Positions 1 to 64,000 of a stretch of DNA of 64,000 nt are shown piece by piece. The DNA comes from Mobula hypostoma (taxonomy: Eukaryota). Position numbers and translations under genes: made by a program. Location of the stretch: NCBI RefSeq assembly GCF_963921235.1, contig NC_086097.1, positions 78,866,001 to 78,930,000 of the forward strand. Reading direction: 5' to 3'. The notes beneath the pieces were generated by a model that saw only the letters and a list, made by a program, of their open reading frames with translations, ran no database searches and was not told the DNA's origin. How positions within the stretch are numbered: position 1 is the first letter of the stretch; the number at the start of each line of letters is the position of its first letter.

Positions 1-2832
1 CGTGGTCCAGCCCCTCCTGAAAAAACCCAACTTAGACCCTACCTTACCTAGTAACTACAGACCTATTTCTAAACTTCCATTCCTGTCAAAGGTTCTCGAA
101 AAGGTTATTCTTAGTCAATTGCTGCCCTACCTACACCAAAACAACATCTTGGAAAGATTTCAGTCAGGTTTTAAGGCTTATCATAGCACAGAGTCTGCCC
201 TGCTGAAAGTGTACAATGACCTGCTCCTCTCTACCGACTCAGGTGACTCTGCCATCCTAATTCTTCTTGACCTCAGCACAGCATTCGATACTGTGGATCA
301 TGCCATCTTAATAGACCGTCTCCAGTACAGGGTTGGTGTTGATAGCACTGCCTTGAACTGGTTTATATCCTACCTCAAAAATAGAAGTTTCTCCGTCAAC
401 ATAGGCAAGTTCTCTTCTCGCCCAGCTAGTCTCTCCTGCGGGGTCCCACGAGGTTCTATCCTAGGTCCCATTCTTTTCTCTATATACATGCTTCCCCTCG
501 GTCAAATCGTTCAAAAATATGACATTTCTTTCCATTGTTATGCTGACAACACACAGCTTCATCTCCCCCTGAAACCAAACGACCAGTCAAATCTACTCAG
601 CCTCATGAACTGCCTTGAGGGCATAAAGTGTTGGATGGCACAAATCTTCCTACAGCTGAATGAAGGCAAGTCTGAAGTTGTCCTACTTGGCCCCCCTGAC
701 TCCATCAAAGTGATTACCAACAGTCTTGGTAACTTGTCCACCCTTGTCAAACCCCATGTCAAAAACCTTGGTGTGGTATTTGATTCCACCTTTAAGTTTG
801 ACAAGCAAGTTAATACAGTAGTAAAAGCCAGTTTTTCCAACTTTGTACTATTGCCAAAATCAAGCAGTTTATCTCTTTCAAAGATCTCGAGAAAATTATC
901 CACACCCTTATATCCTCCTGCTTGGACTACTCCAACTCCCTGTACACTGGGATTAGTCAGTCGTCCCTGTCCCACCTGCAACTGGTCCAGAATGCCGCAG
1001 CCAGGCTCCTGACAGGTGCCCGGAAGAAGGACCATATTACTTCTATCCTGGCCTCCCTCCACTGGCTGCCAGTACAGTTCAGAATTGATTTTAAGATTCT
1101 CCTTTTTGTTTATAAAGCCCTAAATGGGCTGGCCCCCTCCTATATCGCAGACCTTTTAACCCCTTATTCTACTTCCAGGTCCCTCAGGTTGGCTGACTTG
1201 GGGCTCCTGGCTGTCCCGCGATCTAAACTTAAGCTCAGGGGTGACAGCGCCTTTGCTGTTGTAGCCCCTAGACAGTGGAACAGCATTCCCCTCCCTATCA
1301 GATCTGCCCCCTCCATTGACTCTTTTAAATCCAGGCTCAAAACTTACCTTTATTCACTAGCTTTTGAATCCTCCTGATGTGGCTGATTTTTGGCTTGTGC
1401 CAGGGCCTTTTTGCTGTTTCTTTTGTGCCTATAAGCTGTTTGCCTTGTTGGTTATGTCTGTGTTTCTTGTATTTGTGATTTTAGCTATTTGCTCTGATCT
1501 GTACAGCACTTCGGTCAACATGGGTTGTTTTTAAATGTGCTATGGATGTTGCATATTTGGATATGCAGTGGATGTTGTATATTTGGATTTTCAGAAGATG
1601 CAGTGGATGTTGTATATTTGGATTTTCAGAAGAGCTTTGACAAGGTGCCACACATGAGGCTGTTTAACAAGATAAGAGCCGATGGAATTACCGGAAAGTT
1701 ACATACGTGGATGAGCGTTGGCTGATTGGCAGGAAACAGAGAGTGGGAATAAAGGGATCCCATTCTGGTTGGCTGCCGGTTACCAGTGGTGTTCCACAGG
1801 GGTCCGTGTTGGGGCCACTTCTTTTTACTTTGTACATCAACGATTTGGATTATGGAATAGATGGCTTTGTGGCTAAGTTTGCTGATGATACAAAGATAGG
1901 TGGAGGGGCCGGTAGTGCTAAGGAAACAGAGAGTCTGCAGAGAGACTTGGATAGATTGGGAGAATGGGCAAAGTGGCAAATGAAATACAATGTTGGAAAG
2001 TGTATGGTTATGCACTTTGGCAGAATAAATAAACAGGCAGACTATTATTTAAATGGGGAGAGAATTCAAAATTCTGAGATGCAACAGCAATTGGGAGTCC
2101 TTGTGCAGGATACCGTTAAAGTTAACCTCCAGGCTGAATCGGTGGTGAAGAAGGTGAGTGCAATGTTGGCATTCATTTCTAGAGGAATAGAGTATAGGAG
2201 CAGGGATATGATGTTGAGGCTCTATAAGGCACTGGTAAGATCTCACTTGGAGTACTGTGGGCAGTTTTGGGCTCCTTATTTAAGAAAGGATGTGCTGATG
2301 TTGGAGAGGGTTCAGAGAAGATTCACTAGAATGATTCCAGGAATGAGAGGGTTAACATATGAGGAACGTTTGACCACTCTTGGACTGTATTACTTGGAGT
2401 TTGAAAGAATGACGGGGGACCTCATAGAAACATTTCGAATGTTGAAAGGCATGGACAGAGTGGATGTGGCAAAATTGTTTCCCATGAAGGGGGTGTCTAG
2501 TACAAGAGAGCATGATTTAAGGATTGAAGGGCGCCCATTCAGAACAGAGATGCGAAGAAATTTTTTTAGCCAGAGGGTGGAGAATCTATGGAATTTGTTG
2601 CCACGGGCGGCAGTAGATGCCAAGTCATTGGGTGTATTTAAGGCAGAGATTGATAGGTATCTGAGTAGCCAGGCTATCAAAGGTTATGGTGAAAAGGCAG
2701 GGGAGTGGGACTAAATGGGAGAATGTATAAACTCATGATAAAATAGCAGAGCAGACTCGATGGGCCGAATGGCTAACTTCTGCTCCTTTGTCTTATGGTC
2801 TTATATAAATAAATTTGACTTGACTTGACTTG
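1..2832 (+). mobile_element. L2-clade LINE 3' part (RT, frameshifted), 3' end split by a CR1 insertion
   Basis: NYRPISKLPFLSKVLEK, LLDLSTAFDTVDH, HCYADNTQL, QNAAARLLT, LHWLPV; 3' UTR to ~1543; AATAAA plus (TTGAC)n tail at 2804-2832. Confidence 0.88.
1544..2803 (+). mobile_element. 5'-truncated CR1 LINE nested in the L2 3' UTR
   Basis: [41 protein letters not shown]; (TCTTATGG)n tail. Confidence 0.9.
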
Positions 2833-4304
2833 TTCGCAAGACTGCTGGCCAGCGGTGGCAGCTGAAAGTGAGAGCGACAAGCACTACCCACTACACTACC
2901 ATATCAGACATGTCACAACGACAATTTTGACAATTGTATAGTGAAATATCCCAAATGACAAGTATGAAAAGGTGAGTTTCAAAGGAGAGCCTGAAGGGCA
3001 AATGTGTTTATAAAAAGACCTGCAGATCGAGGACCAAACAGACGAAGTAAGAACTATCATTAGTAGGGAAATAGAAATGTCATTTGTATAGGGGCAGAGC
3101 CAGGTCAGAGAAGCTCAAAAGTTTCTGGAGAATTACTAAGCACTTCCATCAGAGGTAATGATGTTGCAGTGGGCAAAGAACTTGTTGTAGGATACATAAC
3201 TGCACGACAAGGTGAGGGCAGACCTACAACCAGATTACAGCTGGGAATGGTATCGTCAAACCACAGAGAAAGAGGAAGAATCAAAAAGTTGGAAAATTGA
3301 CACAGGTTTGACAGATTAAATAGCTTCCTGCTTTGTTCTCCGAAAGGCTAATGCTTCAGTGCAATATGATCAAGGGGATTAATCCCAGAGTCCTAGCAGT
3401 GTTTATAAAGACATAAGCAATAGGTGCAGGAGGAGACCATTTCGCTTGTTGACCTGCTGTCACAAAACTAAGTAACAGATTCATGAATATTAAAATGAAT
3501 CCCTCAATTCATTTATTTTTCAGAAATCTCTCGCTCTTAATTTTGAGTGTAGTGTAGCCTGTGACTGAACCTCCACACCTTTCCAGGCTATAAGATTCTA
3601 TATGTTTACCACCCTTTGAGTGAAGAAATTTCTCATTTCACTCTAAATGGCCTGTTCTTATTTTGTTGCTCTGATCCCAAAATCTAGGCTACTCAACCTG
3701 AAGAAACATCCTCCCTTGAGCCGTTGAAAGATATATACGCTTTTACAATAAAGTCCCTTCTTATTCTTCTAAATCTATAGAAAAGAGGCTTCGTCACACA
3801 ACCTCTCCCTGCACTTGGAATCAAACAAGTGGAACTTCACAGTATTTTCTCTCCAACAAATAGATAAGCAAATCAAAACTGTACATAATACTCCAGATTT
3901 GCTCTCATCAAGGGCCTTTACCATTGTTCCCTCCAAGCTACAGGGCTGCACGGCCATACAGTAACTGAAATACTCCCGAGCACATAGTCTTTGTTGTTGC
4001 GGAGCTGGAATTTTCTTTTATATGATGTTATTATAATTTTGAAAGCTATGTTAATAACATAGTGAAATATGTGTAATTAATTAATATAATACATATTTTT
4101 CTAAGTAATAAATGTAACACAACCTTTACTTTGAAACATTTCAGAGCTTCAATGTATTTACATTGTCAATGTTTCAAATTACAACACTTCTGAATTGTAA
4201 CAATAAACACAGAATGCAAGTCGGTAGCTCCTTGTGAAAAAAGCTGGCCTGCTGAACGCTGATGTCATCTAGTCAAAACATTTTATTTTTGCCACTGTGT
4301 CTGT

Positions 4305-4507
4305 CAGCCATAGCTGTGGCTCAAAAGAGGGGAGCCATGGAGTCATAAGTAGCTAGCCATCTGGACACAAGCTGGGGTCTGATCAGCCCCGGCTGGGTCA
4401 CCTGGAGGAGGTTGTATGATGTTGAAAGACCCGAAACACCCGATGATTCCAGGAACATCACTGAAGATGTGTCCAGAAGCATCAATAGATGTATGTACAC
4501 AATAGAC
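4305..4507 (+). mobile_element. HERO-clade LINE 3'-end fragment
   Basis: Near-identical to the reverse complement of ~45897-46095, the 3' end of the RLE-encoding element. Confidence 0.8.
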
Positions 4508-5039
4508 TGCCTGACATTATTTACCTGTTTTGCAAGTTGTGGTTTGTGTTTGTTTGATGTGAAAAAATCGTATATTCTGAATTTTTTGGTAAATGTTATT
4601 TCAAAAATATCATTATCAAAACATTTAAAGCACTGCTGTACAGTTTTCAGGCCATGTAAAAATTTCTTGCTCAGAGCAATTGTTGGTCTGCACAGCTGTA
4701 AAAAAAAACTAGAGGAAGTTGTCTCTAATATCCCCATTGTATTTTACTCCAAACACTTTAAAGTTATGTCTTGTTGCACTAACCATTTTCAAACTGGGGG
4801 AAAAATCTCTGGTTGTCCACTCTATCTATGCCTCTTACCGTCATATACACTTCAATCAAGTTACCTCTCATTCTTCTCTCCAAAGAGAAAACCCGAGTTT
4901 ACTCAACCTATCCCCAAAAGACTTGCTCTGTCATCCAGGCAGCATTCTGGTAAATATCCTCTGCAGCCTCTCTAAAGTTTCCACATCATCATATAATGAG
5001 GTGACCAGAACTGATTCTCCCGTGTGGTTTAATCGGGGT

Positions 5040-5500
5040 TTTACAGAGCAGCAACATTGCCGCGCGCTCTTGAACTCAGTGCCCGGCTAATAAAGACTGA
5101 ATACTAGAACCCTCGTAGCCACGGACTTCAGTAGCGAGAATTAGTGACGTAAATCGACAGCGGCAAAGTTAGATTTCATGAGAGCTTGCCCGGGAAGGGA
5201 AGAACACGTAAGTTCAGTGTAGGTCAAGTTTCTCACAGAATGCTATAGGAAAATCCCCAAACCGACACCGTGCCAGCCGGCGGGCAGACACTTTTATTCT
5301 TGTTATTGACTCACGTGCTGGAATAGTACCAGCTGGATCCCCATTGATTGGCGGAATCTTGGTGCGACCCGTCCTATTGCGTGGCTCAGTTCGGCTTGGT
5401 TAAAGCCCATTGGTCAGAATTGCAGCCCCCCCTTTCCTTCGACAGCATGTCTGGATTACTGCGGGAATTTTCCCACAGGACGGGTAGACCGGTTGCGCCT
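5040..5500. promoter_or_regulatory. CpG-enriched promoter-like segment upstream of ARG2
   Basis: Local CpG enrichment in unique sequence; TGACGT (~5145), E-box TCACGTG (~5311), inverted CCAAT boxes (~5347, ~5409). Confidence 0.4.
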
Positions 5501-5839
5501 AACTAGAAACTCCATTCCTCCATTTGTCTTAGGGCATTAAATGAGGAGAACGGATAAAAATAAGTATGCAAGTATATATCGAGGAGCAAATAAAAGGCAG
5601 GCAAGTAGGGGAGGCTGGATGAACTAGCCCCAGTGTTAACATCGCATTTCCAGTTACACTCTTTGAATTTTTGGGTAACATGATCCAGGGAGTCCGTGAT
5701 CTGCTGAAAGTTATAAACAGCTGTGCTGCATGTAAAAGATTGCCACACTCTTCGAACAACACAATAGTTTTGTTTTATTTTTAAATGCTTGTTAATGTGG
5801 TGAACTGGGGAGGTGGAGTTCCACAACAACAAATTGTTC

Positions 5840-7030
5840 AAAGTTCAAAGTACATATGTCATCTCAGATTTTTTTTTGCGGACATACTCAATAAACCCAT
5901 AATATAATGATAACCATAACAGAATTAATGAGAGACCGCATCAACTTTGCATTCAATCAGTATGCTAAAACACCAGACTGTGCAAATACAATAATAATAA
6001 ATAAATAAATAAACAATAAATGTTGAGAACATGAGATGAGTCCTCATAGGTTGTGGGAACATTTCAATGACGGGACAAGTGAAGTCCAGTGAAGTTTTCC
6101 CATTTGGTTCAAGAGCCTGATGTTTGAAGAGTAATAATTGCTCCTGAACCTGGTAGTGTTAGTCCTGAGGTTCCTGAACCTTCTTCCTGATGGCAGCAGT
6201 GAAAAGATCACAATGACCTGGATGGTGGGGATCCCTAATGATGGATGTGAAGCGCTTTGCGTAGATGAGCTCAGTGGTGCGGAGGAGAAAACCAGAGGTC
6301 CATGGGCCAGTCATGGACTTTGTTAGTGCTGGACTGGGCCATATTTACTACTTATTGTAAGATATTCCATTCAAAGGCATAGGTGTTTCTATACTAGGCT
6401 GTGATGCAGCCAGTCAATATACTCTCCAGGACACATCTATAGAAGTTTGTCAAAGTTTTAAATTTCATACTTAAGCTTTGTTGTACTTTCTTTGTAATTG
6501 CACTTGTGTACTGAGCCACGGCAGGTCCTCCAAAATAGTAACACTGAAGAATTTAAAGATGCTGACCCTCTCCACTCTGATCTTCTATCAGGACTGACTC
6601 ATGGACCCCTGGTTTCCTCCTCCTGGAGTCATTAACCAGTTCCTTGGTCTTGCTGACATTGAGAGGCTGTTGTGGCACCACTCAGCCAGATTTTCAATCT
6701 CCCTCATATTTGCTGATTCGTCGCCATCTTTGATTTGGCCTATGACGGTGGTATTATCAGCAAACTTGAATATGGCATTGGAGCTACTTTTAGCCACGTA
6801 GTCATAAATGTAACCAACTTGAGCAGGGGGCTAAGCATAGCCATGTGGTACACTTTGGAGATTGTGGAGGAAAAGTTGTTGCCAACCTGAGAAGTCTAGA
6901 AGTGAGGAAATCCAGGATCCGACAGCACAAGGAAGTATTGAGGTCAAGGTCTTGAAACTTACAATTAGTTTTGAGGGAACGATATGATTGAATGCCAAGT
7001 TGTGGTCGATAAAGAGCATCCGTAACGTAT
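5840..7030 (-). mobile_element. Decayed Rex1/Babar LINE
   Basis: RMLFID..LAFN.IVPSKL and SSNAIFKFADNTTVIG remnants; boundaries approximate. Confidence 0.7.
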
Positions 7031-7850
7031 AACTAGATTTTGACTGTTTCTGCTGTCTCTGAAAACTCTGTCTGAATTGTTGAGCCTTTCCAGCATTTTC
7101 TGTTTCAATTTCAGATTTCCAGTTTACTGATTTTTTCCAGATTATCAATTACATTGTAAAATTAATGGTCTGAAGTATACCATATCTCTCAACAAAGATG
7201 CTGCTGAATCTACAAACCATTCCAGCAATTTCCTTTTTAATTTGATCAACTAATCTGTTGGCTTAGAGAAAGATACGTAGTCAGTCAGTTGATTTGCAGA
7301 GATATGATGGCTAACACTTTACGCATTGGCTTCACTGCTACAGATTCAGTAAGGGTTCCAACTTGTGTTTCTCTCGGACATCTCCAACAGCTATCAACCT
7401 GATGTCCTCCCACAAAGTATCGTCGGCAGGTTTATTTTTGGTGCTATTGCCACAGTCGAAAGTAAGGGAATCAACAGAACATCCTACATTGAAGATACCC
7501 ATATTCAAACCGAACAGCACCATCTGCTACAACAGTGTATCAAGGTCGTACCAGTTTCTAAGGACACTTAGTTCTTAAAGGTACACATACACTTATCCTC
7601 ATTGCAACTGGCTGCGTGGGCAGGGAATGAAAGTACTTCGTACGTTAGAAACCAACAGCTGACGAAGTAAGGAAAACTAGAGCGAAAGAGAGGTCATCTT
7701 TTATCTGATCATCATTTTAAAAGTTTGTCACGGCGGCAAAAGCGTATCCATACAGCAACAACGCTGTAAATTAGAAGATATTTTTAAATAGTCTATCCTT
7801 TCTGTTGCTTTGTGGCAGTGTATCCTCTTACATATTTTCCTTTCCAGGGT

Positions 7851-7923
7851 TCCCGCCCCTCTGCGGACGTCAGGTGCGTGTCAACCAATAGCAGTCGTGT
7901 GATGAAACGCCAAGTTATAAAAG
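7851..7923 (+). promoter_or_regulatory. ARG2 proximal promoter
   Basis: GC box CCCGCCCC (~7852), CRE-like GGACGTCA (7865-7872), CCAAT (7885-7889), TATAAAAG (7916-7923), about 40 nt upstream of the ATG. Confidence 0.7.
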
Positions 7924-7956
7924 GTGGGGCTTCCCCCTCACTCTTCGATTAGAGCC

Positions 7957-8073
7957 ATGTCTTTGCGACTGAGAATTGTGCACCTTTTGGGGAAACAGCT
8001 GGGCGCTTTTCCCAAGCAGAAGCGATCGGTCCATTCTCTGGGTATAATCGGTGCGCCATTCTCCTATGGCCAG
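7957..8073 (+). CDS. ARG2: ARG2 coding exon 1
   Basis: gccATGt start; [39 protein letters not shown]; donor CAG|gtactg. Confidence 0.95.
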
Positions 8074-11000
8074 GTACTGAGAGTTTCATTTATCCAAAAT
8101 CTAACGGGGGAGGGGTGACTGAATGTGTGGTAGCAATGACCCACCTAAGAACGTCATCTTTTGTTATTGCGACTGCACAAATGCGTGCAGAATGCAAGCT
8201 AACATTTGTAATGATTCCTGTTGGTGTTTATATATTTGTATTGATTTAATTATAGAAGCGGCGAGGAGTCGAGGTTGGGCCCCAGGCAATCAGGGACGCC
8301 GGGCTGATAGATCGCTTGAAAGCACTGGGTGAGTACAGGGCTACTGCAGCAGCTAACGGATGGGAGTGTATGCATCAGCGCGGTTCGCAGCTCAGTCGGG
8401 GAGCAAGCACTTCGCGACTTTTATTTACCTACGCATATACTTGTTACTTCCCCCCTCTCGCGAGGTCTCGAAGGAAAAGAACCCGGTTTATTCACTTTTT
8501 TTTACATCGATCGATTGCTTTCCACCCCCCTCGTGGTTGGCTTTTATTCCGTTGTGTTTAGTGTTTTTAAAACTGAGCGGCAGCCGTACATGACTAATCC
8601 CTGAGCTTTACTTGTCCGTCTTCTATTCCACCACCACATGGTGTAGAATATCATGTGGAGGAAGGGGGCGAAGTTCCGCGCTGCCAGAACATTGTAAACT
8701 GTGGTCTGAAGCAAACAATCAGAAAAGAACACTGAACAGGAATTGGAAATAAGTGGGGGGGGGGGTGCGAAAATGTGAAATAATGCAGATGCCGAATTGT
8801 GAAATAAAACACTGGGGGGGGGGGAGACGATGAGCAGGTGCCAGGTTAATCTGAAACCCGAACTTTGTTCTCTTTCCATGGATGCCATCTGTCCCGCTGA
8901 GTATTTCTTGCAATATTATATTTTGTTGCTTAATAAAGCTTGTGTAGCCTCTCAGCTAAAGCAACAAATCAGCAAGGTTATCTTCTGATTTCTTTGAAAC
9001 ATTATCAACCAAAACGTTTTATCTGATTAACAGCTAATCTGTGTTTCCAGGTTTTCCGTAGTTGCTAATATGTATTCGTTAACTTAGATAAAGTTCAAAA
9101 TGTTTGTCTATTTCCATATTTGCATATCTGGTATTGCAGGTTTGCCTTCTGAGGAGAGCTTGAATAGAATGGATCTGTCGCACCAGTATTTAATAGAATG
9201 AGAGACAATCTCATTGAAACTAATAACATTCGCACAGGGTTTGGCAGGATAATGCAGGGCAGAAGTTGTCCAAGGACCCGAAAACCAGGGGTCACATCAC
9301 CACATAAGAGGAGGAAATGGAGATTTTTAAAGCGTGTGGTGAATCTTTGGAACTCTTATCTCTGAGGAATGTGGAGGATGTTAAAGGGATATCAAAATAG
9401 CTCGGGTAAAAGAGTGTGAGCTAGGTTAGCTGCGATGAACGGTGGAACGGGCGTCAAGGGCCAAATGCTCTTATTTTGTTATTCTACAGCTTCAAGATCT
9501 TACGATACTCTGGGAAGAAGGGGGAAAGGTGATAAGATTCACGGGAGTGTGTAATTTACAAGTGACTTGATTGTAAGTGTTGGCTGTGAACTTTTCTGTT
9601 AAGGAAATTACAGATCTGGAAATTTGAACACGGAATCCAGGTTGCTAACGCGCGCAGAAATGAGCGCTGTACTTCCTCCTCCTGCTGGCAGAAGCTCCAT
9701 TCTGACCTCCTGTGTTAAGGAGGCAACATTGCGCCATTTTTGTCCTTCAACATCACTAAAATTATCTTGTGCTAATCGCATACTGTAGCTCTTTAGGGCC
9801 TTGTGCATAAATTGATGGCTTGTTTCACATACTAAAGCTATGACCACATTGAAAATACTTCGAGTGGATAGTGGTGTGAACGCTTTGAGGTCTTGACAAT
9901 AGTTTATAGAAGTTCTTTAATTGAAAAATAAGTTGTCTGGTGGAAGCAAGGGCTGCAACAGAAAGGATTGTAAATTATTTTTGTGGCTGGTTGATCATTC
10001 AACACTTGAATGTCCCATTTGTTAATAATTATACTAATTAAGGAAGGAGGTGCTGTAGTCATGCCGTTTGCTGGTTTGTGAAATTTCTAAATCCATAACG
10101 CAGTGAAGCCCCTGTCTGTTCTACATTCTGTTCTTTAGACAAGCCTGCACTGTAGAAATGTGGGGAAGAAGTGCTAATACTTTATTTCAGGGGACAGTCT
10201 ATTGGATCAGTCACCATTGCTGTGCTTTTTGGAGAATGATCTCCTTTTGCCAGCTTGGGATTTGATTTCCAAATTCAGACAACAGTTTGTCACCTTTAAT
10301 ATAATGACATGGTTAACGTGCATAGCCCTGGCTATAAAACTTGATGTACTTGTGAGTTTCACAGAATAATGCAAACTCAAGCAAGTACTCATTACTAAAC
10401 TGACTTTTTGTTTTTAGAGTCATGGAGCACTACAGCATAGAAACAGGCCCTTCAGCCCATCTAGTCTGTGCCAACCTATTTATCTGCGTAGTCCCACCAA
10501 CCAGCACCTGGACTATAACCCTCCATGCCCCTCCCGTCCATGTGCCTATCAAAGTTTCTCTAAATGTTGAAATCAACATTTACCATTTTTTTTTGCCAGT
10601 TTCAGCCACTTTTGTTTTCTCTCCTGCCACCTACAAATCTAATGAATGATAAAAATAGAAAATGTTGGAATTACCGAACAGGTTAGGCATATGCATGGAA
10701 AGACGACCAAGAGTTAACATTTTGTTTCTCGTTTTACAAATACTACCAGATGTGCTGAGAGTTTCCAATATTTCATGGTTGCTTCATCTTTTTGATCAAA
10801 CTACACGTGACTTGCTGTTGCTCACACCTCCACTTCTATCCCTGCGTTCATAGAACAATACAGCACAGGACCACAGCTTTCATCCCACAATGTTTGCATT
10901 GTGGCACCATCACATCTGCTTCCACCAGCACCCCTGCAGTGTGTTCCCGGTACCTCCCAGTATCTGTGTAAAACACATGTCCCACACATCTGCTTCCACC

Positions 11001-14000
11001 AGTACCCCTGCAGTGTGTTCCCGGTACCTCCCAGTATCTGTGTAAAACAAATGTCCCACAGATCTGCTTCCACCAGCACCCCTGCAGTGTGTTCCCGGTA
11101 CCTCCCAGTATCTGTGTAAAACAAATGTCCCACACATCTGCTTCCACCAGCACCCCTGCAGTGTGTTCCCGGTACCTCCCAGTATCTGTGTAAAACACAT
11201 GTCCCACACATCTGCTTCCACCAGTACCCCTGCAGTGTGTTCCCGGTACCTCCCAGTATCTGTGTAAAACACATGTCCCACACATCTGCTTTAACTGCTT
11301 TAATGAAAGGTCGCCAGTGTGAGATATTAAACTTTAGTTACCATAAGTGTTAACGAACTTTGCTACCTTGATCCTTTTTAAAGATTTCCAGTATTTTTTG
11401 TTGAAATGTTCCCTACACTGCATGTTCTTTGAATGAAATTTAATATATAAACAAATACCTTGTGTTAGATAAAGAATAGGTAACGAAGATTTCAAAGTTC
11501 TTGTATATTGGCAAGGAGTATCATCCAATTAATTTTTTCATCACTAAGCTGTAAATTATTTCCATAGTTGAACTTGAATAGTAAAACTAAAGTTGAACTT
11601 TAGTAAGTAACTAGTTTTGTGTAAATATTTTTCGGCCCTTCAGCCTGGTCCTCTATTGAATGCACTTACAATAAACCTGTAACTTAGTTCCATACAGGTG
11701 TTCCCCACTTTTCAAACGTTCTCTTTACGAAACCTCGCTGTGACAAAAGACCTACATTAGTTACGCAACACGAGGAATTCTGCAGATGCTGGAAATTCAA
11801 GCAACACACATCAAAGTTGCTGGTGAACACAGCAGGCCAGGCAACATCTCTAGGAAGACGTACAGTCGACGTTTCAGGCCGAGACCCTTCGTCAGGACTA
11901 ACTGAAGAAAGAGCTAGTAAGAGATTTAAAAGGGGGAGGGGGAGATCCAAAATGATAGGAGAAGACAGAGGGGGAGGGATGGAGCCAACAGCTGGACAGG
12001 TGATAGGCAAAAGGGATATGAGAGGATCATGGGACAGGAGGCCCAGGGAGAAGGAAAAGGGGGAGGGGGAAAGGGGGGAAAAGCCCACAGGATAGGCAAG
12101 GGGTATAGTCAGAGGGAAGAAGAGGAGAGTGAGAGAAAGAAGGTGTGTATATAAATAACGGATGGGGTACGAGGGGGAGGTGGGGCATTAGTGGAAGTTA
12201 GAGAAGTCAATGTTCATACCATCAGGTTGGAGGCTACCCAGACAGAATATAAGGTGGTGTTCCTCCAACCTGAGTGTAGTTTCATCTTTACAGTAGAGGA
12301 GGCCGTGGATAGACATGTCAGAATGGGAATGGGATGTGGAATTAAAATGTGTGGCCACTGGGAGATCCTCGTTGACTTTATTAACTTTGCCTCCAACTTT
12401 CACCCTGCCCTCAAGTTTACCTGGTCCATTTGCGACACCTCCCTCCCCTTTCTAGATCTTTCTGTCTCTATCTCTGGAGACAGCTTATCTACAGATGTCT
12501 ACTATAAGCGTACTGACTCTCACAGCTATCTGGACTATTCCTCTTCTCACCCTGTCTCTTGCAAAAATGCCATCCCTTTTTCGCAATTCCTCCGTCTCCG
12601 CTGCATCTGCTCTCAGAATGAGGCTTTTCATTCCAGGACAAGGGAGATGTCCTCCTTTTTTAAAGAAAGGGGTTTCCCTTCCTCCACCATCAACTCTGCT
12701 CTCAAACGCATCTCCCCCATTTCACGCACATCTGCTCTCACTCCATCCTCCCGCCACCCCACTAGAAATAGGGTTCCCCTGGTCCTCACCTACCACCCCA
12801 CCAGCCTCCGGGTCCAACATATAATTCTCCGTAACTTCCGCCACCTCCAACGGGATCCCACCACTAAGCACATCTTTCCCTGCCCCCCCCCGCTTTCTGC
12901 AAGGATCGCTCCCTACGCGACTCCCTTGTCCATTTGTTCCCCCCCCCCATCCCTCCCCACTGATCTCCCTCCTGGCACTTATCCTTGTAAGCGGAACAAG
13001 TGCTACACATGCCCTTACACTTCCTCCCTTACCACCATTCAGGGCCCCAGACAGTCCTTCCAGGTGAGGTGAAATTTCACCTGTGAGTCGGCTGGGGTGA
13101 TATACTGTGTCCGGTGCTCCCGATATGGCCTTCTATATATTGGCGAGACCCGACGCAGACTGGGAGAGCATTTTGCTGAACACCTACGCTCTGTCCACTA
13201 GAGAAAGCAGGATCTCCCAGTGGCCACACATTTTAATTCCACATCCCATTCCCATTCTGACATGTCTATCCAGGACCTCCTCTACTGTAAAGATGAAGCC
13301 ACACTCAGGTTGGAGGAACAACACCTTATATTCCGTCTGGGTAGCCTCCAACCTGATGGCATGAACATTGACTTCTCTAACTTCCACTAATGCCCCACCT
13401 CCCTCTCGTACCCCATCCGTTATTTATATACACACCTTCTTTCTCTCACTCTCCTTTTTCTCCCTTTGTCCCTCTGACTATACCCCTTGCCCATCCTGTG
13501 GGCTTTTCCCCCCTTCCCCCCCTTTCCCTTCTCCCTGGGCCTCCTGTCTCATGATCCTCTCATATCCCTTTTGCCAATCACCTGTCCAGTTGTTGGCTCC
13601 ATCCCTCCCCCTCCAGTCTTCTCCTATCATTTTGGATCCCCCCCCCTCCCCCTTTTAAATCTCTTACTAGCTCTTTCTTCAGTTAGTCCTGACAAAGGGT
13701 CTCGGCCTGAAATGTCGACTGTACCTCTTCCTAGAGATGCTGCCTGGCCTGCTGTGTTCACCAGCAACTTTGATGTGTGTTGACCTACGTTAGTTACCTG
13801 TTTTTGCTAACAGAAGGTGTTTTCACTGTTACGAAAAAAGGCAGCACACGCTAAAAGGGAGCGCGCGCCCCAAGCAGCTGAGCTGCTCCCCTGGAACTGC
13901 ATTCTAGCCGACATTGCTTAAACACGTGCCTGTGAGCAGCCGTTAGCAAGATGAGTTCTAAGGTATCGGAAAAGCCTAAAAGAGCTCGTAAGGGTGTTAC

Positions 14001-17000
14001 ACTTAGTGAAAAACTAGACATAATTAAGCGTTTCGACCGTGGTGAACAAAGTAAGGACAAAGTGAGTTTGGCTTGTGGAAGTTGACGAAGATGATGTTGA
14101 AGAGGTTTTGGCAGCCCATGACCAAGAACTGATGGATGAAGAGCTGATGCAATTGGAAGAGGAAAGGATAACAATTGAAACCGAATGCAATAGCGAATGG
14201 ACCAAAAGTGAAGTTGTCCAGGAACTGAACGTGAAGCAACTGCATGAGATTTTCGCTGCAATGATTGCAGAAAAGTACGACTTTAATTTTGAAAGGATAC
14301 GTCGGTTTAGGGCATATTTGCAAGATGGTTTGAGTGCTTACAAAGAACTGTATGATAGAAAAATGTGTGAGGCTAAGCAGTCAGGCATACCGTCGTTTTT
14401 CAAGCCTTCCACAGCAGACAACGAACCTTGATCTTCGATATCAAGGCAGGCAGACATAGAAGACATAGAAGTGGACCGATACATTACTGCGGAGAATGCA
14501 GGGGTAGCTGTGACGCACCCAACACATCTTTAAGAAAAAAGCCGAAATAAACTAGCTAATTAATTAGGTGCCGCTCGGCAGGTAAATGTCGGCCCAGATC
14601 AGAGGCAATTGCCGATTGCGTCGGCTCTGATCTGGGCCGACATTTACGTGCTGGGCGGCACCTAATTAATTAGCTTGTTTATTTCGGCTTTTTTTTTAAT
14701 TAAAGATGCGTTGGGTGCGTCCCTGCTACTGCTGCACCACTGCATGCTTCGTGGATTGGTATCGGTCCGCGGCCTGGAGGGTGGGGGCCACTGCACCACC
14801 CCAACCTCAGACGACTCAGCCTAACACACCATCATCAGTGTGCTCGCTGTCTTCCCAATTCCGGTAAGTGATACTAAACTGTACATATATTATTTCTACT
14901 TTATATAGGCTATGTATTTTTGTGTTATTTGGTATGATTTGGCAGCTTCATTGCTTAAAGGTTACTGGAGAGAGTGTTTCTGCCAAGAGCGCTTGTGCGA
15001 GGTTTTCGCTACGGAGAACAGTGCAGCAATGTTTGTAGAAAAGTATTTCTACTTTATATAGACTGTGTATTGATCATATCATTCCTGCTTTTACTATGTT
15101 ACTGTTATTTTAGGTTTTATGTGATACTTGGCATGATTTGGTAGGTTATTTTTTTGGGTCTGCGAACGCTCACAAATTTTTCCCATATAAATGGTAATTG
15201 CTTCTTCACTTTACGACATTCCGGCTTACGAACCGTTTCATAGGAACGCTGTACCTTCGGATGGTGGGGGAAACCTGTATACGTATCTTTCTCCAAACTT
15301 AATACATTTTGGTTCACAATTGATCAATTTTGGACTAAAATTAATGGTTGATGCAACATGTCTTTTTGTCTGCAGAAGAGTTCAAAGTACCGTATACTTT
15401 GTAAGCGCATTTTCTGACTGCTGCTGAGATACCCATTTCTGAGTCTTAGACTGTCCCAGCCTTGATTCATTGACCAGGGAGAATTTTTTTTCCCCCCGTT
15501 TGCCTGATTTGTTGCTTGGTTTCTTTGATTAGATCACTCCATAGTGCTGAATATCCCAGTAAAAAGGGGGGGGGGTCCAGTTATTTTGATATTTCTACAC
15601 TGTATTCCCTCAAATCCAATATGCTTCCCAAGTTGTAACTCCCAGAATTGATCTCAGTTATGAGACGTCTAATTCTCTGATCACTTCAATGCATTGAAAT
15701 CCTTTGGAGAGTTTAGCTCATATGTTTAAGTTACTGTTTTTGGTGCATCTATCCACACACCTTGCATTGATGCATATTTTTTTGTTGGCTGTATAGCAAG
15801 CTTGAATGCATAATTAACAGTCTATTCCACCTTCAATGGATAGTTTAAGCCCCAACACAGATTCCTACCGGACATTAATGTTGTACCATCTTCAGTAACT
15901 GTCCAATATCTGCATTGGTTGCTATAGTTCAACCAACTTCTGTAATGTGTTAATAATTTACCTTCTGAGCTTCAATTTTTTAGCAATATCAGTAAACATT
16001 TCCCTACTTCAGGTATGGCTCCAAGTAGTTGGCAACAGGCTTATTCTGCATGGCTGACCTCTACAAAACCATGCAGATGAGAACAATTTTGATCAAAAGG
16101 AATAGTTCAAGAAGTGAATTTTAAAAGATTACAATTGTGGCTGCAGTGTTACAATCAACACCTTTTGTTTGTTGGCTTGGGAACTATATGGTTTTGGATA
16201 ACTTTTGGGTGGGCAAATAAGTGGGTGATGAGAGTAGTTGATGGGATGTTGAATGGTTCTAGGGACTAAAGTAAGCAATGCAATCAGGCAGAATGCCTGA
16301 AATATTTTGTATCAGTCTTAACCAATAGAGGATGCTGCCAAAATCTCAGGAGAAAATAGATGGGAGTGAAAATTACTTAAGATTTGATACAGTGAAATTG
16401 TGGTGAAACTTAACATGAATCAGTTACTTGTCTTGAATGAGAGATATTCTGAGTTCCCAAAGGAAGTTCATTGGAGATTGCTGTAAACAAGAGCCTACCA
16501 TACTCCTGGAATGCATATATATCATCTCGCTGTATTTTAAGAAATTGTTTCACAAACTAATGTAAAGGAACAACTGTATTTTTAAATTCACTTCTTGAAC
16601 CATACCTTTTGATCAAAGTAGTGACAGCTTGAAGAGAAATAGTGTGAATAAAGAATGCAAAGAGTTGGGGAAAGCATTTATTTTTATATTGGAGGATGAT
16701 GGGCAATAGTCCCCAGGGCTAGGAGCAAGAAGAAATTTACTTAAAATTTTGTTATTTGTAAATAAATTCACAAATTGAACATGAGCGTGCAAGGTAATAT
16801 TCAAATTCCAGATGACTAAAACGTTGAAGAGAATAGCAATACATTGCCAAGGGCGTCAGCTGGCTAAATATACAAATGAAATTTTGTGCCTAGAAATCTA
16901 AAGTTAAACAGTGAGGAAAGATAGTATAACATTAAGGCACAAACCTGGTTTTAGCTGTTTATAAATTAAACAAGTGTAATTACATCTCGAGGACCTTTGC

Positions 17001-20000
17001 TTTTTCTGTTTTCTAGTCCACTAGGATACATAGGTTTGTCAGTGTTCAAAGCTGTTTGTGGTGCTTTGGGCAAATGTAATTCGTGTTCTTTTTATAAAAT
17101 GTTTCTTTTCCATATTCATTGTTTTAAACAGCCCCCACTAATTTACTGTGCTTTTGTTGTGTTTATCATTAACAGTTTTGTCTTAATTGCATGCATTTAG
17201 GCTTTACCTTCAAACCTTCTTCAATTTTGACACCGTTGAGCTTTTAAAATTACGATTACAAATACAGTCAAAGTAAATCTGGCTTGTTGCATGTTAAATC
17301 GAGTATGGACCATCTCCTTACTGAATCCAGCACCTAGTGTTGCGGAAAAACCTATCCTGAGCACCCTGGAAATTCATTCCTTGATCTCAATGCAGGTTTA
17401 AAAATTCCACAGTAAAACCATTTTTTTATTTGCCATGGCTGTTTTATTTTCAACATTATGTTTTGATATTTCATAAGTGATTCCTGTAACAACTTCCAGA
17501 ATCATAAATTATTTTCCATTTCTAAATTATCCTCATTGACTACAATGCCTACTTGGAGACTGGCTTTATTTACCACGTGTATGTGGTGAATGCATCATTT
17601 TAAAGAAATCAAGGATCAACTTCACCATATACATTTACATGCATTGGGAATTTGGTGTACTGTGGTGGAACAATATACAACAGAAACATTCAACAATTTA
17701 AACAAAGAATTATATTTTTTAAAAAGTGTAGGTATGGAATAAAATGTGCATAAATGTATTTGCAATGCAAACAGCATTATAAAAAGTGGTTTAGTGAATG
17801 AGGTAATGGGGGTGGCGGTGGCTAACTAGAATAGTTAATCAGATTAACTGCCGGGGGGAAGAAACTTTTAAATTGGTAAGTTTTTTCTTTAATGGCCCTC
17901 CAGCACTTGCCAGAATGGAGCTTTTGGAAAAGGCAGCTTGCTGGGTCAGTAGTGTCTGCTCTGTTTTTTTCTGCTGGCTTCTTTGTCCTGGTACATACGA
18001 GTCCTGCCATGATGGTATACTGTAGCCAATGACATTCTAAGCTGTTCTGACAGTTTACTGTAGTTTTGGTATTATGAGAGGATGCTGCACCAAACTAGAC
18101 AGTAATGGCTGATTATGTGGATGCTGTCTATGATTGCAGTGTAGAATTGCACCAGTATGTTCTGGGGAAGATGGAACTTTACCAACTGCCGCAGGAAGCA
18201 CATCCTCTGCTGAGCCTTTTTGTTAATGAAGGGAAGAGGTAGAAAATAATAAAACTTACTTGGTGTAGCTGCACACTGTAGTCTGCCTGATTTATTTTAT
18301 TGTTTGCATTTTACCATTTTCTCTGAGATTACATCCTTTGGTTTATTGTTGTGTAATGTGAGTAAGTACAATTTCTGTCATTTCATGCGTCTCTTCGCTC
18401 ATTTGCTTTAGATCCTAGTTTGAGTACAATCTGTCCCAGAGATGATTTTTGTAATACAAATGTGAAATGTCCAATGCAGTGCATGCATAAATCACTTCAG
18501 GCCCATGTTTACCTATATTCCTTAACACATTACCAATGTGCACATGACTCGTATTCAGAAACCTGGTCTTTTTGTTTAACTTGGTGTCTGTTACAATACA
18601 GTTGGAACAATTTGCCTTTTTTAAAAGTTATTTTACCTCCCTTCCCTCACCCCCAGCTTCATTATTTCTTCTTTTTTCTTTTGGGGAATAGGCTCTTTGC
18701 ATTCCAAATGATTGAACAAAGATTCCATTGCTGGTGTTGAGATACTGCAGTTATGGTACTGGATTAGTATTGGGCTAATCTGTTGATATACCAATCCCAC
18801 CGTAGCAATTGTGAGGATTATCACATTAATTAAATCCAGAGTTTTAAAAAAAGACTATTTAAAAAGGGAGAATGGCCCATTTAAAAAAAAATGTATCCAC
18901 TAATGCCTTCAAAATAGAAAATCTTCTGTCCCTAGTTGGTTTGGGATTCCAGAGCATGCTCGCCTGCCCCAAAATGCCCAGGTCTGGTTGATCACCACTG
19001 GCATCAAAAGGATACAGTAATAAAGCTCGGAGGAGTAAATTTTATTTGCTTTGGTACCAGGCATCACAAAGGCACAACCAGCCCAGTCAACTCATCTTCA
19101 CAAATGGCCTTGAAGACGAAGACTATTGTAATTGCCTTCTGCAGAATCGTGCAGTACTGGAGAAGGAGTGCTGGGGGTGGGGGGGGGAGGGTGCAGACAC
19201 ACCCAGCCCTGAGACACCAGACAATGTTATTTGATTCCAAACCAATGTTATTTGGTTTATTGATCATTACAGAATGTCTCTCTGGTGGTTCCCACTCCAT
19301 CCCTTCTGCCTGCCCCTTCCCACTCTCGGTCCACAGTAGAGACCCATATCAGAATCTGGTTTATCATCACTCACGTGTCATGAAATTTGTTCTTTTTAAA
19401 AAAAACAGCAGTAGTATTGTACAATACATAAAATTACTACAGTACTGTGCAAAAGTCTTGGGCACCCAAGCTAAGTGCCTATAAGACTTTTGCACAGCAC
19501 TGCATCTTGCAGCTTGAGTCCTCTATCAACAACCCAGAGTAACTACTAACCTCCTAGAGCTTTTCCCATCCAGAAAGTAAGTTAGAAATACGACAGATTC
19601 CCTCAAATCCCTGAATGAGTGAAATTCCAACATCACAGAATCCCCAATAGTTGTTATTATTAAAATAACATTTTGGCTGAACAGTAATTTGGTGTTAGGA
19701 ACTTGTTCCTCATGAACATGGTGTTCTCAGCTCTGCACAACTAAAATAGTAACCCATCTGTCAATTATTATACAGACAGTGAATAATCAATAAGTGCCAA
19801 ATATTCAACATACTGTCCCCAAATTTCATAATAATGAAAACTCTTCTAAAAAATATTAGAATGAACTCTGAATGAAATATAATTCTAAGTGTCCAGTTTG
19901 TCTTTTAAAGATTTCACTTGAGTCAGAATTTTCCATTGACCGCTACGTGGTAAACATGGGTTGTTGCAGAATATTTACCAACATCAGGTTTAATGATCAA

Positions 20001-23000
20001 CATAACTTAAGAAGCAGAAAGAAGCTCACAAGCTTTATGACCAGTATTGTGAACCTTTGTCAAATTAATAACTCCCATTGCCATGGGCATTGGGAAGGGG
20101 CTAGGTAAATAGGTTTATATTAATTAGAAGCAGGAAGTGGCCAATCAGCCTCTTATGTAAGATGATGACTAATTCGTTCTTACCATCAACACCACTTTCT
20201 TGGTCTCCCCAACTCCTTTCACTCCATTGTAGTTTAAATAGCCATCAGTCTCTGCCTTGAATATATTCAACCATTTGGGGGATGAAGAACCCCAAAGATT
20301 TACAGATTAATTGGGGAACCCTTTAGTTCTGAAACTATATTGCCTTGTTCCAGATAACCCTTTTGGGGGGAAACATGCAGTCTAAAAGGCTAATTAATGG
20401 GTGTAGTTTGAAATCCGTGTTGTAGATTTCCACACAAAACAACTCAATAGCTTAACAGGTTACCAAGTACAAAAGGCAAATCTCCTTCATCAGAAAAACA
20501 TTCTCCAGACACCTACATGACTCTTGTGTACACTTGGAATGTTACTGATCTAGCAATTAATCTGCAGTTGGTGGTGTTTTTATTTAGTGGCTTCCTGTGG
20601 GAGGATGATTCTCAAGAGTTGTATTCTGTTTACATAGATAAGTATACTTTACACTTGAACTTGAATTTTGATATGGTACCATTTCTAATCAGTATATGTT
20701 CATTTTCAGGTTGGAACCTTCATGACTATGGAAACCTGAATTTCACAACTGTACCAAATGATACACCATATAAGAATATTCACCACCCAAGAACAGTGGG
20801 TTTAGCAAACCAGTCATTAACTGAAGCAGTCAGTCGGGCAGTTAGGGATGGTCACATAAGTGTTATGCTTGGAGGAGATCATAGGTAGGTTGATAGCATG
20901 CAGTTAAGTTTTAATAGTCTGACATTTACACACACTTAACTATTGCACGTGGATTGGTAATTTTTAAAAATTTCTTATCCTAACCAGTTTAGGAATTGGT
21001 TCAGTCCATGGGCATGCCCAACAGCGTCCAGACTTGTGTGTCATTTGGGTGGATGCACATTGTGATCTAAACACACCTCTTACAACCACATCTGGAAATA
21101 TGCATGGACAGCCAGTGTCGTTCCTTATAAAAGAGCTGCAGAACAAGGTAAAACTATATTTGAATTAAACCAGTTATGAACCATTTTGTTTAGTAGGATT
21201 ATGATGTATTTGTTCATCTTAGGAATAGATTGTTTTCTGCAGCTATATTTTACCAGTAGATACCTTTTACTTTACAAATTGTGCTTTTCTTTTAGATCCC
21301 ATCACTCCCTGGATTTTCTTGGGTCACTCCTTGTATATCAGCAAAGGACTTGGTTTACATTGGAGTACGGGATGTTGATCCTGCTGAATAGTAAGAATGG
21401 TTTCTAGAATTGACTTAAATGAAAATTGCAGTACATTAATACCACCTTAGACACTTGGCAAACGTCTCCATTTGTAATCAGTGAAGCTAAAATGAAAGTA
21501 AATTTGATGCAAAAGTACTGTTAAATTTGTATGCAAACATTTATTGCATTGCAGTTTGACACTTGCATTCATTTTAAATTTATTTAAATTCCTTATTCAG
21601 TCCTGTTTGTTGTCAACCTTTTAGGTACTCCCTTGCTTTAGAGGTATACTTGCTTCCACTCCATTTCTGTGATGAAGCCAATATGGGACCCACTAATTTT
21701 TTGCCACAGGTGGAACAAGGAATGCTTAATGGAGGGGTTGGTGGGTTGATCAGGCAATTTTGCTTTCCTCATTATTCTGAACTTGTTTGTTCCCAGTGAA
21801 TGGGCTTAAAAGTTCTGAATGCCAGTTGGAATGCTCCTTTTTCATTTTGGTTGGTCATGTTCCATAGAATCCCAAAACTTGGTCCAGATATGTTCTCCAG
21901 ATTTTGATACTGTCCTCTTTTTGTTTCTTATAGTATCCAGATAGAGCTCTAATAAGTCTGTGTTTCAGAAGTCTTGTGTTCAACATAAAAATAATGTTGG
22001 CTGTACATTCTGTGCACTTAGGGCCTCAGTGTTTTGGATTGATGACTGAGAGGAGGATGTTTACATTGATTACTTAATCCTCCAAATACATTGCTAGAGG
22101 TTGTGGAGATGATAATGGTAACTCTCTTGGATCTCTAGGTCCTTGCTGTAAGTAGTCCATGACTCTGGTTTACAGGATAGCAAGGATTACTACTACCATA
22201 AGCTTTGAGGTCTTGGTCTTTCAGTGCTTTCCTCAGTCAGCAAAAATCTGTGCTGGCAGTTTGAAGGTGATGCTGACTGCCTTCATTGGGATGTAGTTCC
22301 TGAGTTAGGGGTGGTGGTCTGCATTTTCCAGGTTCTCGGCATAGGCCTTTATTGCTGAGCAGTGTCATGCAGCAGGGCTAAATTACTCCTTATTTTGTAG
22401 ATGTTATTTGTAAGGCCTGCACTCTATACATGAGTGGATTTGAAGCTCTGCCTCAGTGTTCTGCAACTCTGACTGAAGTTCAACAACATTGGTTCTGGAG
22501 AGGAGGAGAAGTCGGTTGAACATTTGTCCTGTAGATTAGTTCAGATCCATTGGGAAAGTTTCTGGAGAAAGCTCGAGGAAGGCATTGGTTGATGATGTTT
22601 TGATACTGTCTATACTGAGATTTGTTTTGTTGTGTGGTCCATTTGTTAAGATCCTGACTTCCGTGCCTTTAGGTTGCAGGCATGACTTGTAAAAAAAATT
22701 TTTGCAGACAGCTAAATTTGAGAACGATGTTCCACAATTCCTCTTAATTGGTCAAGGCTTGAGGTCAAAAAAAGCCACGTATAGTTACTGCAATATAAGT
22801 GGTGGATATTCAGATTAAATGATGCACATGCTTGTTTAACTGTTAAATATTTACACCATAAATATTTTCTAAAAATGATGGTATACACTATATTTCAAAG
22901 TGCTGCATGATATGCAAATACGAAAGTACTCAGTGGCAACTAAAAATGATTTGTCTGTGATAATTGATGTAAATGCTGGGAAATAATTACTTAGAAGTAA

Positions 23001-26000
23001 TGATTATATATGAAATTATGGCCTCTGAGCTTTCACTATTTAGAAATCCCAAAATTGTATTTAAATCTTAATGTCCTTGATTCAATAAACTTCACATGGA
23101 ACTACTTGGATCCTGAAACTGACCCCAAACAAATAAGAAAAAATTGTAATGATTGCTTTTCTTACTATCAGCTACATCCTGAAAAATTTTGGCATCCAGT
23201 ATTTCTCAATGAAAGAGGTGGATCAACTTGGAATACAGAAAGTAATGGAAAAAACACTTGATTATCTAGTTGGAAAGTAAGTTAAATAACTACTAAACAG
23301 AACAATATTGCTCACACTGACTGTCCAGCAATGATCAATGATTATTTGTACCCTTATTTTGGGTCATAAAAATAACTTCATGTAGCCACTTTCTCATGGA
23401 GGGGTTGGTAGGGAGATGTATCAGTTAATATCAGCAAAATTTTAATCTCCATTTTAGATAATAGAAACATAGAAAATAGGTGCAGGAGTAGGCCATTCGG
23501 CCCTTCGAGCCTGCACCGCCATTTATTATGATCATGGCTGATCATCCAACTCAGAACCCCACCCCAGCCTTCCCTCCATACCCCCTGACCCCCATAGCCA
23601 CAAGGGCCATATCTAACTCCCTCTTAAATATAGCCAATGAACTGGCCTCAACTGTTTCCTGTGGCAGAGAATTCCACAGATTCACCACTCTCTGTGTGAA
23701 GAAGTTTTTCCTAATCTCGGTCCTAAAAGGCTTCCCCTCTATCCTCAAACTGTGGCCCCTCGTTCTGGACTTCCCCAACATCAGAAACAATCTTCCTGCA
23801 TCTAGCCTGTCCAATCCCTTTAGGATCTTATATGTTTCAATCAGATCCCCCCTCAATCTTCTAAATTCCAACGAGTACAAGCCCAGTTCATCCAGTCTTT
23901 CTTCATATGAAAGTCCTGCCATCCCAGGAATCAATCTGGTGAACCTTCTTTGTATTCCCTCTATGGCAAAGATGTCTTTCCTCAGATTAGGGGACCAAAA
24001 CTGCACACAATACTCCAGGTGTGGTCTCACCAAGGCCTTGTACAACTGCAGTGGTACCTCCCTGCTCCTGTACTCGAATCCTCTCCCTATAAATGCCAGC
24101 ATACCATTCGCCTTTTTCACCGCCTGCTGTACCTGCATGCCCACTTTCAATGACTGGTGTATAATGACACCCAGGTCTCGTTGCACCTCCCCTTTTCCTA
24201 ATCGGCCACCATTCAGATAATAATCTGTTTTCCTATTTTTGCCACCAAAGTGGATAACTTCACATTTATCCACATTAAATAGCATCTGCCATGAATTTGC
24301 CCACTCACCCAACCTATCCAAGTCACCTTGCATCCTCTTAGCATCCTCCTCACAGCTAACACTGCCACCCAGCTTCGTGTCATCCGCAAACTTGGAGATG
24401 CTGCATTTAATTCCCTCATCCAAGTCATTAATATATATTGTAAACAACTGGGGTCCCAGCCCTGAGCCTTGCGGTACCCCACTAGTCACCGCCTGCCATT
24501 CTGAAAAGGTCCCGTTTATTCCCACTCTTTGCTTCCTGTCTGCTAACCAATTCTCCACCCACACCAATACCTTACCCCCAATACCGTGTGCTTTAAGTTT
24601 GCACACTAATCTCCTGTGTGGGACCTTGTCAAAAGCCTTTTGAAAATCCAAATATACCACATCCACTGGTTCTCCCCTATCCACTCTACTAGTTACATCC
24701 TCAAAAAATTCTATGAGATTCGTCAGACATGATTTTCCTTTCACAAATCCATGCTGATGATTTCACCGCTTTCCAAATGTGCTGTTATCACATCCTTGAT
24801 AATTGACTCCAGCAGTTTCCCCACCACCGACGTTAGGTCTATAATTCCCCGGTTTCTCTCTCCCTCCTTTTTTAAAAAGTGGAGTTACATTAGCCACCCT
24901 CCAATCCTCAGGAACTAGTCCAGAATCTAACGAGTTTTGCAAAATTATCACTAATGCATCCACTATTTCTTGGGCTACTTCCTTAAGCACTCTGGGATGC
25001 AGACCATCTGGCCCTGGGGATTTATCTGCCTTCAATCCCTTCAATTTACCTAACACCACTTCCCTACTGACATGTATTTCGCTCAGTTCCTCCATCTCAC
25101 TGGACCCTCTGTCCCCTACTATTTCTGGAAGATTATTTATGTCCTCCTTAGTGAAGACAGAACCAAAGTAATTATTCAATTGGTCTGCCATGTCCTTGCT
25201 CCCCATAATCAATTCACCTGTTTCTGTCTGCAAGGGACCTACATTTGTCTTTACCAGTCTTTTCCTTTCTACATATCTATAAAAGCTTTTACAGTCAGTT
25301 TTTATGTTCCCTGCCAGTTTTCTCTCATAATCTTTTTTCCCCTTCCTAATTAAGCCCTTTGTCCTCCTCTGCTGAACTCTGAATTTCTCCCAGTCCTCAG
25401 GTGAGCCACTTTCTCTGGCTAATTTGTATGCTTCTTCTTTGGAATTGATACTATCCCTAATTTCTCTTGTCAGCCACGGGTGCACTACCTTCCTTGATTT
25501 ATTCTTTTGCCAAACTGGGATGAACAATTGTTGTAGTTCATCCATGCAACCTTTAAATGCTTGCCATTGCATATCCACCGTCAATCCTTTAAGTGTCATT
25601 TGCCAGTCTATCTTAGCTAATTCACGTCTCATACCTTCAAAGTTACCCCTCTTTAAGTTCAGAACCTTTGTTTCTGAATTAACTATGTCACTCTCCATCT
25701 TAATGAAGAATTCCACCATATTATGGTCACTCTTACCCAAGGGGCCTCTCACGACAAGATCGCTAATTAACCCTTCCTCATTACTCAAAACCCAGTCCAG
25801 AATAGCCTGCTCTCTAGTTGGTTCCTCGACATGTTGGTTCAAAAAACCATCCCGCATACATTCCAAGAAATCCTCTTCCTCAGCACCTTTACCAATTTGG
25901 TTCACCCAATCTACATGTAGATTGAAGTCACCCATTATAACTGCTGTTCCTTTATTGCACACATTTCTAATTTCCTGTTTAATACCATCTCCGACCTCAC

Positions 26001-26905
26001 TACTACTGTTAGGTGGCCTGTACACAACTCCCACCAGCGTCTTCTGCCCCTTACTGTTACGCAGCTCTACCCATATCGATTCCACATCTTCCCGGCTTAT
26101 GTCCTTCCTTTCTATTGCATTAATCTCTTCTTTAACCAGCAACGCCACCCCACCTCCCCTTCCTTCATGTCTATCCCTCCTGAATATTGAATATCCCTGA
26201 ACGTTGAGCTCCCATCCCTGGTCACCCTGGAGCCATGTCTCTGTGATCCCAACTATATCATAATCATTAATAACAATCTGCACTTTCAATTCATCCACCT
26301 TATTACGAATGCTCCTTGCATTGACACATAAAGCCTGCAATAATGGGCTGCAATAACCTGCTTCATAGATCAGCTTGTAAATTAGACTTTTGAAATCTGA
26401 AAGTAAAGGTTGATTTATTTAATGGATAAACATAAATCTGAATCTAACCTTGTATGTTGCTTTATAGAAAGAAAAGACCATTGCACCTGAGTTTTGATGT
26501 CGATGCCATTGATCCATCTTTAGCTCCTGCTACTGGTACTCCAGTGATTGGAGGACTAACTTACAGGGAAGGAATGTATATTGCTGAAGAAGTGTACAAC
26601 TCTGGTATGAAACAATGTGTAGAAGCAACTGGTTGATTAGTGAAAGTCTTGCAGTTGTTCACTTGCATTGAAATGTGACACTTGTATCCATTGTTTCTCA
26701 TGCAGGAATGCTGTCTGCAATGGATCTGGTGGAAGTCAATCCTAATCTTGCAACTACAGATAAAGAACTTAATTCCACAGTAAACATCGCCGTGGATATT
26801 ATTTCCTTTTCTTTGGGACAGGCACGAGAAGGATCTCATGGCAAATGTGATGAAATACCAGCTCCTGATACAAGTGAAACAAGTGAACAGACCGTACGGC
26901 TTTAG
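7957..26905 (+). CDS. ARG2: Arginase-2 (mitochondrial), complete 8-exon gene, 353 aa
   Basis: Exons 7957-8073, 8256-8328, 20710-20884, 20988-21147, 21296-21390, 23172-23276, 26468-26604, 26706-26905, all GT-AG with consistent phases (1062 nt). Motifs [36 protein letters not shown]-terminal basic mitochondrial-type presequence [14 protein letters not shown]; adjacent to VTI1B as in other vertebrates. Confidence 0.97.
8256..8328 (+). CDS. ARG2: ARG2 exon 2
   Basis: tatag|[24 protein letters not shown](G)|gtgagt, 73 nt. Confidence 0.95.
10911..11291. repeat. Minisatellite, 74-bp unit, 5 full copies plus ~11 bp
   Basis: Unit CACATCTGCTTCCACCAGYACCCCTGCAGTGTGTTCCCGGTACCTCCCAGTATCTGTGTAAAACAMATGTCCCA starting at 10911, 10985, 11059, 11133, 11207, 11281. 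Confidence 0.95.
11864..11899 (-). ncRNA. Minimal type I hammerhead ribozyme in PLE pLTR, intact core
   Basis: Minus strand AGUC-CUGACGA-AGG GUCUCGG CCU-GAAA-C-GUC^GACU: stem I AGUC/GACU, conserved core, stem II, palindromic ACGU stem III. Confidence 0.8.
13685..13720 (+). ncRNA. Mutated PLE hammerhead copy
   Basis: AGTC CTGACAA AGGGTCTCGGCCT GAAAT GTC GACT; core G8>A and stem III C>T. Confidence 0.65.
17600..18230 (-). mobile_element. Old Rex1/Babar-like LINE 3' fragment
   Basis: Decayed match to the Rex1-type C-terminus ([22 protein letters not shown]); boundaries approximate. Confidence 0.55.
19440..19502. mobile_element. 63-bp Tc1-type MITE hairpin
   Basis: CAGTACTGTGCAAAAGTCTT ... AAGACTTTTGCACAGCACTG inverted termini, preceded by TA. 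Confidence 0.7.
20710..20884 (+). CDS. ARG2: ARG2 exon 3
   Basis: ttttcag|[12 protein letters not shown]...VMLGGDH(S)|gtaggt. Confidence 0.95.
20988..21147 (+). CDS. ARG2: ARG2 exon 4
   Basis: accag|[54 protein letters not shown]|gtaaaa. Confidence 0.96.
21296..21390 (+). CDS. ARG2: ARG2 exon 5
   Basis: tttag|[31 protein letters not shown](Y)|gtaag. Confidence 0.95.
21600..22760 (-). mobile_element. Old RTE-like LINE fragment in ARG2 intron 5
   Basis: Heavily decayed; RTE-type 3' end and RT-like remnant; assignment tentative. Confidence 0.4.
23172..23276 (+). CDS. ARG2: ARG2 exon 6
   Basis: atcag|[34 protein letters not shown](K)|gtaagt. Confidence 0.95.
23455..26337 (-). mobile_element. 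Young CR1 LINE, nearly complete ORF2 (APE endonuclease plus RT), in ARG2 intron 6
   Basis: ORFs of 525 aa (NARS, GITETWL, GDFN, SDH) and 397 aa ([19 protein letters not shown]); small deletions near 24757 and 24836; (TTCTATGT)n-type tail. Confidence 0.93.
26468..26604 (+). CDS. ARG2: ARG2 exon 7
   Basis: tatag|[45 protein letters not shown](G)|gtatga. Confidence 0.96.
26706..26905 (+). CDS. ARG2: ARG2 exon 8 (to stop)
   Basis: tgcag|[16 protein letters not shown]...EQTVRL-TAG. Confidence 0.95.
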
Positions 26906-27334
26906 AACTGACTGAAGACAAGCTGGCTGTTTGTATAAACCCAAAATTCAGAACTCTGAGAAAGTACTTTGGGGTATTTTGTGTAACTGCTGCCTTGCTC
27001 TACATTCTTTCTCATTGGGATTCTCTCATGAGGCATTGTTCTCAGACCATTGCCTAATATCTCAATTATCCACAGGTATTATGAACAACCTACAGCTCTG
27101 AGCTTTTCAAACATTCCAGTATGAATAGAATTGATTTCACTTCCCTATTCAACTGTGTAGAGAGAGAGGGAATTCTGGCAGGAAAAGTCAAATCTGTAAA
27201 GGCTCTGTTCTTGTGTAAAACTGATTAATACTACTTCCCAAAATCCTGGAGCATACCTTTTAATAACTTGTATGTTTTCCTCTCAACAGAAACTTGCGTT
27301 CAAGACCAATAGGACACGTTACATATCAAATGAC

Positions 27335-27343
27335 TTTATTAAA
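27335..27343. terminator. Overlapping poly(A) signals: AATAAA (- strand, VTI1B) and ATTAAA (+ strand, ARG2)
   Basis: TTTATTAAA lies between the two convergent stop codons (26905, 27592). Confidence 0.6.
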
Positions 27344-27591
27344 AGTTTATGCACATCGCTACAATGTAGTCATTGGCAGTAGCATTTAAAGAACTACTGA
27401 TTGAATGCAACTTTAAACTGCTTCACCTTTGTAAAAACAACTCCTGTAATGGGGTGGGTCTTGCAGTGAAGTCCTCTAAGCAAGTTAAATACATGAAAAT
27501 TGTTCATCGGTTTATGTAGTCCCATGTAGTTAAATCATCTTCAACTGTGAATCTCAAGCATTGCAGCCTATCTACGCATGCACAATTTGCG

Positions 27592-27688
27592 TCAGTGCTT
27601 GCGAAAGAACTTGAGGTATACAACGGTTCCAAGGATTGCCACTTCCAGAAGAATAATAATACCCAGTAGCAGTTTGTTTGTCATAATT
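27592..27688 (-). CDS. VTI1B: VTI1B exon 6 (TM anchor, to stop)
   Basis: ctag|IMTNKLLLGIIILLEVAILGTVVYLKFFRKH-TGA. Confidence 0.94.
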
Positions 27689-30600
27689 CTAGAGAGATCA
27701 AAACATCAACTTTTAGGCTTGCATTGAAAGAGTAAATTATTACCCTAGGTCAAATACTAGTTTTTGTAACAAGACTGAAGAACATTTCACATATTTATTC
27801 CAAGTTGTTCAATGATCCATCTAGCCTTAAAGTAGACAGCAATAATTTCTGATCTTTAAATTTTACGTGAGTGACTTTCTCTGGATGCCCATCAGAACAG
27901 ACTTGAGTAGTTTTTAGTTGGTTTTAAAATGCCTGCTTTACAACCAGTTTGTATGATAAGCTTTTCTTACCCAGCTTCCCTGAAACTAAGTGGGAAAAGG
28001 TGCACCTCTGTGTCTGAAGGACCAGCTTTGAAATCAATTCTTTAGAATCGAAATTTAACAATGTGTCAGCACTCAATTTATGCAGAGTACAGAAAAAAAT
28101 ATTTACTCTTCTATAATTGTTTATATATGGATAATACTGGCAGCAGAAAATATTCCTGGCTTTACTTTTTCCGCTGAAATTTATTAACAATTGAGTGGTG
28201 GAGGGGAGGGGTTTGCTTTGGAAAGTGTGAAGTACAAACTTGTCTGATGTAACAGTTGGCTGTTTGTCAAATTTCTGCACTCTTACCTTCTGGACATGGC
28301 GCGAAGTATTTTCCGACTCCGGCTTAAATTCTCACCTGTGTTAATTAGCTTCAGAACAGAAACAAAATTATTATCTTGCTCCTTTGTTTTTGTTCATAAT
28401 GCATACATTTTGAAATTTTCAGATGGGAGTATTTTCTATTCAGTTATTTCCCAAATAAATTTCGTACTTGCATACCTAATGAAGACTTACCCTGTCTTTT
28501 GAACGTTCCAGCTGTTCTCTTTGCTCTCCCAGTTCTTCAATTATTTCTGAACCTATCTGATCCGTCTCTGCCGCTATTTGATGTGAACGGTCTAGGCTCT
28601 GGCTGGCTCTGTTGAGGCTGTCTGAACCTTGCAACAGCAAAGCACGCTGAGAGGCTAAGTGATTCTGCAACAAAATGCAGTTGTTGGAACCTACTTTAAA
28701 AACTGTTAAAAAAAGGTTTTTCCAAAGTTAGGCATAGCCTAATGAAAAGGAACAGGAATTTTTGAAAAACCGAAGTTCAGTTTCACAAGATTTTGTCTAG
28801 AAGAACATACTCAATATTCAACCCAATCAATATACGCTATATGTTCAGTGGACCCATCCTCACATACTCCATTACGTTACTCTTTGATGGCTTTTATCAT
28901 ACTGCTATCATATTAAAACAAAATAATGAGAAGCTGAATAGATAAGCAAGTTGCCACCAATTTTAAAATGAATGACAAATGGACCCAGCTCCTCAACACG
29001 ATGCGAACTAACAGAATCTTAAGAGTCTCTGCAGATTGTTTGTGCAAATAAGTTAATCACAATGAAACAAAATATGACAGCTCATGATGCATCTAACACC
29101 AGCATCTTAGGGTGTCAAATGATCTATAATATTGTTAAATTACTGATGTCTACTAAATAAAGTAACATATAAAATATGTGCTACTGGCAAGGTAAAAGAT
29201 ACTGTAGAATAAATGGAATATTCCATATGGAATTCATTGTCAATAAACATACAATGCAAACAGACTTAATTTCAAGTCTCATACAATACTGTAGCTGCAG
29301 TACTTACACTTTGTTCATTTTCAGCCCTGTACACTGCATACTTGAAGTCACTACGTGCTCCATACCCAGAATCACTATTTCTTGCATCCCGCTGTAACTT
29401 GCTGACCTCTTTTCTGTACGATCGGATTTTGATATTCATCTGGTTACGATATGATAATGGTGCATTCCTTATTTCCTTCTCCATTCCATCCAACTAGGAA
29501 TGATGGGATCCAGGAATAAGAGTGCAAATTTACAAATGAGAACCAATATTTAGAAACAGGATTAACTTGGCAAACACTCGTGCAATAGCAACCAGCATAA
29601 CCATAACTTTTTTTAAAAAAAGACAAATCTCTTCACTACTTACTATTTCATTTGCTTCTTCAGCTTTTTCATCTATCTCCCGTAGAAATCTTTTCTTCAG
29701 TTCTGTATAATATAAAATAATTGTTAAAGCACTATTATAATAAGGTTGTAGCATGATCCAACTCTTACAAACCTATTATCACCATCAAACTCTATTCCAA
29801 CAAAAATCTTGAATTTCCTTTTACATTTTAACTCTGTTGATGCTATTGAGTTACTGGAGAAAGCAGAAACAAGGTGGTCTAAAATCTCTTAGTACAAGGT
29901 GCATATTGGGCAGTAACTTATTTACATTCTTAGACATTGATTACTACATTTTATCCGGTCTGCAGGTATTTATGATTGCAATATGAAATCTTTTAACTGG
30001 TACCACCTTTTGCAACTATAATGATAACACGTCACTGATAATTTCTAAATGCAATGGATTATCAATGGTAAATTACTGTACTTTGTATTCCCATTTAACC
30101 AGAGTAACTGCATCTAAAAAGGTGTTTAGCTGTGCCTGACCATACAGCTAGGAGTATGAGGATCAGTTTTATTTATCACATCTATATCAAAATGATGAAA
30201 TGTGTTGTTTTCAGTTGACCAGTGCAGTCCAAGGTTTGTGTTGGGGGCAGCCTGCAAGTGCTTACTTCTGGCAGCAACTCAGATTGCGTACACTCGCTAA
30301 CCCTAACTGCACGTCTTTGAAATGCGGGAGGGAACTCGAACACCTAGAGCAGGGATGGCCCACCTATGGCGTGTCCGTCAAAAGTGGTGCATTGGATGAT
30401 TAGAAATAGCGCATTGCACCCCAGTGATAATAAAAAAGTAAGCCTACTCATGCAAAAAGTATTAACCAAAAACCGATTTGCAGAAAATTATTTTTAGTGA
30501 TTTTATTATTTTGTGCACATCTTTTGGTGAATGTTATCTTCTTTCACATTAGTAATGTTTTCAATTTTTAAAAAAATGTTCAATGAGTCAAACTAGGAAA

Positions 30601-33600
30601 CTAATACTTTTTGCATGAGCAGGCTTACTTTTTTATCACTGGGGTGCAATGCGCTATTTCTAATCATCCAATGCACCACTTTTGACGGACACGCCATAGG
30701 TGGGCCATCCCTGCTCTAGGTGTTCGAGTTCCCTCCCGCATTTCAAAGACGTGCAGTTAGGGTTAGCGAGTTGTACGCAATCTGAGTTGCTGCCAGAAGT
30801 AAACTAGGAAAGGACCTTTGTTCTGCAGTCATTCCATAACTGTTCAATACATGTTTGATACTTGTTTGATCCTGAGGTGCCAGGCGTCTGCACTAGCAGG
30901 TTTTTGCCAGTCAGTTTACAATTGACACTCGTGCTACGGAGTTGTGCTTTGTTCGTCCTTTGTCAACATTTGCAGTTTTGTACTTGATCGAAAATTAAGC
31001 CTTGTTTTTACATTCAGTTACCCATCACAGTGCAAAAGAAAATGGGCAAAAGAAAAGCAGAAAGTGATCGTAAGCGTGAATTCAATGAACAGTGGGAAGA
31101 TGAGTTCTTATTTATAGCGAGTCCGTCAGGAAAACAGTTGTGCATTGTTTGTGAAAACACTTTCTCACATCATAGAAGACATGATCTTAATGGACACTAC
31201 AAAACACAACATCAGACTGAAATAGAAGGAAAACTGAAGCTAGTGCTTGGGTCTGAGTTACGGAAAGAATATGTGATTAGGAAAACGGAAGAAATCAAAA
31301 GACATATTTGTTAAGTCTCATTTGTAAGTAATGTTTATCTTGTTTTTATATTAAATCAAGATATGTAAAAATGCTAAATATGCCTATATTAACATTTTTA
31401 CAAGAATTGAATGGGGGTACAAGAGTATGGCACATCTGAACTCATGCGTGAAAAAATTGACATGGAATGTAAAAGGTTGGCCACCCCTGACCTAGAGGAA
31501 GCCCACGCAGCCACAGGAAGAACCTACAAACTCATTACAGGCAAGGGCGGAATCAAACCCTGATCAGTGATGGTTGGCGTTGTAAAGTGATTGCACTGAC
31601 TGCTATGCTACTATGCCATCCCGTGTACAGAGACAGTAGAGTAGTGGGCTAAGCACACATACTTGAGATGTGCCTATATTGACTGTCAGCTAGGAGATAG
31701 TACTACCAATCTGCACTGGCTGGTCTGATAAACCCAAGATACAGTTGCAGAGGGATGTAGAGAGGTCCAGATTTTCAAAGTAAATTTGTCAAAGTTACTC
31801 TATATACATTGAGAATCACTTTCTTTGAGGCACTTACAGGAAAAGAAATACAACAGAAGTTTACCCAAAAAAAACTACATAAACAAAGACTGACAAAAAC
31901 GAATGTGCAAAAGAAGGAAAATTGTGCCAATAAAAATACTGAACATCACACACAAAATGCTGGAGGAATTCAGCAGGTCTGGCAGCATCTATGGAGAGGA
32001 ATAAAGAGCTGACATTTCCGGCCGAGGGATCGACTCTATTCCTCTTCATGGATGCTGCCTGATCTGGGGAGTTCCTCCAGCATTTTGTGTGTGTTGCTCT
32101 AGATTTCCAACATCTGCAGAATCTTTTTGTGTTTATACTGCGAACAAGACTTGTAATGAGTCCTTGAAAGCGAGTCCCTTGGTCATAGAATCAGTTCAGA
32201 GTAATGGTGCATGATGTTATCCACGCTGGTTCAGGAGCCTGATTGTTGTAAGGTAATAACTGCTCATGAACCTGGTGGTGTGGGACCCAAGGCTTCTGTG
32301 ATTCTCAATGGGAAATGTACTCAATGGTGGCAAAAAAAAATGGCAGTGGCAGTAGATGGTGATGTTTCGCAGGAAATTCACAAAAAAAAAATTCCCATTC
32401 TGATATGTCTATCCACGGCCTCCTCTACTGTCAAGATGAAGCCACACTTAGGTTGGAGGAACAACACCTTGTATTCTGTCTGGGTAGCCTCCAACCTGAT
32501 GGCATGAACATTGACTTCTCTAACGTCCATTAATGTCCCACCTCCCCATCGTACCCCATCCGTTATTTATTTATTATTATCATTATATTTTTTTCTCCCT
32601 CTGTCCCTCTCACCCCTTGCCCATCCTGTGGGATTCCCCCTCCCCCTTTTCCTTCTCCCTAGGCCTCCTGTCCCATGATCCTTTCAAATCCCTTTTGCCA
32701 ATCAGCTTTCCAGCTCTTAGCTCCATCCCTCCCCCTCCTGTCTTCTCCTATCATTTTGGATCTCCCCCTCCCCCTCCCACTTTCAAATCTCTTACTAGCT
32801 CTTCCTTCAGTTAGTCCTGACGAAGGGTCTCGCCCCAAAACGTCGACTGTACCTCTTCCTAGAGATGCTGCCTGGCCTGCTGTGTTCACCAGCAACTTTG
32901 ATGTGTGTTGCCGGATATACATCTGAACTGTTACTGGAATTCCCAGCCCACAGTTACCTTTTAAGAAACACTTCTGTATCGTCTAAATGCATTAGTGATT
33001 TTAAAATCGGATGATGCTGAAGGATCTCAGGGATGCAGGTATGGCACCAGGAAACCATGGAATGGCCATGATTGTTCCAGGAAGTGTGGTTACTGGGAGT
33101 GGGGGAGGAGGGTGAAACTTAAGGCCAGACTGAAGTGGCAGGGAACATGGCCACCATTCCCTAGCATCGTCCTGGGCAACATAAACTCAGTGGCCACTTT
33201 ATTACATTCCTCCTGCAGGTTTCTGCTGATGTAGCTCATCTTCTTCAAGGTTCGATGTGTTTTCATTCTGAAGTGCTCTTCTGCACTCCACCATTGTAGC
33301 ACAAGGTTATTTGAGTTACTGTCACCTTGAATCAGTTTGGCCATTCTCCTTGGACCTCTCATTAACAAGGCATTTTCAACCACTGAACTGCTACTCACTG
33401 GATTTTTTTTGGTTTTTCATACCATCCTCTAAACTCTAGACTGTTGCATATGAAATCCCAGAAGATCAGCAGTTTCTGAGATACTCAAACTACCCTGTCT
33501 GGCACCAACAATCATTCCATGGTCAAAGTCACTTGGATTATATTTTTCCCCCCATTGTGATATCTGGCCTGAACAACAACTGAACTACTTGACCATGTCT

Positions 33601-36600
33601 CCATTAACCAATTTCCCCCGGGATCAATAAAGTATGACTATGACTATGTCTGCATGCTTTTATGCATTCAGTTGCTGCCACATGATTGGCTAATAGCTAT
33701 TTGCATTAATAAACAGGTGTACTTAATAAACTGGCTACCAAGTGTACAATCACTGGAGGGAGAAATGAAGGACCTAAGATTGCTACGTCAGAGGGAAATG
33801 TGCGATTGCTGACTCAATGACTTCCCCCTCCCCCCCAACACACACACACACACACACACACTCTTAAACCCAGGGAGTAATTAATCCACTGGATTGACTG
33901 GACAGCCCCGTCAGGAAAACATACAGGCAGAAACATCTGCTTCATGATAAACTCAACATGGTACTTCGAAATATTGGTTTTGTCTCACTCATATTGTCCC
34001 AATCTGGATCAGCTAATGATTAAGTGCCAACCATTCTTCTTACCGAGGGAGTTCTCTGCTGTGCACTGACTACAGTTTACATTCTGCCAAAGGCAGATGT
34101 CGAGCCAGCACTCAGTTGAGTGGCCGTGAAACAAGGAACGGCTTGCCCTGAGCTTTTCACATCCTTGCTGGGGACCTCAGTCAGGCTAGATTGAAGAAAT
34201 CTCTACCCAACTACGAGCAGCAAATAACCTGCAGCATCAGAATACCCAACACTTGACTACTGCTGCTTTACTATCAAGGATGACTAACACAAGGAACAAG
34301 CAACCTAGTTGTGTAATTGAGAGTAGCACCCTAGAGACTTTCAAATCTAAACTCAATAGTTATTTCAACACACTATGTGATTAGGAACTTGGCAAGCTTT
34401 GGTGGGCCAAATGGCCTGTTCTCGCCAAAAACTTTCCAATGTTCCAACCATGAACTGCATTTCAGGAAGTTTGACTATCTGGCTGTCCTACTACATGCCA
34501 AAGACTAAACAGCAAGGTACCAGCGGTAGGAACAACAAAGAGATAATCATGGAAGGCAGACGAGAGGCTTTGTGTCTCTGCTTTGAGATCTGCTTTGTGT
34601 CGGTGGACTAGGCCATGTTTAAGGACTCATCGGGTTTTGAAGCTTATTGATTAGTACTGAGGGGATGAATGGTCCATGAACACTACCTCATTATTTCTCT
34701 TTAGCACTACTCATTTTTGTAACTTTTAATACTTTTTTTGTCTTACACTGTACCGCTGCTGCAAAACAACACCTTTCACAACATAGGTCAGTGATAATAA
34801 AGCTGATTCTGAAAACAGAAATACGATGTAAGGATCTCCCTCCAACCACATTAAGGAATCAAATCACTTGCGTTACTATCTAAACCTTCCATGCAGCTCC
34901 TGAATCAGGAGTCCATGTTGCATACACATCACTTAAATAAATAAATCCTTGAGGATGGCAAGAGTACAGATATATTTTGTGTGGTGAAAATCCTTTTTTT
35001 AAATCAATAAGAGTGATTTGTTGCCACCAGTACTATCCTATACATGTCTGGCCTCCAAGGAAAAGTATATTGTGATAAAGGTTTGACTTCTATGATGGGG
35101 GGGGGGAGGGTGTGAGGCTGTATTATGAGGGGAGATTACTCAGAGAGTGAGCAGCTTCAAGTTCCTGGGTGTCAAGATCTCTGAGGCTCTAACCTGGTCC
35201 CAACACATTGATGTAGTCATAGAGAAGGCAAGACAGTGGCCATACTTTATTAGGAGTTTGAAGCAATTTGGCATGTCGACAAATACGCTCAAAAACTTCT
35301 ATGTACCGTGGAGAGCATTCTGACAGGCTGCATCACTGTCTGGTATGGAGGGGGCTACTGCACAGGACTGAAAGAAGCTGCAGAAGGTTGTAAATCTAGT
35401 CGGCTCCATCTTGGGCACTAGCATACTCATTACCCAGGACATCTTTAGGGAGCAGTGTCTCAGAAAGGCAGCGTCCATTATTAAAGACTTGCAGGACCCT
35501 TTTCTCACTGTTACCATCAGGTAGGAGATACAGGAGCACGAAGGCACACACTCAGCAATTCAGGAACAGCTCCTTCCCCTCTGCCATCCAATTCCTAAAT
35601 GGACTTTGAAGCTTTGGACACTGCCTCACTTTTTTTAAATATACAGTATTTCTGTTTTTGCACATTTTTTAATAATCTATTCAATATATGTAATTGATTT
35701 ACTTGTTTATTTATTATTACTTCTTTTTTCTCTCTCTACTAGATCATGTATTGCATTGAACTGCTGCTGCTAACTTAACAAATTTCACGTCACATGCCGG
35801 TGGAAATAAACCTGATTCTGCTTACCTTTGAGTTTAGAAGAATAATCAGAAAAGAAACTGAGACAAGAGACCTGGCAGTGACTGGAACCAATTTAAGGTA
35901 AGACAGCCACAAAGACATGATGAATTGGAATGAATCAGTACTAACTATTATTTGAGTGGAAAATAAAAGAGGTAGTCAGAAATGGTTTGTTATGGAGTAA
36001 AAATATCAAATGCATGTTGGAATGATAATTTTTGAATCTCAGCAAAAGCAGAGTTTATAAAGTGGAATCCACTGGGAACTGCCAGAAGAGTTTCCACTCT
36101 CTTTTGAATGTTACAAGAAAAACTGAAAATGTTGGGAAAAGTTAGTGGGTCAGGCAATGAGTATGGAGACAGCAAGAGAGTCAATGATCTTCAGATACAA
36201 AATACTGGAGGAACTCAGAAGGTCAGGCAAAATCTATGGAAGGATATGAAAAGTCAACGTTTTGGTCATAGACCCTGATGAAGACAGCCTGAAACACCGA
36301 CTGCTCATTGATGCTGCCTGACCTGCTGAATTCCTTCAGTATTTTGTGTGTGTTGGTCAAGAGTTCCAACATCTGCAGTGATCTTCCGATCTCTTCACAG
36401 ATGCTACATGACCTGAGCATTTCCAATAAATGTTATTTTGGGGCAATACAAACAAAATGATGGAGAAGCTCAGCAGGCCAGGCACCATCTATGGAAAAGT
36501 GTAAACATTTGATATTTTGGGCCGTGACCCTTCATCAGGAAAGGAAGAGAAGTCAGAGTAAGATGTTGGGAGGAAGAAATACAAGGCAATAAGTGACAGG

Positions 36601-38018
36601 CAAAACCAGGAGAGGGGAGGGGTTGAAATAAAGAGCTGAGAAGTTGATTGGTGAAAGAGATAAAGGGCTGGAGAAGGGGGAATCTGATAAGAGAGGACAG
36701 AAGACTATGAAAGAAAGGGAAGGGGAGGAGCACCAGAGGGAGGTGATGGGCAGGTAAGGAGATAAAGTGAGAGAGGGAAACAGGAATGGGGAATGCAAAA
36801 GGAGAGGAAGGCAATTATCGGAAGTTTGAAGTTTACAGCACATAATTCTACGTAACTTTTGTTATCTTCAAAGAGATCCCACGACCATGCGCATCCTTCT
36901 CTCTCCCCCACTTTCTGCTTTCTGCAGGGATCACTCCCTTCTCCGCTCTTCCCTCCCCACTGAGCTCCCTCCTGGTACTTATTCTTGCAAGTGGAGCAAG
37001 TGCCTCACTTGCACCTACACTTCCTCCCCCAATACCATTCAAGACCCCAAACAGTCCTTCCAGATGAGGCGTAACTTCATCTCCAAGTCTGTTGGGGTCA
37101 TTATCCAGTGCTCCCGGTGTGGCATCCTGCAAATCAGTGAGACCCGACGTAGATTGGCAGACAGCTTCACTGAAAAAGCGGGACATTTCAATTCTTCTTC
37201 TCATTCCCATTCTATGGCCTTCTCTACTGCTGCAATGAGACCACACCCAGGTTGGAGAAGCAACACTTTATTCTGTTTGGGTAGCCTCCAAACTGATAGC
37301 ATGAACACTGATTTCTCAAATTTCTGGTAACTTGGCCCCACCCCATTCCTGTTTCCCTCTCACACTTTATCTCCTTACCTGCCCCTCCCCTTTCTTCCTT
37401 GGTCTTCTGACCTCCCCCCCCAACCCAATCAACTTCCCAGCTCTTTACTTCACCTCCCCCCCCCGTCCCGCTTTCACCTTGGTTTCACCTTTCACCTACC
37501 ACCTTGTACTTCTCTCCCCCCCCCCACCCCCAACCTTCTTGCTCTGACTTCTCATCTTCTATTCCAGTCCTAATGAAGCGTCTCGGCCCGAAAGGTCCAC
37601 ATGTTTACTCTTTTCCATAGACGCTGCCTGGCCTGCTGAATTCTTCCAGCATTTTGTGTGTGTTGCTTCGATTTCCAGCATCTGCAGATTTTCTTGTTTG
37701 TGAAAATACTATTTTATTTCAGATTTCCAGCATGTGCAATTCAATCTGCTTTGTCATCAGATTCCTGCAGTCACTTTGCTTAGGGAAAATCAGTATTTTA
37801 TTGTTGTCATTCCGAGCAAAGAGTAAACACATCCCGTAGTGTCAGCACAGTTTTGCTCCATCGGCCTAGACTCCGTCTCCATGAAAAGCGGAAGTTGGGG
37901 TCCGAATACTCAGTTACTCACCTCCTGAGCACCCGGTCACTTGTTCGTACTGGCTCCTCAACTCCTCATAAACCCCTATGTACGCCTCATGCATCTTCTC
38001 GAACTCCTCCGAGGACAT
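27592..38018 (-). CDS. VTI1B: Vesicle transport through interaction with t-SNAREs 1B (Qb-SNARE), complete 6-exon gene, 224 aa
   Basis: Minus-strand exons 38018-37922, 29702-29644, 29493-29308, 28664-28491, 28348-28287, 27688-27592 (675 nt), GT-AG and in phase. Habc region, SNARE motif (ETDQIGSEIIEELGEQREQLER) and C-terminal TM (LLLGIIILLEVAILGTVVYLKFFRKH). Confidence 0.96.
28287..28348 (-). CDS. VTI1B: VTI1B exon 5
   Basis: gaag|LINTGENLSRSRKILRAMSR(R)|gtaag. Confidence 0.93.
28491..28664 (-). CDS. VTI1B: VTI1B exon 4
   Basis: ttgcag|NHLASQRALLLQGSDSLNRASQS...LERSKDR|gtaagt. Confidence 0.95.
29308..29493 (-). CDS. VTI1B: VTI1B exon 3
   Basis: cctag|LDGMEKEIRNAPLSYRNQM...AENEQS|gtaagt. Confidence 0.94.
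29644..29702 (-). CDS. VTI1B: VTI1B exon 2
   Basis: tacag|ELKKRFLREIDEKAEEANEI|gtaagt, 59 nt. Confidence 0.93.
30262..30802. repeat. ~200-bp near-perfect inverted repeat (arms 30262-30464 and 30602-30802)
   Basis: Base-by-base reverse-complement match with only a few differences. Confidence 0.93.
30350..31489 (+). mobile_element. Non-autonomous hAT (Charlie/Buster/GTF2IRD2-type) element in VTI1B intron 1
   Basis: TIRs CAGGGATGGCCCACCT / AGGTTGGCCACCCCTG; 8-bp TSD ACCTAGAG (30342-30349, 31490-31497); BED-finger ORF (FNEQWEDEFLF..CIVC..HYKTQH). Confidence 0.9.
31945..32130. mobile_element. Palindromic PLE-pLTR-derived short element
   Basis: CACACACAAAATGCTGGAGGAATTC ... GAGTTCCTCCAGCATTTTGTGTGTG head-to-head arms. 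Confidence 0.65.
32391..32910 (+). mobile_element. PLE 3' fragment/pLTR with hammerhead (GAAA>AAAA) at ~32813-32849
   Basis: Highly similar to 13249-13781. Confidence 0.85.
33184..33744. mobile_element. Tc1-type non-autonomous element with a ~45-bp retroposed tail inserted at ~33601-33645
   Basis: ACTCAGTGGCCACTTTATTA ... TAATAAACTGGCTACCAAGTG|TA imperfect TIRs; insert AATAAAG(TATGAC)n flanked by ATGTCT. Confidence 0.65.
35140..35820 (+). mobile_element. Rex1/Babar LINE 3' fragment
   Basis: SFKFLGV.ISE.LTW and ESILTGCITVWYG remnants; AATAAACCTGATTCTG tail. Confidence 0.75.
36450..37700 (+). mobile_element. Older Penelope-like element with inverted pLTR (~36450-36830) and GIY-YIG 3' body (~36850-37700)
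   Basis: PPGTYSCKWSKCLTC..GVIIQCSRCG..ISETRRRLADSFTE; degenerate hammerheads at ~36505-36540 (-) and ~37566-37600 (+). Confidence 0.82.
37922..38018 (-). CDS. VTI1B: VTI1B coding exon 1
   Basis: MSSEEFEKMHEAYIGVYEELRSQYEQVTGCSG(E)|gtgagt in a CpG-rich region. Confidence 0.92.
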
Positions 38019-38029
38019 GTTCACGATGT

Positions 38030-38310
38030 TTTCATCCAGCTGCCGCTACCACACACAAAGCTGCAGCCGCCACACTTCCGGCTGCCGCATCGCCGCCGAT
38101 TGACCGGGCCCCGCCTCTTGCCGCAAAAAATGGAGCGGCCACCTGCTCTCGTATCTTGCAAAGTGAAAGCAGAGTTTGTCGGCATCACACTTCAGTCTTA
38201 ATTTCCGATCTTCCGATCTTCGTTCTTGGGCTCGTTAACCCGACGCGCGGGCTCCTAGCAACCAGCCGGCCGGCCGCCGCATCTTGGGAGTTGTAGTTCC
38301 AGTCGATTGG
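38030..38310 (-). promoter_or_regulatory. VTI1B CpG-island promoter (possibly bidirectional with RDH12)
   Basis: CpG-rich; minus-strand GAACTACAACTCCCAAGATGC (ZNF143/THAP11-type motif, ~38279-38299); ETS site CCGGAAGTG (~38073-38081). Confidence 0.7.
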
Positions 38311-39116
38311 AAATAACTGGCAGGCCAGGTAGCATCCGCAAAAGGAGAAGTGGAATAAATAGTTAGATCGATTAACGTGGATTAGAACTGAATCTGAAGC
38401 CGCCAAAAAGTCAGTGACAGCTGGAGAAAGAAAGTGGCTGCAAATGCTGGAATCTGGTGCAACTCACTGACTGCTTTACACTTTGTCGACAAACAATTGA
38501 TACTAGAACGTACAATCATCACAGCGATACTTGATTCTGCTCTTCGCGCTCCCTGGAGTACAAATCGATAGTAAATATTAAAAATTTAAATTATAAATCA
38601 TAAATAGAAAAGGGAAAGTAAGGTAGTGCAAAAAAACTGAGAGGCAGGTGTGGATATTTAGAGGGTACGGTTCAGACCCCGGTCAGGAACCGTGCAGCAG
38701 TCTTATCACAGTTGGAAAGAAGCTGTTCCCAAATCTGGCTGTACGAGTCTTCAAGCTCCTGAACCTTCTCCCGGAGGGAATAGGGACGAAAAGTGTGTTA
38801 GCTGGGTGGGTCGTGTGCTTGATTATCCTGGCAGCATTTAGAGGAACTTAACAAGTCAGGCAGCATCTGCGGAGGGACGGGGACATTTCGGTTCGACACC
38901 CTTCACCTATGATCTTAATCCCAAACGTCGACTGCCCGCTTCTTTCCACAGAAGGTGGCTCCTCCCTATGCTTCGCCAACTTTTTGTGATTGACAGCTGG
39001 GACGGGCGCTCGCGGTATTCTGGGTATTGTAGTATCAGTGCCTCCATCCCGAGGTTTTAAACCCGGTAGCGTGTGAGCGGCAGCTTCTTTGTGTCTGTTG
39101 GTGCTGCAATCGGAGG

Positions 39117-39193
39117 ATGTCATTCTTCGTAAGCCTCATCGGGATCTGTGCAATTACTGCTCTTCTGCTAGCAGCATTTGCTCCATATATCAG
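39117..39193 (+). CDS. RDH12: Retinol dehydrogenase 12/11-like, coding exon 1 (signal anchor)
   Basis: MSFFVSLIGICAITALLLAAFAPYI(R)|gttcgt; hydrophobic anchor ending APYIR; phase 2 matches the exon at 63065. Confidence 0.8.
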
Positions 39194-40094
39194 GTTCGTA
39201 TTTATCCCTTGAAATATTTTGAAGCATTTGTTGGGTGTTAATATATCAGGCATTAGTTACCTTTCTAGCATCTGCAGTCTTCAGCAAATAAATTGCATTT
39301 AGTTTTGGAGAAGCAAATCTATAACAGTGGAGATTTGGATGATTGTGTTTTTCAAACTATGTTTAAAATATCACAGTGTAAAGTCACTTGACGTGAAATA
39401 GTTTTACGATGTCCATGCTGTTCATTGAATAAAACAGGGATAGCTATGACTTGTATAATTCTTCAATGCAACCTTTGAATATTTTTATTCAGTGAATTAA
39501 TGTAGGTAATATTTGCCTGTTTATGTTTCACTCAAATCGCTTCTCGCTCTAAATAAAGGGTTTGACGCAGTGAAGTAACTGTGACAAATCATCTCCAAAA
39601 CTTAATTCCGCGTTGTAATAAATGCACATTTAAAAAAAACTGGTGGAACAGCTGCCCCTTTTGCGCTGGAAGGCATTGTAATGACCCCAAGGATAACGTT
39701 TAAACTGATGAACGTCCGAACATTTGGTCAGGTCATGGGCGGACCATCTCCTACGTTTGATTGGCTACTTGCTGCCGAGCGTAAGCATCCCACCTTATGA
39801 CCGATGCTTCCGGTCGCCAGAGGTCCTTGAATTGACTTTATTTCTTATCTCCTTTACATACATGAGGAGTAAAAATTCTTACGTTACATCTCTGTCTAAA
39901 TGTGCAATGTGCAATTTATAGTAATTTATAATAAATAGTATGTACAACAGGACACCCAATATAATATGTAAATACAGTTGTGTCAGCATGCGTTAATCAG
40001 TCTGATGACCTGGTGAAAGGAGCTGTCTCAGAGTTTGTTGATCCTGGCTTTTGTGCAGCGGTATCGCTTCCCGGATGGTAGCAGCTGGAACAGT

Positions 40095-43000
40095 CAAGAC
40101 CAGCAAGGGAGCAGTTACTCTATTGGGAGTATTCTATAGGCCCCCTGGTAGCAGCAGAGATACCGAGGAGCAGATTGGGAGGCAGATTTTGGAAAGGTGC
40201 AAAAATAACAGGATTGTATCATGGGTGACTTTAAATTCCCTAATATTGATTGGCACCTGATTAGTTCCAATGGTTTAGACGGGACAGAGTTTGTTAAGTG
40301 TCTCCAGGATGGATTCCTGTCATAGTGTGTTCACAGGCCAGCTAAGGGGAATGCCATACTAGATCTAGTATTAGGTAACAAACCAGGTCAGGTCACAGAT
40401 CTCTCAGTGAGTGAGCACCTGGGGGACAGTGACCACCGCAGACATCCCACCTCTCCCGGAAGTTCCGGGAGTCTCCCGCATATGAATAGTGGCTCCCTGA
40501 TGCCCGCAAATTATATACAACATCACGGAAATCAATTTTTTGAGAGCGCGAGAGCAAGCAAGCGAGAGCGACCACGGGAGAGAGAGAGCGAGAGCACGCC
40601 ATGGCAGAGTGTTCCAAAAAAAAAGAAAATATAAAACGCACGTCACCCCATGCTACACTAAGGTGTACCCCTGCCTAATAGGGGTCAAAAATAATGACCG
40701 TGTTGCTCGCTGCACTGTTTGCATCAGTGACTTTTCTATTGCCCATGGTGGGTCAAGACTGTAAAAGACATGTTGAGGTGAGTTTAACAGGTGTCATTTG
40801 TTCATTAGATAGCTAACATTATTTAAACTAGCTGGCTGGCTGCTAAGGAGCTACTCTGTTGCAGACACCCCACCTCTCCTGGAAGTCTCCCCCAAATTAA
40901 TGGTGCTATCTCCCTGAAATCAGTTTTTGCAGGGTGGACTGTCTGCCACCGCTCCCTGGCCTTTAGCATTATCATGGAAAAGGATAGAATCAGAGAGGAC
41001 AGGAAAATTTTTAATTGGGGAAGGCAAATTATGAGGCTATAAGGCTAGAACTTGCGGGTGTGAATTGGGATGATGTTTTAGCAAGGAAATGTACTATGAA
41101 CATGTGGTCAATGTTTAGGGATCTCTTGTGGGATGTTAGGGATAAATTTGTCCCGGTGAGGAAGATAAAGAATGGTAGGGTGAAGGAACCATGGATGACC
41201 AGTGAGGTGGAAAATCTAGTCAGGTGGAAGAAGGCAACATACACGAGGTTTAGGAAGCAAGGACCAGATGAGCCTATTGAGAAATATAGGGTAGCAAGAA
41301 AGGAGCTTAAGAAGGAGCTGAGGAGAGCAAGAAGGGGGCATGAGGAGGCTTTGACGAGTAGGGTAAAGGAAAACCACAAGGCATTCTCCAATTATGTGAA
41401 GAACAAAAGGATAACAGGAGTGAAGGTAGGACTGATTAGAGATAAAGATGGGAAGATGTTCCTGGAGGCTGTGGAAGTGAGCAAGGCCCTCAATAAATAG
41501 TTCTCTTCAGTATTCACCAATGAGAGGGAACTTAATGAAGGTGAGGACAATATGAGTGAGGTTGATGTTCTGGAGCATGTTGATATTAAGGGAGAGGAGG
41601 TATTGGAGTTGCTAAAATACATTAGGATGGATAAGTCCCCAGGATCTGATGGAATATTCCTGAGGCTGCTCCATGAGGTGAGGGAAAAGATTGCTGAGCC
41701 TCTGGCTAGGATTTTTATGTCCTTGTCCACGGGAATGGTACCGGAGGATTAGAGGGAGGAGAATGTTGTTCCCTTGTTCAGAAAAGGTAGTAGGGATAGT
41801 CCAGGTAATTATAGACCAGTGAGCCTTACATCTGTGGTAGAAAAACTGTTGGAAAAGATTCTTAGAGATAGGATCTATGGGTATTTAGAGAAACATGGCC
41901 TGATCAGGGACAGTCAGCATGGCTTTGTGAAGGGCAGATCATGTCTAACAAGCCTGACAGAGTGCTTTGAGGAGGTGACCAGGCATATAGATGAGGGTAG
42001 TGCAGTGGATGTGATCTACATGGATTTTAGTAAGACATTTGACAAGGTTCCGCATGGTAGGCTTATTCAGAAAGTCGGAAGGCATGGGATCCAGGGAAGT
42101 TTGGCCAGGTGGATTCAGAATTGGCTTGCCTGCAGTAAGCAAAGGGCCGTGGTGGAGGGAGTACATTTGTATTGGAGGATTGTGACTAGTGGTGTCCCAC
42201 AAGGATCAGTTCTGGGAGCTCTACTTTCTGTGATATTTATTAACGACCTGGATGTGGGGTTAGAAAGGTGGGTTGGCAAGTTTGCAAACGACACAAAGGT
42301 TGGTGGTGGTGTTGTGTATAGCGTAGAGGATTGTCAAAGATTGCAGAGAGACATTGATAAGATGCAGAAGTGGGCTGAGAAGTGGCAGATGGAGTTCAAC
42401 CCGGAGAAGTGTGAGGTGGTACACTTTGGAAGGACAAACTCCAAGGCAGAGTACAAAGTAAATGGCAGGATACTTGGTAGTGTGGAGGAGCAGAGGGATC
42501 TGGGGGTACATGCCCATAGATCTCTGAAAGTTGCCTCACAGGTAGATAGGGTAGTTAAGAAAGCTTATGGGGTGTTATCCTTCATAAGTTGAGTGATAGA
42601 GTTTAAGAGTTGCGAGGTAATGATGCAGCTCTATAAAACTCTGGTTAGGTCGCACTTGGAGTACTGTGTCCAGTTCTGGTCGCCTCACTATAAGAAGGAC
42701 GTGGAAGCATTGGAAAGGGTACAGAGGAGCTTTACCAGGATACTGCCTGGTTTAGAGAGTATGCATTATGATCAGAGATTAAGGGAGCTAGGGCTTTACT
42801 CTTTGGAGAGAAGGAGGATGAGAGGAGACATAATAGAGGTATACAAGATTTTAAGAGGAATAGATAGAGTGGACAACCAGCGCATCTTCCCCAGGGCACC
42901 ACTGCTCAATATAAGAGGACATGGCTTTAAGGTAAGGGGTGGGAAGTTCAAGGGGGATATTAGAGGAAGGTTTTTTACTCAGAGAGTGATTGGTGCCTGG

Positions 43001-43175
43001 AATGCACTGCCTGAGTCAGTGGAGGCAGATATACTAGTGCAATTTAAGAGACTACTAGACAGGTATATGGAGGAATTTAAGGTGGGGGGTTATATGGGAG
43101 GCAGGGTTTAAGGGTTGGCCAAACATTGTGGACTGAAGGGCCTGTACTGTGCTGTATTGTTCTATGTTCTATGTT
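40095..43175 (+). mobile_element. CR1 LINE ORF2 (stops/frameshifts), interrupted by hAT
   Basis: YRPP, GDF, SDH, NYRPVSLTS, YMDFSKTFDKVPH, KFANDTK; (TTCTATG)n tail. Confidence 0.9.
40439..40945 (+). mobile_element. Non-autonomous hAT-like element (Blackjack/hAT6-like) nested in CR1
   Basis: TIRs CAGACATCCCACC / GGTGGACTGTCTG; flanking CCACCG duplicated; BED-finger remnant RCTVCISDFSIAHGG..CKRH. Confidence 0.8.
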
Positions 43176-44974
43176 AATAGTTTGTGGTTGGGGTGACTCG
43201 GGTCCCCAATAATCTTTCGGACCCTTTTTACACACCTGTCTTTGTAAATGTCCTGAATAGTGGGAAGTTCACATCTACAGATGCACTGGGCTGTCCGCAC
43301 CACTCTCTGCAGAGTCCTGCGATTGAAGGAAGTTCAGTTCCCATACCAGGCAGTGATGCAGCCAGTCAGGATGCTCTCAATTGTGCCCTGTAGATAGTTC
43401 TTAGGATTTGGGGGCCCATACCAAACTTCTTGAAATGTCTGAGGTGAAAGAGGCGCTGTTGTGGTTGTCTTCACCATATAGCCGGTGTGTACAGACTCCT
43501 TGAGACTTTCGGTGATGTGTATGCCAAGGAACTTAAAGCTGTTCACCCTCTCAACCCCAGATTCATTGATGTTAATAGGGGTTCGCCTGTCTCTGTTCCT
43601 CCTATAGTCCATAACCAGCTCCTTTGTTTTTGCGACATTGTGAGAGAAGTTGTTTTCTTGACACCACTGTGTCAGGGTGATAACTTTTTCTCTGTAGGCT
43701 GTAGGCTGCCTCATTAGTTAGCAGATTGGAGCTGTGGGTGGCGACACAGTCATGGGTATACAGAGAGTAAAGGAGGGAGCTGAGGACGGAACCCTGAGGG
43801 GCACCTGTGTTGAGGGGCAGAGGTGAAGGAGCCACTCTACCACCCGCCGGCAATCTGACAGGAAGTCCAGGATCCAGCTGCAAAAGGCAGGGTGAAGGCT
43901 GAGGTCTCTGAGCTTCTTGTCAAGCCTGGAGGGAATTATGGTGTTGAATGCTGAACTGTAGTCCAAGGACAGCATTCTCACATGATTCAGCATGACTCAG
44001 TCCTACACTTATAGACCAATTTTAGCTTCTAGCTCAGAGCCACCCATTAAGAATTTGTACCTTTTCTCTTTCAGTCCTTCATTGGCCTCGCGTCTCTCTC
44101 TTTCACCTATGGATTCTTAAAATTCTCTGAGGTCTGAACTCTTCCCAATCCAGCCTCTGCATTCTTCTGATTATACTGTAATTGTTCCATCGGTGCCCGT
44201 GGATTCAGTTGCCTGAATCCTTTAAAGATGCTCTTAAAAACCTTACTGCAAAGCAAAACAAAAGCTGTAGATACTGGAATCTGTAATAAAAACTATGAAG
44301 TGTAAGGGTAGAAAATGCTGGCGATATTGAGCAATTTAAGCAGGAGCTATGGAAACAAAAACAGTAAGGTTTCACTTCAAAGGTCCTCAGCTTGAAATAT
44401 TAACTGTTTCTATCTCAGCAGCTGCTACCTGTCCTACAAGGTATTTACATAATTTTTTTTTAAACTTGAGTATCCTTTTAAATAACTGCCCTGGTATTTC
44501 TTGATGTGCCATGGTATCAAATTTTTAACAGCCCTATGTTCACCTTTTCTACATTTTATTATTTTAAGAGTGTGCATGAATGCATATGTCCCAAATCTAA
44601 ATGATGAGTTAGTCCGTCATCTAGGTTTTGCTGATGATGGCTAGATTGATTTAAAGAGCATTTCATGAAAATAGCTGCAGGAGTAGGCCTTTCAGCTTTT
44701 CCAGGCTGCTATGCCGTTATTGTGGCTGATCATCCCAAATCCACTACCTACTCCTGTTTTCTCCCCTTGATCTGTTTAGGTATTAGTACTAGAAAATCCC
44801 ACAAGATCACCAGTCTTTGGGGTGAGAAACGAGTTTTCCTTATCATATACACAGGCTGTGATATCCGATTTTGGGCTTCTTCAGCAGAAGGATCATCTTT
44901 CCTGCATTTAATCCATCTGCTTCCATTGGGATTTTGTGAAGTTCACTGAGGTCCCTTCCAATTCTCTAAATTCC

Positions 44975-45500
44975 CATTCACGCTGCAATGTGTTGATCCA
45001 TTGACTCTTCTTGCACCAAGATGAGGCCACCCTCAGGGTGGCAGAGCAACATCTTATATTCTGTCCTGGTACCCTCCAACCTGATGGTATGAATATTGAT
45101 TTCTCATTCCAGTGAATAAATTCCACCCCCCCCCCCAACACCTTCCTCATTCCCCACTCTGACCTTTCACTTCTTTTCACCTGCCTATTACTTCCCTCAG
45201 GCCCCCTCCTCCCCTTTCTCCTACTGTCCACTCTCCTCTCCTATCAGATTCTTTCTTCTCCTGCACTTTACCTTTCCCACCCACCTGGCTTCACCTATTA
45301 CCTTCCAGCTAGCCTTTACCCCCTCCCCCCACCGTTTTATTCAGGCACATTCCCACTTCCTTCTCAGTCCTGAATAAGGGTCTAGGCCCGAAATGTTGAC
45401 TGTTTACTCTTTTCCATAGATGCTGCCTGGCCTGCGTTCCTCTGGCATTTTGTGGGTGTTGCTTTGAAGTTCCAGCATCTGCAGACTTTCTCATTTTTTG
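44975..45500 (+). mobile_element. PLE 3' fragment/pLTR with degenerate hammerhead (~45366-45401)
   Basis: Similar to other pLTR copies; CTGAATA..GGGTCTAGGCCC GAAATGTTGACT. Confidence 0.78.
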
Positions 45501-45760
45501 TGGTGAACAGACGTTATTTTCAGGTTGATTGGCAGTACAGGTGGCCCCCGTTTTCCGAACGTTCGCTTTACGTCAGCTCACTGTTACAAAACACTGTTAC
45601 GAAAAAAGGCAGCGTGTGCTCCGAGCAGCCAAGCTCCTCCCCCGGAATTACATTCTAGCTGCCATAGCTTAAACTCGTGTCTGTGAGCATCTTGCTTTAT
45701 CTCGATTTATTTTGTGCATCTGTTCGCAAGATGAGTTCTAAGGTATTGGAAAAGCCTAAG

Positions 45761-48700
45761 GGCGGCGGGGACCGCCCCTGTCTGCCAATGAAGTAGCAGT
45801 ATTTTTCTGCTGCTCTTAGTTTTCTTTCTTTCCCCCTAGTTTAAGCTTTGAATTTAAAATTTTTACTTGTTGATTCTTGAGGGTGATCAATATGTCTATG
45901 TCTACTGTGTACATACATCTATTGCTGCTTCTGGACACATCTTCAGTGATGTTCCTGGAATCATCGGGTGTTTCAGGTCTTTCAACATCATACAACCTCC
46001 TCCAGGTGACCCAGCCGGGGCTGATCAGACCCCAGCTTGTGTCCAGATGGCTAGCTAATTATGACTCCATGGCTCCCCTCTTTTGAGCCACAGCCATCTT
46101 GAGGCCCTCTCTGCCGCATCGGTGGTACTGCGGATGGCTCTCCTCTTCCTCGATGCCCAAGATGCTGAAGGCTCTAACTAAAGAACAGGCTATGAATCCC
46201 CTACAACCAGCCTCCACTGGCAGACACCTCGCTCCCCATCCAGCCTGCTGACAGTTGCTGACCAGTCCTGTGTACCTGGAGAGCTTCCTTTCAAAGGCCT
46301 CTTCCAAGCTATCTTCCCATGGGACTGTCAGCTCCAGCAGCACCACTTGCTTAGTAGTCTCAGACACTAGGACAATGTCTGGTCACAGGGTTGGGGAACT
46401 TCAGCTGCCCTTCGAGGTCCACCAACAGCTGCCAGTTCCTTGCTGAGGTCAGAATGCCTGCCGATGTTCTTTTGGCAGGTATTGGCTGCTCCCCAGCTCT
46501 GACAAAGGCAATGGTCTGCTTGGAGGGTCGGGACCTGATCATGCCTCCACCTGTACTGTCCCTCACCAAGTGCCCTTGCACAGCCGCTGAGGATGTGCTC
46601 CAGGGTTCCTCGCTTGGAGCACAGTGGGCACGCAGATGACTCTGCCTTGCCCCATGTGTGCAGATTTGATGGGCTTGGAAGCACATCGTACACTGCCTGG
46701 ATGAGAAATTGGATGCGGTGTGGTTCGGCTTTCCAAACATCAGCCCAGGTCACTTTCCTCTCAACCGCATTCTCCCATCTTGTCCAAGCTCCCTGTTGCT
46801 TCATTCCCACCGCCTTGCAGGCTCTCATCTCCTCCACTACTGCTCTCACCTCCTCCTGAACTAGACGACGCCTTTCCTTCCCTCTGGTGTCCATTTGGGG
46901 AGTTGGAAAGGATCCTAGCCCAGCTCGGCCTTGTGTGACCACTCCCACCAGCCTCCTGTGACGCAGCCTCGCCTCTGCCTCCTGAACAACTTCCTCTGCC
47001 CTCCACTTCCTGCCAGTACTTACTTGGATCCCTGCTCTAGCCACCTTTGGGTCACTTGAGTCCCTATACTGTAGCACTTCTCTGGCTCTTGTTACCTTGA
47101 ATTCTTCCTCCAAGGATTTGAAGGGCAGTTGCAGTTTGTTGTGGTGTCCATAGAGTGCGATGCTGCTCAGGCTCTTTGGCAGCCCCAGCCATCTCCTGAG
47201 GTGGTTGCTAACCCCTCCTCTCTAAGCTTTCAAGAAGTGGGAAGAATTTACCTGAACCTAGTGATAAAGGTAATAGGAAAGGAAAGGTGCAAAAGGCAAG
47301 ATCTGATGAAATGCCATCGTGGGCTGAAGATATCGTTTGGACACTGAATTCAATTAAGGATCAGAATGGATCAATTAAAGACCGACTGGAAAAGAATAGT
47401 AATGAAATGAAGTCATTTCTGGGAAAACTTAAAGACCTGGAAACTCAAGTTATTTCACACGAAGAGGAATTGAAGATAGCTAAGCAAAAGCTGTCTGAAG
47501 CTACAACTCGTTTGGAAAGATATCAAAATAAGATTATAGACCTGGAAACTAGGTCTCGACAAAGGAATTTAAGAATTGTTGGGCTACAGGAAGGAGCTGA
47601 AGATGGAGATCTAACGGCTTACTTTGGTAAGCTTTTCCACACTTTATTTCCTACCATTCTATTAAAGCCGCCTGCTATAGAAAGGGCATACAGGGCGTTT
47701 ATCTCGAAATCGAAGGACTCTAGTAAACCAAGATCTGTTCTGGTTTGCTTTCATCGCTTTAAAAATAAAGATCAAATAATACGACAGGCAAGAAAACAGA
47801 GGGTTTTTAGATTTATGGAATCTGAGCTCCGCTTCTACGAAGATTATCCAAGAGAGATAATGGAACAAAGATCAAAATTTGCCCTGGTAATGAAACAAGC
47901 ATATGATAAGAATCTTTTCCCGTCTCTGAGGTATCCGACAAAACTTAAAATTTTCCCTCCTAATTCTCCTCCTCATACTTTTTTTGATCTAAAGCGGCAC
48001 TGGATTTTGTTCAGGCTTTGCCTGCCACTGTCACCAACACCGCTGTTGAATGATCCATCTGAAAAGCTGTTTGGCTATTTGTATATTATTCGCATTTTGG
48101 AAAGAAGATTTATGAAGGTCACTTGTATATTTCATCGAGAGACTAATTAAAGAACACAGGTAGTTGTTCTTTATTGCATATTATTGGTTTTCCTTTGGAA
48201 AGATTTATGGTTTAAGTACCTCAAATGATCTCTGGACATTTTATGACTGAGGGAAGAAGATAAGGCGATTTGTTCTTTTAATTTAATACTTTGTAGCTAA
48301 TTGGTAGTTTTTCCTACTAATAGGGCTTTTTATATATTTTTCTGTTCTATTATAACATTTTATAACTGAATTTAAAGCTTTTTTAGGGAATTAATATTAA
48401 ACATGGCGCTGGTTTTTCTCTCTAACAGATAACATTATTTTGGTTCTTTCTTGTTTATCAGTCGATGGAATGTAAGTACCTTTTTTTCCTGAGACTTTAT
48501 TGTCTTTTTCACAAGGTCACTCTACTTTTTTACTAACTGGGCGGAGGGAAAGAAAACACAGACAGAGCAGTCAGCAGCTTTGAATTCTATCGTAGATCAC
48601 TTGCCTTTTTCGGGTTTCCGGGTGTGGGTGGGTGGGTTTAGAGTTAGTTTTTTCCCATTGGGTGGTTCCGGAGCATGTGTGTATTTTATTTGGTTGTATT

Positions 48701-51700
48701 CTTCATCACCGCCATCTTTGATCATCCTGCACTGGTATGTGCTTTGTGCATGTATAAAGTAGAATGAAATTATAGTATGCTGTTCAAACAGATTAATATA
48801 ATAAGTTGGAATGTACGTGGTTGGAATCATCCTATCAAACGAAAGAAGACTTTTAAAATTATTAACCAATTCCAACCTGATATAATTTTTGCTCAAGAGA
48901 CACATATCAGGGCGGGAGATCAAATAGATTTTTTAGATGGTGGAATAGTTTGCAATTCCACTCTACTTCTCAGAGTAAAACAAAAGGCGTGTCTACTTTC
49001 ATTAAACCTAATATATTTATTCAGGAGGATATTGAATCAGATTCTAATGGTAGATTTTTAATTGTTAAAGGAACAATCTGTAACAGAAAAGTTGTTTTGG
49101 TTAATTTGTATGGTCCTAACTTAGATGATCCTTCTTTTTTTGAAAAGGTATTCACTTTACTGCCTGACTTAAATGAATATATGCTCATAATGGATGGGGA
49201 TTTTAATTGTTGTTTAAATCCTATGATTGATAGGAGCTCAACCAATCAGCAACTTCCAAATCAATCCACGTCATTTATTAATTCCTTTTTGATTGATTTT
49301 GGGTTGATTGATTTGTGGAGGTATCTTCATCCCGACAATAGAGAATATTCTTTCTTCTCACATGTTTATAAAAAATATTATATTATAATCGATCCCCACT
49401 TCTTGCCTAGTGTTAAAACCTGCGAATATGACGCTATTGCTATATCTGATCATGCGCCTCTGAGTTTGTCTTTTGAATTTGATGATGTCACTCTTGCCCG
49501 CCCACCTTGGCGCATGTCTCAGACATTATTGCAAAACTCTGACTTTGTCACTTTCATTGAAACCCAGATAAAAGAATTTTTTCTTTTTAATGATATAGGG
49601 GGTATGTCTAAATTAGTTATATGGGATACATTTAAAGCATTTTTAGGCGGTCAGATTATTTCTTACTCAGCTAAACTTAAAAAACAAACTAAAGCAGAAT
49701 AAGATAGAATTTCAAAACAAATTAAAGATATAGATAATATTTATGCAATTTCCCCCAATACTGATTTATTTAAACAAAGGGTGGAACTTCAATCACAATA
49801 TAACCTGTTATTAACTCATCCCATTGAAGGTTACTTGCTTAAGTTAAAGAGCCAATTTTATATGTCTGGAGATAAAAATAATAAATTGCTTGCATTTCAA
49901 TTAAAAATGGCTGCAGCCAAAAGGCAAATCATGAAAATTCTTAGGAAAGATGGTACCTTAGCTCAGGAATATAAGGAAATTAATAAGATTTTTCAAGACT
50001 TTTATGCTGAGCTATATAAATCTCAATATCCGTTAGATTCCTCTAAAATGAATGCTTTTTTACGAAAGATTGTTTTTCCTAAAATCTCGGCTGAGGATCA
50101 AAAGATTCTCGATGCTCAAATTACTGAAACCGAAATTCATAAAGCTATTTTTTCAATGCAGTCTGGTAAGTCCCCAGGACTCGATGGCTATCCTGTAGAA
50201 TTTTATAAAAAATTTGGAAAGTTGCTCTCTCCCTATATGTTGGAAATGTTTAAGAATTCTTTTGTGAAAGGTGACTTACCCTCTACTTTTTATGAGGCCT
50301 CTATTTCTTTATTTCTTAAAAAAGATAAAGATCCTACTGACTGTGCTTCATATAGACCTATTTCATTACTGAATGTTGATGCTAAGATTTTGTCAAAGAT
50401 AATGGCCAATCGGTTGGAGAATATTTTGGGTAAAATTATTTGTAAAGATCAAATAGGCTTTATAAAGGGTCGCTATTCCTTTTCAAATGTTCGGAGACTA
50501 CTTAACATTATATATTCACCCTCTTCTAAAATTCCACAATGTATTGTATCTTTGGAGGCTGAAAAAGCGTTTGACCGAGTTGAATGGAAATATTTATTCA
50601 ATGTTTTAGAGAGAAATTTGGCTTTGGTGTTAATTTTAATAATTAGATTAAAATGATATATAAAGCCCCTATTGCTACTGTTGTTACTAACAATTGTAAG
50701 TCTCCTTTTTTTCAGCTTTCATGGAGGACAAGGCAAGGCTGTCCATTAAGTCCTTTGTTGTTTAATTTTATATTAGGACCCCTTGCTATTGCTCTTCATG
50801 AGGCTAAAAATATCCATGGGATATTTGTGAACGAGACCATGCATAAGGTCTCTCTTTATGCTGATGATTTATTGGTTTATATATCTAACCCTGACGAATC
50901 CATTTCTGCCCTGCTAAAATTACTTAATGAATTCGGAGGCTTTTCAGGATATAAAATTAATTTTAGTAAAAGTGAATTGTTTCCTTTAAATGATTCTGTT
51001 TCTATATATGATACTACTCCTTTTAAAGTTTCAGACTCTTTTAGATATTTAGGTATTATAATTACTAAAAAATATAAGGATCTTTATAAAGCTAATTTCG
51101 TTCCCTTAGTAGACTCTATGAAGTATTTATTTAGTAGATGGAGTCCACTTACATTTTCACTTGTTGGTCATATGCATATAATTAAAATGATGATTCTACC
51201 GAAATTTTTATATTTATTTCAGAATATTCCTGCTTTTTTGACTAGGAAGTTTTTTGATCGGATTGATTCTATTATTTTATCTTTTATTTGGAATAATAAA
51301 AGGCCAAGAATTCATAAATGTCATTTACAAAAATTGAAAAAAGATGGAGGTCTTGCTTTGCCTAATTTTAGAATGTATTATTGGGCTGTTAATCTGCGAT
51401 ATATGTCTTTTTGGTTATACTGGGTTGATAAGAGTGATCGGCCAATTTGGGTAGACCTGGAACTAAAAGTTGTAAAACAGTTTTATTCAACCTCGTTATT
51501 GGGGGCTCCTTTACCTATGCAATTAAGTAAAGTTGTTAATTTAAACCTATATCCTGTGATTAAGTATTCTTTACAAATTTGGCTCTAGTTCCGCAATTTT
51601 TTTAATCTTAAAAAATTCAAACTTTGTGTTTTAATTTACCAAAATTACTTTTTTAAGCCTTCTTTGAATGATCCAATTTTTCTACTTTGGAAAAATAAAG

Positions 51701-52886
51701 GTATTAATTCTTTTTTGGATTTATTTAAAGAAGATAGATTGATGTCCTTTGAACAATTAATTGATAAATATGCTCTTTCATACACTTTTTGCAATACCTT
51801 CAAGTTAGACATTTTTTACAAAAATACTTAAGTAATTTCCCTTACATATTGGAGGCTGACCTGTTAGATACTATTATGAGTATGAATCCTTTGATTAAGG
51901 GTTCTATTGGAAGAATTTATAATTTACTATTACAATGGGATAAGCGTCCTTTGTCTAAGATTAAACAGGTTTGGGAAAAGGAACTTAATTTGACTTTTAT
52001 GATGGAGGATTGGATGCGGATATTGAAGTTGGTTAACTCTTCTTCAATTTGTGCTAGCCATTCATTGATTCAATTTAAAATTGTACATCGTTATCATTTG
52101 ACAAAGGAGAGACTTTCTAAAATCTTTTCTAATGTTGATAGTCATTGTGATAGGTGTAAAACTGAGATAGCTACACTGACACATATGTTTTGGTCTTGTT
52201 CTAAATTGGAACAGTTCTGGAAGTCGGTTTTCTCAAGCACTTAAAATTAATTTACAACCTAATAAATTAACTGTGGTTTTTGGCACTTAAAGCAGTTAAA
52301 ATTAATTTACAACCTAATAAATTAACTGTGCTTTTTGGAATAGTTCCTCAAAATATTCATGGTATTTCTGTGTCTGACCAACATGTTATTGCATTTGTTA
52401 CATCGATAGCTAGGAGGGCCATTTTGTTGAAGTGGAAGGATACATCAGCTCCCACTTTGTCACAATGGTTCTCTCAAGTGATGCTATGTCTTAGTTTGGA
52501 GAAAATTAGAAGTCGAACCTTTGAACCTTTATTTGATTTTGAGAAAAGATGGGACTCATTTGCTCATTATTATCATTTGAGTTAATTGATATAATTTTTC
52601 CATGATCTAATTGTAAATTCTTTTAGTATATTTTCTCTTTTTGCTGGTGGTTTGATGTTTATTTTTAGAAGCTTTTTGTATGATGCATGGCTCCGGGGTT
52701 GTACACCTAATGGGTTCTCTTTTTTTTTTCTCACTTTTCTGCTTAGTAGGTTTTTTTTGTTATCACAAAATTTTGTTTACAGTCTTTAAGATGATGAGTT
52801 TTTTTTTGAGGCATTGTAAGTGTTGTTACTTCGATGTACTCATGTTTTTTTTCTATATATACAATAAAAAGATTTGAAAAGAAAAA
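45761..52886 (+). mobile_element. Near full-length L1-clade LINE (ORF1, spacer, ORF2 with frameshifts)
   Basis: 13-bp TSD GGAAAAGCCTAAG (45748-45760, 52887-52899); ORF1 (DLETRSRQRNLRIVGL, IERAYR, FYEDY); ORF2 SWNVRG, QETH, GDFN, SDH, YRPISLLN, YADD, C-terminal CDRC..THMFWSC; AATAAA plus A-rich tail. Confidence 0.93.
45891..47205 (-). mobile_element. HERO-clade (RLE-type) LINE 3' part nested in the L1 5' region
   Basis: CPLCSKRGTLEHILSGC zinc knuckle, RWRHDQV, PD..(V)SETTKQVVLLELTVPWED..ERK restriction-like endonuclease. Confidence 0.85.
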
Positions 52887-54519
52887 GGAAAAGCCTAAGA
52901 GAGCTCGTAAGGGTGTTATGCTTAGCGTAAAACTGGACGTAATTAAGCGCTTTGATCATAGTCAATGAAGAAAGGTCCGCACGTTGAACTTCCCTGCATC
53001 CAACATTTGCACTATTTACACACAGAGAGAAGGAATCTTGAAAGCTGCCGATGTTATTATTGGTTCTGCTCGTAGCAAAGTGATCTCTTTTAGTCGGCAT
53101 CCAATCATGGATAAAATGGAAAGTCTATTGCTTGAGTGGATTGATGGGTGTACAAAGTGTGGTGTTCTGTTAAGTTATCTTATACTTAAAGGAGAAATCA
53201 GCCTTTTTAATAAGCTGAAACAGAAAGCCCTGGACGATGGTGATGAAAGTGTTGCAAAAGTGGAATTTAAAGGTAGTCATGGGTGGTTTGATCGATTTCT
53301 GAGGCGAGGGCAGCTTCACAGTTTAACGTTTACCGGAGAGAGTGCTTCGGCTGATACTGAAGTTGACGAAGATGATGGTGAAGAGGTTTTGGCATCCCAT
53401 GACCAAGAACTGACAGGTGAAGAGCTGATGTAATTGCAAGAGGAAAGGATACAAATCGAAACCGAACGGCCCAAAAGTGAAGTCGTCCAGGAACTGAATG
53501 TGAAGCACTTGCGTGAGATTTTCGCTGCGATTGACAGCACTGCAATGATTGCAGAAGAGAATGACTTTAATTTTGGAAGAGCACATAGGTTTAGGGCATA
53601 TTTGCAGGATTGTTTGAGTGCTTACAAAGAACTGTATGATAGAAAAATGCGTGAGGCTAAGCAATCAAGCACACTGTCCTTTTTCAAGCCTTCCACATCA
53701 GCCACAGCAGACGACAAACCTCAGCCTTCGACATCGAGGCAGGCAGACATAGAAGACGTTAGTGACCAGTCTCCTGTACCTCCCACCACCGCAACCTCAG
53801 CCTAACACACCATCATCAGTGTGCTCGCTGTCTTCCCAATTCCGGTAAGTGAAACTATACACTGTACGTACATTATTTCTACTTTATATAGGCTGTGTAT
53901 TTTTATGTGTTATTTGGTATGATTTGGTAGGCTATTTTTCGGGTCTGGGAACACGCAAAAATTTTTCCAATATAAATGAAAGACATTTTTGCGAAAGTGG
54001 AAATTGAGGGTAGTTATGGGTGGTTTGATCGGTTTTTGAGGCGATGGCAGCTTCATAGCTTAAAGGTTACTGGAAAGAGTGCTTCCGCCCAGAGTGCTTC
54101 TGCCGAGGGCACTTGAGTGAGATTTTCGCTACGCTCTACAGTGCTGCAATGATTGCAGAAAAGTATTTCTACTTTATATAGGCTGTGTATTTATCATATC
54201 ACTCCTGCTTTTACTATATGTTAGTGTTGTTTTAGGTTTTCTGTGCTACTTGGTATGATTTGGTAGGTTTTTTTTGGGTCTGGGAACACTCAAAAAATTT
54301 TTCCCATAAAATTTAATGGTAATTGCTTCTTCGCTTTACGCCATTTCAGCTTACGAACGGTTTCATAAGAATGCTCTACGTTCGGATAGCGGGGGAAACC
54401 TGTCGGTGGTTTGTTAATGGTCTGTGATAGGCTCCTGATCTTCCTAATTATACACTTGAACTTGAGTGCTTTCCAACACCTACAGGATGACTCCAAGCTT
54501 GGAGACAGTAAAAATGGGT

Positions 54520-55100
54520 GAATTGGTTTATTATTGTCACATGTACCGAGATATAGAGAAAAATTTGACTTGCATGTTGTTCGCATAGATCGATTCAATA
54601 TGAATGTGTTGAGGTAGAACAAAGTCAAACAACTGAATGCAGAATAAAGTGTTACAGTTACAGAGAAAGTAAGTATCGTACAGGTAGACATTCAGAAGCA
54701 AACTCATAACAAAGTAGTTTGCAAGGTCAAGAGTCTGTCTTATCATATTAGGGAACTATTCAATAGAATTAGAACAAAAAGGGGTAGAAGCTGCCCTTGA
54801 ACTTGGTGGTATGTGCTTACAGGTTTTTGTATCTTCTGCCTGATGGGATGTTGGAGAAGGGAGAATGACTGGGATGAGTGAAGTCTTTGATTATGTTGGC
54901 TGCTTTACTGAGGCAGCGAGAAGCGTAAATAGAGTTCATGGAGGGAGAGGCTGGTTTCCTTGATGTGCTGAGCTGTGTCGACGACTCTCTGCAGTTTCTT
55001 GCAGTAGAGGGTCTGGTGAGCTTTCTTGGCTATGCCATCAATGTAGTTGAACCAGCATAGACTATTGAACACCATCAGTTCCTAAGAACCTGAAGCTGTC
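54520..55100 (-). mobile_element. Rex1/Babar-like fragment, continuing at ~57660-57820 after the Gypsy element
   Basis: Similar to other Rex1 3' ends in the window; boundaries approximate. Confidence 0.55.
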
Positions 55101-55103
55101 AGT

Positions 55104-57650
55104 GTAATGTGTGGATCTATTTCTTTTAGAGCAATGACCCCCACCCCCTTAGCACTACATAGTGATTTGTTGTCTGCACATGTGTGTCTGTCTGTCTGTC
55201 TGTCTGACTGTCTGTCTCTCAATCTCTCTCTCTCTCTAAAGCTCTCACGCTTCTTAGCTTAATAGATGGAAGAAGTTGTCTCTTACACAACTTAGTAACC
55301 CCTGAAAAACCAGCAAGCAAGACGTTCAACAAAATTGTTACAACTTTACAAAATCACTTGAGCCCTAAACCACTGGTAATAGCTGATAGATTTAGATTTT
55401 TACAAAAGACACTAGTCAAAGGATGAAAGCATTTCTGAATACATTGCAGAACTGCACAATCTCTCCTAGTACTGTGACTTTAGAGATGGACTTTCTGATG
55501 CATTAACAGCAGGCTTGTATGTGGCATGCATAGTCAAAGCACGCAAAAGAGGCCACTGTCCAAAAGAGAGCTTGCCTTAGAACGTGCATTGACCATTGCA
55601 GTATTGTTAGAGACTGCAGCAAAGGATGCAGCAGAACTATAGAAAGAGTTTAGAATGTGAAATGCGCAAAATGTTCCTGAAAGGTGTAAAAAGACAAAAA
55701 TGTTATCAACGTGGCAAATCCTCCCATGTTGCAAATGACTGTTGATTCAAGGAAAAAGGTTGCAGAAAATGTCACAGACAAGGTCACGTAGAGAGAGTGT
55801 GCAAGGCAGACAAAAAGCACAACCGAGTGAAAAGTGTCAAACATAAAACTAAGCAAAAGCATAGAGTGACTGAATAGGAAATGGAGTCTGACAAAGGTGA
55901 GCTGTCATGCCTGGCACTGCATAATATTACTGAAGCAGATCACAAGATCATATGACTCACAATGAATGGGCCTGACGTAAAACTGAAAATAAAACTGGAC
56001 ACATTGTCAGCTTTGTCTATAATTTCAGAGGCTGACTGCAACATATTGTCTTCTAAAATACCATTAGAGAAGCCCTCAGTGATGCTAAAGACCTACACAG
56101 GTGAAAAAGTGTCTCCCAAAGGTAAACTGAAAGTGAATGTGACGTATGGAGACCAAACACAGCAGTTAGAGCTTTATGTATTGAAAAGTGGAGGGCCAAT
56201 ACTTTTTGGACGTGGATGGCTGAGAAAAATCCAACTAGACTGGCACTCAGTCAAAGCTCTCAGTGTGGCATCAACAGGCAATGGCAGCCCAAACAGTAGC
56301 ACTAACCAGAAACTGTCACAGCTACTTAAAGCTAATGAGAAGGTGTTCAAGAAGGGAACAGATAAACAGATTAAAGACTTGGCTAAAAGCTGTTCTGTAT
56401 GCCAAAAAATTCGAAATGCACCTCCACAGGCACTGTTACACCCGTGGAAGTGACCGTCTTCAGCATGGCAAAGAGTGCGTTTCAACTTTGCTGGGTCATT
56501 CATGGATTCCATGTTTCAGATTGCTGAGGACACTCATTCAAAGTGACCATAGGTTATATCAATGAAGTCAACCGCCTCAGCAAGGACTGTCTCTACCCTG
56601 AGGACTATATTCAGCAGAAACTGCTTACCGGAACAAATTGTGACAACGTACCACAATACGTGTCAGAAAAATCCCTACTGTTCATGAAGCAAAATGGCAT
56701 CAGACAATTCAAGTCAATTCTTCACGCCCAGCAATGAATGGGTTAACTGAAAGGTTTATCCAAACCTTCAAGAAGTCCACTAAAGCGATGGACGAGGAGG
56801 ATATTCCTCTACAGCACAAGGTGGACGATTTCCTTTTCTGTGTATTGGAACTCTGTTCATGCGATGACAAGTCAAACACTCGCAATGCTGTTCATAAGCA
56901 AGAATTTGAGAACCCGCATAGACCTCCTGAAATCAGATCTACAGAGGGAGAGGGAGGTGTAGAATAAATAGTTCAACCAGCTACCAAGTGAATCGACAAG
57001 GAACTTCAAGATTGGACAGAAAGCCCTAGCACATGATTACCGAGAAGGCGAGTGGACACCCGGTAGGAATTGGACTACTGATGTACACAGTGGATGTTGG
57101 AGATCATACATGGAGACATCATGTGGACCAGATACTGGATGCTCTGCCGAAGAACCCACCTGAGTCGAATGCAGCTAACAGGTGGACACTTTACAGCCAC
57201 CGGACTTACCTCTCGGTGATGATCGTGTCACTTCACTGACAGCAATATGATACAAGCGACCAAGAACGTTGTCTTAGACAAGACACCTGCCAAACCTGAT
57301 TCCACTCCACAGGTCTAGAGGCGCTGTCCTGAAAGAAACAGAATACCACCCAAAAGACAATCTTTAGCATAGTGAAGTTAGTAATGGACCATTGTTATGA
57401 AACCATGTCTATTTGGAATATGGTTTATGAAAGGGAAATTGAATGTTTTGTACATATACAGTTTTATGTTGCATTAATCTAAAAGGGGCGAAAGTGTGAT
57501 CTATTTCTTTTAGAGCAATGCCCCCCCAGCACTAAGTATTGATCTGTTATCTATGCATGTGCATTGTTGTATCTCTCTCTCGCTGCAATGTGAATACACC
57601 AGTTAAAGCCATCTCCCGCATGCGTCCTTTTATTTAATCGGTATGTAGTT
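55104..57650 (+). mobile_element. Decayed, internally deleted Gypsy LTR retrotransposon
   Basis: Direct repeats GATCTATTTCTTTTAGAGCAATG at ~55114 and ~57498; PPT AAAAGGGGCGAAAG at 57481-57494; gag (HLSPKPLVIADRFRF), protease (KLDTLSALSII), integrase (CSVCQK..HPW, NGLTERFIQTFK) remnants; RT absent. Confidence 0.82.
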
Positions 57651-57980
57651 GCAAAGACAGAACAGACAGGCCACTTGACCTTAGTACTGTTGATGTGCAC
57701 TTCTCTTCCCCGCTTCTAGCATCCAGTCACATGTTCACTGCCCCTTCCTGAAAACAACAACCAACTCTTTTGTTTTGCTGACGTTGAGGGAAAGGCGGTC
57801 ATAACACCATGTCACAATCTATCTCTGTCTCTATATCTGAACAGTGAAGCAGTGGCTTCAGGAGGACGTGGGCAGACTTAAGGCAGGCGACATTTAATGC
57901 AGGAGTGATGTATTTTGAAGGGAAGATCAAGCAAAAGCAGTTTCGTGGGTACAATTCCCAAAGGAGTGCTGGTATAGTAA

Positions 57981-60468
57981 TAGTCGGTGAGCCAGGACCC
58001 CAAATTTGGGCCACCGGTACCATCTGGGGGGAAATAATTCTTGTACTGATTTTTGGCAAGGTATACACCCCTGGTGCTAGAAAATATGTGATAGCATTGC
58101 TGCGGTGGTAACTTTCTGTGATCCCATGGTGCTTTGCCCATGATCACATGAATTATGCCAGGTACCTGTCCCCTTACTTTGCTCAGATGATGAACCTCCC
58201 AGAGAAGAATCCTTCTGTGTATGAGACCTTCAGGACAGGCCAATTCTCAGTGCAGCTGTCAAGTAACAACCCCTTTGGGCAGATCCCTGTGGACCAGGCT
58301 ATTGAAGCCACAGTGAACAAAGACACACAGACTCCTGGAGGCACATCACAGTTCAGCCTGGATGCTGGAGCTATCAAGCATTACCACATAACAGCTGAGC
58401 ACCGCAGTGCATTCCTGGGACAGTTAAGGGAGATGGTGCAAGGCAACAAATCAGAGCTTTGTCATGGGGAGCTACAGTGGCCAAGAATCCAGAAAGATGA
58501 GGAAGCAGTTTCAGCAGTGGTTAGCCTCATACATGAATGGGTCAACCCATTTGCAGAGAAGCGGGACCTCATTAGCATCTCTACGGCAAAGGCAGCCCCC
58601 AAGGATGTTGCCTCCAACCTGATGAAGGCATGTGAGATTGATGAGCAATGCTATGCAACCTTCAAGGATGAGAGACTAGAGGAAGACCCACCAGCAAAGA
58701 AATTCTATGACCCAATGAAAACCAACAAGCTGAAAACATTCAGTGATATGTGTAAGAAGAGAGAAGTGAAATCAAATGGGAGGGCAATCATCTTGAAAGC
58801 AGACAGATCTTTATCTGGACAGATTATAGTGATGGCACAAGGATGCAGTCTACGTATGGAGGATATCCTTTCTCATCCCCTTGGACCATTGCCCTGGGCT
58901 CTGTCCACACCAGAAGGATTGCTGAGAAAGACAAATAAAGCTACTTTAGCCACAACCTTGCAGAAAAATGTGGCAGTGGAAGAGCAAATCCCAGGAAACT
59001 CTGCTACATTGGTTGATGGAATGAACTTGGTCCAAAGAGTGAAAGGTGATCAAGTTACTTTCAGAGATGTTGCCACAACAATTCTGGGTATGGCTCTGAG
59101 GTAAGGCAGTCAGAGTAGCAGAATAGATGTTGTGTTCGACACCTACAAGGAGAACTCTATCAAGAATAGTGAAAGGTCTCTACGGGGTGAACAGACTGAT
59201 CATGAGTTGCAAGGTATCACAGGCACACAGATGGTGAGGCAGTGGAGGAGCTTCCTGACCAAAGTCAGTAACAAAAATAGTCTCATTAGCTTCATAGTCC
59301 ATGAATGGAGGAAGGCGGAGTACAGAGCAAATCTACAGGAGAAGATTCTGTATGCAACTGTGAATGATAAATGTTATAGAATCACATCTGAAGACAGCGA
59401 GGAGGTGTCAGCTCTTCAGTGTCAACAAGAAGAAGCAGATGGCCGTCTACTTCTCCATGCTGCCCATGCCACAAGAGAGGGATACCAATCTGTAGTGATC
59501 TGCTCAGAAGACACAGATGTCTTTATCATGTCTTTAGCATTTTGTGACAAGATTGAGCCCCCATTGTTCCAGAAGTGTGGCACTAGAACCCGTACAAGGC
59601 TTGTAGACATCAGGAAGGTTGCTGCCACTGTTGGCACAGAGGTTTGTAGGGCTCTCATCGGGTTGCACACATATACAGGATGTGACACTGTAAGGGCTTT
59701 TGCAGGCAAAGGGAAGATAAGTGCCCTAAAACTTCTGACCAGCAACAGGGAAACTCAGGACACATTCTTAGAATTGGGTCAGGAATGGGACCTCTCCCCA
59801 AAACTGATGGGCAAACTGGAGGCATTTACATGTCTCCTGTATGCCCCAAAAGGATCAACCACCAAGATCAATGAGCTCAGGTATCAACTTTTCTGTGCCA
59901 AAAAAGGTGAAATTGAAAAGTCATCAACTCCCACCATGCAAGGACTGCTTAACAAAACATGCACAGCGAGCCAACTACCAGGCTGGTATATGGAGAAGAT
60001 GTTTGGAGAAGGACCCACAAGTGCCAAGCCCTGTTGGCAGAGGATGGAAGATGGAAAGAGAAGAAGATGAACAGTTGGTGGTGCATTGGATGGAAGGCCA
60101 GCCAGCACCTGATGCCATCCTGGATCTACTGGCCTGTAACTGTCCAAAAGATTGCTCGCTCCCAAGATGTATGTGTGTTGCAAATGGCCTCAGGTTTACT
60201 GACATGTGTAGACTGGCAGACTGTGAGAACCAGGCATCCACCTCAGAGTGTGGAAAGTTTGAATGAAGATGTGGAAGATGTGGAAGACTTGGAAAATGAT
60301 TATGATTATTACTCATAATTATGAAAATTATTATGATTATGACAGAGCTACCACTGGTGCAATGCTATCACATATTTTCTAACTCTAGGGATGTATACCT
60401 TGCCAAAAATCACTATGAGCATTATTCCCCTCAGATGGTACCGACCAACCCTATTGGCTCACAGACTA
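57981..60468 (+). mobile_element. AcademX-type DNA transposon, internally deleted
   Basis: ~130-bp TIRs starting TAGTCGGTGAGCC / ending GGCTCACAGACTA; 3-bp TSD TAA; coding remnant with DHMNYARY, DQAIEATVNK, XPG-like EEAD..SEDTD..GCDT and a C-terminal Cys cluster. Confidence 0.85.
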
Positions 60469-60904
60469 TAAGACCTGGATCACTGATCTGGGTCACTAAT
60501 CTTTGAAGGTGGCAGGGCAAGTTTAAAAAGAACAGGATCCGGGGACATTTTTCAGGATTCTACAAGCAAGATGGGAATGTTTAAGGTTCCCATTCCACTG
60601 GTTGATTTGCAATTATGATACTGTGCCGATTTCTGGTCGTTGCACTATAAGTTGGATATGGTCCCTCTGGAAATGGTACATAAAATAATTTGTTGAATGG
60701 TTCTGTTAATAAATGTTCTTAAAGCAGAGAACATTGAAAGAGATGATCTGACTGTAATGTTTAAAATCATGAAATGGAGTTGACAAGAAGGACATGAGAC
60801 TGTTCTCATTGGCATTTGGGAAGTAGAGGACATACTGTAGGATTTATGTTGACTAACAGAAGAACCAGGAAGGGTGAGGGTAATTTAATTACAAGATTAT
60901 AAAA

Positions 60905-61280
60905 TTATGTTACATAGGAGCCGAATTATGCCATACAGCCCATCGAATCAGTCGCCATTCAACCATGGCTGATCTATTTTCCCTCTCAACTGCATTATCC
61001 TGCCTTCTCACTGTAACCTGTGACACCCTTACTAATCAAGAACCTATCATCCTCCATTTAAACTATACCTAATGACTTGGCCTCCACAGCTGTCTGCGGC
61101 AATGAATTCCACAGATTCTCAACCTCTGGCTAAAGAAAATCCTCCTCACCCCTGTTCTAAAGGGTCGTTCTTGTATTCTCACGCTGTGCCCTCTGGCCAT
61201 AGACTCTCCCACTATTAGAAACATCCTCTCCACGTCCATTCTATTTCAGTCTTTTAATATTCAGTAGGTTTCAATGAGAT
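60905..61280 (-). mobile_element. CR1 3' fragment, followed by a PLE pLTR remnant (~61300-61655)
   Basis: Similar to the 3' end of the CR1 at 23455-23830. Confidence 0.65.
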
Positions 61281-62263
61281 GAGTTATCACTTTCTAGATT
61301 ACATGGTACCTCTCTCTGATGCCATTCCTCCTTCCCTCTCTCCCATGGTCTACACTCTTCTCCTATCAGATTCTTTCTTCTTCAGCCCTTTACCTTTTCC
61401 AAGTATCACCCCCTAGCTTCTCGTTTCATATCCCCTGGACCACCCACCCATCTGGCGTCATCAATTGCCTGCCAGATTGTTTGCCTTCGCCTTCCCCTTC
61501 CCCCATCTTCTTATTCTGGCTTCCTCTCCTTTCCTTTCAATTCTGGTGAACGGTCTCAGCCGAAAACATCAACTGTTCATTGTTCTCTATTGATGCGAAG
61601 TGACCTGCTGAATTCCTCCAACATGTCGTATGTGTTACTCTGGATTTCCAACATCCGGGATTGAATGAAGAGTGAGCCAGCATGGATTAATTAGTGAATG
61701 GCTTTCTGTTGTTCTGTGATTCAGCATTACTCTGGGAGAAAATTAAGTTGCATTGATATTGGCATGAGACAGAAAGTCAGCACAAATTTGACAAAATTTG
61801 TCGAGTGAGGTTATAATGAATTGATGGAAGAGACGTAATTTCTTTCCTCCCACAGATGCTGCTCGGCCTGCTGAGTTCATCCAGCAGATTATTTGTTCCT
61901 TCACTAGGCAAAGTATCAAATTGGCAGGACAATTTGAGAAGGTTCTTTTATTAACATAAGTTAATTTAGCAATAAATACAAACTCAAGATCAATATATGA
62001 AATTGGAGGAAAAAAAGATGCTGGAAATCTGAAACAAAATCAAAAGCGTACTGGAAAAATACTGTGGGAAAAGAACCAGAGATGATTTTTCAGATTAAAA
62101 CCCCTTAATCAGAACTGGAAAACTGAGCAAACAATTGAGTTTGCAAGTGTGTAAAGTACACGAGCAACCTTTGTGATAACGTAAGAAGTTGCTAAGTAAC
62201 CATTACTTTAACTTCCAGTGGTTGTTGACAGAAAACTAACTGGCAGAAAAACAGGAAAAACTC

Positions 62264-62266
<3 letters not shown>

Positions 62267-62304
<38 letters not shown>
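62267..62304. repeat. (CA)n microsatellite
   Basis: Visible dinucleotide run; a shorter one lies at ~33838-33861. Confidence 0.9.
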
Positions 62305-62307
<3 letters not shown>

Positions 62308-62426
62308 GCATCAAGTCTGAATTCATGAAAATAAATTGAATGAATTTGGATCAAATAGAGAAGAATATTTTATAAAAATATAAAATTGGTATTCATTTTC
62401 AGCAGGTGTATCCAAGAAAAGAAAAA

Positions 62427-62575
62427 GGGTCTGACGAAGACCCTGACGAAAGGTCTCGGCCTGAAACATGGACTGTACCTCTTCCTATAGATACTGCCTG
62501 GCCTGCTGTGTTCTACCAGCACTTTATGTGTGTTGCTTGAATTTCTAGCATCTGCAGATTTTCTCATGTTTGCGC
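62427..62575 (+). mobile_element. Short PLE pLTR fragment beginning at a partly duplicated hammerhead core
   Basis: CTGACGAAGACC CTGACGA AAGGTCTCGGCCT GAAAC ATGGACT.. followed by the pLTR 3' end. Confidence 0.75.
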
Positions 62576-63064
62576 TTTCAAAGGAAAAAATGTTTTTTTT
62601 AAGTGCCAATGTTGGAAATCTGAAAAACAGAAATGAGTGTGAACACTCAGTAAGCGTGGAAAGAGAAACAGTTAACTTTTCGGTTAAGACCCTTTATTGG
62701 AATTGGGAAAGAGAGAAAACAAAGTCAGTAGCAGAGAAGGAGAGCTGTGCAGAATGAAGGGATTGTCTCTGACAGGTTAAACCAAATAAGACTGCGTGGA
62801 TTATACTGTCTTGCAGATCCCGTCAGACCTGATTGTACTAATGGTACCAGAAAAACTAGGCCGAATTCACAGATGGGCAACTGGCAGAAATAGTTAGTTC
62901 TAATATAGACAGAAAGTAAGAGTGAGTCATGTAAAATTGGAGAATTCAATATAGAATCTAGAAGGCTTCAGTGTATCTTGGCGGTGAAGAGAGGTTGTTC
63001 CTTAAGTTTCCATTGAGAGTTCTTATAACTTTCTTATTAATGCTTCTGTTTTAATTATCCTCAG

Positions 63065-63183
63065 GAGGTGTGCTGCTGGTGGTGTGTGTACATCTAATGC
63101 AAGGCTACATGGGAAAACTGTGGTGATTACAGGGGCAAACACTGGCATTGGAAAGGAAACTGCCAGAGATCTGGCACAGCGAG
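63065..63183 (+). CDS. RDH12: Retinol dehydrogenase 12/11-like, coding exon 2 (gene continues beyond window)
   Basis: cctcag|RRCAAGGVCTSNARLHGKTVVITGANTGIGKETARDLAQR(G)|gtgagg; SDR TGxxxGIG motif; 119 nt; synteny with VTI1B. RDH11 vs RDH12 cannot be resolved from two exons; orientation relative to VTI1B fits RDH12. Confidence 0.88.
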
Positions 63184-63322
63184 GTGAGGTATCAGTGTAT
63201 GAATTTAAATCTATTGTCAAATATAGCTTCGAAGTAAACCATTTACTACATTCAGCCAAATCTTTACAGAAACAATGTCTCTAAACAGGAAAATAGCAGT
63301 ACAAAATAGGTAATCATAACTA

Positions 63323-64000
63323 CAGTCGGCCCTCCTTATCCGCGAGGGATTGGTTCCGGGACCCCTCGCGGATACCAAAAAAGCGCCAGTGCTCAAGTCC
63401 CTTATTCAACCTGTCTCAATGTGGTAGACCTTAGGACCCAGTGGAACCCTGAACCTTATTTAACCTGTCTCAGTGCGGTGGACATTAGGACCTGGCGGCG
63501 GATCTCTGAATCCGCAGTTTCTGTTCGCGAAAATAATCACGACCGTGATTGAAAATAAAGTGAAAATAATAAAGCGATCGGAAAGAGGTGAAACGCCATC
63601 AGTCATTGGGAAAGCTTTCGGCTACAGTCGGTCAACGATCGGAACAATTTTAAAGGATAAAGTGAGAAAGGCCCTGCCCTGATGAAAGCTACAATTATTA
63701 CTAAGCAACGCAGTGGTTTAATTATTGAGTTTTTGATCCTCCACATCAACCCGGCACGGATGGAGAGCGCGCTCGTGAGCGATCTGTCACTGGATCGAAC
63801 TCGGGAGCTTATGTTCCCGAGCCCAGTGCTGAAACATACATTTCTTAAGTGTTTTGAATGCATAGAAAGGTAAAATATATACTAAGATAAACGTTTGACT
63901 AATTGATGTTAAATAATGTCGGATGTACCTGTTCCGACTTACTGGGTAAGAGAACATCCGGTTTTTTTCCATCCCGGTCGAGAATAACCTACGCACATCC
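63323..64000 (+). mobile_element. Tigger-like element (second family) in RDH12 intron 2
   Basis: TA|CAGTCGGCCCTCCTTATCCGCG terminus; CENP-B HTH KVKIIKRSERGETPSVIGKAFGYSRSTIGTILK. Confidence 0.75.

Follow-up and report, generated by a model that had tools for sequence, protein, structure and literature searches.

The arginase-2 locus

The window, by which we mean the whole 64-kb stretch of DNA analysed here, carries on its plus strand an arginase gene whose later exons reach ~26890 and whose first three exons show GT-AG junctions. The parts of the gene that frame the motif are the following:

7957-8073, plus strand: arginase-2 exon 1, with the ATG at 7957
8256-8328, plus strand: arginase-2 exon 2, with GT-AG junctions
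8329-20709, plus strand: arginase-2 intron 2, which contains the insertion
20710-20884, plus strand: arginase-2 exon 3, with GT-AG junctions

Scores against the two arginases favour arginase-2 over arginase-1 at exon 3 (57.9 vs 52.2 bits) and at the last exon (64.6 vs 38.4 bits), and exon 4 gives a tie at 83.6 bits each. The exon map together with the scores of exon 3 and the last exon identifies the host as arginase-2, so that the minus-strand hammerhead motif described below lies antisense in intron 2, as the first-pass annotation of this DNA had placed it. A second arginase gene, probably arginase-1, was found at 23854891-23859546 of contig C75. Intron 2 of arginase-2 also holds a 74-bp tandem repeat at 10837-11365, with ~6 copies that are 97-100% alike in the middle of the array.

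A head-to-head Penelope insertion in intron 2

The motif sits in an insertion of two arms, which occupies positions 11765-13782 between its TSDs:

11750..11764, plus strand: left TSD, 15 bp, with one mismatch to the right TSD
11765..12369, minus strand: left arm, ~605 nt, 3' end of a Neptune-type PLE
~11765-11801, minus strand: tail of ~35 nt, at the end of the left arm only
12368..13782, plus strand: right arm, 1,415 nt, head-to-head with the left arm
13685..13720, plus strand (arginase sense): sister hammerhead, broken at two CpG sites (G8>A, C15.2>U)
13783..13797, plus strand: right TSD, 15 bp

This is a 5'-truncated Neptune-type Penelope element in head-to-head arrangement, with its two 3' ends facing outward. 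The left arm comprises the last part of the GIY-YIG region, the 3' UTR, the pLTR with the hammerhead and the tail, while the right arm runs from the C-terminal RT/thumb through a CX4CXXC linker, the GIY-YIG endonuclease and the 3' UTR to a pLTR that lacks the tail, and its frame is interrupted by in-frame stops at 13070-13072 and 13199-13201. The head-to-head order with a one-sided tail corresponds, as read from the sequence, to the standard PLE pattern, and the 93.4% identity of the two arms over 579 columns points to a young insertion.

The available parts of two accounts of Neptune-clade EN+ PLEs describe the same traits: a single frame with RT plus a GIY-YIG domain at its C terminus, joined by a CX2-5CXXC linker, partial tandems, an adjacent inverted 5'-truncated copy, a one-sided tail of 30-40 bp and a TSD (bioRxiv 10.1101/2021.04.23.441226; PMC3846280). 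The window insertion differs from full elements of that clade in being a broken 3' fragment.

A minimal type I hammerhead motif

On the minus strand, the 36 nt from 11899 to 11864 make up a complete minimal type I hammerhead motif, which reads AGUC CUGACGA A GGGU CUCG GCCU GAAA C G U C ^ GACU. Its parts, taken from this read, the base numbering and the pair probabilities, are:

11899-11896 with 11867-11864, minus strand: stem I (read and numbering)
11895-11889, minus strand: core CUGACGA (read)
11888, minus strand: bulged A (pair probabilities)
11887-11884 with 11879-11876, minus strand: stem II, with the G10.1-U11.1 wobble
11875-11872, minus strand: GAAA (read)
11872-11869, minus strand: palindrome ACGU (read)
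11868, minus strand: C17, with the predicted cut between 11868 and 11867

The full set of core nucleotides is present (CUGANGA, GAAA, U16.1-H17), stem I consists of four Watson-Crick pairs and a U-G pair, and helix III is replaced by the palindrome ACGU, that is, A15.1-C15.2-G16.2-U16.1. The numbering (C17 at 11868, G1.1 at 11867) predicts cleavage between 11868 and 11867. In all of this our read coincides with the first-pass annotation, which had reported a core-complete motif with the same cut and the same reduced stem III. The two diverge at stem II, which had been drawn as AGG/CCU with a 7-nt loop: that register was rejected, with a pair probability of ~0.02, against 0.86-0.96 for GGGU/GCCU with a CUCG loop and a bulged A after A9. 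We prefer the bulged-A register because of its higher pair probability and its agreement with the published parsing (PMC4209133); the bulged A at 11888 is then the extra nucleotide between 9 and 10.1, and stem II closes with a G10.1-U11.1 wobble, not with the consensus G-C. In minus-strand RNA the hammerhead stems reach a pair probability of at most 0.002 when 48 nt of upstream context are included, and 0.13-0.15 when the RNA starts at 11899, where the fold is more accessible.

A search with a minimal type I descriptor (stem I of at least 3 pairs, core, stem II of at least 3 pairs, Watson-Crick 15.2/16.2 pair, UH) gave a single match in the 64-kb window, the motif at 11899-11864; the 10 Markov controls, each 264 kb long, gave 0 matches apiece. 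A chance resemblance within repeat DNA would fit with the loose core pattern alone, which occurs 3 times against 0.73 expected and so near chance, with an Rfam scan at E<=1 that matched no hammerhead family, and with the lack of compensatory changes in stems I and II among the sampled subfamilies. Yet the clean controls for the full descriptor, the position in a pLTR and the fit of every min-HHR trait to the published consensus leave this explanation a negligible likelihood.

Minimal type I hammerheads are known from PLE pLTRs, where a single motif showed no cleavage and dimers little, and their consensus carries an extra nucleotide between 9 and 10.1 (PMC4209133). The window motif shares with them the type I topology, the CUGANGA core with the extra nucleotide before 10.1, a short helix I, the absence of helix III beyond the palindromic 15.2/16.2 pair and the occurrence of one motif per pLTR, mostly in dispersed single copies. 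The core and the C G U C ending are the same as in the Acropora Neptune entry (PMC4209133). The dominant subfamily of this genome closes stem II with G10.1-U11.1, unlike the G-C of the published consensus, a G-U closure found as well in the S. mansoni family 1 (which was assayed), cichlid, Xenopus 1 and Latimeria 1 entries (PMC4209133). A further difference is the helix II of 4 bp, unlike those of the published min-HHRs. With its place in the pLTR of an RT/GIY-YIG element remnant and all descriptor features present, the initial assignment to a Penelope pLTR holds, and by every sequence feature examined the motif is a PLE min-HHR whose self-cleavage is predicted only. We found no cartilaginous-fish entry in the published min-HHR alignment (PMC4209133), and a literature search that left most subscription papers outside returned no paper on cartilaginous-fish PLE hammerheads or on 5' ends at the front edge of the motif.

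Non-LTR retrozymes carry canonical type I hammerheads which, like those conserved in amniote introns, share the catalytic core and the type I topology with the window motif (PMC7229834, PMC6155905). Unlike canonical retrozymes, the window motif is single, without a short tandem array, helix III or loop 1-loop 2 contacts. A retrozyme identity was ruled out by the missing helix III, the single motif and the absence of a tandem unit around it. One chondrichthyan genome is listed with hammerhead-bearing tandem retrozymes in the accessible text of a preprint (bioRxiv 10.64898/2026.07.22.740005).

The element family in the genome

In full-length relatives the unit measures 3.5 kb and stands in tandem or partial tandem; it holds an RT/GIY-YIG frame of 1,042-1,043 codons and one hammerhead per pLTR, which the probable start codon follows at a distance of 138 nt. 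Apparently intact full-length elements were seen at three loci, L047 (contig C2, 157226000-157235900), L048 and L049; at the first two, hammerheads ~3.5 kb apart flank a frame of 1,043 codons. The frame of L049 shows DKG at 448, YIDD at 689, the CX4CXXC linker at 909-917 and YIG at 959, and its profile matches (RVT_1, E 3.6e-5; GIY-YIG, E 0.0027) both fall below the Pfam cut-offs. Because of this zinc-finger linker we place the element as putatively Neptune-type, or Nematis. The family was active recently, given that the two tandem units of L047 are 99.7% identical.

Across the 3.48 Gb of the genome the 34-mer of the window motif was counted 36,060 times, against 0 for the reversed control, and its C11.1 form 5,457 times. 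Tolerating CpG decay raises the number of motif sites to 84,856, and 83,943 matches were obtained with a 30-base pattern that lies downstream of the cut. These figures (36,060 identical copies and 84,856 with CpG decay) compare with ~4,000 in the coelacanth and ~9,000 in Xenopus (PMC4209133), so that at least 36,060 identical and ~85,000 near-identical motifs are well above the published min-HHR counts cited. Canonical retrozyme motifs of the axolotl, reported as 126,247, outnumber the min-HHR copies counted here.

U11.1 was found in every hammerhead of the 8 long-ORF loci examined, older subfamilies carrying mostly C11.1. That U11.1 is private CpG damage of the window copy was rejected, as most copies have it and intact elements carry it too. 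Since all hammerheads of these 8 loci have it, the wobble is a subfamily trait inherited from active masters. U11.1 removes the CpG over G12, which was lost in 6/37 young C11.1 copies vs 0/56 U11.1 copies (P=0.003), which accounts for a good part of the abundance of intact copies: the core is retained in 142/243 sampled copies of all ages, a sample that includes loci picked for an intact motif.

Decay after insertion was followed in 96 young copies, at loci whose choice did not depend on the core; there, non-CpG changes amounted to 22/952 in the core, 36/1524 in the stems and 36/1140 in the flank (core vs flank, P=0.28). As the core decays like the flanks, there is no sign of selection on the motif after insertion. 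The majority sequence of the family retains the core, so the case in which the family consensus lacks it does not apply, and subfamily majorities keep the motif while the linkers diverge, which suggests selection on the master elements. Among the sampled subfamilies stems are shared and differences fall at N7, loop II and 11.1, with no double-sided stem change.

A C at core position 6 was seen in 20/261 aligned copies, among them L113, L130, L224, L144, L118, L097 and L087. Most of these copies fall in one older subfamily, so a subfamily bearing A6C has itself amplified. A6C is described, in the available part of one study, as a natural hammerhead variant favouring Mn2+ (PMC7151607). In many head-to-head pairs (for example contig C1, 2546805-2546874) the junction falls inside the hammerhead or just upstream of it, which makes them short fold-back insertions. 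One unrelated min-HHR, with different stems and a longer stem II, came from the non-random loci, and suggests a second hammerhead-bearing family in the genome.

Where family copies begin and end

To place the ends of family copies, 288 arms were mapped in ~1.2 Mb of genome plus the window, mostly in the first 8 Mb of contig C1, from 90 loci around the downstream pattern, 40 around intact motifs and 20 blind-picked stretches; arms lying <60 bases from a locus edge and duplicates were left out, and arms of at least 86% identity were called young. The 215 young arms comprise 36 single ones with a TSD, 115 with an inverted neighbour, 10 with a direct neighbour and 54 unclassified. Positions are counted with the base that directly follows the cut as 0, and the placement of alignment ends carries an uncertainty of ~3 bases.

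The 5' ends of the TSD-flanked young copies pile up at the front edge of the motif (15/36 at -39..-31), and none of the 36 lies at the cut site (-3..+3). In the sets not chosen on the core, 8/22 TSD-flanked copies start at -37..-29; 8 of the 15 starts within -100..+40 fall in this bin (P ~1e-6 against a uniform null), a bin chosen after seeing the data and a null that is crude. Among young arms of all classes from these core-unselected sets that start within -100..+40, 24/87 do so at -37..-29 vs 3/87 at -4..+4, and 3/5 older TSD-flanked copies start at -33..-31. For 32 copies with the 5' end of the ORF, 23 start further upstream (2 of these run off the locus), 2 at -32/-30 and 7 at +6..+56, two rows of the set coming from the reference locus itself; the 23/32 upstream starts are tandem read-through, and 0/32 start at the cut site, the nearest being at +6. 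A gathering of 5' ends on the cut site, as in vivo cleavage might leave it, was looked for and not found (0/36 and 0/32). At the other side, the 3' ends of the family form two clusters, one near +66 and the other at +94 to +103 from the cut; these are the two RT start points.

In the window copy, the front edge coincides with the following feature:

11896..11905, minus strand: initiator-like pyrimidine-A motifs that overlap stem I on its 5' strand, their A residues being at 11899 and 11903

Stem I opens with an A at position -32, in a pyrimidine-pyrimidine-A-G-U-C-C context which, as we take it, resembles the initiator (Inr) consensus. We lean slightly towards the front-edge pile-up marking the transcription start of the element, with a promoter role for this putative initiator. 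Other explanations for the same starts are an RT stop or a fold-back of the cDNA at the motif, and a splice acceptor, as in D. virilis (PMC4209133). A spliced leader was considered as well and is unlikely, no shared sequence preceding those copies.

A more elaborate scheme built on such a start is tentative, and we regard it as rather doubtful as a whole: the mRNA would begin at the initiator over stem I, with the hammerhead as its first 36 nt, and reverse transcription from the tail of the 5' pLTR would run off the end to give strong-stop-like stubs of 95-135 nt. Uncleaved RNA would then serve as template, and cleavage, by stripping the capped first 32 nt, would switch it between a template fate and a messenger or decay fate, and would not release the element from a longer RNA. 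For a PLE hammerhead at the 5' terminus of the RNA, a role in translation is thinkable by analogy with viral UTRs, in which self-cleavage can promote cap-independent translation, according to the accessible part of the source (PMC13725137).

An experimental counterpart is PAc, a Poseidon element from Anolis carolinensis (PMC11167929; Frangieh et al. 2024). As far as the available text of that study goes, its motif cleaved only with protein, both target strands were cut and extended, HHR mutants did not affect insertion and RNA-seq gave no ends at the cut site. The family described here shares with PAc a pair of internal RT start sites by which the tail is delimited, the extension of both strands, uncleaved RNA as the substrate and the absence of ends at the cut. 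It differs in that the PAc ORF starts inside stem II, whereas here the probable start codon lies 138 nt after the cut, and the same part of the PAc study describes no pile-up of 5' ends at the front edge.

The motif was carried into intron 2 of arginase-2 as part of the truncated head-to-head insertion, the enzyme of the element presumably nicking both target strands and uncleaved RNA being reverse-transcribed from the two known internal start points to give the two arms. The templates would have been uncut because the copies span both sides of the cut site. Insertion ends thus record that the copied RNAs were uncut and often begun at the front edge of the motif, which bears on the purpose of PLE hammerheads.

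Is this copy active?

The reading that we favour, with a probability of about 0.86, is that the window motif is a passive, non-cleaving passenger of an abundant Neptune-type PLE insertion in intron 2 of arginase-2. Several points speak for it. The arginase-2 pre-mRNA carries the complement of the motif and not its core, the plus strand having no loose-core match there; the two arms would pair into a duplex of ~570 bp in sense transcripts; the sister hammerhead in the sense orientation is broken; and no intact partner is near, since a cis dimer partner in the 64-kb window was ruled out with the descriptor, which 0/8 other family matches pass. Any action of the motif would take place in the RNA of active master elements, by dimeric or protein-assisted cleavage, and not at this locus. 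Weighing against passivity, the core is fully intact and the same as in young intact elements, so that it could cleave if the minus strand were transcribed with a partner or a protein at hand; the stems stand at 0.13-0.15 rather than ~0 when RNA starts at 11899; and a promoter of its own may persist in the pLTR (PMC2377424). The motif is also not meaningless for the family, as its persistence in subfamily majorities with diverging linkers indicates.

The same points feed an alternative, improbable in our view, in which a pLTR antisense transcript from ~11899 is cleaved as a trans-dimer, formed with RNA of some of the other identical copies, or aided by the protein of the element, and without host function. 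A core identical to that of young masters, the clustering of family 5' ends at the front edge and the better access of the fold in RNA starting there would suit it, as would the protein-assisted cleavage documented in the consulted part of the anole study (PMC11167929). It has to reckon with the lack of a cis partner within the window, with monomers inactive and dimers weak in vitro (PMC4209133), and with the anole RNA-seq, which in that part of the study showed no RNA ends at the cut site (PMC11167929). Summed depth in four contig-only sequencing runs of guessed type that cover the repeat drops five- to eight-fold across 11896-11923, also in a probable DNA run, a drop that is confounded by upstream divergence and carries no information on strand, ends or level.

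Of the earlier proposal of a potentially active ribozyme in a host gene, the intact core stands and the family keeps it; the host-gene side is not supported, in view of the antisense orientation, the broken sister, the partner missing from the window, the 36,060 copies, the neutral decay of the core and the published min-HHRs, which were inactive as monomers and weak as dimers or required protein. Domestication for the regulation of arginase-2, in the manner of the conserved amniote intronic hammerheads, could appeal to the intron of a urea-cycle gene and to the sole intact motif of the window, and is nonetheless very unlikely. Unlike those hammerheads, the motif is antisense to its host and shows no apparent conservation beyond the repeat family; it lacks helix III and loop contacts, its insertion is young (arms 93.4% alike), and an intact core is common by chance (142/243 sampled copies). 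The private changes of this copy outside the motif, at 11844, 11859 and 11908, look like ordinary drift. Being antisense and one of 36,060 identical copies, it was not identified as a domesticated intronic hammerhead. As a passenger, the locus is one more fossil of a known motif, most likely without effect on arginase-2.

Other repeats of the window

A pair of 75-bp inverted arms around a 20-nt spacer lies at 14530-14699, adjoining transposase-like remnants, with related repeats at 13854-15150 and 53245-54275. The weak Rfam match of 14530-14699 to mir-7131 is due to its hairpin shape, and the repeat is probably a DNA-transposon derivative. On the plus strand, two frames of 330 and 321 codons at 58112-60315 resemble a DNA-transposon protein, and a long element at 47212-52241, in which stops interrupt ORF1-like, endonuclease and RT stretches, is by its motifs presumably L1/Tx1-like. 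Remnants of LINE RTs, which we take from their motifs to be L2/CR1-like, occur at 2-1374, 1668-2711 and 41015-43108 on the plus strand and at 23554-26418 on the minus strand.
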